Assembly (NCBI RefSeq): GCF_006345805.1
Contig: NC_043000.1
Span: 9,300,001 to 9,364,000, forward strand
DNA: 64,000 bases
Direction of reading: 5' to 3'
Origin: Octopus sinensis
Taxonomy: Eukaryota
Shown: in pieces, positions 1 to 64,000 of the stretch
Layout: every line of letters begins with the position of its first letter
How positions within the stretch are numbered: the first letter of the stretch is position 1
The notes under the pieces: generated by a model
The model's database searches: none
Seen by the model: the letters and a program-made list of their open reading frames with translations, nothing else
Told to the model about the DNA's origin: nothing
Translations under genes and position numbers: made by a program

Positions 1-56
1 GAACTCATAATCTCATGACTGTGACCCCGCCGCGCTAACCACTGAGTCATGCACCT
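1..56 (-). mobile_element. tRNA-derived SINE head fragment, cut by the window edge
   Basis: Reverse complement reads aggtgcatgactcagtggttagcgcggcgg...atgagttc, similar to the A-box SINE heads at 22521 and 56371. Confidence 0.6.
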
Positions 57-120
57 ACAGCAGCTATGTACTACATACTAACCCTGATTGCCATTATGTC
101 AGTCAGTCTATTTGTCTGTA

Positions 121-282
121 TTGGGTCATCCCATAAATAATGCAGCTTTTTTATACTGCTTTTAGTTTTCAAAATTAAGATAAACAAAGTTCTTTTCTAA
201 TCTAAAATATACTCTCCTTCATTTTCTACAATGCTCTTCCATCTACATGGTGGACTTGCAAGGCCCCTCTTCCAAAATTCAC
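121..282 (-). mobile_element. mariner terminal fragment (TIR + transposase 3' end)
   Basis: Closely matches 38478-38640 (ttgggtcatc..ataaata..tgc; ctaaaatatactctccttca; gacttgcaaggcccctcttccaaaattcac). A second TIR remnant lies at about 349-403. Confidence 0.75.
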
Positions 283-466
283 CTATCCTAATTGCTCTTA
301 TGTCTGTCTGTCTCTCTGTATGTGTGTATGTATGTATGTATGTATGTATTGGGTTATCCCTCAAATAATGCGATTGTTTATACTGCTTTTATTTTCCAAA
401 ATTGTACCTAGCCATTTCTGACATCATACGTTTTGATGCACCTAGATTCTATACATACATACACAC

Positions 467-554
<88 letters not shown>

Positions 555-659
555 TTAATCCAAATAAGAAAACACAAAAAACAAAAGAAACACAACAACG
601 CGAGGACGTGGAACAAATAAAGTATTATTGGACGCTTAGGAAAGAAGGGAAGAAGGAGG

Positions 660-694
660 GTTTAACGTTTCAAGCGGAGCTCTTCGTAGGAAAC
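660..694 (-). ncRNA. degenerate minimal type I hammerhead-like motif
   Basis: Minus strand gttt-CCTACGA-a-gagc-tcc-gctt-GAAA-cg-TT-aaac. Stem I is gttt/aaac, stem II and a palindromic stem III are present, but the core is mutated. Confidence 0.4.
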
Positions 695-1016
695 ATAGTA
701 GAAGGAAAGATCCCGATAAGGGAAGAGAGAGGGAAAAAAATCACCAACGGTACTCACGAGGTCACTAGAAATATGTTACAAAATAGAAACAACACGTGGT
801 AATGTAAGGGAAAAGTAAGAAAAATAAACAAAAATACACAATGTAAATAAAAAAAAGTAAAGGTTTTTTATGAAAAGTAACGAAAGATATATACAATTAG
901 ATGAACTGAGGTAGGAATAAAAGCAATAAAAGTCATTATTATGAAATTATTAAAGAGATTCAAACATACCGGCGGTTTCATATACATATATATATTTATA
1001 TATATATATATATATA

Positions 1017-2197
1017 CGAGGGGCGTTCAATAAGTAATGCCCCTGACCCACTTCCCATAGCAGTAGAGCAACGAAACTTGGCACAGTTATTAGTCTTTTT
1101 CTACATAGGAACCACCCAGAGTTACGCATTTCTGCCATCGTTTGATGCAGCGCTGGAGACCGTTTTTGTAGAAGACCCCAGCTTGGTCCTCCAACCACGA
1201 CGTGACTTTAGAAATCAAGGCTGCATCATCTATGAAATGCTTTCCTTTCAAAAACAACTTCATGGTTGGGAAGAGGTGAAAATCAGAGGGTGCAAGGTCA
1301 GGAAAGTAGGGGGTATGGGGAGGAGTTCATAGCCGCACGCCTGTGCTTCTGATCTGGCGACAAGCGAGTTGTGGACCGGAGCGTTGTCCTGCAGGAGGAG
1401 GATGCCTTTGCTGATCTTGCCCCGCCTCTTGATTTTGATAACTTCTCTTAATTTCCTCAAAAGTGAAGCATAATAGGCTCCTGCAATTCCCTTTGGAGGG
1501 GGTGAGTCACGGTGATTCCACTGCATTGACTGGGCTTTGGTCTCTGGATCATCGTAATGGACCCAGGTCTCATTCTGTGTAATCAGTCTTTTGAAAAATT
1601 TGACTCATCTTCTTGGCACATCTCCAAATTCACCCTCGAGCACTCGACGCGTTCTTGCTTCTGGAAAGGCGTGAGCAACCTGGGAATCCATCTGGCAGAC
1701 ACCTTTTGCATATGCAAATGGTCATGAATGATAGTTTCCACAGACCCGGTACTAATCTTGACCTCATGGGCTATTTGGCGAATAATTATGCGTCGATCTT
1801 CCAAAATGGCAGCCTCAACTTGACGGACAGATGCCTCATCAATGGCAGAAGGGGGCGACCAGATCTGGGAGCTGTTTCCACAGAGTTCCGACCATGTTTG
1901 AATTCACGATGCCAGCGTTTTACAAGGTCATATGGTGGGGCATCATCACCATAAGTTACTTTCATTTCATGAAAAGTCTCCCGTGGTGTGCATCCTTTCA
2001 AATACAAAAACCGGATCACTGCTCGACACTCAACAGGCTCCATTTCACACTTGACTCGGTTCAAACACCTGTAAATCAGAAACCACAATTGATTGAGAGC
2101 TTACTCTATAGATATATAAATAATTGCACATGCAAAATTTCAGCTAGATCAAACAACTGCAAGTGGGTCAGAGGCATTACTTATTGAACGTCCCTCG
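1017..2197 (-). mobile_element. mariner (Tc1/mariner DD34D) transposon with frameshifted transposase
   Basis: TIRs of about 37 bp (cgaggggcgttcaataagtaatgcccctgacccactt / aagtgggtcagaggcattacttattgaacgtccctcg) with TA at both ends. ORF pieces include MEPVECRAVIRFLYLKG, KVSARWIPRLLT and LLLQDNAPVH. Confidence 0.95.
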
Positions 2198-2680
2198 TAT
2201 ATGTATATGAGAATTTGGTTTTGAAAATGCACCCGAATTTAAAAAACGTGCTTTTAAAATAAATTTATTCATATACATACCAAACTAGTTTCAATAATCT
2301 TTTGTCTATGAATAGTACAAATGTATATAAAACAATAGGAATTCAACAGAGTTTCAAATAACGAAGTAGAAATCGAACAAACATGTTTAAACGGTCAAGT
2401 GTTAACATAAAATTCAATGACAGGGATAGATAATATCAAAGTAAATATTCGGCGAGGAATATAATAAATGTACATTACTAAAAGTTCAGCCATATTGAGT
2501 TTTGATAGAATGCGTGGACAAGAGAGAGAACAAAGAAAAAGAAAAGAGAATAAAAAAGTTTTTTTTTTTACAGTTTCTGCCGTATTGCTTGTAGTTGTTT
2601 TTCCATCGCCTACTGGGCTTTTCGCTTTTAACGGAGTTTTTTTTTTTGGCAGGGGGTAATCAGAGAATATCTTGTGTATT

Positions 2681-3045
2681 ACTTGTTTCAGTCATTTGAC
2701 TGCGGCCATGCTGGAGCACCGCCTCGAAGGGTTTTAATCGAACAAATCAACCTCAGGACTTTTTTTAAAGCCTAGTACTTATTCTATCATTCTCTTTTTG
2801 TCGAGCCGCCACTAAGTTACGGGGACGTAAACACCAACACCGGTAGTCAAGCGGTGAGGGGTGACACAAACACACACACACATACACATATATATATATA
2901 TATACGACGGTCTTCTTTCAGTTGCCGTCTAGCAAATCCACTCACAAGGTTTTGATCGACGCGAGACAATAGTAGTAGACACTTGCCCAAGGTGCCACGC
3001 AGTGGGACTGAACTCGGAACCATGCGTTTGGGAGCAAACTTCTTA
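2681..3045 (-). mobile_element. SINE family A (tRNA head, internal microsatellite, CR1-like tail)
   Basis: Matches the copies at 23485-23903 and 61370-61760. Confidence 0.85.
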
Positions 3046-3424
3046 TTTCTTTAGTGCCCACAAGGGGCAAAAAACAAACTGATTCGTTAAGAGAATCAAC
3101 CAACCGGAACTGTTGATGCCCACTAAGAAAAAACTAATGACCGAATCCCTACAGGGAAGTCAACCATATATGTTTTTACGAGAAAGTCTAATTTTTGATT
3201 CGTTATAATTTTGATGACGTCTCATTCTTTCTGGAGGATGTTTTTGATCAAAGAATAAATTTTGTTTTGGGATTAGTGTTTTGGTTGGTTTGTTTGTTTG
3301 TTTGTTGGTTGGTTCCCTGTACATAGGAACATGTTTTGATTGGTAGTAGGTTTCATGAAGTCACTTTATTTTGATAAAGAACCTGTTTTTGTTTTGATCA
3401 AGTTTGGCGTTCTGCTTCGTAGAC

Positions 3425-4322
3425 AAACGTAATATTCATACAAGATAATGTTCCCTCGCACTCAGCGAAGAAAACTACAGAGTATTTGCAACAATTAGGC
3501 TTCTTTGGACCTCGGAAGATGAAATGGCCTGCCTGTTCCCCCGACATAAACTGAATAGAAAACTTGTGGAGCATTATAAACAATGTAGGGAGTGGGGTTG
3601 GCACTGGATGGGCGCCTCACAATTCCTTACATAGTGGTGGAAAGGAAAATAGAATCTCCGAACAAATAACAATATTTATTTTTCTGTCTGAATAAACATT
3701 TCATTTCTGGACATCGGTAGTCTGGACGTCTAGGAGTGGAAGCAACAGGGTTGGCACTTAGACACAAAAATACGAAGGCATTTTCATAGATTCGCCGAAG
3801 ACGTGGATCGCCTTCAGAATTCCAGCCACACGGAACTGGTCATGTCGTGTCCGTCTCGGTCGGCAGCAGGGGCGAAGAGAGAGAATGGTGGTCAAGCCTA
3901 GCTGTTGCTGATAACTGCACATGCGTATAAGGGATTTCCGGCAGGCCTTCCGGAAGGCTCTAATCCCTGCGCATGCGTGGATGAAAATCCCAAAATGCGG
4001 AAGCACGAAAATAGAATGATTGTAGTGGCGCCAGAAACAAGATGGCTACCGATCACCCACAAGATGTGGCACAAAATATGAAAAGTCAAAAAAAATAATG
4101 TAATCACAATATAAATAAGCATGCACAAAAATGTCTTTTTACAAAATGTTCAATGTGTTTACGAGAATGGACGCCAATTTAGGAGCAAGGATGAGCTGTG
4201 GCAGGCAATAGTGGATGTATCTGGTGATATAACATCAGAGGAGATCCAGAAATTAACATGTTCCATAAACTAGCACCTTTTCCAGCTTATTTCAAATAAA
4301 GGCTCATATATCCCTTACTAAT
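3425..4322 (+). pseudogene. Tc1-type (DD34E) transposase C-terminal relic split by an insertion of about 560 bp
   Basis: 3425-3583 reads IFIQDNVPSHSAKKTTEYL..KWPACSPDIN*IENLWSII. It resumes at about 4157 with VYENGRQFRSKDELWQAIVD..EEIQKLTCSI..ISNKGSYIPY*. Confidence 0.8.
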
Positions 4323-4589
4323 CAGCTCACCTATCATTTCTGAACGCTGTTTATTTGTTTATTTCTATTTCTTCCATGTTTATGATTGTATATGTTCAAT
4401 ACAGTGTGTACATCAAACGATTACATTGGCATTTTCTTGATTTCATGAGTTTTACACTTCGCTAATAATTTGAATCAGTGAAAGTTGACGTAAATTGTTT
4501 CAATTAAAAAAAAAACGGAGGAAATACGAAGAAAAACTAGGAGAAAATAAGAGGACATATAAAAGGATAAGTGCAAATATTTATTCATT

Positions 4590-4696
4590 TACATATACAT
4601 ACATATACACATACTCATACCCACACAAATGTATACATGTATATATGCACTTATACGTGCACATATAAAGACACATATACACATGTGGGCATATGT

Positions 4697-4751
<55 letters not shown>

Positions 4752-4893
4752 ATATAGATAGATATATATACACACACACATACATACATATGTACATAAG
4801 TATATACACATACACAACACACATATACACAATACATGCACTGATACACACAATTGGGCATATGTAGGTATATATTTATGTATATATATATAT

Positions 4894-4966
<73 letters not shown>

Positions 4967-5144
4967 GATATATATACACACACACATACATACATATGTA
5001 CATAAGTATATACACATACACAACACACATATACACAATACATGCACTGATACACACAATTGGGCATATGTAGGTATATATTTATGTATATATATATATA
5101 TATACATACATACATAATATAGATATATATATATATATATATAT

Positions 5145-5187
<43 letters not shown>

Positions 5188-5290
5188 ATATATATAATAT
5201 ATATATATATATACATACATATATAGGTACACAAATATATACTCATACACAACATACACATATGTACATGAACATATTCAAACACACACA
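4590..5290. repeat. (TA)n/(TACA)n microsatellite field with an internal tandem duplication of about 205 bp
   Basis: The block catatgtacataagtatatacacatacacaacac...aattgggcatatgtagg occurs at about 4786 and about 4993. Confidence 0.85.
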
Positions 5291-5959
5291 TACGTGAGAA
5301 AATGCAGGCATATGTGAAAAAAATAGAAATTATGTTTAAAAAAAAAGAAAAGAAAAAGTCTAAGAAAGTAGATTAAGAAGAAGGAAGGAATGAAGTAGAG
5401 AGAAGGGTGAAAAGAATAAGAAAAATAAGAATAGTAAAGATAAATTTAGGCTAAAAATGTATACACCTAAAAATATTATTAAAGAATGTATTTGTATATG
5501 AATAGAAAAAGAGAAAGGATAAACAAGCATAGATTGGCAATAGTTGATTACGATGATAATAATATAAGTAGTAATATTTATAATAGGTGAGAAATGTGTA
5601 TTTAAGTACACATTGTGAAAAATATATAACAAACAATAAATGTATGTATATGTGTGTGTATATTTTTTAAGTGGTAGTTAAAAAATTAGTCTTAAAAAAT
5701 GTATTGAGTAATAGGGGAAGATATATGGATATATGGTATAGGTTTCACAACTGAAGGTAAAAATATGAAAGGTCATATAATATAAGTGTGGAGTGGGGTT
5801 AGAATGGATACAATAGAGAGTATTAAGGATATGAGTCTAATATAAAGGTGGTAATATTGTAGTGAGATGTATTATACAAAGAACTAAATTATAAGGAGGA
5901 GTAAGAATAAGAAAAAAGTTAGAGGAAGGGGTGTGGAGAGAATTATTTGAGGTTAATAA

Positions 5960-6735
5960 AAAGGGATTTTGACATAAGTTTACAAGAAAAAACTTTTCCA
6001 TCTCTCGAATTTAAAAAAGAATTATTCATCTTCATAATATTGCAAATCTCTTCTAAGTATAAATAACAAATCCTGTTATTATGCCTATAAGAAGGAGCTG
6101 AAGAGATAATTTTCCAAGAAGTCGAGTAATCTATATTACTTCTTTTCTGTTGCCAAACCTTTGTAGATAGACCCGTACTACTTTTTTTTACTAGGGTCGT
6201 TAAAGGATGATTTATGATTATTTAATCGTAATTTAAAAGGGTTTTGAGTACATCCAATATATGTGAATTTAGAGAGATTATGGGTAATAATTGTAGCATG
6301 GTATACTACATTTTTCATTTTACAGTTACCCTCACTGGTATTTGGGTTCCTACAATTAGAATTAGAACTATTATTTGATACTCTATTATGTCTATATGTA
6401 TTAAGGGTAATTGAGGATGTGTAATTTTTACAATTATTGTTATTAGAAAAAAGGAATGATTGGAATTATTGGGAGTTAGCAAGAATATTAGAAAGAGAAC
6501 TTTTATTGTGGAATTGGTTTAGTTTCATATTATCGAATGAGGAGATGATCCGAGATAAGTTTGGAGATACTGAAAATCCAAATCTAATCCATTTGTTATT
6601 GAATATTTTTGCATATCTAGAGTTCTTAAAGTTAACTTTAAGAATGTTTCTAATTGATTTAATAAAATTAGATTTTAAATGTTTAGCAAAAGGAATTATT
6701 ATCCGAATGATGTTATTGCTGTTATCCTTATTGTA
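5960..6735 (-). mobile_element. Penelope-like element 3' fragment (GIY-YIG endonuclease)
   Basis: Minus-strand translation FTYIGCTQNPFKLRLNNHKSSFNDP..STGLSTKVWQQK..WKIISSAPSY..ICYLYLEE is homologous to the C-terminus of ORF 9631-11862. Confidence 0.85.
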
Positions 6736-6743
6736 AACATATG

Positions 6744-6774
<31 letters not shown>

Positions 6775-7129
6775 GGGTGGGAGGTGTTTGTTTTGTGTGT
6801 ATATGTGACTATATCTGTGCGTGTTTATTGATATTTATATAATATAATTTATTCCTTGTGATATATAAATATATGGTATGTGTTTCACAATATTACCTAT
6901 ACCCATATAGAGAGAATGCTTCTTTTATTTTTCCTACTTATATGTTTAAATATCCGTCGGCCAAACCAGTTTTAATTCTTACACAACTACACTCAACACT
7001 ACACAACCATGTTTTTAAATTTTATATTTCATCTTTCACATTCTTTTTCATTAATTTCCGAACTCAAAGCAGTATCCTGCAACATATTTCTTCTTCTGTT
7101 AGAACTTTTCTGATGTTTCCTTCATTTTT

Positions 7130-7233
7130 TGCACTGACGAAAATGGTAATATATCATTAAATTAATTATAATTGATTTAATCTCTTCTATGTTTCTTACA
7201 TGTTAGTGTTACCATTTGAAACGATCGTATGCA
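7130..7233 (+). ncRNA. type I hammerhead ribozyme with intact core
   Basis: tgca-CTGACGA-aaatggtaatat..gtgttaccattt-GAAA-cgatcg-TA-tgca. Stem I is 4 bp, stem II is 12 bp, stem III is the palindrome ACGATCGT, and GUA cleavage falls after 7229. Confidence 0.85.
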
Positions 7234-7321
7234 TGGATTAAAATGTTCATCTCTTCACCTTTAATTGTTTGTTGAGTTTATATAGGACTATGTTCTATAA
7301 ATGTTCATAATACACCTTATA

Positions 7322-7358
<37 letters not shown>

Positions 7359-7359
7359 T

Positions 7360-7439
<80 letters not shown>

Positions 7440-7440
7440 T

Positions 7441-7496
<56 letters not shown>

Positions 7497-8665
7497 AGTT
7501 CTACACTGGATTAAGTATTTCCTGGCGAATAGAACACAACATGTTGTAGTTGATGGAGTCCACTCAAGCCCAGCAAAAGTCACCAGCGGTGTTCCCCAGG
7601 GGACTGTCTTAGGTCCGCTACTCTTCATAATTTACATAAACGACCTTTCCAGTGTCGTACATTACTGCAAAGTGAAAATAATTGCTGATGACACTAAGCT
7701 CCAGCAAATCGTCAATGAAGAAGCAGACCGAACTCAACTCCAGTCTGATCTATATGCTGTGAGTCAATGGGCAGACAGAAACAAAGTGCAACTGAACGAG
7801 GGAAAATTTGAGCTGATGCATTTTGGAAGAAATTCCTCACTAAAACAGCCATACTCTCTTCCTTCAGGGGAACCGCTCACAGCCTCTAACAATATCAGAG
7901 ACCTGGGTGTAATTGTTGATGACGATCTCAGTTGGAGTGCACACATCAACAAGAAGGTCGATATAGCTCGTAGGATGAGTTCCTGGATCTTAAGAACTTT
8001 CCGGTCCAGAGAACAAGGTGTCATCATACCACTTTTCTCCTCCTTTGTACGGCCACACCTCGAATACTGCTGCCCACTGTGGTCTCCCCATACAAGACAA
8101 AACATCTTGAGGATTGAATCACCCCAGAGGGTACTCACTAAACGAATTGAAGGCATGGCTGCTCTCGATTATTGGGATCGCCTTAGAGCCTTGAAACTCT
8201 ACACTCTCCAGCGTCGCCGTGAGCGGTACATCATTTGTACGATGTGGAGAATATACCGCCAACTTTGCCCAAACGACCTGAACATTAGCTTCAAGGTTCA
8301 TCCAAGACTGAGACCACGGGCCATACGTCCCCTGCCCAATTCAATATCACAGCATACATGCACACTGCAACATAATTTCTTTTCCTCAACAGGCCCTGCC
8401 CTATTTAACATTGTCCCGAAAGAGATCAAAGAGGAAAAGGATCCCAACAACTTTAAACGGAGTCTGGATAGATTCCTTCAAAGAATACCAGATAAACCAC
8501 CCATAATTGGATACAACTCACCCAACAAAAACTCACTACTTGAATGGACCATAAACAAAACTTGACTTAAACAGGATTCGAATAACCCTATCAGGTGGTG
8601 CTATTAAGTTAGACATGGCCTGGACAAATCTTTGGTCGAAACATATCTAAGTTTATCTAAGTTTT
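7497..8665 (+). mobile_element. 5'-truncated CR1-clade LINE (RT C-terminal half + 3' UTR)
   Basis: SGVPQGTVLGPLLFIIYIND, IADDTKL, RDLGV, VRPHLEYCCPLWSP and LQRRRER; the frame is open to the stop at 8565. The 3' tail is (ATCTAAGTTT)2 and the element is flanked by (TA)n. Confidence 0.92.
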
Positions 8666-8826
8666 ATATATATATATATATATATATAATTGATATAGGA
8701 TATTTTTTTTTTGTTTTGGCGTATCGGGCATTAGAATTTTTCTTCTGCCCTTATCTTGTATATATATATATATATATATATATAAGTATATGAAAGAATG
8801 GAGTTAAACGACTAGTTAACAAATAT

Positions 8827-8921
8827 CCTTTTTTCTCGACATATGTTTCGAAGGCTGCATATTCCTAATTCCGAAGGAATAAGGAGTACATTATGCAGAT
8901 TTCTCATCAGGAAAATCAAGG
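8827..8921 (-). ncRNA. type I hammerhead ribozyme in the inverted Penelope pseudo-LTR
   Basis: Reverse-complement copy of 12410-12504; CTGATGA, GAAA and GUC are intact. Confidence 0.85.
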
Positions 8922-9219
8922 TACTTATGTCGACATCAAAATGCACAAAAAACTTTTGGCTGACCGCTCTCAAGGAGCCCATGGCGATAATGAGTGTCTC
9001 TTTATAAGGAGTGACGTCAGAGTGGCTGAATGTAGAAGAATCTAGAAGGTTCTAAAGGTTCAAGGGTTCAAACGAAGTAGGAGGAGGGAGGCATAAGAAT
9101 AGTAAGGTGAGAGAGTGTAGGTCAAAAGAATGGTGGGTTTAAATTATTTCTTTTATGAAACTACTCAAATATTCATATACAGCTTCGTCCAGATCCTGCT
9201 ACCTTAACAGATACCGCAA

Positions 9220-11862
9220 ATGGAGTTGTTCGAGATTAACGCATCCCTTAAGGACATACCAATACCACCAAAAGAAACCTTCCTTAAGGAAATTGTCAAC
9301 AAAACAAATGCATTCATCAACCGAATTAGATGGCTCGCTTTTTTCCATGATAACGAGGACTTAAAACAGAACGGTACAGAAACATCTTCCGAATATAAGA
9401 AGCTATTCAAGTCGAGGGAGACACCGCCACCCAATCCCAGACGGAAGAAATTTGAGGACGACTAGTGGGACATTGTAAGGAGCGTTAAATTCCGTTAATC
9501 ACCCCTTAGGAATAAACACCTTAGATACCTCAACAAAATTACCAAAGATATAAACAGTTCAGACGCTATCCTGGTCCAATCAGATAAAACCAGGAATACA
9601 TACAAGCTAGCAAAAAACCAGTATTTAGAATTGCTCAAGAAGGAAATACAGAAGAATTACAGAACTACGAATAAGGATACACTTAGAAAAGCCAACTTGG
9701 AAATTAAGAAAATCATGTTTACTCATGGTTTGCAAATGAAAACACAACCACTCAACCCAAAGCAACCAAGATTCATTGTCAAGGACCATAAACCAAACTT
9801 CCAAACCAACCCAGCATTAAGGCTCATTTGCCCTTCTAGTTCCGACATCGGTTCCATCAGTAAGTACATTTTAGATAAATACATACCTAGATTAGTTAAT
9901 AAGCTTAAACTCAACATATGGTCTAACTCCACTCAAGTCGTAGAATGGTTCTCTTCCATTTCTAATAAAAATAGTACTAAATTCATTCAATTCGATATTT
10001 CCAATTTCTACCCTTCGATAAACCCCATCGTGCTCAATAAGGCCCTATGGCACGCACAGAACAAGGCAGGGCTGACAAGGAAGGAAATTAATATAATTCT
10101 AGCCGCTAGAAAATCCTTCATTCAATTCGATGATAAGTTATGGGTCCGTAAGGATACTCCCAACGCGTTCGATGTGCCAATGGGAAGCTCAGATAGCGCA
10201 CAGATAGCCGATTTGGTCGGAATCTATATTCTATATGAATTAGCCGACCAATTCCCGGACATCTGCGGCGGTCTGTATCGAGACGATTGTCTTTTTTACC
10301 TACAGAATGCCCCTAACAGTAGGATACAGAAGACTAAAAGTAGATTAGTTAGATTTTTCAGCAGGATGGGCATGAGCATAATTTTTGACAACGAACTAAC
10401 TAAGGCCAATTTCTTAGATGTTACCCTTAATTTGCATATTAATTCTTACTTCCCTTACCATAAGCCGTCTACGAACCTAAAATATGTCAGTATTTTTAGT
10501 AACCATGCAAAAACTATCACCGATAATTCGGTTAAAAATATATCCTTAAGACTATCAAAGTTATCAGCAAATGTCGACATTTTTAAACAGAAAGCGGAAT
10601 TTTATAATGCCGCCTTGTCAAAGGCCGGTTATAGGGATAAGGTATCATATATCGATCCGGCCCATCCTAAACTAATATCTGCCCATCAAGATAAGATAAC
10701 TTCTAATAATAATATAAATAACATAAATAGTGATTTCAGCTCTAGCAACGTCGACACAAATATATTTTACAATAATAATTTACGGACCAGGGGAGGCCAG
10801 CGTAAACCAAAACCCATTCTACAACACAGAAATATACCCTTTAATGTAAATGTCAACACTCTCAGCCATTCCAAGAACAAAAAAAACTATATTTGGTTTG
10901 TGATTCCTTTCGGGAGACAAATCAGGTCTAATCTCCTTTTACAATTCCGTGAAGCCGTTGCTAAGAATTTTCCTAGGAATTTTAGATACTACTCCACTAT
11001 AAATTCGCATAAAGTAAGAATAACATTCTCAAATACTAAAAATCTTTCGCAGATAATAGCTTCCCACAATAATAAGCTGCTAAATAGGGTCTCATCACCC
11101 ATGAGTAGCGACACCACCCTTACCCATTCCAACGTAACATACAATAATAATTATAACAGAAGTAGTATGGATATTAGCAACATTCATAGCAGCATTAGCG
11201 TTAGCAATAGTAATAATGATAATAACATTAGCCAGATTATTAACAGTGGTGGTGTTAGTGGTAATAGTACCAGCATTCTTAATAACAGTTATATTATTGA
11301 TGATAACAATCGCAGCATTCCTATAGCCAGGGAATTTGCCGACGATATTACAACTAATAGTAATGATAATAAGATGAATAGTATCGTGGCCAAAGCCGGC
11401 AACAATTTTTACACCTATCACAACAATAAAAACTCTGTCTTAGTATCGGAAACCAACCCCAACAGATTAAAGTTCTTATCCAAAAATTCCAAAATTAGAA
11501 ACACCACTTACCAATGCAAAATCTCTTCTGGAACTGATGTCTACTTCTACATTGGCGCAACCTCTTCTAAATTAGCCCAAAGGATATCCAACCATTATTC
11601 CACTTTCAGAGATAAGAGAAAGCAACACAGCACGGGGCTAAGCAAATTAGTCTGGCGTCTGAAGAACAATAACACTACGTTCAAGCTCGAATGGTCCATT
11701 TTGTCGGTGTCCTTCCCGTTTGATAAAGGCAGAAAATGTGGCATCTGTAATTCTGAACTTTTTCGTATTTTGTTCGCCAAAGTCCCTTTAATAAATACAA
11801 TCGTCGAAAGATCCTACAGGTGTTTACACTGGAAAAGACACACCTTTCACTCATATAAATAG
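9220..11862 (+). pseudogene. Penelope-like RT/GIY-YIG polyprotein (about 880 codons, two in-frame stops near 9463 and 9496)
   Basis: ORFs 9220-9465 and 9631-11862 are in the same frame. Motifs are FIQFDISNFYPSI, VPMGSS, LYRDD, NFLDV, then an Asn-rich linker, then TYQC..FYIG..RISNH..CGICNSE. Confidence 0.9.
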
Positions 11863-12409
11863 TGACTAATATAGATAACCCCTCGATTTCCAAAAAAATG
11901 TTTGCTATATTTCACCCCAATAGTCAAAAAGATTTTCTTATATTCCCAATTACTACTATCCATTCTTGCGTTGCCTCTCACCTCGCCCGATTCTTTCTCC
12001 CTTTCGTTATCTACTTTCCTTTCTCTACAGTAAACATAATCGAACACACAGACCTCTCACCTCACAGCTGTCAGTTTTCTGACATCTACCCATCCACAAA
12101 CACAATCACGCATTCAAACACACACATACACACATTAAGACAGTTATATAAGTCACACACACAGGCACTCATTCATAAAAGAAAACATTTAAACCCACCA
12201 TTCTTTTGACCTGCACTCTCTCACCTTACTATTCTTATGCCTCCCTCCTCCTACTTCGTTTGAACCCTTGAACCTTTAGAACCTTCTAGATTCTTCTACA
12301 TTCAGCCACTCTGACGTCACTCCTTATAAAGAGACACTCATTATCGCCATGGGCTCCTTGAGAGCGGTCAGCTAAAAGTTTTTTGTGCATTTTGATGTCG
12401 ACATAAGTT

Positions 12410-12504
12410 CCTTGATTTTCCTGATGAGAAATCTGCATAATGTAGTCCTTATTCCTTCGGAATTAGGAATATGCAGCCTTCGAAACATATGTCGAGAATA
12501 AAGG
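12410..12504 (+). ncRNA. type I hammerhead ribozyme in the Penelope 3' pseudo-LTR
   Basis: ccttgattttc-CTGATGA-gaa..ctgcat..atgcag..ttc-GAAA-catatg-TC-gagaataaagg. Stem I pairs 10 of 11, stem III is the palindrome ACATATGT, and cleavage falls after 12493. Confidence 0.88.
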
Positions 12505-12706
12505 ATATTTGTTAACTAGTCGTTCAACTCCATTCTTTCATATACTTATAATTTTAAAATAAACATACAAATTTCCGCACGAAGACACGTAGTCTATGCC
12601 CTTGGGACGTAGCTTGAACCGTGTTCTTTCTGATGTGAATTTGCTACCCAAGTATCGGTTATCTTTCGAATCATCCTTAATAAGGTAATTCATTCAACTA
12701 CTCAAT

Positions 12707-12740
<34 letters not shown>

Positions 12741-12742
12741 AT

Positions 12743-12800
<58 letters not shown>

Positions 12801-12802
<2 letters not shown>

Positions 12803-13084
12803 AAAAAAGGAAATGAAGAAAATGCTGACAAAATAATTTAAGTAATTTAATTAGGTGAAGTTCTTTTTACCGGTTGCGCATTTGTTATGCTTATCAAAAG
12901 ATTAGAGTTCCTTTCTGATAGATTTTTTCCTCTTATCTCTTTCCAGATAAGAGGAAAAAAATCTATCAGAAAGGAACTCTAATCTTTTGATAAGCATAAC
13001 AAATGCGCAACCGGTGAAAAGAACTTTCATCTAATTAAATTACTTAAATTATTTTGTCAGCATTTTCTTCATTTCCTTTTTTAT
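12801..13084. repeat. near-perfect hairpin (arms of about 138 bp, 6-nt loop) with a variant HHR-like motif in each arm
   Basis: Arms are 12801-12938 and 12945-13084, loop ctttcc. Motif TTGATAA-gcat-aacaa-atgc-GCAA-ccgg-T(G/A). Confidence 0.9.
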
Positions 13085-13699
13085 ATATCACAACTCGTGT
13101 TCCACATCTCCTTTTTTAAATATATATATGTATATATATATATGCATGTATGTATGTATGCATGTTTATACACATATTAATATTTAAATATTTAAATCAT
13201 AATTGTATTTTTAAATTACGTCTTACTTATTTTTTTCTTTTGTATGTATGAATGAGCGGTCACCGGAGTGAAAGTTGATCACTTTATAGAGTGTTTAGGT
13301 GTCTGGAATTGGATAGCTTACATCATGGGCAGGTAGAAGCTCTTTAACATTGATTAAAGGAAATCTCCGAAATGAAACCTGAGGCCTTGGAAGTTTCTAG
13401 CTTTGTCAATTTTCGTGTCACACCGGCGAAACTCTTCTTGGGTCAATAAATGAGGGTAGTGCAATGCAAGCTACACTCACTGAAAATTATTTATCTGCGC
13501 ATGTGCTTCTTGTACACCAAATCTTAGTAAAATCATTGAATTGGTTGGTTGGAAGAAGCCAAAAATGCGCTTGTAACTTAATCTAAAATGTCTCAAGCAG
13601 ATTCAGTAAATCGCAAAAAAGGCTTGGGAACGTCAGAGAACAGTTCTGATTCGGCAGATGTCCCAGTGTACCACAGGCTTGGCCCGGTCGTCATCTTGC

Positions 13700-14095
13700 C
13701 ACTATGGTCAAACAATCTTCAAAAAGCTGTAAAAATAAACATTCTCTGAATTTTGGTTGTTGGAATGTGCGCGCACTTCTTGATGATAACTTCAACAAGA
13801 GGCCACAAAGACGTACTGCACTTATTGCATGTGCGCTTTAAAAAATGTTCCCTTAATACAGTTGCACTCTCTGAAACTCGTCTCTTTGATGAGGGTCAAA
13901 TAAATGAACCTACATATGGATATACTATCTTCTGGAGAAGCCTACCTGAGGGTCAGCGTAGAGAAGCTGGTGTTGGATTTGATCTCAAGAATTCATTAGT
14001 ATCTTCTATTGCAGAATTTCCAAGTGGTATATCTGAACGAACCGTGTCATGCGTATAAAACTGGCAAAAGATAGGTTTCTTACCGTTTATACACC
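13700..14095 (+). mobile_element. RTE-clade LINE fragment (AP endonuclease N-terminus)
   Basis: GCWNVRTLLD..RPQRRTALIA (frameshift) VALSETRLFDEGQINE..GYTIFW..RREAGVGF..GISER. Confidence 0.8.
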
Positions 14096-14134
14096 TGTCT
14101 CCGTCTTCTGTTTTTCTGTAATTTTCAGCTATAT

Positions 14135-14177
<43 letters not shown>

Positions 14178-14189
14178 GGTGTATGTATT

Positions 14190-14402
14190 TGTGTGTCTGT
14201 ATTTGCCCACCCCCCACTATCGCTTGACAACCGATGTTGGTGTATTTACGTCCCTGTAACTTAGCGGTTCGGAAAAAGATACCGATAGAATAAGTACTAG
14301 GCTTACAAAGAATAATTCCTGGAGTCGATTTGTTCGACAAAAGGCGATACTCCAGCATGGCCGCAGTCCAATGATTGAAACAAGTAAAAGAAATAAAAGA
14401 AA
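14190..14402 (+). mobile_element. SINE family A, 3' half
   Basis: cgcttgacaaccgatgttggtg..ccgatagaataagtactaggc..ctccagcatggccgcagtc..gaaacaagtaaaag. Confidence 0.85.
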
Positions 14403-14568
14403 CATATATATACATAGATATAGGTATATATGTGAGTGTATATATATATATATTTAGATATGTTTGTATAAATATATATACACACACATGTATATACACA
14501 CATATATATATACATACATATATATAAATAAATATAAATCAAAATTAAAAACACAACAATTTAATGTA

Positions 14569-14599
<31 letters not shown>

Positions 14600-15089
14600 T
14601 TGTGTATGTATGTATGTATGTATGTATGTATGTATGTATGTATGTATGTATGTATGTATGTATTATGTATGTATGTATGTATGTATGTATGTATATAGCG
14701 TGTCCCATAAATAGGGTTACAGTATAAGCACTCTACAGGAAAAAAATCTGCTTTTATGAAGACTGAGAGAGTAACATCTGCATGTATTTGAATTATAGTG
14801 TATAATCAGGTGTATGCGGAGGTGTGGGCTTGTTTGTTTGTTTGTATGGTGTTTATAGGCGCGCGCTGTGTGTTGTGAGTGCGTGTGTGTGTGTGTGCTT
14901 GAGTTTTTTTTTTGGTAGCTATGTTGTGTTCTGTATGAGTGTATGTTGTGTGTGACTGTTGTGTGTATGTTTGTTTGTATGTCTATGTGAATGTGTTTGC
15001 GTGTGTGTGTGTGTAAGCATTTATCATGTTAAACCACTGTAAAAGGTGAAAACTGTCATGTTCGGATTGGCAGAGAACAAGAATAACCA

Positions 15090-15434
15090 GCGGCAACAAC
15101 AAAGCTACTCCATCACGCCATCACCATCACCATCATCAGTATCAACATCATCATCGTTTTCGCGGCTATCATTTTCACCACCACCACCACCACCATTTCC
15201 ATCATCATCATCACCACACCGTCAATCGCCATCGTCGTCGTCATTATCTTCATCATCATCATCATCATCATCTCCAACATTATCACTACCAATATTTACT
15301 ATCAGAATCACCACCGCCACCACCACTACTATCATCATCATCATCATCATCCTCAGCACTCGACCCATCATCAGCATCAGCATCATCATTGTCGTCGCTA
15401 CTATCATTTTCACCACCAACACCACTACCATTTT

Positions 15435-15465
<31 letters not shown>

Positions 15466-15800
15466 ATCATCATCATCATCATCATTTTCATCCACAGCAC
15501 TAGTATCACCAACAGCAGTCATACATCGACACCAATAACAAATTCATATCAGTTATGTCAGAACTGGAAATTCTGAAATTTCTCTGAGGACATATGTTAA
15601 TTTTTGAAGGAAAGAGGGTAGAGAAAGTGTGTGAGAAAGAGAGGGAGAGAGAGAGGGGGAGGATGGAGATGGAAAGAGGGAAGGGAGAGGTGGAGAGGAA
15701 GAGAAAGAGAGAAGGAAAGAAGGAAGGAGAAATAGATGGAGAGAAAAGAGAAACGGGTGGAGGGAAATGAGAAACGGGTGGAGGGACGGGGAAAAGATGT
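15090..15800. repeat. (CAT)n/(CAC)n/(CTC)n trinucleotide and purine-rich low-complexity tract
   Basis: Direct inspection. Confidence 0.85.
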
Positions 15801-16377
15801 CAGATAACAAGGAAATAAGAATTTCGCTAAAATCGTTAGAAAACATTTAAAACAAAAAACACCACAGAATAAAGGCAAAAAAAAACAGTAAATAGCATAG
15901 AATAAAATGAAATACAAAAGCATATTTTTATTGAAATTAATTCAATTTCAAAGTTGAATGGATTATATGTCAAAATCAAAACCTTAAGACGTAAACAGTT
16001 TTGAGAAATTTTAGCAAAATTGATTTTAAATTATATTGCTGGGTTTGAAACGTAATTGTTCTTGATGATGTTGTTGTTGTTATTTTTGTTATTGTTACTG
16101 CTGCTTCGGCTTAGCTCCAGGTGACGCCTGAGTAAGCAGACATATGATTAAACTTGTTCCATTTGTGGCCATCACTTCAAATATATTTAGGCCAGCACTT
16201 TTCAACCCTTTCTACTGCAGAGACTTTTTGTTTCACATAATGGCTTTTTACAAACGCCCGTCCGAACGATTTGCCTGGACAGGTGTCTTCTACTATAGCT
16301 TCGGGTCGACCAAAGCCTTGTGAGTGGGTTTGGTTGACGGAAACTGAAAGAAGCCCATTGTGTGTATATATATATAT

Positions 16378-17313
16378 AAATTTAAAAATTGAGGGAGATA
16401 AATTAATATTAATTTTAATATCAATTTAAAACCAGTAGTCCAGCATTCAAAAAATCTGAGGAGTCAGAGAAAATTCAAATATATGTGTATATTAGCAGAG
16501 CTGGCCTGCTAGGTAGCCGGCCAGGATGCTACAAGAAGATCATAAACGATCAAACTACAAGGGAAATTCTCTAGAGGAAGAATTCAGCGAACACCAGAAC
16601 ACCAAAAATCTGAGGAGTCAGAGAAAATTCAAATATATGTGTATATTGTTGGTTCTGGTGTTCACTGAATTCTTCCTCTAGAGAATTTCCCTTGTAGTTT
16701 GATCGTTGATGATCTTCTTCTAGTATTCTGGCCGGCTACCTAGCAGGCCAGCCCTGCCAATATACACATATATTTGAATTTTCTCTGACTCCTCAGATTT
16801 TTTGAATGCTGGACTACTGGTTTTAAATTGATATTAAAATTAATATTAATTTAACTCCCTCAATTTTTAAATATTTAAATAAATACGTTCCCTAGTTGTA
16901 AGCACTATCCGCAGTGAATTATTCACTGCAGCCCTTCGCTTCAGGAGTCTCTCAGCGCGCCAGAACCAAGACATTTGAAATTTTATTCCCGATGTAATCA
17001 GTAAGACTAAGCACGTGTCTGTCTTGACACAGAGAGCTGGGGTTAGTCTTTCAGTTTGCATCACGAGGACCGAATGTGCTGAAGAAGTCACGGACACTTG
17101 AATTATGCAAGTAATTCTTTTGTTAAGACCGAAACCGAGGTATGCATTTAAGTCTGTTATTTATTTAATTTTTCATATGTCCTGCCCGCCAAAGTTGGTT
17201 CTGGTGTTCGCTGAATTCCTCCTCTAGAGAATTTCCCTTGTAGTTTGATCGTTGATGATCTTCTTCTAGCATTCTGGCCGGCTACCTAGCAGGCCAGCCC
17301 TGCCAATATATAC

Positions 17314-17315
<2 letters not shown>
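16378..17315 (+). mobile_element. non-coding retrozyme-like element (inverted copy + 1.2 tandem copies of a 546-nt monomer)
   Basis: 16378-16600 is the reverse complement of about 16651-16873. gttggttctggtgttc recurs at 16648 and 17194. One HHR per monomer. Confidence 0.8.
17072..17149 (+). ncRNA. type I hammerhead ribozyme
   Basis: gaatgtg-CTGAAGA-agtc..gacc-GAAA-ccgagg-TA-tgcattt. Stem I is 7 bp with G.U pairs; GUA cleavage falls after 17142. Confidence 0.8.
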
Positions 17316-17368
<53 letters not shown>

Positions 17369-17594
17369 TGTCTTTGTGTCTGTGTTTGTTCCCCACCCTC
17401 ACTATCGCTTGACAACTGATGTTGGTGTATTTATGTCCGCTAGCGGTTCGGCAAAAGACACCGATAGGATAAGTCCTAGGCTTACAAAAAATAAGCCCTG
17501 GAGTCGATTTCTTTGACTAAAACCCTTTAAGACAGTGCTCCAGCATAACCGCAGTCAAATGACTGAAACGCGTAAAAGAATAAAATTTTAAAAT

Positions 17595-17985
17595 TCCAAT
17601 TTTGGTACAAGGCCAGCAATTTTAAGCGAGGGGATAAGTCGTTAAACCGACCCCAGTACTTTGACTGATACTTTACTTTATCGATCGTGGAAGGATGAAA
17701 ATAAATTTGAGCTCGGTGGAATTTGAACTCATAACCCGAAGACAGACAAAATGACTCTAAGCTTTTGTTCAGTGTGCACGCTGCCTTAATAATAATGATA
17801 ACAATGATGATGATGATGATGATGACGAAAACAGCAACAATCTTTTCTACTCTAGGCACAAGGCCCGAAATTTAGGGGGAGGGCAGCAGACGATTAGAAC
17901 GACCCCAGTGCGCAACTGGTACTAAATTTATCGACCCCGAAAGGATGAAAGGCAAAGTCAACCTCGGCAGAATTCGAACTCAGAA
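17595..17985 (-). mobile_element. SINE family B (Nin/Deu-like core), two partial copies
   Basis: Reverse complement of gactttgcctttcatcctttcggggtcgataaa..agtaccag. Confidence 0.75.
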
Positions 17986-17987
17986 GC

Positions 17988-18072
<85 letters not shown>

Positions 18073-18097
18073 TAATAATAATAATAATATAATAATA

Positions 18098-20139
18098 AGG
18101 ATTGACTATAAAAAGGCCTTCGACAGTATACCGCATCCATGGATCTTGAGATCGCTGGACATCTTCAAAATTTCCCCTGTGATTTCAAACTTCCTGAAGC
18201 ACAATATGTCGTTGTGGAATACGAATCTCCAATTATACCACTCTAATGGAGTACTTGCCTCAGAAAATATAAACATCAACTGTGGAATTTTTCAAGGTGA
18301 CTCACTTTCACCTTTAATATTCTGCATAGCCCTAATACCCCTTACAAGTGAATTAAACAGAACAGGGTATGGGTATAAAATTGCCAATAAAAAAATAAGC
18401 CATCTATTTTATATGGATGACTTAAAACTTTATGGTAAAGACAATAATGAACTTGAAGGCCTATTGCGCACCGTGAAATCATTCAGCGATGACATCGGGA
18501 TGGAGTTTGGACTTGAGAAGTGTGCCAAGGCCACTTTCCAGAAAGGGAAAGTGAAGACCACAAATTCAGTCGTGTTAGATGTTGACACAGTCATAAGAGA
18601 GCTTGAGCAAGAACAAACATACAAATATTTAGGGATAAATGAAGGCTCTGGTATTCAGCATGCAAGCATGAAAGAGAAAATCAGGAAGGAATGTTATAGG
18701 AGAGTTCGTGCAGTCCTGAAATCTGAACTAAATGCACGTAACAAGGTGTTAGCTATAAATTCCCTAGCAGTTCCAGTTGTTACTTATAGCTACAATGTGT
18801 TGAACTGGAATATGAGTGAAGTAAAGAATATAGATAGAAAAATACGCAAGCTGCTGAGTTGTAATAGGATGCACCACCCAAAGGCAGACGTAGACCGCCT
18901 TTACCTTCCCAGAGCCCAAGGAGGTCGAGGCCTGATCCAATTTGAACTAGCTTACAAAACAACCACAATTGGACTGGCCAAATATCTCGAAATATCGAAT
19001 GACTGGATGCTAAAGCTCGTGGAAAATCACGAGAGACGAAAGAAGCTTCATTCTTTCATCAAGGAAAGCAAAAAATTTGCTATTGATCTCGTGCAGGATA
19101 CCCAAACTGAACAACCCGAGGGAAGTACGGCAACTATTGCTGCAAAGAAGGTGAAAATGATGGCAATGAAAAAAGCGCACGAGCAATTGGCTGATAGGTG
19201 GGAGGAGAAACCTCTGCACGGCAAATATGTGACCCGCAGCAAACAAGCTGATGTTGACCAGAAGCAAACCCATCAGTGGCTGCGGAGCTCAGGGCTAAAA
19301 GCAGAGAGCGAAGGTTTCATCCTGGCTGCTCAAGAACAAAGCCTATCAACCCGGAACTACCAGGCCAATGTGATGAAAAATGGAGCAGACCCAAAATGTC
19401 GATTCTGCAACGACATGATTGAAACAGTGGACCACCTAATCTCTGGATGTAAAGTCTTAGCACCAGTGGAGTATAAATTAAGACATGACAGAGTTGGCCA
19501 ATACCTCCACTGGCTAATAAGTCGGCATTACAATATCAAAACTGCCGACAAGTGGTATAATCACCACCCTCAGGCTGTAACTGAAGGAGAAAATGTAACC
19601 ATTCTGTGGGACTTTCCAGTACATACAGACCGAACCATCAAGGCCGATAAACCAGATATTGTTGTGAAAGACCAAAACAATAAAGTTTGCTTATTGATCG
19701 ACATGAGCATCCCTTGTGATCATAATATCTCAGCGAAAGAGTTTGACAAGCTCAGAAAATATAAAGACCTACTCATTGAAATTGAGAAAATGTGGCATCT
19801 CAAGGCGGTTACAATACCAGTGATCGTAGGAGCACTAGGAATGATCAAGAAGGGAACCGAAAATTATATGAGAATGATCCCTGGCTTACCATCCCTGCAA
19901 GAAGTGCAAAAGATTGTCTTAACTGGTACATCACACGTATTGAGAAGAGCATTGTCGATGTGAGAACTGTTGCTGCTCATGCATTTTAATTTAACTTTAA
20001 AAAAAAAAAAAAAAAAATTAACGAACTACTGAGTTTGGTTTAATAGCCTACCAATATACACTATGAGTTTCTTTGCCCTAGGAGTCGGGAAGACACCCGG
20101 CAAGAAATGGAAGAAAATTTGAAAGAAGAAAAAAAAAAG
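18098..20139 (+). mobile_element. 5'-truncated R4/Dong-type non-LTR retrotransposon (RT, CCHC, restriction-like endonuclease) inserted in (TAA)n
   Basis: IDYKKAFDS, GIFQGDSLSP, FYMDDLKLY, YKYLG, CRFC..ETVDHLISGC, RHD, KPDIV..LLIDM..K..KY. (TAA)n flanks both sides. Confidence 0.93.
18146..19963 (+). CDS. R4/Dong RT-RLE protein, C-terminal 605+ aa, uninterrupted frame without a true start
   Basis: ORF track; the frame stays open upstream to the truncation point. Confidence 0.8.
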   Translation: MRSLDIFKISPVISNFLKHNMSLWNTNLQLYHSNGVLASENININCGIFQGDSLSPLIFCIALIPLTSELNRTGYGYKIANKKISHLFYMDDLKLYGKDNNELEGLLRTVKSFSDDIGMEFGLEKCAKATFQKGKVKTTNSVVLDVDTVIRELEQEQTYKYLGINEGSGIQHASMKEKIRKECYRRVRAVLKSELNARNKVLAINSLAVPVVTYSYNVLNWNMSEVKNIDRKIRKLLSCNRMHHPKADVDRLYLPRAQGGRGLIQFELAYKTTTIGLAKYLEISNDWMLKLVENHERRKKLHSFIKESKKFAIDLVQDTQTEQPEGSTATIAAKKVKMMAMKKAHEQLADRWEEKPLHGKYVTRSKQADVDQKQTHQWLRSSGLKAESEGFILAAQEQSLSTRNYQANVMKNGADPKCRFCNDMIETVDHLISGCKVLAPVEYKLRHDRVGQYLHWLISRHYNIKTADKWYNHHPQAVTEGENVTILWDFPVHTDRTIKADKPDIVVKDQNNKVCLLIDMSIPCDHNISAKEFDKLRKYKDLLIEIEKMWHLKAVTIPVIVGALGMIKKGTENYMRMIPGLPSLQEVQKIVLTGTSHVLRRALSM

Positions 20140-20151
20140 TAATAATAATAA

Positions 20152-20207
<56 letters not shown>

Positions 20208-20265
20208 TAATAATAATAATAATATAATAAAAATAATAATAATAATAATAATAACAATAATAATA

Positions 20266-20849
20266 TTCACAGACATGACAGAGTTGGAACCTACATACAT
20301 TGGAAGCTATGCCAACATTATGGAATAACAACAGAAAAAAGATGGTATAGGCACACACCAGAAAAGGTCACAGAAAACGAGAAAGCAACCATACTTTGGG
20401 ATATGCCGATACACACAGATAGAGAAATTAAGGCCAACAGACCAGATATAGTTGTCAGAGATCATGAAGAAAAAATTGCTTTCTAATTGATGTATCAATA
20501 CCGGTTGATGACAACGTTTCTCTAAAAGAAATGGAGAAACTCTCAAAATACAAAGACCTGGAAATAGAGGTAATCAGAATGTGGAATCTGAAAACAGAAA
20601 CAATTCCTATCATAGTAGGTGCATTAGGCATGATAAAAAAATATTCAGACAAATACATAACAAAAACACCAGGACTTACAAACACATATAACATACAGAA
20701 AATTGCACTACTAGGCACTGCACACATCCTACGCAGAACACTTTCCATACAATAACCATCAGAGCATCACAACAAATCACAGCACATACCCAAGGCACAC
20801 AGAGCTGCGCTCGGTAGTGAAGTGAAAGCACGCTATAAAAATACAACTA

Positions 20850-20853
<4 letters not shown>
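20266..20853 (+). mobile_element. second R4/Dong-type 3' fragment (different subfamily) in (TAA)n
   Basis: RHDRVG..ILW..KANRPDIVV..EKLSKYKDLEIEV..IPIIVGALG..IQKIALLGTAHILRRTL*. Confidence 0.9.
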
Positions 20854-20924
<71 letters not shown>

Positions 20925-20927
<3 letters not shown>

Positions 20928-21550
20928 CCTTTCAGTTATAGTCACAAGGCATGAAACGGGAAGGGGAGTACTCGATTACATCGACCCTAGTATTGGACTG
21001 GTACTTTTTTCATTGACCACGAAAGGCAAAGTCGACCCCGATGGAATTTGAACTCAGAACGTAAAGACGGACGAAATGCTGCTAAGAAATTTTCCCGACT
21101 TAATGATAATAATGATCTCTTCTACAAAAAGTACAAGACCTGAAATTTTGGGGGAGAGGACTTGTCGATTATACCGACCCTCGGTGTTTCACTGGTACTA
21201 ACTTTATCGACCCCGAAAGGATGGAAGTCGACTTCAGCCGAATTTGAACTCAGAACGTAAAAACGGACCAAATACCGCTAAGCATTTTGCCTGGCGCGCT
21301 AACGATTCTGCCAGCTCACCACCTTAATAATAATCCTTTCTACTATAGGCACAAGGCCTGAACGTTTTTAGGGGAGGAGACTAATTGATTACATCGACCC
21401 AAGTGTTTCACTAGTACTTAATTTGTCGAACCCGAAAGGATGAAAGGCAAAGTCGACCTCGGCGAAATTTGAACTCAGACCGTAAAGAGGGACCAAATGC
21501 TGCTAAGCATTTCGCCCGGAGCGCAACCGATTCTGCCAACTCGCCGCCTT
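20925..21550 (-). mobile_element. cluster of three SINE family B copies
   Basis: Repeated gaaaggatgaaaggcaaagtcgacc..gaatttgaactcagaacgtaaa. Confidence 0.8.
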
Positions 21551-21588
21551 AATAATAATGATAAAGATTATTATGTTGCTGCTGCTGT

Positions 21589-21623
<35 letters not shown>

Positions 21624-22149
21624 ATATTAATCATTCGAAAATTAATTTTGTGCAGTAGTTTATTATTCATATTTTCTCGTCCCAAATTCATATACATACA
21701 TACATACATACATACATACATACATACATACATACATAAATACATACATATGAGATATGTAAGTCACTTCCTAAATGCCAATCTTGAAAAATTAGGCTTC
21801 TCAAAACCAGAAAGGAGAAAGCTGATTTGAGGACTACAGATCGAGGCCATCGCTAGAACTGTATAAATCTGTAAAACTTTCCAGAAGTTCATCATTTAAG
21901 TATATATGAGCATCACTAGATATGCAACTATATGCATGAGAAGGCATACATAAAACAAAACATACAAATCTGCACATATACATACACACACACACGGACA
22001 TACATACATACATACATACATACATACAGACATACATACATATACACACACGCCCACACAACGTACTTAATACACACACATATATATATATTAGAAGAGA
22101 GTCTGCAAACATACCAGCAAAATGTTATGCATAGCTTTATTCCCAGAAA

Positions 22150-22460
22150 GGTTTAAAGTGACGGCTGCCTTGATAATCAGAATAGTCTATTCTAGACAAA
22201 CGACCGAGACATGACTTCTCATTCTGAAGGATATGCTCTTAGAATAGACTGAAAACAGCTGCAAAATACCTCATGCATAAAAAGGATTAGGGCTGCAAAT
22301 AAATTATGCAGATGCGACAACCGATGCAGGTTTTGCAAAATCAGCATTGAGAATATCGCCCATATCATAGGTGGCTGCCCGGAAATGCCCTCATGGTATT
22401 ACCAACCTCTGAGACTTGTTGTTGTGTCTAGAACACTATATAATGAAATCCACAGAAAGA
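22150..22460 (+). mobile_element. old RLE-LINE (R4-like) zinc-finger relic
   Basis: DNRCRFCKISIENIAHIIGGCPEMPSWYYQPLRL at about 22315-22418. Confidence 0.65.
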
Positions 22461-22520
22461 ATATTCCATGTGAGGCAAACCGAAAAAGTTACGGTTTTGT
22501 GGAGGGTATAATCACATATG

Positions 22521-22770
22521 TGGAGTCGCGTGGTTTAGTGGTTAGGGTGTCAGCATCATGACCGTAAGATTGTGGTTTCGATTCCTGGACCGGGCGACGC
22601 GTTGTGTTCTTGAGCAAAACACTTCATTTCACGTTGCTCCAGTCCACTCAGCTGGCAAAAATGAGTAACGCTGCAATGGACTGGCGTCCCATCCAGCTAG
22701 GGAACACATACGCCATTGAAACCAGGAAACCGGGGCCCATGAGCCTGGCTAGGTTTTAAAAGGACGCATT
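22521..22770 (+). mobile_element. tRNA-derived SINE (family C-related tail)
   Basis: A box tggtttagtgg, B box ggtttcgattcc, core ttgagcaaaacactt..ctccagtccactcagctg. The tail atggactggcgtccc..gggcccatgagcctggct is shared with 47522-47806. Confidence 0.8.
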
Positions 22771-23182
22771 TATTTTATTTTTTATAATCCCATATAATTC
22801 CGGAAGAAAACTGGTTGAATAGTCCACTCCATAAAATTAAAGCATATCAAATTAGATATAATTATATGGGACAGGGAAAAGAGACAATGTAACTAAGCAG
22901 AATAATTTAAATAACTGATGAGAAACCTACAGTTATCCCATTCAGACTATAACGCAATTTGCTAGATGGCTCACTGCCTCACTCAGTATGAAGGTTGAGA
23001 AGCTGGGATTCACATAACCAGTTTGAACACGGCTAATAAGAAGTTTACATCTACAAGCTGTCAAATGCAGTTAATACAGGTCAAAGCATTCATTAGTTTC
23101 AACATATGTAATGCCATCCGTGCTGCATCCATAAGTGCATGTGCACATACATATGTATACGCATAAATGTATATATGCATGC

Positions 23183-23214
<32 letters not shown>

Positions 23215-23215
23215 A

Positions 23216-23435
23216 CGAGGGAGTGCTGAAAAGTTCCTCGTTTTATGTGTATCACGAAAGGCTTGGCTTGAGGTCCAACTTCCCGAGTTCTTTTACAGGG
23301 CTTAGGAAAACTGAAGAATCGCCGCAATAAGTGTGTGAATCTGTGAGGGAAATATGTTGAATAAAATCATTATTAACTGATCTTCCTGTATTTTTTTCAT
23401 CTAAAGCCTGGAAAGCTTCAGCCCCCACCACCTCG
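23216..23435. mobile_element. mariner-derived MITE
   Basis: TA-cgagggagtgctgaaaagttcc..degenerate right end; same family as 53133-53316. Confidence 0.7.
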
Positions 23436-23484
23436 TGTATGTGTGTATATATATATATACTTTACTTTTACTTACTTACTTACT

Positions 23485-23903
23485 TTTACTTGTTTCAGTC
23501 ATTGGACTGCGGCCATGCTGGAGCACCGCCTTTAGTCGAGCAAATCGACCCCGGGACTTATTCTTTGTAAGCCCAGTACTTATTCTATCGGTCTCTTTTT
23601 GCCGAACCGCTAAGTGACGGGGACGTAAACACACCAGCATCGGTTGTCAAGCAATGCTAGGGGGACAAACACAGACACACAAACACACACATATATATAT
23701 AATATATATAATATATATATATATATATATACATATACACGACGGACTTCTTTAAGTTTCTGTCTACCAAATCCACTCACAAGGCTTTGGTCGGCCCGAG
23801 GCTATAGTAGAAGACATTTGCCCAAGATGCCACGCAGTGGGACTGAACCCGGAACCATGTAGTTCATAAGCAAGCTACTTACCACACAGCCACTCCTGCG
23901 CCT
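23485..23903 (-). mobile_element. SINE family A, full-length
   Basis: Head aggcgcaggagtggctgtgtggtaag..ggttccgggttcagtcccac, internal (TA)n, tail ggcggtgctccagcatggccgcagtc..gaaacaagtaaaag. Confidence 0.9.
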
Positions 23904-25439
23904 ATATACATACATATATATACATATCCAGGAATAAGTGGGGCTCTTCGCCCTATAAGGCAATTCACCTAGGAGAAGGCTACTACAATGTGAAGCCTAC
24001 ACCCTGTTGGTCACTGTAGCCGTCTTAGCTCGCCGACCCACTTTCGTTTGACTTCCAAGTATAAAAAGTGCCGTCAGATTGCACGAACTGACTGTCACTT
24101 TAAAACTCTTTGGTATATGCAAGATGAGAATCCTTGAAACGATTAAGACAAAAACGGCAGACACTGGATAGTACTGGCGGTCGCAACTTTATCTTCGCAT
24201 TTAGATTTAGCTGCCTTCTCTTCCTCCCGATATTAGGATTCGACGCAGGTACTAATATTCTTCAGGAGTTCTTACTACATGACCCTCAAGAAAATAGAAA
24301 GGTTCAAAACATTAGCAAGTTTTTAGGGATTATATTGAAAATAAAATTAAAAATAAAATAATAATTTACATTCAAATATACTGAATATTTTACTGTATGA
24401 CTACAAGAACAGATAACAAATTCAAGACAAAATTAGCTTAAAAAGAAGTTCCCCTTCATCAGTTGTCGATCTAGAGATCTTAGTTGCTTCGACATCTATT
24501 GATAGCGTCACAACCTCTAGCCGATACCAATAAAATCAAAGAGCAGCTACCATTTTTTGTGCATTTTGCTGTCCAAGTTTTATACTTCGTTGCAGTGCTG
24601 TATGCTTACTTTTTACCTATCATGATCCCTATGACAGACAGTTTTTTTTGCTTCCTACAACCACACTTACAAATACACACATATGTATGTATGTATGCAT
24701 GTATGTATGTGTACGAATTTATGTAGAGATACATATTATATTCCAACAAAAGATTTCAACATGGGCTAGAAACCGAAAATCCGGTGACACTTCCTTGACA
24801 CAGCCGCTGTCAGAAATGCAGTGATTACTCGTTGGAAACTTGTAACGAACGGCTCTATTGTTCACAGATTGCCACAAAGAATGAAGGAAGGAAAAAAACA
24901 AAGTAAGAAAGAAGAGAAAAAATGAAGGAAAGAAAGAAATGAAGAAAGAGAGAATTATAAGAATCTTCAAACACTGGGGAAAACATTGAAGATAGTTCGC
25001 TTTTATAGAAGATAATTGAGAAGATTAGTCACTTCCATTGAAACAGTTTTCTTTTTTAAAAAAATGATGTGAGCAAATGGACTTCGCTTGAGGATTTGAT
25101 GTTTACTGGAACTAAGCAACGTACGAGACATCAGATAGGTAACCTGTACTATTTAGCAAGAGAGAAAAAAAGAGAGAAAGAGGGTTAGAAAGATGGAGAG
25201 AGCGAGAGAGAAGAGAGAGTGAGAGAGACGGAGAGGAGGACATAGGAAAAAATAATAATTTGTAGCAGTAATTTACTGGTGTGATTAATTAGGGGGTTAC
25301 CTGATGGTTACGAAGAAAAGGAAAAAAAAAATACTCTACATAGATGTTTGAGTTACGTTAATCTTACCAGGAATCTACTTCCTCTGCAACGACATAATGC
25401 GAATAAAAATGAATTATTCCTCTCAACTTTCCCGATACG

Positions 25440-26150
25440 ATTTTTCCTTCTCTTCCTCCCCTCCTTATATTCATTTCATCATTCTCTGCCTCTTCCTCCT
25501 TATCGTGGTCGTCGTCGTCATCATCATCATTATCCCCATTATCATCATCATAACCCTCTTGCTCTTCCATTCCTCTACCTTCTCTCCCTACTCTTCTCCC
25601 CTTTTCATCCACCTCCACTTTCCCTCCCCCTCTTCTCCCCCTCCTCATCGTCATCATCAATATCATAACCTTCATCACCCATCTCTTATTCGTCCTCCCT
25701 ATCTCTTTCCTCACAGTCTTCCTCCTTTTATCTCTCTTCTTTGTTTTCCTCCACTTCTCTCTCTCTCCTTCTTCTTCTTCTTTTTCTTCACTTTCCTCCT
25801 CTTCTTCACCCTCTACTTCTCCCTCTTCTTCTTTCTCTTCATTCTAATCTTCTTTTTTCTCCTCTTCTTCATCCTCCTTTTCTCCCCTCTTCTTCCTCCT
25901 CTTCTACTTCCTCTTATCCTTTCTTCACCTCTTCCTCTTGTCTTTCCACCTCTTCTGTCTCCTCTTTTCCTGCCACCTCGTATCACCTTCCCCTTCTCAT
26001 CCTCTTTTGCTCTTCCGCCTCTTCCCCTCGTCCTATTCTCCTCTCCTCTACCTCCTCCTCGTCCTCCCCCTCGTAATCATCATCTTCATCGTCGTAGTCG
26101 TCGCTATCAATGCATTCATCATCAGATATTTATTATTATTATTATTTGTT
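25440..26150. repeat. pyrimidine-rich (CTT/CCT/CAT) low-complexity tract
   Basis: Direct inspection. Confidence 0.85.
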
Positions 26151-27699
26151 TTGCACTGCTCTCTCTTCAGTTTTCTATAATTTAAAATATATGGACTCAA
26201 TTTAATGTTCTATAACGGTCTTTTTAATCTCAACACTCAGTTATTACGTTATCCGTGATTATTTTACTGCCGAGTGTATTTTTAAAACCTCACTTTTCTT
26301 GATTTATTATTACAGTTCTTCGAATTTATCCAGTTATCTTTTTTTCACTCTCTCTGTCTCTCTTTTCCAATATGAATATTAAATATGTGTCAATGCCATA
26401 CGTTGGATAACATATCAGATTTATTTTTCTGATTGCTTAGATTTTGATCAGCATTTCTCTCCCCCACCGTGCCACCTTCACTTTGAGGAAACATTTTTTT
26501 TGTTTATATTTATTATCTTTAGTTTATACCTCATCTAGCTTTTTGCTGCAGCTGTTCTAATTTTCCTTCTATCTCTGCTAAATCTTACTTTCATTCACAA
26601 ATCGCAATGTTATGCACAGAGCATAGTTGCATTCCGTTATTCTGTGTAGATAGGAGTAAATGTTTACTCTATGTTTCCCATTAAAACAAGCATCCTTCAT
26701 ACATCCATTTGTTTCATATTTATTTATTTTCTGATTTACCAATTGACATTCGACTGGCAAGAATCGATAACTTTTTGTGCTTAACTCAGAAAAATCAATG
26801 CTTCTTTTTATAATACCTTTTATATCAGACATAATCATAAATTATCATTTTGACTGTTGCGCAAATTAAATGGATTAAGACAGGTTACACTTTTACAATT
26901 ACAGCTACATTTTAGTACATCTGTTAATGCTTCACTTCTCAAAATAAACATTTTTTCTATTTGTTTTATATGCTTGAAATTGTCAAGTTTTGGAAGAAAT
27001 AACTGATGTAATCTTTCTTGAGGACGACAGGCATTACAAAACTGTTAGAAGGAACAAAAAAGAAAAGAACATGATTATTACCATTGGTGACAGAGGTTCA
27101 AAAGACACCATAGTTTGTTCATTGGTCATCTGTCTTCCTTAAGTTAACCGTGCAGATCCCAAAATTGTGGAACCAACTGTTTTTGTCAGTTTTTACTACT
27201 CTTAATAGGTGCTTGATTTTGATGTTTCTGGTATTGCTGATGTCGAAGGGGTAGTGCTGGTAGTGGTGGTAGTGGTAGATGATGGCAGCGGTAGTTATGC
27301 TAGTGGTTGTGTTGTTGTGGTTGTGGTTGTGGGTGTTGTTGTTGCTGGTTGGTGGTGTTTTATTTTATCGATCAAGAAAGTATGAAAGACAAATTTGACC
27401 TCGACAGGATTTGAATTCAGAATGTAAAGAGCCAGAGCAAATACCGTAATGTATTTTATCCGATGCTCTATCGGTTCTGCCAAGTCCACATAAAAAAAAA
27501 GACACAAGAAAAAAGCAAGAAAAAAAAAGCATAACTGAATAGTTTGTTTAATTTATTACAGAACAACAAGCGTCTTTCTTCAGCTGTTTACCAGTCGAGA
27601 ACAAGAAAAATTCTACATAGCGTTTCTGAAAAGTGGCACAGATCCGTTTTAAATCGTATATTACAAGTTCTCCACAATCCGTGAGAGACGCACGTAACT

Positions 27700-27800
27700 C
27701 GGTTCTAACAACACCTCTCTGCCATCCGAGACCCACGAACGGCTTTTATATCTTCGAGTCGAAGTAACCCACGCTCCTCCGAAATATTACCACGCCCCAC
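27700..27800 (-). promoter_or_regulatory. candidate RNA polymerase II core promoter
   Basis: Minus-strand GGGGCGTGG (Sp/KLF box, 27790-27798) and TATAAAAG (27743-27750) in a non-repetitive, CpG-containing stretch. Confidence 0.35.
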
Positions 27801-28346
27801 CTGCAGAACTTTCACTCCATCCGCAGAAACACCGGTTTAAACATTTAGATTATGTAGCATAATTAAGCGGTAACGATTAGAACGATTCGCTTGATTCCTC
27901 CAAATCCATTTCGACAAACCCGAGTAATCTAGTCGTTATCAGTCAAGAATTTGGGAAAATTTGAGCAGATTTAAGAAGCGATTATACATCTCCGTCATAA
28001 GCACTAGTCGTTCAATCTCAGAGCGTTTAAAATACCGTTTTAGTCGCCTACTAATATTAATACAATAGATGTACTGTGAAAGTTCTCCAAGTACCAAAAT
28101 TTTAGCTATCTTGCAGCTGTCAGTCATAGGCGGTTACCTGACTACTGATTGAATCCTAAAAGATCATACAGATCGCGAGATCTTGGCGTTTCGTAAATAA
28201 GAGTCATCTTACACGCCCCATACAGACCGAAAGAGTTATAAAATGTAACAAATATAGCAGGGATAGTAAGAAACAACTTCAGCAAAGCTAGTGGTTTCTA
28301 CCATAAACTATGTAATACTAAGTAGTAAACTGGTGTATAGAGATGG

Positions 28347-28406
<60 letters not shown>

Positions 28407-28424
28407 TGATAGATAGATAGATAC

Positions 28425-28478
<54 letters not shown>
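28347..28478. repeat. (GATA)n microsatellite flanking the Tx1 3' end
   Basis: Direct inspection; the matching array is at 34593-34716. Confidence 0.95.
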
Positions 28479-28479
<1 letters not shown>

Positions 28480-28835
28480 TGTTTCTTTATTAGCCACACA
28501 GGGCTGCACACAGACAAAATTACAAGGTAGAGCTTTTCTTTTGGGGGTAAAAAAGAGGGGGTTGGTTTTCGATCAAAAGGGATCGTAAATGGAAAGAAAG
28601 AGGACAAAAGAGGGGGGGATAAAATAAAATTTTAAAAAAAGGGGGGGGATTTGATCAATAGGGATCGTTATCACAGAAATGTCAATATGAAGTGTAAAGG
28701 GGAGGACAGGTGAGGTTTACCCGTGGAAAGAAAAGCCTACGGAAAAGACCACGGTAACCTCGGTCAATGAAGTCACATGTTATATTTCTTTTTTTTTTTT
28801 TTGCAAATAAGCAACTCTGTATTAATTTTTACGGT

Positions 28836-31800
28836 TCATAGAATCATAGTCAAGGTGGCTTCGTCATTCATACGTGCCATCCTTGCTATATTTACCCATC
28901 TTTTTTTAAAACATTCACTAGACAAAACTTGCCTCTCTACTCTCACTTTCCTCTTCAAGTGATACTTGAAGAAGTTGATGAGAGATTGACCAGAGAGGAA
29001 AGTGTTTGTCTCTAATCCTTTCAGGCGCGTCCACCAGATACATTCTTTCGCCATAGCCACAAGTATGATAAAAATAGCTCTTCCTTCCCGTTTGAAGAAA
29101 GGAGGCGTGACGATATTAACGATAGACTCGGCTGATAAACCGACACGTCCCACACGTGACAGCAGTCATTCGACATAAGCCCACAGGTCGGAGATTGTTG
29201 GACACTGCACGATTGCGTGCAGAGCGGATTCGTCGCTCTGCCCGCATCTCGGGCAGGTCGGCCCCGTGTTTCTCGAGCCATGCCTATAGAGCTTATCCCG
29301 AACGGGTAGCGCTTCTCGGTAGCACCGCCAGGCCAGGGATCTCTGGAAGTTGTCCATAGGTCCCGGCCCGAAAGTCGTTTCAAACAGGCGGGTCAGGTAT
29401 TCCTCGTCGACGCCTAGGTTTGCCCCAAGATCGTCGTCGTACCTCCCCTCCACTAATCCCCTATAGAATGCTTTGGTCGTGTTGAAGTCACTGAAGGTCG
29501 ACCCGGAACGGCAGAGTTGCTTGAGAGCAACGCGACACTCGCGGTGCCATTCGCCCTTCCTCGGCCTCTTTTTGATCCACGGCTGCAGTTCGGTCATGGA
29601 GACGAGCTGCGGGAACGCGTGCCTCACAAACAGCGACCACACCTGTTCACCGTCGTCTACATAGAGTCGGAGACGTCGCAGTATCAGCGTGTGTCTGCGC
29701 ATCATCAACCATGGCATACCCAGCCCTCCTTTTAACGGGTGTTGACAGCAAATGGATCGCCTGACCATCAGGACGCATCATTTCCACAAGAAGCGGAAGA
29801 GAATGCGTTCTAGTTTGGTGATGGTAGGGTCGGGACAAGGTACGACGATCAGGCGGTAGTAGATGATGGACGTGATGTATGTGTTCGCCACTTCCGCCCG
29901 ACCTTTTAGGGACAGTTTCCTCTCGGCCCATTGCTGGGCGAGAGTGACCACCCTACTCGTTATCTCGTCCCAGTTCTTCTCCATTTGGAGGTCCGGACCG
30001 AACCAGACCCCGAGCAACTCAACCGGGCCGTCCGTCCAGCGTCCCACGACGGAGGTACTGGTGGACGGCATGGGCTTGCTTCTCCAGGTCCCGAGCCGCA
30101 AGCCCACTGACTTTTCCCCGGTTGATTTTTGCTCCTGTCACCGCTTCGTGGTCTTTCAGTGTCTCGCCGACCAGCTCGATGTGCTCGTGGCTTGACACTA
30201 TGACGGTGACGTCGTCCGCGTATGCAGACACGCTCGTCCCGCATCCCAATTCTCGCGGGATGCCCCTCAGAAGCGACGAGAGGGGGCATCTCTGACGGAC
30301 CGAACGTGCGATGTCAAAGGGTCTCGATAGATGTCCATTTACGCGAATTACCGAACGGATGCCTCTGTACAAAGCGGCTATCCAGCCGCGGAAGACGGGA
30401 CCGAAGCCAGCCGCTCTGAGGACTGCCTCCAAGTATCGATGGTCTACCCTATCGAAAGCTTTCGATTGATCCAAGTTGATCAGGGCCCCACCCATGCCAG
30501 GTTCCTTAACTACTCTGTCTATGATGTAGCGCATCAGATGGAGGTTGTCATGGATGCTCCGGCCCGGCACGGCGCACGTTTGTGCGTTGTCGACCAGTTT
30601 CTCGATGACAAGCGCCAACCTCTTGGCTAACACCTTTGTCATAATTTTCAGGTCTGCATTGAGCAGAGTGATTGGTCTAAAGTTATCTATAATGTTCCCC
30701 TTGTTTGGATCTTTCTTCAACAGCGTTACGGCTCCTCGACTCACAAAACCGGGTATGCTCCCGTTTTGCTGCCATTTGCAGTATACCACTGCCAAGACGT
30801 CTCCAAACAAGTCTGGCATACAATTGTAAAACTCGTAGGGCAGACCATCCAAACCTGGCGATTTGTCCCTCGAGCATTCTGCCATCGCGTCCCGCACATC
30901 CGCCGCCGTGATGGCACCTTCGCAGCCTTCTGCCTCTCTTGCCGAGAGTCGTGGTAGGCTGTGCAGGTAGGCACTGAAGTCCACCCTGCGTTCACGCTCG
31001 CCACTCGTCCCGTACAGTCGGGCAAAGTGCCGCTGAAATGTCTCGTACATCTTGCTGGGCTCGAGCAATTCGCGCCTTTGTTCATCTACCAGAGACCGAA
31101 TGGTGGCTTTGTCGCCCTTCTGCGCCTCCGCCACCCAGGCCTCCCTCGCGGCTCCAACACCTTCCATCCTTTGAGCACGCATCCTAGCCCTGACAGCACA
31201 CCCTTCGTGTTTGGCGTTGAAGTGTTGGTCAAGGGCCACCTCGCCGCTAAAACGTCGGATGTGATGCCGCTTCTTATTGCCTCTTCTAACTTCTTAACTA
31301 ACTCACCCTCTACTCTATTCTATCCGGCTATGCCTTGCTATATCTAATTGCTTCCGCTTTTACTGCTCTCTTGAGGGCGAACCACCATTTGTTGTTGACA
31401 ATGGCTCCCGTTAAAGCCCTTTTTACTAACGTGTTGATTCTGTCTCTGAAAACTTGTCTGGACGGGAATGATGCGTTCAGTTTCCAGTAACCAGGGCCCT
31501 GTCTATGTGCCTTATCTAAGTCTAGCGTACACGTCACGAATTTGTGATCTGTGTAGCTGACTGTGTGGAATTGTGGACATCCTAAGCTATCCCTGTCTAC
31601 TGTCCTACACAGTATCCTATCTAGATACGATCTCGACGACCCACTGCGGTTGCTCCATGTCCACGTTGGTGCATTTGGGTGGTGGAGTCGGTACCTGTCT
31701 GACAGTTGGAATCGTCTGAGCAGGTCTCTGAAGCATTTGTATCCCCTTCTGTTTTTGTCTCTCCCCACATAGTCTAGATGCGTGTCCAAGGTAGCATTCC

Positions 31801-32224
31801 AATCCCCCACTAAAAGTAAAGGACAAGACGTTCCCAGTAATATTTCTAGACGTCGAAAGAAATCCGGCCGACCTGTTAAAGGCGGTGCGTAGACTGATAC
31901 GAGTCGAAAAGCGCACCTATTGCTGCCGTCGACATCCAGAACGACCAGTCTACCCTCCGGGTCTACGAATATCGTCTTGACTTCGAGATCCAGGCTCTTG
32001 TGAAAAAGTACCGCGGTGCCACTACCGCCCATCCTCGGAAGACAGGGAGCAAAATAAATGTTAAACTGTCCGCCAAACATGGACTTTAGGGCCCGTGGCT
32101 CGTGGAGTCTGGTCTCACTTATGGCTATGATTCCCAAATCGTGTGACTTGATGTCATTTAGGAGGTATCCTTGTTTCCAAGGAGACCCCAAGCCACGCGC
32201 ATTCACACAACCAATCTTGACCAT
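28836..32224 (-). pseudogene. Tx1 ORF2 (AP endonuclease, RT, zinc finger), frameshifted
   Basis: MVKIGCVNARGL, ISETR, GDWN, SYLDR, TDH, KSPGLDG, FRPITLLNAD, LDQSKAFDRV, AYADD, GGLG, CPRC..ESALHAIVQC. A deletion lies between the QGCPLS-equivalent and YADD. Confidence 0.92.
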
Positions 32225-32274
32225 GATTCTATTGGGGTGTGTGCTTTAAAACACAAAAAGGAAAGTACAGAGAG

Positions 32275-34373
32275 TTACTTACTTGTGTCGAAAGTTTTGG
32301 CTTCCTCGTTCTTTGATGTGTCTTGGAGGAGGTTTTTATAGAGTTTTTGTGAGAGGTATCTTTGGAACCCCCCAACAGCATTTGGAAAGAGGGCTTTGAG
32401 TGTGTGGTGTTGTGTTTGTGTGATGTGTAGTATTTTGATGTGTTTGGGTGGTGTAGTGCGAGGATGGTTGTTAGTTTTGAAGTCATCTTCACAGATGTTT
32501 GTGTGGGCTGTGATGTACTCCATTAATTTGGAGTCTTTTGTGTCTATCGCTGATAGCATTGTGTGTGTTTTTGTGGTGTTGGTACTTGTTTGGTTGTGTA
32601 TGGAGCTTTCAGGGTTCAGGTATCTCCCTGCTTTGGTTGCGTTTTCTTGTTTGTTTTTTTTTATCTTTTTCTTTTACCCCCGGTGGCTATTTACCATTCT
32701 GTCGAACTTTCATCGTTAGATGAAAAGTCTGACGAATCAGCAGGGGGCAAGGGTAAAGCATCTGGGTCTGTTTGTGCGGTTGTAGATATTGTTGTGGTGT
32801 GCGGGGGGGGGTTGGTGTGGTGATAGTCTCTCCTACATCCTTGGTGCTTGTCTTCTTCGTTGTTATTCTCGGTGTTGGAATTGGTTTAGTTGTTGTTGGT
32901 GGTGATCATTCTGTTCTTGGCGCAGGTGGTTGTATTGTTTGGTTGGGTTGGTCCGTTCTTTGTTGTTTTTCATGTATTTCTGCATACAGCTTCTTGATTA
33001 GCCGTCCATATTGTGGTGTGGGCAATAATGCTGGCTTTTGTGGTTTTTCCTGTGGCTGTTGTTGTCGTTGTTTCGCGGCAGATTTGCACTCCTTTTTGAG
33101 GTGTGCCTCACTGCCACATGTATAGCAGCGTGGCCTTCTGCCCTCGACATCCGCAAGATGTACGTGGGTGGGAATTTTGTTAATGTCGTCTTGGCTTATG
33201 TGGAAGAGAATTTCCATTCTCTTTCCCACCCAGTCCTTGTGTTTCGAAACAGTTATATCCATGATGTTTATGTCCTCCATTTTGGATGTTATGGCGGTTG
33301 TTATCCATAGTGTGGTTGTTACTTGCGGGACATTATTGATAATGACCTTTGTCACCTTCTGGCCAAGGTAACTGGGTGTCATTGCTAGCTCCTCTGAATG
33401 AAGAGTTAGCGTTGAGAATTGCTTTGCCAACACTTCATTCTGAAAAACCACCTGTACGTGGGCGAACTTGTTCGACCAAGTCACATACTCCTTGTGTCCC
33501 CAGATGGCGCGTAGGCACTTTTCTATTTTGTCCGTGCTTGCTTTTTCTGGACTTTTAGTTGTGTTGTTTGTTATTTTATATACAATCGTTCTCTTTTTTT
33601 CCTCATTCAGTATGTGTTGTGGTATGTGAAAGTGTATTTTGCCGTTTTCTTCCGTGATTAGGGCTCTGCAGTCTTTTATTTGCTGTACAGTAAAAAATAC
33701 TCTTGTCATTTTTTCTTTTATCGCCTCGGCGAAGTTTGTTGTTGTTTTGTTATTGTTGTTACTGCTGGTGGTGTTGGTGTTGATGGCAGGAGTGTGGGTT
33801 GTGGGTATATTAGGTTTGTGGTTGCTGATTATGCAACTGGCAAGAGGTGGAAAATTGTCTGCGTAATTTGGTCCTGCATTAGCGCAAATTTCGGCAGCTC
33901 GTTTGATTGTCGGTGTTATTTTTTTTCTCACCTTCACTTGTTGGTGATGGAGTGAACGGTGGCTGAAGGGAATTGTTGTTGTTGTTGTTGTTATTGTCGT
34001 TCTTGGTGACGGCGGTGGTATTAGTAGTAAGGGAGGCATTGACGGCACGGTCTTTAGTGGCGGTGATGGTGATGTTGGTATTGTTATTGTTGTTGGTAGT
34101 GGTGTCGTTAGCAGAGATAGCAGTTGCACTAGCAGATGCTGCCATGGTGGTGGTGTCGGTGTTGATGGTGGAATCACTGGTGGCGGTGCTTGGCCTTGCG
34201 ACCTTTGTTTTGTATTTGTTGCTGTTGTCGATGCTGATGGTGGTGGTGGTGGTGGTGGTGGTGTAAATAGTGTTTACACAGTCAAGTTCAGCGCTTGGTG
34301 ACAGGAAATCTTGCTTTTTTGTTTTGGCGTCACGCTTCAGTTGCGCCTCAGCCTCGTGGTGACCAGTAGCCAT
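32275..34373 (-). pseudogene. Tx1 ORF1 (gag-like, CCHC zinc knuckle), frameshifted
   Basis: ORF pieces 33879-34373, 32906-34177 (CYTCGSEAHLKKEC) and 32275-32559, directly upstream of ORF2. Confidence 0.75.
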
Positions 34374-34592
34374 TTTTGAAAATAAAATGGCTAAAATACA
34401 ACACGAGGCCTACGAGAATTTTTTAAAATTTTGCCCACAAAGGGCGAAATTTTGTGTAGATATTAGTCACGGTTTGCAGTGGATGTTGTTGCACAACTTT
34501 TAAACACACAATATTTAACAATAAACACTTTTGAACGTACAAAATGACCAACTTACTTGGAGCCCATTTGACTTGCGTCTGTCTGTCCAGAG

Positions 34593-34705
<113 letters not shown>

Positions 34706-34724
34706 TAGATAGATAGAGGTGTGT

Positions 34725-34764
<40 letters not shown>

Positions 34765-35011
34765 TGTGTGTGTGTGTGTAAGGTGGTTGTTTCATTCATC
34801 AGGAATTTTGACAACGAAGCAAACATTAACGATTTTGAAAATGAAGATGAATGGGGCAGAAAGTAGAAAGAAACAAAGACTGCAAAAAGCAGAAGCTTAA
34901 AAAAAAAATCAAATGGATCTTATGGTGTCGTTTCTTCAAGAACTTAGTCTTTCATTAGAATTAACTTCGTGAGAAATAATCGAAACCAAGCTGTTATTGC
35001 ATCAGATGGCT

Positions 35012-35516
35012 AATTGACTTTCAAGAAGTGGTTTTCAGAGAAGTAGAAGATGCAAATATATTGAAAAAAAAAGAAAGAAAAAAGAAAAAAAAACACAGCA
35101 AGCAGCATAGAATACACTAGATGCGGTTCAGTAACATGACCTGTTTTTTTCTTTTTGTATTTGCTAAGATATCATTGACAGATATAAATTATTTTTTAAC
35201 GGTGGAACTCGATATAGATAAAGCTATAAATAATAGAGTGAGAAACAGTAGGTTAATAAAGGCTCTGAGGTGGAAAGAGTCGAATGTATATTTTCGTTCC
35301 AAGTGATTTTCTTTAATCCAATACGCCATTATATATAGCTTTATCTAATTCGAGTTCTACCGTTAAAAACGATTTATTTATGTTGATGATATTTTATCAA
35401 ATTAAGATTAAAATCTAAATCATGTTTCTGAACAGTGTCTAATATATACTACGCTGCTTTCTTGCATTTCTAATATGATAAAATATCAGTATCTTCTACT
35501 TTCCTGGAAGTCAATT
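35012..35516. repeat. old foldback/MITE-like element with long imperfect inverted arms
   Basis: tttaacggtggaactcgatatagataaagctata pairs with tatagctttatctaattcgagttctaccgttaaa. Outer pairs are aattgactt/aagtcaatt and aagtagaagat/atcttctactt. Confidence 0.7.
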
Positions 35517-36316
35517 CTGGTTCATCGAGTTCCACCGTTAGAAACGATTTATTTTCATATCTCTCGAAGTTTCCAATTCATTATGACGTAAACATCATTA
35601 ATATAATTTTTATCAGATGTCATGCGGATAGAAATGGTTACATTAGGTTTGATGTATTTTTCTAAAAACAGTAAAGGATTATTTGATCCCACACAAAACC
35701 GATCAATGAATGAGTGGCGGTTGAAAAAAATGCCATAAATGAGTGTCAATATGAAAATTGTTGCTCACGGTTTTTCAAGATTTCGTTTTGTTTTCTTTTT
35801 TTGCTAGAGTGGAAGCAGTTTTTGATTTTTGGTGTTTGCTCTTTCACGAAATATTAATCAATCTTCATTGGAACAAAAAGATAAAAATAAAAAACTCGAG
35901 ATTCGATCACAGAATGCAGGAAATGGATGTAGCACAAATAAATAAATATATATACGTTGTGATATTTTTACTGCTTTTTAATAAAGCATATTATTCCAGT
36001 AATTTATCCACCTCGTTTCGTATTTATGTGCTTACTGTTTTGTTTGTGTTACGAATTTTGACCCTCTGCAAAATCCCAAATTTTATTTACTTTGCTTTGC
36101 GAGAGCAACTGTTTTATCGAAAGCGTATATTGTTGTTAAATGCTCGAAATACGAGACTAGAAAAACAGCCAACAACTGATAAAGGGTCGTTCTTTATGTT
36201 GTTTTATTGTTTTCCATTTGTGTCTATCGTTGTTCGAAAGAATAGTTCATGTTTCATGTACACGTGCTTCGTATTTATTTTGTTGTACACGCTTCGTGAC
36301 GTCCTGTGCCCACATA

Positions 36317-36355
<39 letters not shown>

Positions 36356-36388
36356 TGGGTTCTTATTCCTAAGGTATTTTCGATGTTG

Positions 36389-36436
<48 letters not shown>

Positions 36437-36541
36437 TATTATTATTACTATTACTATTCAGGTCACTGCCTGGAATCGAACTCGGGCCCACCAAAGACCT
36501 CTGAGTGGATTTGGTAGATGGAAACTAAAAGAAGCCCGACG

Positions 36542-36627
<86 letters not shown>

Positions 36628-36664
36628 TGTGTGTATATGTTTGTGAGTCTGTGTTTATAAATAA

Positions 36665-36715
<51 letters not shown>

Positions 36716-37070
36716 CATACATACATACATACATACATACATACATACATACATACATGATCGGCGCTGCTTAGGCCCAGTGGAAGGAAATGCAGGGAAA
36801 TTTTACTGAATGTAGACGATAATTGATATAGAACAGTTAAGGTAAAGCTTTTTAGCCTGGTGGGTGGGAAAGTTATAATTTCCATAATTCCGGTATTGGA
36901 GCGTGACTTACCTGTAATCCTGTATTTTCTGTTGTAGGTAAATGCTTGTGGATAAGTTTTTAAACAACATAATATTGCAGGCAGATTGTTTTTTTCAGTA
37001 TCCATCGTATATTGCCTAAAGACCCACGGCAGGTCACTGCTGACATACATATCATAGGTTTACTATCAGT

Positions 37071-37303
37071 AAAGGTGGCGAGCTGGCAGAAACGTTAGCA
37101 CGCTGGGCGAAATGTTTAGCGGTATTTCGTCTGCCGCTACGTTCTGAGTTCAAATTTCGCCAAGATCGACTTTGCCTTTCATCCTTTCGGGGTCGATTAA
37201 ATAAGTACCAGTTACGCACTGCAGTCGATATAATCGACTTAATCCGTTTGTCTGTCCTTGTTCGTCCTCTCTGTGTTTAGCCCCTTGTGGGTAGTAAAGA
37301 AAT
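37071..37303 (+). mobile_element. SINE family B, full-length, with Tx1-like tail
   Basis: Head aaggtggcgagctggcagaaacgttagc..gagttcaaat, Nin-like core, tail ctgtgtttagccccttgtgggtagtaaagaaa. Confidence 0.85.
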
Positions 37304-37989
37304 AGGTTTATTATCAATGGTGTTCGAAGCTCAAGTTGTATAAGAAAAACAAAATAGCGAGTTGTTCTTCGTAGAATATTCCAGTGCAGTGCACACAATT
37401 TTTAGCCATTAAAAACCTTGCATTGCGAGATCATAAAAAGAAAATAGATCAATTGTCAAGAAAAGAAAAGTGATCTTAGAAAATTAAGGAGGTTGTTGAA
37501 TCTATGAGCAAATTTTCACTAACATAGAAAAGGATTCCCGAAGAATATCATATTTATCTCCTTTAGTGCAGCATAATTGTGTTTAACTGATAGCAGTTCC
37601 TATTTACCAGAAATTGCTTCATAGAATTTATAAGGCCAGATAATTTGACCTTATATTTGATTCTGCCCGAGTCCAAGCACTTAAAGATCAAATGACACGA
37701 TGCAGTCTATTACGTTATTATGGGTTTCCTTTTAAAAAGCAATTCTAATAATAGAGTATTTTCTATGCATCTTTTTTCCTTAAAATTCCTTAATTTCAAA
37801 TTTCTAATCCTGTTTGGAATTATAACGAAATAATTATCTCCTTTGTAATATCTGTGACCGTTTGAGGGATTACATGTGTTTGAACATCTTGAATTTTATC
37901 CAATAAGAAAGAAAGGATACTGGAACAAACTTATAAAAGAGGAAATACCATTAAAAAGACTATCAACTTCAATAATATGACATTGCACT

Positions 37990-38260
37990 TGTTATGGCTG
38001 ATTGTAAAAGAATATAAAACCAATGATGAAGTACTAAGAATGACGTAAAAAAAATAAGAACAAAATTATTATTCGACACCATCAAAGGGAGATATTTAAT
38101 TAGAAAAGATAGATTATAGAGGCTGCAAATGGAAGCCGAATTGAGCGGGATAAGAGGAATGGGTGGGGAGCAAAGAATTACGGGAATGGGTAACATCAAG
38201 AATTAGGCAGACTAAAATACAGTGGATGTACAAGAACAGCTCGGCAAAGACCTGGGTAAA
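37990..38260 (+). mobile_element. very old RTE-like LINE 3' relic
   Basis: KTNDEVLRM..LLFDTIK..RLQMEAELSGIRG..GNIKN resembles the RTE C-terminus. Confidence 0.4.
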
Positions 38261-38417
38261 AGAGGTAGGAGAATACGCAGTATTGTGTGGATGAGTAATA
38301 TTATGATTTGGATAGACTTATAGATACCGTGAATGTATAAAATGTTAATATCAATACTTTCATAGAAGAAAGATCCGATGAATATACACATACGTACATA
38401 CACACACACACACACAC

Positions 38418-38457
<40 letters not shown>

Positions 38458-38477
38458 TACACACACACACATATATA

Positions 38478-39738
38478 TTGGGTCATCTCATAAATACTGC
38501 GGGTTTTCTATACTTTTTTTATTTTTCAAAATTGAAATAAACAAAGTTCATTTTTAATCTAAAATATACTCTCCTTCATCTTCTACAATGTTCTTCCATC
38601 TATTTGGTAGACTTGCAAGGCCCCTCTTCCAAAATTCACTTGTCCGTGACGAAAAATACTCCTCCAGTACTCCTCGTCTACACAACTGATGTTTTTCCCG
38701 TCCAAATGATTTTGAAGCCTGTGGAATAAATGATAATCAGATGGGGCAATGTCCGGCGAATATAATGGGTGGGACATCGTTTCCCTTTCAAACTACTCCA
38801 GCCTTTGGAATGACATCCTCGCTGTATGTGGCCAAGTGTTCTCCTGATTGAAGAACACCTTTCGTCTCGAAACCAAAGGAAGTCGTTTTTCTTCTAGCGC
38901 TGACTTAACCCGCTCAAGCTGCTCGCAGTAGATCTCCTTTGTTATCGTTTGATTCAGGTTTAAAGGTTCAAAGTGGACTAAATCTTTCATATTCCACCAA
39001 GCAGATAACAACACCTGACGTGGGTGAAGACTTTCTTTATCCGGTATTTCTTTCCCTACTCACTGTCTTCGGCGCTTGACATTTTTATAGAGAACTCATT
39101 TCTCGTCACCAGTCACTATTCGGTCCAAAAAAGGTTTATTTGTAAGACGTGACGGCAAAGAAGAGCACACATTCACTCGCTGCACGCAATTAGAATGGGA
39201 AAGTTTGTGTGTAACCCATTGACGCAATTTGCTGACTTCTCCGATGGAACTCAGGTGTCGATAAATGGCTGAATAACCAAATCCAAGTTTCTCTTTTAGT
39301 TCCTTAGCAGTTACAATAGGATTTAGTTCGACCAGTGCCTACAGATCGTCGAGCCCTACAGATCTTCCAGGACGAGGCTCGTCTTCTAGGCTGTAGTTTC
39401 CGTCACGGAATTTCTGGAACAACCGATGACACTGGTTTACGCTAATTGTCCGATTTCCATATACTGCATTAATATTCATGGCATTTTTCGTTGGGTTTTT
39501 GCCTTTATTGAACTCATAAAGGAAAATATGACGAATATGCTCCTTTGTCATTTCCATTGTAGCTTTGGAGAAATAACTGTTAAATCCGAACTGCACTCTT
39601 CAAGACTTGTACAAAGATTAAGTACAAGATAAATTTACTACATGCTTTTATGGCAAGTTGAAGTAGGTAGTATATCCCTTCCCACCCTAATTTTTAGTTC
39701 ATGCAATTGAAAAAAACCGCATTATCTATCGGATGACG

Positions 39739-39741
<3 letters not shown>
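38478..39741 (-). mobile_element. mariner transposon (second family) with decayed transposase
   Basis: TIR ttgggtcatc..ataaata.tgcgg / ccgcattatctatcggatgac. Motifs MEMTKEHIRHIFLYEF, EDEPRPGR, VTGDEK, LSAWW, HPLYSPDIAPSDYHLF. Confidence 0.92.
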
Positions 39742-39776
<35 letters not shown>

Positions 39777-40092
39777 TTATATATATATATACATTTATAT
39801 ATATATTTATACATATATATACATTTATATATATATTTATACATATATATATACATACATATACATTTATATATATACTTATATATATATATATACATAT
39901 ATATATTTATATTTATATATATACATATATATATACATATCCATACACACAGACACACATATATATATACATATCCATACGTATATATACATATACATAC
40001 ATATATATACATATACATGCATATATATACATACATACATACATATATATATATATACATACATACATATATATATATAAATATACATATAT
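39740..40092. repeat. (TA)n/(TACA)n microsatellite
   Basis: Direct inspection. Confidence 0.9.
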
Positions 40093-41975
40093 AAGAAACA
40101 GCTACGGTGCACTGTAGGATAGGGCCACTCCTTGAAAAGGATGGCACACTCACAGGAAAACCAATGAGGGTAAGTGAAATACTGAATGAACAATTCAAGA
40201 GTGTTCTCACTCCACCCCTTGGGCATTTCCAAATCAGCAATCCAACTGACTTCTTTACCACTGCAGATATAGAATCAGAGGCGGCGACGATAAATTACAT
40301 CGATATAAAGGAAGACGATGTAATAAAGGCTATAGATGAAATGAAAACAGACTCAGCTATTGGCCCCGATGGATTCCCGGCAATCCTCCTAAAAGTATGT
40401 AAGAGAGTCCTAGCAAGACCACTGCAGTTCCTCTTTCAGAGCTTCCTTGCAGCTGGCAAACTTCCAAGAAAACTGAAGGAAGGTAAAATATGCCTTATTC
40501 ATAAAGGAGGTAGCAGAGCGGAGGCCCAAGAACTACAGACCTATCTCTCTGACCTCACACATCAGCAAGGTCATGGAACGAATGGTCAGAAGGAAACTAA
40601 TCACCTTCCTTGAAGAAAATGACTTGCTGCCTGACACCCAACATGGTTTCCGACCAGGAAGAAGCTGCTTAACTCAGCTCCTGCAGCACTATGACTGGGT
40701 GCTGAAACAACTGCTCAACCACTCAAATGTGGAAGTCATATATCTCGACTTCGCAAAGGCCTTCGATAAAGTCGATCATGGAATGATATGTCACAAGCTG
40801 CGTGATCTTGGCATAGTTGGAAAACTAGGAGAATGGCTTCATGACTTTCTGAAGAATAGAAGTCAGTGAGCGGTGTTCCGCAGGGCACTGTTTTGGGACC
40901 ACTACTGTTCTTAATGGCCCTCTCAGACATGCCCTCAGCCACGCAGAGAGCCACAATCACAAGTTATGCAGATGATACAAAAGTTTCACAGGCAATACAG
41001 AACCCTGAAGACACTAAGCACCTGCAATGTGAGCTGGACGAAATATACAAGTGGGCTGAAAAGAATAGCATGCAGTTCAATGCTGAAAAGTTTCAAGCTT
41101 TATACTATCAGCATGCAAAACTGAATGCAATACCCAATGAATACACTGGACCCGGAGGGATTGCAATCCCAGAGGCACAATCAGTGCGTGACCTGGGTAT
41201 TCACATGAGTGATGACGCGACCTTTCATGTACATGTTGCTAAACTGACAATGAAATGTAGACGGCTGGCTGGATGGATTCTTAGAACCTTTAGAAAAAGA
41301 GAACAAGAAGCCATGATGGTCCTCTGGAAGACACTTGTCCTAAGCCACTTTGACTATTGCTCTCAGCTATGGTCACCATCCAGTGTCAAGTTGATCACAG
41401 AACTTGAGGCGATCCAACGAAGCTACACGAAGGAGATAGCCTCTGTGCAGCATATGAGCTACTGGGAGAGACTCAAGAGATTAAAGCTCTATTCCCTGGA
41501 GCGTAGGCGAGAAAGATATGCCATAATATATATCTGGAAGATCCTGGAAGGTCTTGTCCCAGACTTTGGCATCGAGAGTCACACAAATGCCAGAATCGGA
41601 CGCCACTGCGTAGTACCAAGGACTCCAAATTTGCCATCAAGATGTAGGACAAGATATTGTGATAGCCTGGGCTTCAGAGGCCGACGGCTCTTCAATATCC
41701 TCCCGAAGAACCTGAGGGACCTGCATGGTGTAGATGCGGATGTCTTTAAAGTAGGACTGGATCTCTTCCTGTCAGGTGTCCCGGATGAACCAACTTCACG
41801 GCAGGAGGTGCAGATGAGGGCAGCTGCATCGAACTCTCTCATGCATCAGATGGCGTTTGCTAAAAAGCATCCGTGAGGTAAAACCGTGTAGCAAACCAAA
41901 TGGCGGTGCCCCAGCATGGCCACAGCTCATTAGCTGAAACTGGAAAAATCAAAATCAAAATCAAAATCAAAATCA
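40093..41975 (+). mobile_element. 5'-truncated CR1-clade LINE with frameshift and internal deletion
   Basis: GPDGF, QHGFRPGRSC, YLDFAKAFDKV, SGVPQGTVLGP, YADDTK, LERRRER. The 3' tail is (AAAATC)n. Confidence 0.93.
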
Positions 41976-42059
41976 TATATGTATATGTATGTATATATAT
42001 GTATATATATATATATATGTGTATATATATATGTATGAATATGTATGTATATATATATG

Positions 42060-42090
<31 letters not shown>

Positions 42091-42394
42091 GTATACATAT
42101 ATATGTGTATATATATGTATATGTGTATATATATATATGTGTGTGTGTGTGTATATAATAATAATATTAGAGAGAATAACTCCAAACTTTCAGGGAAAAA
42201 TTCAATTTAGTATTAAATCATATTTCACAATATATAAAATATAAATTAGATATAAAACCACTATTATGCAACTCAAACAGTAATAGACATAAACCAAAAC
42301 ATAAATAACAAATAATATATATTTTTATAAAACACATAACTCATAACTAGATCTCAAAATGTATAAAAATGAATGATCAATATATAAGTAAAAG

Positions 42395-42494
42395 AACTAC
42401 GTACGTTTCATGGCTACAATTAAATTTGAATTACAATTAAGTTTAAATTCAATTTATATAAATTCGATTTAAAATTATAGTCAATCTTCAGGTT
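42395..42494 (-). ncRNA. type I hammerhead ribozyme in an AT-rich repeat (about 42160-42900)
   Basis: Minus strand aac-CTGAAGA-ttgactataatt..aattgtagccat-GAAA-cgtacg-TA-gtt with palindromic stem III ACGTACGT. The flank 42165-42236 recurs inverted at about 63670-63755. Confidence 0.72.
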
Positions 42495-42904
42495 GATGAT
42501 AATAGTTAAATAGATAAGCAAATAGAGTTAAACAATGTTTATTTAAAAAATAAATAAAATAAAACTTTTTCTTGGAGAAAAAAAACTCCATTAATTAAAT
42601 TAGAAACTTAAAACATTAGGATTATTTCCTACAACACATTTATTATGTTAAATATTTAATTTTTAAGGTAAAAAAAATAGATAGAAATATGTATTTATCT
42701 TTGAAGATATAATTTGGCTTTAAAAAAAACATAATAAACTATCGAATATCTATAACTCAGTTATACTTCAATATTTAATTACCAAATTATTTAACAAAAT
42801 AATCACTATTAATATTTTTAGATTTAAGTTCATATCTAATAATTATAAAATAATTAATACATAAAAATAAGTATCTAAATATACTATATATATGTAGTAA
42901 TGTC

Positions 42905-43258
42905 TATATGCCAAGAGAACGTGGCAGTCCTTTATAGGATGATGTTTTCCTGTTACTGCTGTTACAGCCCCAGGAAAACTTTTCCAGCGACTGTGTATCG
43001 CTCAGAAAATATATAGTATTTGCACGTGGAGGGAGCTTTCGTCGGTAGCTTTTGGTTAACTCACACTGAGGACAGATAACATTCAGAAACCTCGGTCTAT
43101 GAGTATCACGTAAGGCTAGAGATGGGAACGATGACCTCCTTTACAAATGCTATAAGGACACAGACTGTGTCGAAAGCCAGCTGGAAAAGATATTTTCCTG
43201 GGGCCATAACAAGGGTAACATCGTCCTATATAGGACTTCCTCGTTCTGCGGGCATATA
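42905..43258 (+). mobile_element. self-complementary (rod-like) non-coding element of about 354 nt with a central HHR
   Basis: 42905-42988 pairs with 43180-43258 and 43013-43058 pairs with 43114-43154; HHR at 43059-43104. Confidence 0.75.
43059..43104 (+). ncRNA. minimal type I hammerhead ribozyme
   Basis: actcaca-CTGAGGA-cagataacattca-GAAA-cctcgg-TC-tatgagt. Stem I pairs 6 of 7, stem II is weak, and GUC cleavage falls after 43097. Confidence 0.75.
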
Positions 43259-43344
43259 AACATTGATATCCGCTACTGTTACTGTAGATCTGTTGCTCAG
43301 AGATTTAAAACAAGTGGTTTGTATATATATTATATATATTTATT

Positions 43345-43380
<36 letters not shown>

Positions 43381-43423
43381 GATATATATATATACAAACA
43401 CACACACACACACATACATATAG

Positions 43424-43628
43424 CGCCCCGGGCGAAATGCTTAGCGGTATTTCGTCTGACATTACGTTCTGAGTTCAAATTCCGCCGAGGTAGACTTTGC
43501 CTTTCATCCTTTCGGGGTCGATAAATGAAGTACCAGTTTCGCACTGGGGTCGATGTAATCGACTTAATCCATTTGTCTGTCCTTGTTTGTCCCCTATATA
43601 TTTAGCCTCTTGTGGGTAGTAAAGAAAT
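43424..43628 (+). mobile_element. SINE family B with Tx1-like tail
   Basis: Matches 37071-37303. Confidence 0.85.
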
Positions 43629-43699
43629 ATATATATATATATATATAAAGACAGCACTAGAAAGATCTAGGGAAAAAAATGGTATTTACCTTACTCAGA

Positions 43700-43897
43700 A
43701 ACGTGGGCTGGGGAAGTTTAGGCTATTATGCCAGCTCAGAAACCGGTCCAGGTGAGTCCAAATACTTGAATGTATGCTGAAATATTGTCTTAGCCCGTTC
43801 GCCTTTGGACGGTTGATTTCTGTAGTTGTTATCAGTGTATTTTGGTGATTTAACCAAAAAAATAGTTTTGATGGTTATTTCCCGCAGATAGACATAG
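43700..43897 (+). mobile_element. partial copy of the 482-nt HHR element, with mutated HHR 43701-43754
   Basis: Matches 45421-45612; the core reads CTGGGGA..GAAA-ccgg-TC. Confidence 0.75.
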
Positions 43898-43900
43898 CTG

Positions 43901-43903
43901 ATA

Positions 43904-43957
<54 letters not shown>

Positions 43958-44005
43958 GTGGTGATGATGATAATGATGATGATGATGGTGATGATGATGA
44001 TGATA

Positions 44006-44052
<47 letters not shown>

Positions 44053-44067
44053 GATGATGATGATGGT
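43901..44067. repeat. (GAT)n microsatellite
   Basis: Direct inspection. Confidence 0.95.
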
Positions 44068-44209
44068 AAAAGTGATGCTCAAAAGAAGATTAATAAAAAA
44101 AAAGCTTGCTAAGATATTTTTGTAAACTCTGATAGTCGCTCTGTTACTGTTGCTAATTATACTGTGTTAATCTTTCACGGAGCATTTTCTTTTATCATTA
44201 TCTTTATCT

Positions 44210-44655
44210 TTCACTTGTTTCAGTTATTGGACTGCCGCCCAAGCTGGGGCACTGCCTCGAAGGGTTTTAGTCGAACATATCGATCTCAATACTTGCGTTG
44301 TTATTTTTTTAAGTTTAGCACTTATTCTATTGGTACCTTTTGCCAAACCGCTAGATTACGGAGACGGTAAACAAACCAACACAGGTTATCAAGTTGTTGG
44401 CGTGTGGGGTGAGGTGACAAGCACACACATGGACGTATGTTCCAGCATGGCCGCAACCTTAGGTCTGAAACGTGTAAAAGAGTAGAATAATAATAACAGG
44501 CGTAGCTGTGTAGTAAGAAGCTTGCTTCCCAACCACATGGTTCTAAGATCAGTCCCACTGCGTGGCACCTTGGGCAAGTATTTTCTACTACAGCCTCGGG
44601 CCGACCAAAGCCTTGTCAGTGAATATGGTACACGGAAACTGAAAGAAGCCTGTCA
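44210..44655. mobile_element. SINE family A fragments in both orientations
   Basis: 3' half on the minus strand 44210-44420, tail on the plus strand about 44440-44485, head on the plus strand 44497-44655. Confidence 0.75.
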
Positions 44656-44700
44656 TATTTATATAATTTCAATAGGGATCAAATAATTCACTAAAAAATG

Positions 44701-45640
44701 TGTTATTATCTAGTGTAACAATATAAAAATGATAATAACAGAATCAATAATTTAGGCGATTGCAGGCCTCCCAAAAAGCATTAATATCTGAAGGATTAAA
44801 CTGTTGAAGGATTAAAATTAATCAAAAGACATACCAAGTATGTCTACCTGCTGTAAATAACAGTCAAAAATCTTATTTAAATCGCCAAAATACACTGATA
44901 ATAACTACAGAAATCAACCGACCGAAGGCAAACACGCTAAGACAACCTTTTAGCATACATTCAAGACTCAGGTGGACCGGTTTCTGAACTGGCATAATAG
45001 CCTAATCTTTCTCAGCACGCGTTACCATGATAGAGAGCTCCGTCGGACGGTTGATTTCTGTAGTTATTATCAGTATATTTTGGCGATTTAAATAAGAGCT
45101 TTCACTGTTATTTCCAGCAGGTAGACATACTTAGTATGTCCTTTGATAAATTTTAATCCTTCAGCTATTTAATGCCTTTTGGGGGCCTGCAATCGCCTAT
45201 ATTATTGATTCTGTTATTATTATTTTTAACTTGTTATACTAGATAATAACAGAGTGAATGGTATATTCGCAAATTAATTTTTCGGGAAGTATTTTTCTCG
45301 TGAAGTATTTGCTCCGTAATGAAATTATTTTCACACTGGTGGGTGCCATGATTTCTGCGCAAAATGAATCAGTTGCAGCGCAGACTTCAAAAAGACGGGT
45401 TGGGGCTCTCTATCATGGTCACGCGGGTTGAGGAAGGTTAGGCTATTATGCCAGCCCAGAAACCGGTCCACGTGAGTCCAAATACTTGAATGTGTGCTGA
45501 AAGATTGTCTTAGCCCGTTCGCCTTTGGACGGTTGATTTCTGTAGTTGTTATCAGTGTATTTTGGGGATTAAAAAAAGAGTTTTGACTGTTATTTCCCAC
45601 AAACAGACATACTTAGTATACCCTTTAATTAATTTTAATC
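44701..45640 (+). mobile_element. non-coding retrozyme-like element (inverted copy + 1.2 tandem copies of a 482-nt monomer)
   Basis: 44701-45040 is an inverted copy. ggacggttgatttctgtag recurs at 45045 and 45527. HHR motifs at 44971-45021 (-) and 45420-45475 (+). Confidence 0.78.
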
Positions 45641-46511
45641 ACACACGCGCACACACAAACATATATATACATATATATCTTTATACATACGTGTGGAATT
45701 TGACTGGTGACCGTCACTGCTGCCATGTGCGGTTGTTTTTAGTTTAAGAGGCAGAGAGAAATAGGGTTTGCTAAGAAATACAATGTATGTATATAATGCG
45801 GGTTTCTATGCAGTTTTCATGTCAGATTCACTCAAAAGACCCGGAGCTAAAGTAGAAGACACTTATCCTAGGTACCGTGCTGTGGGACTGAACCTGAAAC
45901 CAAGTGGTTGCAAAGTTGGTTTCTTAGCCGCCCAGCCATTTTGATCATTGTTTGTTTCTTGCTCTAATCTCGGTAGACAAAAGCTTGAAGATACTAATCA
46001 TATCAAAAGTTGTCAAATCTGGAATTTGGTGGGTTCCAGACCAAAGATTGTGGACATTTGGGGGTTATTTTTCATGAGGTGAAGAATCGTGAGTCAGGGT
46101 CTTGATTAAAGCTGAACCGAAATTAAGTGGTGAATGGGATGTTTCAGTACAAAGATGAAACCAGTTCTTTCTAAAAAGCTCAAAAATGTAAAGTTAATTT
46201 AGAAAAAAATTATTTGAATAATGAACGAAACTAATTTTGTCTTTTACTTGTTTCAGTCATCGAGTTGCGGCTACTGAGGCGCCGCTTTGAAGGGTTAAGC
46301 CGAACAAATCGATCTCTGCACTTGACTTATTTCCTCAGCCACTTTTACGGAACCGCTAGGTTGTGGGGACGCGAACAAACTAATACCGGTTGTCAAGCGG
46401 TGGAGGGGACAAACACAAAAACGCGCGCCCAAGCACACACACACACATACACACACGTGTATATAAATATAAACAATCATTTGCCTTTTTTTTCATTAGC
46501 GTCGAATTGTA

Positions 46512-46773
46512 TTGTACGATATAAATAAGATGATAATTTTTTTCCGAGCGCAGAAACGCCTTTAGAACAGCAGAAATATTGGGTAAATTACCCTTACAAA
46601 GCGGGAAAATTTGTCAACAAACATTCATGGGACTCAAACCCACATCCTTCAAAGACTCCGGGTGCTTGTTGACAAATGTTTCCGCTTTGTAAGAGTAACT
46701 TACCCAATATTTCTGTTGTTCTAACGGCGTCTCTATATTCGGAAACATTTATAATCTTATTTGTATCATACAA
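46512..46773. repeat. hairpin/MITE-like element with arms of about 110 bp
   Basis: agaaacgcctttagaacagcagaaatattgggtaa..tttgtcaacaa pairs with ttgttgacaaa..ttacccaatatttctgttgttctaacggcgtctct. Confidence 0.8.
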
Positions 46774-47521
46774 GTTTCCATCTTCCAAGTCTACTCACAA
46801 GGCGTTGGTTGGCCCGGGGCAATAGTATAAAACACTAACCCAAGGTACTGCGTAGTGAGATTGAACCAAAAACGATATGGTTGGGAAGCCAGCTTTTTAA
46901 CTACATAGACACGCCGGCGTCGATTACTGGTGGTGTGTAAAATGTAATAGAGGAAAACTCTTCCATCTTCGTGTTTTAAACTCAAAATTAAGATTTCCTT
47001 TTTTTTTTTTGTTTTACATGTGAGGCGATCACTGTTTGACACAAATGAAAGTAACACAATTCATACGGTAAATGCATTAAAGAAAAGTTTTATAACCCAA
47101 CTATTGATCATTTCGAACTTTATGAAGAAAATCTCGGATTGTATAATACTTCTGACGAATCGCCTAAACATTCAGCTTCCTAAAATCGGAGAACTCCTTG
47201 AGTTTCTACCTCAGTATGACGATTTTATTTTCTCAAAATTTCAAATTGGTTGTATAGATATTTACGTAATAATACTACTGCAGATTCAGTTAACAGTTGT
47301 GAGTAATCTTTCGGCTGTTGAAAGTAATCTTATTATATTTGAGAGATTTAATGAATCTAGAAAGACTATTGGCTTTTGTCTCACTCATCATTGAACGTAA
47401 ACAAATGAAAATCAAATTTTGATTATACAGATTGCAGCAGAAAAATCTACCATATTTTACACAGCCGTTGGTGTAGCGTTAGTGAAGTTAAGCAGGTGGT
47501 AATGGAGTCTTTTTTTTCTTT

Positions 47522-47806
47522 TGTCGCTCTTTTCAAGCCCAGCCAGGCTCATGGGCCCAGTTTCCCAGTTTCTGTGGCGTATGTGTCCCCCCCCCCCAGC
47601 TGGACGGGACGCCAGTCCATCGCAGCTTACTCAAGGAACAGGAAGAGGGAGTGAGAGAAAGTTAGGGCGAAAGAGTACAACAGGGGTCACCACCACCCCC
47701 TGCCGGAGCCTCGTGGAGCTTTTAGGTGTTTTCGCTCAATAAACACACACAACGCCCGGTCTGGGAATCGAAACCGCGATCCTCCGACTGCGCTATTGCG
47801 CCTCCA
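47522..47806 (-). mobile_element. SINE family C (tRNA head)
   Basis: Reverse complement of ggaggcgcaat..ggtttcgattcccagaccgggcg..gcgatggactggcgtcccgtccag; second copy at 50397-50699. Confidence 0.85.
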
Positions 47807-48629
47807 CAATGGAGTCTTTACATAGCTTTATTCTTTGTGTTTTACTTTTCATAGTTTGGACCTGTGCACATCACGTGAACGCCATTGAAACGTGGATCAA
47901 AAATGGCGAATTTGGCAGTTTATACTTTTCTTGCGCCTATAGTATACACACGTTCGAATTATTAAAATTAAGAAACATTTTAAAAGGCTCGAAATTACAC
48001 ATAAAAATAACCCATAACTGAGAGAACAAAGCGTTTCATTTAGAGCTCCATATAATTATAGTGAATTTATTTCAACAAATGTTTGCACAGTTTTGTATTG
48101 CTTTGCTTGTAAGTAAATTAATACTTGCTTCATTGTATTTTATGATAAAGTATATGTAACTACTTTCATTTGTTGGTGTGTCTCTTACATTCAGAGACCA
48201 TTAAAACTTTTATGACCATAAACCTATAATGGAAAATTGAGCCTCCGCATACTTCCTAGTACTCTACTACTATTTATTGCTTTTTTTATCTTGTTTTATT
48301 TTATTTTAATTTAATTTCTTTCATCTTCCTCGTTTACCTTTCCTGACCAATCTTACTAACGGCGTCACTCTATTATCTTAGAACTTCTTAAAGGCGGCGA
48401 GCAGGCAGACACGTTAAGGCGTCGGACAAAGAAGAAAAGCAACATTTAATCAGGCTTTTTCGTTCTGTGCTCAAATCTCTCAATTTTGTCATCTATCCTT
48501 TTGGAAGAGATAAAATAAATGACCCGTCATGTACTGGAGTCGATGTAATCGGCTAAACCTCTTCACCTAAAACAGCTGTTCATATACCAAAATTTGAAAC
48601 TATAATATATAGCTCCTTTTAATCTGTTA

Positions 48630-49260
48630 TCAAGCGTGGCTATATGGTAAGAAGTTTGCTTCCAACCACATGGCTCTGGGTGCAGTCCCTCTGCGTGACA
48701 TCTTGAGCAAGTGCCTGCTACTATAGACTCGGGCCGACCAAAGCCTTGTGGGTGGATTTGGTAAACGAAGACCGAAAGAAGCCCGTCATATATATATTCT
48801 TTTATTTGTTTCAGTCATTTGACTGCGGCCATGCTGGAGCACCGCCTTTGAACAAATCGACCCCTGGACTTATTCTTTATAAGCCTAGTACTTATTCTAT
48901 CGGTTCTTTTGCCGAACCGCTAAGTTACGGAGACGTAAACGCCTTAACATCAGATACTTACTTGCCCAAGATGCCACGCAGTGGGACTGAACCCGGAACC
49001 ATGTGGTTTGTAAGCAAGCTACTTACCACACAGCTATTCCTGCCCCTATCAATATATATATTAATGCCTTTGTGTCTGTGTTTGCCCCCACCACTGCTTG
49101 AAAACCGGTGTTCGTATGTTTACGTCCCAGTTCGGAAAACGAGAGATCGATAGAATGAGTATCAGGCTTAAAAAAAGTTTTAGGGTCTATGTGTTCGACT
49201 AAAGCCCTTCATCGCGGTGCTCCAGCATGATCACAGTAAAATGTCTGAAAGTACTAAAAG
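48630..49260. mobile_element. nested SINE family A copies (minus copy inside a plus copy)
   Basis: Plus head 48630-48790, minus internally deleted copy 48800-49035, plus 3' half 49070-49260. Confidence 0.75.
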
Positions 49261-49464
49261 ACAGATGATTAAATTTTTTCTTAAAAGTAAATTGGAGTTA
49301 TTCCGATTAACAAGTTTAAGTACCGTAATAGAAATTATTCAGGGCTATTAGAATACTGGCTTTAATGAAATCAATTATTGATTTTCCCCTAGGCACGTTG
49401 GATATTAGCTACATATCTAGTTTGCCGACATGATATTTCTTAAGAAAGGTATCAATTGTAATAT

Positions 49465-50280
49465 TGGTTTTCAAATTTTTGGCACAAGGCCAGCAACTTT
49501 GACGGGAGGGGTTAAACCGATTGCAATAAGTGTTCAACTGGTACTTATTTTATCGACCCCGTAAGAATGAAAGACAAAGTCGACCTCGGTGGAATTTGAA
49601 CTCAGAACGCCAAAGACAGACAAAATGCCGCTTAGCATTTTGCCCGGATGGGTGCTAACGATTCTTATTTCTTTATTGCCCACAAGGGGCTAAACATAGA
49701 GAGGACAAACAAGGACAGACAAAGGGATTAAGTCGATTACATCGTCCCAAGTGCGTAACTGGTACTTAATTTATCGACCCCGAAAGGATGAAAGGTAAAG
49801 TCGACCTCGGCGGAATTTGAACGCAGTACGTAGCGACGAGCGAAATACCTATTTCTTTACTACGCACAAGAGGACAAACAAGGACAGACAAACGGATGAA
49901 GTCGATTACATCGACCCCATTGCATAACTGGTACTTAATTTATCGATCTCGAAAGGATGAAAGGCAAAGTCGACCTCGGCGGAATTTGAACCCAGAACGT
50001 AACGGCAGACGAAATACGGTTACGCCCGGCGTGCTAACGTTTCTGCCAGCTCACCGCCTTGGTATCAGTTGTAATATTACTAGCAGAAATAAGGCGGTGG
50101 GCAGAGAGAATCGTTAGCGGCGTTACGCCCGTCTTTACGTTCTGAGTTCAAGTTCCGCCGAGGTCGACTTTCCTTTCATCCTTTCAGAATCGATAGATAC
50201 CAGCTGAACACTGGAGTTGATGTAATCGACTTACCCCCACACCTCGAAGTTTCTGACTACGTGCCAAAACCTGAAACCAG
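49465..50280. mobile_element. cluster of SINE family B copies
   Basis: Three minus copies 49465-50060, two of them with the tttcttta..cacaag tail, and one plus copy 50090-50280. Confidence 0.8.
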
Positions 50281-50396
50281 TGTTTCTAGCAGAAATTAGT
50301 TGATGCTGTGTGATGTTATGTGAAATATCTAGTGTCAGAAGTATCATCACCACATCATCAAAAGTATCATCTCTACATGATAATAAAAAAAAAAAC

Positions 50397-50699
50397 GTCG
50401 CTCTTTTCAAGCCTATCCAGGCTCAAGAGTCCGGTTTCCCGGTTTCTGTGGCGTATGTGTTCCCCCCAGCTGAACGGGATGCCAATCCATCGCAGGATTA
50501 CTCAAGAAACAGGAAGAGAGAGAGAGTGAGAGAAAGTTGGGCGAAAGAGTACAACAGGGGTCGCCCTACCCTCTGCCGGAGCCTCGTGGAGCTTTTAGGT
50601 GTTTTCGGTCAATAAACATACAACGCCCGGTCTGGGAATCGAAACCGCGATCTTCCGACTGCGAGTCCGCTGCCCTAACCACTGGGTCATTGCGCCTCC
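50397..50699 (-). mobile_element. SINE family C, full-length
   Basis: Matches 47522-47806. Confidence 0.85.
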
Positions 50700-52480
50700 T
50701 TCTACAGAACAATAACCGATATAAATGTTGGTTGGCTGTTTTCCCTAGTCACACTTTACATTTTACATATATAGAGAAGGAAAGAGTAAGAGACAAATAC
50801 AGAGAGAAAGTAGATATATGAGGTGCAGTATCAGTGTCTTATAACTTCTAGAAAATACACATATTTTAGTAAAATTTTTGCAGAAATTGGTTTTCGATAG
50901 AGTCTACTGGTGATTACCTTGATAAAATTTAGGGAAATCAATAGCATATAGTTATTGCAAATATATAAATGAAAAATATGTTCTATTTAATTTTATTTTT
51001 AAAGTAATAAATATTTTCTTTTGGAAATTAGTATTCATTTCATCGTTTTATATAAGCATCAAGAAATTTGATAAAAGTTAAATTATAATTATTTTATGTT
51101 TGCTAATTTTTTTTATACGGCCCATGCTGGCAAAAGTATACTTCCAAAGTTATCCACCATATCATGGGTAGTACTAGTATTATATTCTGGTTGTTGACTG
51201 TCTGAAAATGTATGATAAAAATCTCTTACAGCTGACAATGGTTGATAGTGTAACAATACAAGATTAGCATTCTCTGATATTAAGAAATATGAAAATGATC
51301 TATGTAGGAGGGAAAATAGTGAAGACGTCAAGAATACTCTCAGAAATAATGAAATTACTTAATTCTGAAAAGAATGAAGTCTGTGAAGTTGTTTTCTTTT
51401 TGCCAAGCATTGAATATAGCAGAGAATATAAAAGAAAAATAATCACAAGAATTTCGGGAGAAATCGAATTTTAAATATAAAATCTAGACGAACTGAAACT
51501 ATGCTACAAAAATCTAATGAAACGATAAATTGTAGCTGTAAAATGTGAGATAGATGTGGTTCAATTCTGCATTCGGGTTTATTGATATTGGATAGAATGG
51601 TAAGAAAAAAAATCTTATTTACAATTTCTGACTTACCAATCAAGTAAGTGATGGGAAGTTATTCATGATAAGAAACACTGAGCTCACTGTGTCATGGAAA
51701 TAGAAACGAAAGCGTGTTATACGGTAATGTTCAGCAGTGAATTGATTAAAGCTACATAGTAGAAAAATTACTAGGGAATATATATATACACTGTCCTATT
51801 TCAAGAGCGGTAGGAAATGGAAATGTTCAATTTGGAAAGATAAAGGTTGGTGCAGCAGGAAAAATCAGACTGAAAGAATGAATGATTGCATGTAAGGAAA
51901 TTTGATTTCATTGTGAAAAGGAATTTGCAAAAGAGCTCAGAACAAAAGCTTGAAGTAGTAAAAAAAATAATTCTGTTGAATGCGGTATACATAGAGCAGT
52001 GACCAGAGTTCGGAGAAAAAGAGCTCAACAGTAACTTAGATTCTTATAAAAGTTAGCAAGTAGAAACAATTGATAAAAACATGAATACAGAAGAAATGAA
52101 ACAAAAAAACAAAGCTTTGATGTTTTATCTGGAATATGCAGAAAATTCAAAAAATATTCCGTTGTTTGTAGTATTGTTATCTTTTCTTTCTTGTCGAGTC
52201 TACAGCGTAGGGGTGAAAGAACGATTGAAGTTTAGGAGGGTGATATAAACGCTGATTGCTGGTTGCTTTGATTAGCAGATTAATAGTGAGAAAGATGAAA
52301 ACTCAACCTCAGTATTTGGCTGATACTCTACCGGGGGCTTTCTGAAGTACTTTGAGTGGGAGACAACCCATATGTGGCCTTGGTTTGATCGCAAAGACGT
52401 GTTTCAGTCGACATCAATATAGTGTGGTGGTGGTGGTGGTGGTGGTGGCGGCGGCTTGCCATTGGCAGCTTCGGTTGACG

Positions 52481-53014
52481 ACGCCCCGGACGCGAAATTT
52501 GTTTCCCACAAGAGTTCCGGACTCCAGTAATGAGCTCATTTGCATACAGCCGATCAGAGCTCACCTTGACCTTCTTGTCAAGTTAACAAAGGTTGGCATT
52601 CAAGAACGGTGTTGTTATGCCTGATATTAGGAGACAAGTAATTAGATAGATTTGCATCTATACCTATTATAGGATTTTGCGAGGGCCCCATATGGTAAAG
52701 ATGTGAATAGGAAAAATGTAGCTAGAGGGTGATGTGCTTGAAACCCTCTCCCCTTACTGTTTTACAAAGTAAACAACAACACAAATAATTACGCAGAGGT
52801 AGCCGTGGTTGAAACAAGAACACGAACAACGAGCATTATCAAAAGAGAAAAGAAACATGGTCATTCCTTACCCAAGTGTCCTAATCTTATCGCCCATTAC
52901 TTGTTATGCGCTCAAAAATTAGTTTGATAGTTGAGCTCTGATTGGCTGTATGCAAATGAGTTCATAACTGGGGTCCGTTACTCTCGTGGGGAAAAATATT
53001 CGCGTCCCGGACGT
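52481..53014. mobile_element. MITE-like element with inverted arms of about 85 bp
   Basis: ggacgcgaa..ctcatttgcatacagccgatcagagctca pairs with tgagctctgattggctgtatgcaaatgag..ttcgcgtcc. Confidence 0.75.
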
Positions 53015-53132
53015 GCTTAGTTCGAACATTACAGGTACAATAATGCAACTGAACTCCAGGCCCACTCGTGGCTCAGCTGATAGCTGCTCTTTGTTGGGTG
53101 ACCATTGATGAGGAGCAGTATCAGCAAATGTA

Positions 53133-53316
53133 CAAGGGCGCACTGAAAAGTTCCTGGCTTTGGCTAACACAAAATACAGATTCCTCTCCCAGATTCACAC
53201 ACTTATTGCAGTGGTTCTCCAGTTTTCTAAGCCCTGTAAAAGAACTCGGAAGGCTGAGCCCCCAACCAGGTCTTTTGCGATACCCTTAAATCCAGGAACT
53301 TTTCAGCACCCACTCG
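53133..53316. mobile_element. mariner-derived MITE
   Basis: TA-caagggcgcactgaaaagttcctgg ... ccaggaacttttcagcacccactcg-TA. Confidence 0.8.
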
Positions 53317-54199
53317 TAGTTGTTTGACCAAAGGTTAGACCTGCGCAAACATATCTACACTGAAAGGCGTTCCATGCAGGCTTCACAGTAGCGTAGCTAG
53401 AGGAGGGAGCGAGGAGGCGATCCGCAATGAGCGATGCTTTTTTGAGGCTGCACTTCTGGGCCTGCTGTATTAACCTGAATAAGATGGAGCCCTGAAGCGG
53501 AGTAACAAATTTAAGGGATACCTGCGGAAATGTCATTTTTTTTTTCTGACAACGTTTATATGAAATTGTTTATTTCAATGGCGTCTTTTTTGGTGGGGAA
53601 AGATTTAGCTACTATTTCTAGCATACATGGGAATTCGTAGAAACTCGCTTGTTGATTTCACTGTGACAATAGAGATTAATGTTGTTGTTTTCGATGATGT
53701 TTAATCCTGGTTAGCTCTAATCAATAATAAGTCCTACGATTAAAAGCGGCGTTCAAGTTGTAACAATCCCGTCCTCTCCTTTCTGTAAATAGTAGGATGT
53801 AATTTTTAGAAGATTTGGTTACTATTTCTGCCATACCGAACGATAGCGTAGTGCTTCTCTCATTGGCTGAGGTAGAAGATGCACGTGATATTTAGAGCAT
53901 AAATTATGATAATGTGTGTTGTTGATTTTAGACTCAGGTCAGCTATGATTGTGCATCAAGTTATAACTTATCCTGGATACGTTTGTCATATTATATCTTA
54001 TGAGGGAAATTTGACTGCTATATCTTGCAGATCAAGTGATTACGACGATAGTAATGTTGTTGATGATGATTATCGTGGTGGTGGTAGTGGTGGTAATCAT
54101 CTAACCGATGGTGCATGTGATATTGGTGGCAACAGGATGTGGGGTTGCTGACGTGGCGATGATGATGATGATGATGACAATGAGTAAGATAAGGATGAA

Positions 54200-54251
<52 letters not shown>

Positions 54252-54500
54252 TTCTCTTAATCAAAGGTTTTGTTGGAGCTCCTGGAGTCTTGCATGCGTA
54301 GAGAGCTTACTACCCGCAGCCCACGGTACTATGCTGTTCGCTATTTTCAGCTCTCTAATACTTTCCTGATTATTCAGGCCGTACCAAGGAGGCAAACCTT
54401 TTGTAACAGTTCTACTGGGCATTCTATTCCAATTTTCTTTAAATTCCCTTTGATACCTTCTGATACTGTTCTCAAGGACCCAACAATAATTAGCACTGTT
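54252..54500 (-). mobile_element. R4/Dong-type LINE 3' end with (TAA)n tail
   Basis: Minus strand IIVGSLRTVSEGIKGNLKKIGI..ELLQKVCLLGTA*IIRKVL; (TAA)n at 54203-54250. Confidence 0.75.
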
Positions 54501-55022
54501 AAAGAGGTGGTGGTGGTGGTGGTTGTCGCCGTCATCGTTGTCTTTGTCGTAATCTAGAAGATGACACTTGTGATGTCGGTGTTAAAAGAATGTAGCGATA
54601 GTGGGAGTGGCACTGATGACGACGAAAATGGTGATGATTATATCATAATCAAGCGCGTGTTATTATTGGAATACAATTAAGAATTTTAGAAATCTATTTA
54701 CCGGTTTGCCTGCATATGCGAATGCATGTGTTCTTGCGCAAATGTCAGTCTGCATGTGCATATCTGTATATGTGTGTGTATATGCATGCATGAATGTGCA
54801 TCTGTAAGATGTGTGTATGGTTACAGACATGTTTTCTTTTTTGCACTCAGAAAAGTCAATACACAAAGTGCAATCAAGATCGATAAATAAATTCAAATTA
54901 TTTATCGTCGTTCAATCATAACAGTTCGTTGGTAAAACTTTAAGCTGTTTCTGGATACATGGAGTTACGCAAAAATATATTCATTTCGCTCTCATAGACG
55001 CATTTCTCACTCTCTTTCTTTT

Positions 55023-55062
<40 letters not shown>

Positions 55063-55198
55063 CTTCTCCATGTGTGTATGTGTGTGCATGCATGCACACA
55101 CACACACACACATACATACATGCATACATACATACATACATACATACATACATAAATACATACATACATACATACATATATATATATATATGTATATA

Positions 55199-55233
<35 letters not shown>

Positions 55234-55473
55234 GAAAGGCCGGCCGGCAGAATCGTTAGCACGCCGGGCAAAATGCTTGGCGATATTTCGTCCGTCTTTA
55301 CGTTCTGAGTTTTAAATTCCGCTGATGTCATCTTAACCTTTCATGTTGAGCGCTGGGTTCGATATAATCGACTTACCCCATCCCCCGATCTTCCTGGCCT
55401 TGTGCCAATCCGTATTAAGTGATAAGCAGCTCATATCTTCCCAACCGTTGAAATTTCAACCACTGCTTCTAAA

Positions 55474-55676
55474 CAGTAATCACTCGCCATATCGCGGTTC
55501 ACCTAACGCGCACTCAGTACATCGCGATTTTTCTGGCTAATATATGTAAATTTATATCGCGGGTTCCTCAGTATATCCGGGTCTCTGCGTTGATAGGTAT
55601 TTATCTTTTTTTAGGATTTAATTATTTCTGTGAGAGGTTTTGGATCGTAATAACCGCGATAGTCGAGGGATTACTG
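55474..55676. mobile_element. Tigger/pogo-like MITE
   Basis: TIR cagtaatcactcgccatatcgcggtt / aaccgcgatagtcgagggattactg-TA. Confidence 0.75.
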
Positions 55677-56309
55677 TATTTGAAAAACAAAGCCGAATCC
55701 GGTAGTATAATATCGGCAAACTTCCATCGATATTAGCGAACTTATTAATAAGGAAATACTTTCGTTATCAAACATTTTCGTTCTTTGAATATTTTCCTAA
55801 TTAAATAAATTTACCTTTAAATATAAACATATGTACTGAAGCGTTGGTTGTTTATATTCATATTGTAGCGATGAATATATTCAAACATACATATTTTTAA
55901 AAAATCTATACGCAGAACAGAAAATCAATAGATATTAAAATAAACTTTTTTTTATAATAAAAATAAATGAATTTTCTTTTCTTAATTTTAAAACAGCAAA
56001 ACAGTGATATACATAAAGAATGAGAAACATGTTTGTTACATTTAGGAATAAGAATGTTTTGAAATTCTCAACTAATTCTTATGCATCATCGCATCATTTC
56101 CTCTCAGATTCTTTTATGTAACTATTAATTAGTTCTTCTGAGATACCCTACATTGGCTTTGAGTTTATCTTGTTGGTATGTAATCGAAAGGACTCAATAT
56201 ATTTACTGAGTATGCATGAAGATCAGTCGTGATTGGCGATCTTGCTATTGCAGTTCATAAAACGTTGGTGAAATGCGTGCGACACCTACATGTGTGTGTC
56301 TGTGTTTGC

Positions 56310-56345
<36 letters not shown>

Positions 56346-56370
56346 GTGCGTGTGTGTGTGTGTATGTGTG

Positions 56371-56631
56371 TGGAGGCGCAATGGCCCAGTGGTTAGGGCA
56401 GCGGATTCGCGGTCGTAGGATCGCAGTTTCGATTCCCAGACCGGGCGTTGTGTGTGTTTATTGAGCGAAAACACCTAAAGCTCCACGAGGCTCCGGCAGG
56501 GATGGGTGGCGATCCCTGCTGACTCTTTCGCCAGCGGGGTTGCCTCATTTGAAGGCTAAAACAATGCGAAGTGCATTGTGACCAGCGATGTGTTGCAACA
56601 TCTGATAGCCTGGTCGGTCACGGTGACGGTG
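56371..56631 (+). mobile_element. SINE with family C head and a different tail (duplicate at 58096-58357)
   Basis: tggcccagtggttag A box, tttcgattcc B box, tail gtgaccagcgatgtg..ctggtcggtcac(ggtgac)2. Confidence 0.85.
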
Positions 56632-56638
56632 ATATATA

Positions 56639-56690
<52 letters not shown>

Positions 56691-56910
56691 AGTCAATTTA
56701 GGGTAGCAAAAAAATTCAATAGAAATTTATCGCTACCAGCGGCCTGGTGGAAAAGAGAAAATAGTCATCGACTAAATATATAAATATAACAATTTAGGAG
56801 TGACCCTAACAGGTCATTCGTCCACCAGAAAGAGCAGCCATAACTCACACCGCCAAGTAGTAGTAATTCAGAAATTAGGTGAAAATTTAAAAACATTTAC
56901 CCTAATTCAT

Positions 56911-57010
56911 CTTTTAGACGTTGCAACGTTTCTGTGTCATTAATGATTAAATTAGCTTAATTAAATTAAATTAAGCTAATCTACCATAGGTTACACTTCA
57001 TCAGTAAAAA
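56911..57010 (-). ncRNA. type I hammerhead ribozyme (duplicate at 58633-58732)
   Basis: Reverse complement of 57179-57278. Confidence 0.82.
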
Positions 57011-57178
57011 ACCTGGGAGAGACAAATATACACGAGTCGCAATAATTCTGAGATTGAATCGGCAGTTTATATTTACTGCTGATAAGTTTGGCGCGAATAC
57101 GTCAGTCTTGAAAATTTTAAGACAGATATTCCGTAGGCATCGATACAGACGCCTCGTGTATATTTGTCTCTCCCAGGT

Positions 57179-57278
57179 TTTTTACTGATGAAGTGTAACC
57201 TATGGTAGATTAGCTTAATTTAATTTAATTAAGCTAATTTAATCATTAATGACACAGAAACGTTGCAACGTCTAAAAG
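57179..57278 (+). ncRNA. type I hammerhead ribozyme with long stem II (duplicate at 58901-59000)
   Basis: ttttta-CTGATGA-agtgt..tagattagcttaatt/aattaagctaattta..acaca-GAAA-cgttgcaacg-TC-taaaag. Stem III is the palindrome ACGTTGCAACGT; cleavage falls after 57272. Confidence 0.82.
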
Positions 57279-57399
57279 ATGAATTAGGTAAATGTTTTTA
57301 AATTTTCACCTAATTTCTGAATTACTACTACTTGGCGGTGTGAGTTATGGCTGCTCTTTCTGGTGGACGAATGACCTGTTAGGGTCACTCCTAAATTGT

Positions 57400-57525
<126 letters not shown>

Positions 57526-57751
57526 AGTACTTCATATATCCGAAAAGAAGCACACTCTAAAAACATAATATTTAAAAGGTTATTAATAGTTATCGACGAG
57601 CTAACATGGCAGTCCAGAAAAATAGGACGAATGCTGCCGTTGATTAGCTCCAAGAGGCCATCGCCTCTAGCTAGCTATGTGACACACGAACTTGTGTCCA
57701 TTATAACCTTCGAACAGGGGAGGTCAGCCGCTTCCCCTTGCCGGTCTGGCA

Positions 57752-57794
57752 TCTACAGACTAGTTTCAGGGTATTTGCCCCTTATCAATGTAGA
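57752..57794 (-). ncRNA. type I hammerhead ribozyme, U3-A8 core variant (duplicate at 59476-59518)
   Basis: Minus strand tctaca-TTGATAA-gggg-caaata-ccct-GAAA-ctag-TC-tgtaga. Stem I is a perfect 6 bp, stem II is 4 bp, stem III is the palindrome ACTAGT; the duplicate has GUA. Confidence 0.82.
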
Positions 57795-58021
57795 GCAGCT
57801 GAACCAGGCAGAGAGTTACTATTTCGCTCTTATAAGGGATTAGCTATATAGGTGACTCGTCAAACTCATCTGGCGGAGGCACATAACAGAAAACATTCTA
57901 AATATATATACATGTGTGTGTGTGTGTTTGTTTGTGCGTGTGTGTGTGTGTGCGTGTGTGTGTGTGTATGTGTGCGTGCCTGCGTTTGTGTTTGTTTGTG
58001 TGTGTGTGAGTGTGTGTGTGC

Positions 58022-58064
<43 letters not shown>

Positions 58065-58353
58065 ATATGTGCGTGTGTGTGTGTGTGTATGTGTGTGGAG
58101 GCGCAATGGCCCAGTGGTTAGGGCAGCGGATTCGCGGTCGTAGGATCGCAGTTTCGATTCCCAGACCGGGCGTTGTGTGTGTTTATTGAGCGAAAACACC
58201 TAAAGCTCCACGAGGCTCCGGCAGGGATGGGTGGCGATCCCTGCTGACTCTTTCGCCAGCGGGGTTGCCTCATTTGAAGGCTAAAACAATGCGAAGTGCA
58301 TTGTGACCAGCGATGTGTTGCAACATCTGATAGCCTGGTCGGTCACGGTGACG

Positions 58354-58401
<48 letters not shown>

Positions 58402-59120
58402 ATATATATATATTAGTCAATTTAGGGTAGCAAAAAAATTCAATAGAATTTATCGCTACCAGCGGCCTGGTGGAAAAGAGAAAATAGTCATCGACTAAAT
58501 ATATAAATATAACAATTTAGGAGTGACCCTAACAGGTCATTCGTCCACCAGAAAGAGCAGCATAACTCACACCGCCAAGTAGTAGTAATTCAGAAATTAG
58601 GTGAAAATTTAAAAACATTTACCCTAATTCATCTTTTAGACGTTGCAACGTTTCTGTGTCATTAATGATTAAATTAGCTTAATTAAATTAAATTAAGCTA
58701 ATCTACCATAGGTTACACTTCATCAGTAAAAAACCTGGGAGAGACAAATATACACGAGTCGCAATAATTCTGAGATTGAATCGGCAGTTTATATTTACTG
58801 CTGATAAGTTTGGCGCGAATACGTCAGTCTTGAAAATTTTAAGACAGATATTCCGTAGGCATCGATACAGACGCCTCGTGTATATTTGTCTCTCCCAGGT
58901 TTTTTACTGATGAAGTGTAACCTATGGTAGATTAGCTTAATTTAATTTAATTAAGCTAATTTAATCATTAATGACACAGAAACGTTGCAACGTCTAAAAG
59001 ATGAATTAGGGTAAATGTTTTTAAATTTTCACCTAATTTCTGAATTACTACTACTTGGCGGTGTGAGTTATGGCTGCTCTTTCTGGTGGACGAATGACCT
59101 GTTAGGTCACTCCTAAATTG

Positions 59121-59185
<65 letters not shown>

Positions 59186-59972
59186 ATATGTATATATATA
59201 TGTGTATGTGTGTGTGTGTGTGTGGTGTGTGTGTGTGTGTGTGTGTGTCAGTACTTCATATATCCGAAAAGAAGCACACTCTAAAAACATAATATTTAAA
59301 AGGTTATTAATAGTTATCGACGAGCTAACATGGCAGTCCAGAAAAATAGGACGAATGCTGCCGTTGATTAGCTCCAAGAGGCCATCGCCTCTAGCTAGCT
59401 ATGTGACACACGAACTTGTGTCCATTATAACCTTCGAACAGGGGAGGTCAGCCGCTTCCCCTTGCCGGTCTGGCATCTACATACTAGTTTCAGGGTATTT
59501 GCCCCTTATCAATGTAGAGCAGCTGAACCAGGCAGAGAGTTACTATTTCGCTCTTATAAGGGATTAGCTATATAGGTGACTCGTCAAACTCATCTGGCGG
59601 AGGCACATAACAGAAAACATTCTAAATATATATACATGTGTGTGTGTGTGTTTGTTTGTGCGTGTGTGTGTGTGCGTGTGTGTGTGTGTATGTGTGCGTG
59701 CCTGCGTTTGTGTTTGTTTGTGTGTGTGTGAGTGTGTGTGTGCGTGTGTGTGTGTGTATGTGTGCGTGCCTGCGTTTGTGTTTGTTTGTGTGTGTGTGAG
59801 TTCGCGCATTAGAAAGAAATAATGGACAAGCAAAACGTATTATCCGTTTAGAGCAAGTAATGTATAATTCAAACATAATTGCAGAGTTGTTAGAGTAAAT
59901 AAGGGATTAAGAAGTTATGCATGAAGTCTTTTACAGCTGTTTCTAGAATAGTTGTGCATATTCTTTTATTCT

Positions 59973-60315
59973 TTTACTTGTTTCAGTTATTAGACTGTGG
60001 CCATGCTGGGGCACCACCTTGATGTTTTAGCCAAATTAACCGATCCTAGTACTTTTTCTAAAGCTTGGTACTTATTCTATCGGTCTCTTTTGCCGAGCCA
60101 CTAGTTATTTGGACGCAAACACACCAACACCGGTTGTCAAGCGGTGGTGGGGGGTACAAACACAGATATAAATACTCGCGCACTCGCACACACACACACA
60201 CATAACACAGGGTTCTTTCGGTTTCCGTCTACCAAATCCACTCACGAGTCTTTGGTCCGGTCGTGGCTATAGAAGAAGACACCTGACCAAAGTGTCATGC
60301 AGTGGCACTGAACCG
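59973..60315 (-). mobile_element. SINE family A
   Basis: Matches 23485-23903. Confidence 0.85.
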
Positions 60316-61369
60316 GTGCATTATATATATGTGTGTGTATTGGCGTCATATAAATTTCGAGAGAACGTGAAGTAATTCTTTTCGGGCAGCAGTGGATCTC
60401 GAATCTTTTTTCTATTCATAGGAGTTTGTAAATCTAATACCTGCATTTTGATGCCTTATTTATATCTGTATGTGCTACGAGATCCGGCGTTTCGAAAAAG
60501 GTACACACACACACATATGTGTGTGTGCGGCGTGTGTAGGTGTGGGTACGTGCGTGTGTGATTGTGTGTGAGGTTTCTATTCAAAGAAAGAAGCTAATGA
60601 ACATAATTCCAGTGTTTAAAGAACAAAAACCATTCAATACTGAAAGCATCTTGTAATTATTTTGGTACGCTAATCTTCAACATCAATGATATTTTAACTA
60701 AACTAAATTTTAGTTATAATCAATTATTAGGAAACACAAATGTCGGGATTTTATTTTCATTTTATTTTAATTTTTTTTAAACGTTTTTGCTCATCCTATT
60801 ATTCATTCTTTCGGTAACAAATTCTTGGTTTCTTGGATTTATTGGAAATTATTGATAATCTGCATCAGTAAAAAATCAATCAATATGAAGTTCAGAAGAA
60901 TGAAAAAGAGTTTTGCAGCGAGGAGTGTTGAGTATAATGTGACTTTCGTCGCATTACTTGTTCGTGTTATAATGAGAAAATCAAGCTGAAATGTTGATTT
61001 TGGAAAGCAGAGAAACAGCTAAACATGAGGGTTCTGTGAGAAGGTCATAAAAAAGATGACTTCAAAAATTAGGTGAATTGGAGTGTGGACATGAAGCTAA
61101 ATAAATACAATATCTGGTACGATACAATTGTTTGAATAACAGCATATTTTTATAGAGAGATACAATTACGAAGACTGAATGAGATAGTGAGGTTGCAGAG
61201 AACAATACCTTAAAGAACCATTTTGGTATATAGTTACGATGAGAGAATAAAATATAGTAGGGAGAATATAGTTGCAGGAAGTTATAACTGATAGAGGAAA
61301 AGAAGCAGTTGTTGTGGAAACATATATGCAAACACAATTAAACCCAAGCACAATAAATCGTATTCAATA

Positions 61370-61760
61370 GTGTAGAAGTGGCTGTGTGGTAAGTAGCTTG
61401 CTTACCAGCCACATGGTTCCAGGTTCAGTCCCACTGCGTTGCACCTTGGGCAAGTGTCTTCGACCAAAGCCTTGTGAGTGGATTTGGTAGACGGAAATTG
61501 AAAGAAGCCCGTCGTATATATGTATATATATATATATATGTGTATGTGTATGTATGTGTTTGTCTGTCTGTTTTTGTCCCCCCAACATCGCTTGACAACC
61601 GATGCTGGTGTGCTTATGTCCCCGTAACCTAGCAGTTCGGCAAAAGAGACCGATAGAATAAGTACTAGGCTTACAAAGACTAAGTCCTAGGGTCGATTTG
61701 TTCGACTAAAGGTGGTGCTCCAGCATGGTTACAGTCAAATGACTGAAACAAGTAAAAGTG
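61370..61760 (+). mobile_element. SINE family A, full-length
   Basis: Head gtggctgtgtggtaagtagc..ggttcagtcccac through tail gactgaaacaagtaaaag. Confidence 0.9.
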
Positions 61761-61926
61761 TGTATATACGTTATATATGGTACATTAATGGCCATTGTGA
61801 TTTGATGCTATTTCTATAGAGTACACCAAGTTTTCTCCGACTTGGGCATCTTTTCCACAATGACAGTGAAGGTATTATTTACTGTTCTCTGAATATGGAA
61901 ATGGAGAGATTTCTTCTAACTAGGTG

Positions 61927-61965
61927 GTCACTGAGGATGCCCAAGAACGCTGAAATGCGTCTAAC
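61927..61965 (+). ncRNA. decayed minimal hammerhead motif
   Basis: gtca-CTGAGGA-tgc..gct-GAAA-tgcg-TC-taac. The core is intact; stems I and III each carry one transition. Confidence 0.5.
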
Positions 61966-62130
61966 GTTCTCGTGAGTTGCTACGGGGACAATGTTCACCA
62001 CACTCCGTTATATATTTTGTTTTTATCCTTCATCTCCCAAAGCAACTTTGCTCTCAGACAAAGCCTCAGAATCGTAACCTTTCAGCGGTGTATATACGTG
62101 GAATATCGTTCGCAGATGGCCATTTTCCAC

Positions 62131-62171
<41 letters not shown>

Positions 62172-62499
62172 GCGTGTTTGTGCGTGCAGTGTGTGTATGG
62201 ATACACATACGCAAAACACACGCATGCATATCATAGGTAAAATTTCTTAAATATTTTACATATTTTAACAATTAAGTTATTAGCAATTGAAGTATTCTGA
62301 ATAACCGTCACCTTTCTGGTTTTGTGAAGCTCATTCAAGCAGCTGAAGATTTGTGCTGAGGCAGTTAGTTATATAGCTGATATGTCAAGACACACGCAGG
62401 CGTGTATGTATGTGAGGACGTACGTTTGTGCTTATGTATAGGTGTATATTTTGCAGGTCTGTGAATAAATTAACCGGGAAAATATGCACGCGTATGTAT

Positions 62500-62571
62500 A
62501 CATCCATATATGTATGCGTACATATATAAAATGTGTGTGTGTGTGAGAGAGAGGATCTATATGCATGTATG

Positions 62572-62605
<34 letters not shown>

Positions 62606-62662
62606 ATATAGATAGATAGATAGATAGATAGATAGTAGATAGATAGATAGATAGATAGATAG

Positions 62663-62699
<37 letters not shown>

Positions 62700-63110
62700 T
62701 ATGCATATATGTATAATTAAATGTATGCGTGCATATATATATACAATTACAATATATAGATACATATATGCACATATATGCATATATATATATATACATA
62801 TATATATTTATGAGGATATATATATATATATATATATATATGCATATGTGCATGTATACAAGTGCAGACTTGTATCTTACTACATACATACATACATATA
62901 CATACATACATGCATACATACATACATACATACATACATACATACATACATACATACATACATGCATGCATACATACATACATACATACATACATACATA
63001 CATACATACATACATACATACATACATACATACGTACGTACATACATACATACATACATACATACATACATACATACATACATACATACATACATACATA
63101 CACGCACACG
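62500..63110. repeat. compound (TA)n/(GATA)n/(TACA)n microsatellite field
   Basis: Direct inspection. Confidence 0.95.
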
Positions 63111-63457
63111 ATATAAGATTACAATTAAACTATATGCTAGCAGATAAGGTTAATGCTTATATTAGAAGCAAAGTAAGAGGACAGAACTGGAAGTGATGTC
63201 AGTGCAGGTGGGCGTTGAAATTAGTGATACAGATGTATATAGGAAATAAACTAATCGTGGCAGTTGGATGCAAGATGAAACTGGGAAGTGGGATGAATTG
63301 AATGTCAGGAAATTTATCATAAAAATTACGCAGGAAACGAATTGTATTATTCATTGGAAGCCATGTAAAGTATCTAGGTCATTGCGTATCTATCGCGTCT
63401 CTTACTCTTATGTATGCATTCATCCATATATATATGTGTCATGTATGCATGTATTCG

Positions 63458-63548
<91 letters not shown>

Positions 63549-64000
63549 ATTAGAAAGAAAACACTTTTTATCAATTCAAAATGAACAATTAAATTACACC
63601 ATCTAGAAAATTACATATTCATTTTGAATTGATAAAAGGTGTTCTTTTTCTAACTTTATATATATATATTATATTGTGTGAAATTTGATTTAGTATTTCT
63701 AAATTGAATTTTTTTCCTTGTAAGTTTGGATTTTATTCCCTCAAATAATAATTATTATGTATGTATGTATATATATATATATATATATCCTTTTTCTCTA
63801 TGCTAGGTTATAAATAAAAACAATGTAACATCAAACTGAAGGATTATTGAATACTTCTAAGTTGAGTTTATGATTATTATATTATTACAGCCACTTCGAA
63901 GTTTCAGCTTGCTCGTATTCATCAATATATACACAATCTTTATACACACACACACGCACGCACACGCACGCACACGCACACACACACACACATGTATATT

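Follow-up and report, generated by a model that had tools for sequence, protein, structure and literature searches.

A non-coding 546-nt hammerhead repeat in the Octopus sinensis genome, probably a passenger of Penelope-like elements

A partial tandem preceded by an inverted, 5'-truncated head is the standard structure of Penelope-like element (PLE) insertions (PMC8557442, PMC3846280), and both features have been described together with the (TA)n bias of such insertions (PMC8557442). Hammerhead ribozymes (HHRs) with a very short, palindromic helix III, as in the motif reported below, are described as acting in dimers and as poor cutters (PMC4209133). A model in which circular RNA serves as the template has been in print since 2014 (PMC4209133) and is also found in PMC7229834, while a PLE origin of animal retrozymes is put forward in a bioRxiv preprint (10.64898/2026.07.22.740005). 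In experiments with a purified lizard PLE protein, AT-rich DNA was cut, both strands were elongated, copying began at internal sites of the RNA, and uncleaved RNA was accepted (PMC11167929). In the literature consulted, the link between retrozymes and PLEs has so far come from co-occurrence and from pLTR similarity; how PLE tandems and inverted heads are built, and whether retrozyme circles serve as templates, is the question that bears on the family described here. For octopuses, the supplement of PMC8557442 holds Naiad families, with the present family not among the rows shown, and a 2026 repeat paper on Octopus vulgaris counts 31 recently active Penelope-like families, the word ribozyme being absent from its available text (PMC13282606). 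Our literature search, with Repbase-type libraries and preprint supplements outside its scope, returned no report of a cephalopod retrozyme or of this family, which may already be catalogued under another name.

The window analyzed here comprises 64,000 nucleotides of O. sinensis (assembly GCF_006345805.1, contig NC_043000.1, positions 9,300,001 to 9,364,000); all coordinates below refer to it. It carries an insertion at 16380-17319 which is very probably a copy of a high-copy, non-coding 546-nt HHR repeat and a likely passenger of an autonomous PLE, i.e., a non-autonomous PLE or animal non-LTR retrozyme. The element behaves like a non-autonomous PLE, and both the structural features of that class and the unit-level features of retrozymes are found in it.

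A previous sequence-only reading of the locus had described a 546-nt period with a restart, an inverted copy and a re-copied piece of 44 nt, all of which were recovered. The full non-coding unit (16648..17193, plus strand, 546 nt, 39% GC) is followed by a partial second unit (17194..17319, plus strand), and period comparison of 16648-16773 with 17194-17319 gives 97% identity over 126 nt. The restart covers unit positions 1 to 117-126, as its final 9 nt are equally readable as target (TA)n; at its end, 5 alternating TA letters agree exactly with the target, or 13/14 letters if one mismatch is allowed. The inverted, 5'-truncated arm (16380..16600, minus strand) corresponds to unit positions 225 to 5 and is recorded as an exact match of 221 nt, while comparison of arm and unit counts 7 differences in 220 nt, all of them substitutions. 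With mismatches, its alignment reaches 16367 (95% over 234 nt, against 16652-16885). The three arms of the insertion show 3, 5 and 6 differences per 106 nt, with 1 in the next 114.

At the inner joint, junction comparison identifies the letters 16601..16603 (no strand assigned) as a short tandem slip, an 8-mer being repeated, which precedes a jump. Behind it lies the re-copied piece of 44/45 nt (16604..16648, minus strand, unit positions 155 to 111), which matches 16758-16802 in reverse complement at 45/45 letters; this supports the template jumps proposed earlier. This piece spans the AT/AC-rich site where the right end of the direct arm falls. Both arms stop at unit position 1-5, and their inner ends are located 52 and 56 nt beyond the HHR cut site, within 4 nt of each other. 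The unit folds better than shuffles in linear form (z -3.4), and so does the permuted monomer as a circle (z -3.1, 40 shuffles, 59% paired, branched), a fold suggested by the sequence-only reading.

A type I HHR motif of the PLE/Hydra build with a near-palindromic helix III is predicted at 17073..17148 (plus strand) by descriptor match and shuffles, 3/5000 dinucleotide shuffles of the unit matching the descriptor. Its landmarks are CTGAAGA at 17079, GAAA at 17131 and the cleavage triplet GTA at 17140-17142, with the predicted cut between 17142 and 17143. Helix I comprises 6-7 bp and helix III 2 bp with a near-palindromic loop; the long helix II spans 45 nt with one unpaired letter on each side. 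Neither the restart nor the inverted arm reaches the motif, and the whole insertion carries one HHR, in good agreement with the earlier count of one per unit. Due to this single motif, we infer that the locus cannot itself release a unit-length monomer RNA. Position 17078 is A in more than 99% of the family's summed contig depth (not taken as copy number), against a G.U next to the core at this locus; with the A, the G.U becomes A-U and helix I is strengthened. Rfam gave no match at all in the window at its gathering scores, and relaxing the threshold to E=10 near the insertion yielded 13 weak matches, all hairpin or microsatellite and none a hammerhead; exact HHR patterns gave 0 matches in viral contigs and 0 in metagenome contigs. 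The 101-nt stretch with the HHR folds no better than shuffles (z 0.46), the active HHR fold lies 5.5 kcal/mol above the local minimum, and the self-duplex of helix III is predicted at -6.6 kcal/mol. The predicted HHR likely needs a dimer to work.

ORF, Pfam and PLE-protein comparisons revealed no coding remnant in the insertion, which also holds for the earlier statement that the unit lacks an ORF. No ORF of at least 100 aa overlaps it, the longest stop-to-stop frame inside (97 aa, minus strand) has no Pfam match, and none of 51 Hydra-type PLE proteins matched below E=0.4. The RT plus GIY-YIG endonuclease ORF, hallmark of autonomous PLEs, is absent from the insertion. ARAGORN found 0 tRNA genes and simple Pol III box A/B patterns are lacking in the unit; a promoter scan built for bacteria, and not apt for animal DNA, likewise gave 0.

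The insertion splits a SINE. The 5' half of this host (16276..16362, plus strand) is 83-94% identical to the left halves of 6 other long matches in the window, and its 3' half (17368..17570, plus strand) is 72-77% identical to other window copies. The left part of the target (TA)n (16363..16379), delimited by sequence and junction comparison, overlaps an AT-only stretch of the element, and the right part, (TA)n(TG)n, is read from the sequence at 17320..17367. Comparison with empty SINE copies places the target in the (TA)n inside the SINE: among nine other left-half matches in the window, four reach a right half over 22-52 nt of (TA)n/(TG)n, one has a 281-nt gap containing another SINE, and four are without a true right half nearby, while the half-to-half gap at the insertion amounts to 1006 nt. 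The host SINE, which we take to resemble octopus repeats, is an older repeat with many copies in the window, its halves being 72-94% like other copies. As the arms differ by 3-6/106 nt at this level of SINE similarity, the insertion is younger than its host, and the earlier view of a discrete, younger element splitting a SINE at its (TA)n stands. Three contigs of one sequencing run (X1, see below), which may include this locus, have an (AT)n loose end at the matching unit position. Elsewhere, at 48795-49050, a SINE copy is located in the (TA)n of a copy of the same SINE in opposite orientation, which indicates that the SINE microsatellite is a repeated landing site.

Parts of the unit are present in 20/24 listed public runs; none of the unit-bearing runs is on record as RNA, which says nothing on expression. 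Family contigs were compared in 4 of the 24 runs, the DNA-like X1 and X2 and the runs X8 and X17, which are RNA by guess. The contigs fitting the unit number 1005 and 826 in the two DNA-like runs and 15 and 16 in the two putative RNA runs; contigs show neither ends, strand nor circularity, and rare forms are dropped from them. The unit is a high-copy, protein-free family. Its head-to-tail joint, 17193>16649, was found in X1 (2 contigs), X2 (3) and X17 (1), i.e., in 3/4 runs examined, and in X8 the end of the unit appears as loose letters before 16649. Thus, the 546-nt period belongs to the family and not to the locus alone. The share that runs out of the unit into dissimilar sequence amounts to 0 in X1 and X2, 0.27 in X8 and 0.6 in X17, where the loose ends of X8 and X17, among those listed, look like diverged sister families. 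The sequence-only reading had named copies running into an RT/GIY-YIG ORF as the sign of a plain PLE end; among 140 loose ends, the 24 shown give no indication of an ORF, for whose proof 30 letters would in any case be too short.

The pieces listed are 32 of 1891. Among the listed joints there is one other inversion joint, 16721/17038, in X1 and X2, located elsewhere in the unit, and a shorter tandem joint, 17126>16673; consequently, other family copies break elsewhere. The inner joint of the present locus is not among the listed joints of the runs examined, contigs dropping rare forms. Of the variable places, 40 are listed and 4 are not; at 9 of those listed, the unit departs from the X1 majority letter. 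Record 11 of X17 belongs to a diverged sister family: this contig of 586 nt (depth 123) has a head-to-tail joint, and its length would be that expected of a closed loop of ~556 nt with 31-letter words. Diverged letters similar to this sister family also occur in X2 and X8.

At 8781-12705 and 56690-57415, the window contains two more HHR elements flanked by (TA)n, each combining an inverted head with a direct arm. The first, a putative Hydra-type PLE, is composed of a 379-nt inverted arm (98% to 12172-12550) and a 3.5-kb direct arm, with an HHR at 12421. Its ORF from 9220 has two early stops and Asn-rich inserts and shows the Hydra marks RW, DKT, CxxC and CxH, as given in PMC8557442. Pfam and PDB profile searches left this ORF unclassified, one homologue having a weak GIY-YIG match (E 0.012), and the Hydra label is thus a tentative one based on motifs. 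The same 9 letters open (9160) and close (12697-12705) the direct arm, which hence represents exactly one turn; the point of permutation falls within an intron-like GT..AG stretch in the 5' UTR. The 5' end of the direct arm is not mirrored in the inverted arm. A neighbouring ORF in the window has its best named relatives in Argonauta hians. Directly after the (TA)n flank of this PLE, a long near-perfect inverted repeat with ~100-nt arms was noted by eye (12860-13080).

The short HHR element at 56690-57415 occurs again at 58410-59137, doubled by a 1.72-kb tandem duplication (56291-58000 / 58011-59722, 98%). Its inverted and direct arms, placed in (TA)n, are 99% alike, and its helix III is a 12-nt palindrome. 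About 83 nt of the inverted arm are absent from the direct arm; this arm was therefore not copied from the direct arm, which favours separate priming on RNA. An HHR motif at 7134 (plus strand) with a 12-bp helix II lies between (TA)n runs, no second arm being found, and near it is a decayed Hydra-like ORF fragment (6654-6030, minus strand, within 5200-7310). Similarity of the unit to the 7134 element (65% over 103 nt, E 0.024) is AT-rich and was treated as chance. Helix II of the window's other HHR elements spans 54-77 nt. LINE-type RT fragments are dispersed at 7498-8565, 18071-19963, 29166-34273 and 40860-41876, and 29166-34273 (minus strand) holds near-complete LINE pieces with zinc knuckle, endonuclease, RT and zf-RVT.

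For comparison at a larger scale, the best 77 distinct metagenome loci of Hydra type (L001-L077) were taken from 466 stretches. A sense-strand HHR with palindromic helix III is found in 55/77 of them, with 28 distinct loops, vs 0/385 shuffles; the cut is GTA in 45/55, helix II is flanked by unpaired letters as here in 27/55, and a U.U opposition is found at this place in 26/55. At the DNA level, the unit matched neither these loci nor the ends of the neighbouring PLE (best E 0.6) nor the window's other HHR elements. ORF-bearing loci with a head-to-tail repeat of 2.0-3.3 kb make up 44/77, some of which are assembler loops, and 8 contigs close on themselves. The more-than-unit copy had been read as the expected product of a circular or multimeric RNA; partial tandems being standard in PLEs and head-to-tail repeats this common, such a copy does not by itself point to a circle. 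The PLE signature, which explains the inverted head and the (TA)n target, had not been named.

The insertion could have arisen as follows. The GIY-YIG endonuclease of the partner would cleave the SINE's (TA)n on both strands. One DNA end would pair with a TA-like site inside the RNA (second-unit position 117-126) and be extended over 1.2 units without a stop at the HHR site, which would have been uncut or re-ligated, and the other DNA end would prime near unit position 225 and give rise to the inverted arm. Copying would halt at unit position 1-5, where the shorter copy would slip and jump once (the 45-nt piece) before both copies were joined head-to-head. The HHR itself would act only as a dimer, cutting multimeric transcripts of other loci. 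As for the template, we lean towards a linear RNA of more than unit length whose 5' end lies near unit position 1. Such an RNA fits somewhat better because the arms end within 4 nt of each other, and it must have been uncut or re-ligated, as the longer copy crossed the HHR site. Five outer ends are scorable in three window elements: three share 4-5 exact alternating TA letters with the target, a 4-letter match being available at 1.3-2.4% of positions, and the other two fall in AT-only stretches without an exact 4-nt overlap. In vitro, purified PLE protein primed without homology (PMC11167929), which counts against the TA-pairing step. Further points against the preferred explanation are that no autonomous partner was matched among the neighbouring PLE and the 77 Hydra-type loci, that the mechanism is drawn from one locus and two neighbours, that Rfam misses the HHR, that its active fold lies above the minimum, and that the inner joint is unlisted. 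A fixed 5' end is not general, since the other listed inversion joint lies elsewhere in the unit.

Instead of a linear RNA, the same kind of element could have been reverse-transcribed round a 546-nt circular RNA arising from HHR cleavage and ligation (PMC4209133, PMC7229834), a possible but less probable course of events. The copy exceeds one unit and crosses an intact HHR site, the circular fold of the monomer is better than that of shuffles, the direct arm of the neighbouring PLE makes one full turn on the same 9 letters, the 586-nt contig from a putative RNA run would have closed-loop length, and tandem type I HHR repeats of coral, mussel and axolotl yield abundant circles (PMC7229834). 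None of these points separates circle from tandem, and assembly-graph loops also come from tandem DNA or multimeric RNA. A circle is an endless template, yet the arms break off 52 and 56 nt beyond the cut site, a coincidence with a chance of ~9 in 546 that is seen at one locus, and the inverted arm jumps at its stop like a polymerase at a template end. Furthermore, minimal PLE hammerheads cleave poorly even as dimers (PMC4209133), and insertion in vitro did not require cleavage (PMC11167929). The coincident arm ends suit a linear RNA and are explained least by the circle, while fold-back explains them too: self-priming of the first cDNA (or antisense RNA) would give the inverted head and the 45-nt piece, with the left end joined by microhomology. 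We regard this as unlikely, although it accounts directly for the common end point of the arms, the direct arm contains all of the inverted sequence, the three arms are consistent with one template and ~1.6% decay each, and self-priming has been proposed for head-to-head PLE palindromes (PMC3846280). At 56690-57415, the same layout includes inverted-arm sequence missing from the direct arm, the inverted arm of 8781-12705 fails to mirror the 5' end of its direct arm, and purified PLE protein extends both strands (PMC11167929).

That the insertion is merely a truncated pseudo-LTR of an autonomous PLE, with no separate family behind it, seems improbable. 5' truncation affects most PLE copies, hammerheads commonly occur as opposite-strand pairs with a spacing of 100-700 bp (PMC4209133), and the unit probably descends from such PLE ends (10.64898/2026.07.22.740005); however, it closes on itself after 546 nt without an ORF, its joint recurs in 3/4 runs, and the loose ends shown give no hint of an ORF, as far as 30 letters can tell. 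Inverted duplications are a known artefact of assembly and of long reads, and the inner joint of this locus is absent from the listed joints of the runs examined. Nevertheless, a fold-back artefact is highly improbable here: the 7 differences between the arms over 220 nt are all substitutions, the two flanks together restore a single SINE, independent runs contain the tandem joint, and two further elements have the same layout.

Under the preferred reading of a PLE passenger, the locus itself is an ordinary dead-end copy. The significance lies in the family, since a short, ORF-free, high-copy repeat with the full PLE insertion signature constitutes direct, single-locus support for the retrozyme-PLE link. 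It is also a convenient test bed, as the ends of all copies on the 546-nt unit can separate a circular from a linear template. More speculatively, and rather doubtfully, a cephalopod family of HHR circles of 546-556 nt might be copied into DNA by the enzyme of a Hydra-type PLE, with short TA pairings within the circle priming synthesis at the two cut ends. If true, the family's thousands of insertions, mapped by their start and stop on the unit, would prove for the first time from genomic data that PLE partial tandems derive from circular templates.

Three known systems are closest. Non-autonomous Chlamys elements such as MRC1 are likewise non-coding PLE passengers that form pLTRs and head-to-tail insertions (PMC8557442). 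They are algal, mostly without hammerheads, and match the 3' ends of their partners (PMC8557442), whereas our unit matched no partner examined. Insertions of endonuclease-bearing PLEs of the Hydra clade (PMC8557442, PMC3846280) share with the locus the inverted 5'-truncated head, the partial tandem, staggered outer ends, the (TA)n target, no clear target duplication, a palindromic two-pair helix III and the GTA cut. Differences are the missing RT-GIY-YIG ORF, the lack of a sequence match to the Hydra elements examined and the length of helix II, 45 nt here vs 11-25 nt in the 55 HHR-bearing metagenome loci. Animal non-LTR retrozymes (PMC7229834; 10.64898/2026.07.22.740005) resemble the unit in being non-coding, below 50% GC, head-to-tail and high-copy with one type I HHR. 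The circle-yielding retrozyme units of these papers are shorter than 546 nt (170-400 nt), and the HHR predicted here differs by its long helix II and the lack of a loop I. The preprint's rule for active elements is two consecutive HHR units (10.64898/2026.07.22.740005); with 1.2 units and one HHR, this locus is filed as an offspring copy and not as an active retrozyme. The consensus lengths given in the same preprint (51-972 bp) include that of the present unit, and, as here, non-LTR retrozymes have been proposed to be PLE passengers (PMC7229834; 10.64898/2026.07.22.740005).

Follow-up and report, generated by a model that had tools for sequence, protein, structure and literature searches.

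The strongly self-paired stretch at positions 42905-43258 of the window (the whole 64,000-nucleotide stretch of the Octopus sinensis genome analysed here) is a real feature that was misread in an earlier note as a viroid-like rod of 354 nt, and the rod proves ordinary once it is taken apart. It is very probably a decayed copy of a dispersed, non-coding, 352-nt permuted repeat with a hammerhead motif, likely a non-LTR retrozyme, whose outer arm is an inverted piece likely produced by a Penelope-type reverse transcriptase working at both ends of a cut target. The rod exists because an inverted piece of the same element adjoins the main piece, and it was the alternative offered by the earlier note, a decayed Penelope-type 5' inversion, that is supported: a second, inverted piece of the same repeat makes up the outer arm. 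The whole insertion is 426 bp long (42895-43320), lies between AT-rich microsatellite-like flanks and consists of two head-to-head pieces of one repeat. The main piece (42985-43320, + strand, 336 nt) covers monomer positions 240-352 and then 1-225, counted from the predicted hammerhead cut; it is circularly permuted relative to the 352-nt monomer, amounts to 0.95 unit and is 88% identical to the consensus. The inverted second piece (42895-42988, - strand) corresponds to monomer 85-173 at 79% identity to the family consensus, constitutes the 5' side of the outer arm and has its 3' end at the family's short end site. The two pieces share a 4-nt overlap, or microhomology, at their junction (42985-42988). 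The part of the main piece duplicated by the inverted one (43180-43268, + strand, again monomer 85-173) supplies the 3' strand of the outer arm, whereas the predicted monomer structure has local hairpins in this stretch. It is followed, at one end only, by a 52-nt tail between the short and long end sites (43269-43320, + strand), which lies outside the coordinates first given for the rod. The 3' ends of this copy are at monomer 173 (inverted piece) and 225 (main piece), one short and one long, and its flanks are simple repeats in which a target-site duplication, longer than 4 bp where retrozymes have one, is indistinguishable by eye. Contigs from all three independent DNA runs span the junction, which is therefore no assembly error. 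Near 42950 the inverted arm has 8-9 extra nt that resemble, in reverse complement, bases lying 20 nt further downstream; neither one of the three runs (X3) nor the family consensus contains them, so that they were likely inserted recently and are polymorphic.

Folding both strands of 42905-43258 against shuffles gave values far better than the shuffles for each: -156.5 kcal/mol for the + strand (z -11.05, equalled by none of 100 shuffles) and -137.0 kcal/mol for the - strand (z -8.74), a difference of 19.5 kcal/mol in favour of the + strand. Four of the nested + strand pairings reported earlier are present at their sites, namely tatatgcc/ggcatata at the ends (42905-42912/43251-43258), ccccaggaaaa/ttttcctgggg (42968-42978/43193-43203), tatagtatttg/caaatgctata (43012-43022/43144-43154) and ggagg/cctcc (43028-43032/43135-43139); the fifth, ttttggtt/ggctagag, is absent from the fold of lowest energy, where the partner of 43046-43052 is 43112-43118. 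Positions 42905 and 43258 are not termini, given that the inverted repeat reaches 42895/43268 and the element 43320, nor is the rod unbranched, side hairpins occurring at 42991-43005 and 43157-43171 even in the window copy. G.U pairs had been read as a hint of RNA-level structure in the outer arm, but alignment of the two arms yields 72 Watson-Crick, 3 G.U, 4 A.C, 7 other and 11 gap columns, with no bias towards G.U over A.C, and of nine G.U pairs in the + strand fold the outer arm accounts for only two, the family's own sequence for seven. The arms match the family consensus at 77/90 and 76/90 positions; each has diverged from the same consensus, and they are therefore DNA copies that began identical and have since changed independently. 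What forms the outer arm is a DNA duplicate and not an RNA structure.

The same emerges from other copies. Our subfamily A sample comprises 60 distinct loci from 90 fetched, with duplicates dropped and pieces under 50 nt ignored: 35 have pieces in one orientation only, 25 are head-to-head and none is tail-to-tail. At the 25 head-to-head junctions the shorter piece measures 63-412 nt and the junctions are scattered over the unit, L002 being one other locus with a junction similar to that of the window copy. An outer arm that varies in this manner among copies (absent from 35/60 loci), without strand asymmetry, does away with the proposed viroid-like rod of 354 nt. The likeness to retrozymes and the RNA-level structure suggested at the same time survive for the inner part, a branched and covarying 352-nt monomer, and fall away for the outer arm. 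This true monomer is a different stretch from the rod, and the two are similar in length by chance.

The hammerhead that had been placed at the tip of the rod is a type I motif at 43060-43103 on the + strand, with stem I at 43060-65/43098-103, core residues at 43066-72, stem II at 43074-77/43081-84, GAAA at 43086-89, a short stem III with a palindromic loop and a predicted cut after 43097. A search of the whole window with Rfam returned no ribozyme at the gathering score, and at E values up to 10 over 42700-43500 only simple-repeat noise and no ribozyme; as Rfam is silent, the call is made from the motif, its covariation and published descriptions. No hammerhead motif occurs on the - strand of 42905-43258, other ribozyme types having been sought only through Rfam. 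The family hammerhead combines a conserved core with a helix I of 6 bp, a helix II of 4 bp and a helix III of 2 bp closed by a palindromic loop, dimensions typical of the canonical metazoan hammerheads that cleave as dimers, as described in PMC4209133. The window copy departs from the family at 43074 (stem II base pair), 43093 (loop III palindrome) and 43099 (stem I), and with a single hammerhead and three stem changes it probably cannot release a monomer. Between subfamilies the base pairs of stems I and II swap, and loop III stays palindromic despite its sequence change. A C.A opposition occupies the base of stem II in subfamilies A, B and C, and the core of subfamily D is U3/A8 in 10 of 12 matches, replacing C3-G8, a compensatory core variant known from natural hammerheads (PMC3088659, PMC4209133). 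The C.A opposition speaks against an active ribozyme, and so does the lowest-energy structure of the A monomer, in which the catalytic core is not formed. A second hammerhead or hairpin ribozyme near 43157-43185, considered by eye at a four-way junction, was rejected, its apparent GAAA belonging to this copy only.

The family is a dispersed repeat of the 2.7-Gb genome, for which we obtained 1885 and 1618 first-look candidates, the best 40 of each being scored. The subfamily A hammerhead, with 24 fixed letters, has 30 exact matches and none in the control, and a second pattern has 162 exact matches against none in controls, which resolved into the sister subfamilies B (357 nt, 82% identical to A) and C (353 nt, 71%). 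Subfamily D (359 nt, 58% identical to A, 2583 candidates) was first found by the RNA model within the window, where two copies with the U3/A8 core and a 2-bp stem III lie on the - strand at about 57578-57811 and 59302-59535. Distant subfamilies came to light through patterns, DNA searches and the RNA model as applied to the window. The copies repeat the unit directly, in partial tandems whose period of 352 nt is within the retrozyme range of 150-450 nt, and their starts are scattered over the unit. The units are directly adjacent with no ORF between them; the longest open frame in a unit is 61 aa, so that the repeat is non-coding, and GC content is 0.42 in A and 0.42-0.46 over the subfamilies, below 50%. 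The copies are old, with a median identity of 90% and a best of 94% to the consensus among the 60 A loci. Main pieces exceed one unit at 34 of these 60, which indicates either a circle or an uncut tandem transcript, alternatives that the data do not separate; none reaches two units, the longest being 607 nt (1.7 units), and the longest among 23 subfamily D loci is 689 nt, only top matches having been scored in either case. That all 60 A loci cross the cut site is partly a matter of selection, the sampled loci being the top matches of hammerhead-containing queries. We did not find the family in the literature on octopus or cephalopod hammerhead ribozymes, retrozymes and Penelope elements, where it may sit in supplements or repeat databases, and the family motif has 0 matches in viral contigs.

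The predicted circular fold of the A monomer is branched and highly self-paired, with z -7.4 on the + strand and -5.7 on the - strand (60 shuffles), and its long stem leads to hammerhead stem I; in the window copy this native stem pairs 43012-43052 with 43112-43154 on the + strand (43012-43154 in all) and is conserved and covarying. A structure predicted from A alone (100 pairs, p>0.8) was then applied to B and C, where pairing survives 16 two-sided changes and is lost in 4, and one-sided changes lead to G.U or Watson-Crick pairs in 15 cases, to A.C in 4 and to other mismatches in 12. Over 31 natural copies of the inner stem and hammerhead 89.5% of cells are paired, against 29-50% with slid partners, and 92 cells show a two-sided change, above 500/500 shuffles. 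In the hairpin block (33 copies) 88.4% of cells are paired and the 50 two-sided cells are reached by 0/500 shuffles; pairs with a two-sided change number only 6 there, which 449/500 shuffles reach. The covariation is that of four subfamilies 58-82% identical and hence of few independent events, and as the copies fall into three groups the copy-level counts inherit this small number. Covariation, one of the criteria named in the earlier note, thus speaks for the inner stem, the hammerhead and the monomer fold as genuine family features; the outer arm is variable among copies.

The pieces end mostly at two sites. Among 89 piece 3' ends in subfamily A, 44 fall at monomer 160-180 and 27 at 210-236, so that 71/89 are at two fixed sites 40-60 nt apart, and most 3' ends directly abut (TA)n, (CA)n or (CT)n. 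They are followed by no poly(A) or other common added tail, only by the flanking simple repeat, and microhomology is found at piece junctions in the 60 A loci. Ragged 5' ends together with fixed 3' ends point to reverse transcription. The 25 head-to-head A loci include 18 that join a short to a long end, 1 with two short ends, none with two long ends and 6 with an end outside both classes; the short-long combination is hence found in 18/19 classifiable loci (p 4e-5, with end windows set after seeing family A). In subfamilies B-D the end sites are at the same monomer positions as in A, and 21 of 52 distinct loci are head-to-head, of which, in a count made by eye that includes two pieces under 50 nt, 11 are short+long, 1 short+short, 1 long+long and 8 have an unclassified end. 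Penelope-like insertions have a published signature (PMC8557442, PMC3846280), and the octopus family shares it: a 5'-truncated copy in inverted orientation, a tail on one side only and an AT-rich or microsatellite target. A purified Penelope-like protein has further been reported to cut and extend both strands of AT-rich DNA and to initiate at two positions within the RNA, which mark the limits of the tail (PMC11167929).

Young elements encoding a reverse transcriptase (RT) with a GIY-YIG domain are present in this genome. Two such families (L146:174-3877 and L151) are 92-100% identical among copies and have an extra upstream frame (479 aa in L146); a canonical hammerhead core was not found in the 5 loci of these families that were scanned. 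The window itself holds a Penelope-like element (PLE) at 8781 to about 12707, with a 787-aa frame (9499-11862, + strand) containing asparagine-rich stretches, in which Pfam gave no RT or GIY-YIG match and the domains were judged by eye. It has 379-nt inverted repeats (8781-9159/12172-12550), (TA)n at both ends, about 155 extra nt at one end and, by eye, a hammerhead-like motif with a long stem II near 12410-12505, and belongs to a family of 3086 candidates 95-98% identical. Among 25 loci of that family picked by their long end, 4 of the 5 head-to-head loci whose second piece extends to an end site are long+short. None of the three PLE families sampled has a repeat-unit sequence in common with ours: tblastn of three PLE proteins against 145 repeat loci (not de-duplicated) matched 4, none of them continuous with the unit, and the four-subfamily profile matched 6 of 78 PLE loci taken from thousands of candidates, two of these being the same place. 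In L151 a C-type unit lies 885 nt upstream of the RT+GIY-YIG ORF and was considered as an inverted pseudo-LTR (pLTR), but none of 19 other copies of that PLE carries it and the proximity is due to chance. At another locus (L217:942-2064, G000:C9:20449570-20450692) a piece of subfamily C (monomer 64-322, 96%) stands head-to-head with a 5'-truncated member of the PLE family found in the window, and may as a single case be a chimeric PLE/retrozyme insertion; the 3' end of its C piece is at neither site and no remainder was found in the 20 kb to the left.

Animal non-LTR retrozymes have been described at about 350-390 nt in mussel, 331/353 nt in axolotl and 220-245 nt in coral; they are expressed as circles in all three, with PLEs proposed as their mobiliser (PMC7229834). 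The octopus family agrees with that description in its non-coding unit of about 350 nt, GC under 45-50%, type I hammerhead with palindromic helix III, self-paired branched monomer (predicted here) and PLEs in the same genome. The mismatch at the base of helix II is C.A in the octopus family and U.U in axolotl HHR_Amex2 (PMC7229834). Unlike the retrozymes as described, which are often multimeric, octopus copies are old and dispersed, their partial tandems in the A sample not exceeding 1.7 units, and the frequent head-to-head inversions and two fixed end sites are not among the features that we found given in PMC7229834. With EN+ PLEs, as depicted in PMC8557442, PMC3846280 and PMC11167929, the family has in common 5' truncation, partial tandems, an inverted truncated copy and a one-end tail, besides AT-rich or microsatellite targets and a type I hammerhead (PMC4209133). 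It differs from autonomous PLEs in lacking an RT or GIY-YIG ORF, from the PLEs sampled in the same genome in showing no sequence similarity to them, from the tail of 30-40 nt given for PLEs in having one of 40-60 nt, and from the minimal hammerheads of PLEs in having a canonical one (6/4/2 bp) (PMC4209133). Judged by its sequence, the family is likely a further animal non-LTR retrozyme, mobilised by Penelope-like elements; it inserts like a PLE, yet is neither an autonomous PLE nor a viroid. Hammerhead viroids (Avsunviroidae and relatives) carry ribozymes on both polarities and are not known to have a DNA stage. The octopus family resembles them in size class, hammerhead and high self-pairing, but is a genomic DNA repeat with hundreds to thousands of decayed copies and a ribozyme on one strand, and the rod is specific to the window copy and not conserved as a unit among copies.

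Based on these observations we propose that copies with two hammerheads would be transcribed and would cut themselves, probably as dimeric ribozymes because loop III is palindromic, giving a structured monomer that was possibly circularised. A Penelope-like RT/GIY-YIG protein would then nick both strands at an AT-rich microsatellite, and prime two cDNAs, the first from the long site at monomer ~210-236 and the second from the short site at ~160-180; the two 5'-truncated cDNAs would be joined head-to-head by microhomology, and both arms would afterwards decay as neutral DNA. More tentatively, and with a chance we set somewhat below even, the four subfamilies may record retrozyme mobilisation in which one Penelope-type complex primes both target ends on a circular RNA of about 355 nt at two fixed sites 40-60 nt apart, a separate site for each end, whose positions have been kept down to 58% identity.

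A different enzyme could be envisaged, in that LINE-like RT frames are common in the window and a LINE RT that mobilised the RNA, with an L1-type twin-priming inversion, would also be compatible with the junction microhomology. In twin priming the second primer is placed at variable internal sites and the pieces do not overlap. In the present family a fixed site marks the second end, the two pieces cover overlapping parts of the monomer and no poly(A) or common added tail follows the 3' ends, so that we consider mobilisation by a LINE RT very unlikely. The inverted repeats near both ends and the TA-rich target recall a MITE-like DNA transposon with terminal inverted repeats of about 90 bp and a captured hammerhead, to which we give next to no credence: the repeats are not terminal (52 nt lie beyond one arm), are not constant and are missing from 35/60 loci, and the ragged 5' and fixed 3' ends indicate reverse transcription. 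Viroids have lengths near 354 nt, and this length, the strong + fold with its 19.5 kcal/mol advantage and the similar junction of L002 are what speaks for the rod as an independent RNA, a viroid-like circle that has integrated and bears a hammerhead at its tip. That reading is scarcely tenable, since the outer arm duplicates downstream sequence in reverse complement and is absent from 35/60 loci and otherwise variable, its arms drifted separately with no G.U bias, the rod ends are not the element ends, the - strand has no hammerhead motif and viral contigs gave no match to the family motif.

The remaining rival involves no circle: the unit could be a solo or truncated pLTR of an autonomous PLE whose ORF-bearing copies were not sampled, its tandems and inversions being PLE-like. 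PLEs do show inversion, a tail and a microsatellite bias (PMC8557442), a relationship of retrozymes to pLTRs is described in Xenopus (bioRxiv 10.64898/2026.07.22.740005), insertion in vitro proceeded in one PLE without need for ribozyme cleavage (PMC11167929), and our longest piece has only 1.7 units. We nevertheless regard it as unlikely, because the units are directly adjacent without an ORF between them, the unit has no long frame, the 4/145 repeat loci that match PLE proteins are none of them continuous, and no PLE family among those sampled shares the unit.

A retrozyme moved by Penelope-type machinery, the reading we prefer, bears on a broader question. The enzyme that moves animal retrozymes is still hypothetical in the accounts of PMC7229834 and of bioRxiv 10.64898/2026.07.22.740005, a 2026 preprint that links retrozymes to pLTRs in vertebrates. 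The rule of one short and one long end, common to the family and the coding PLE of the window, ties retrozymes to the two-site priming of PLEs, and as a family-wide rule it means defined start sites and a handle on retrozyme mobilisation. If true, two-site priming on a circle would be direct genomic evidence for the proposed partnership of PLEs and retrozymes and for a circular template. For scans of genomic DNA the present case is also a caution, in that a PLE-type inversion beside a hammerhead mimics a viroid rod.

Two further features of the window deserve mention. At 56291-59759 there is a 1.75-kb tandem duplication of 98% identity, each unit with a palindromic element of about 640 nt, which is either a recent duplication or an assembly artefact. 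To the right of the element, at 43425-43630, lies a high-copy SINE-like repeat of about 190 nt, which also occurs at 37121-37304 and 49666-49849 and in many of the fetched loci.
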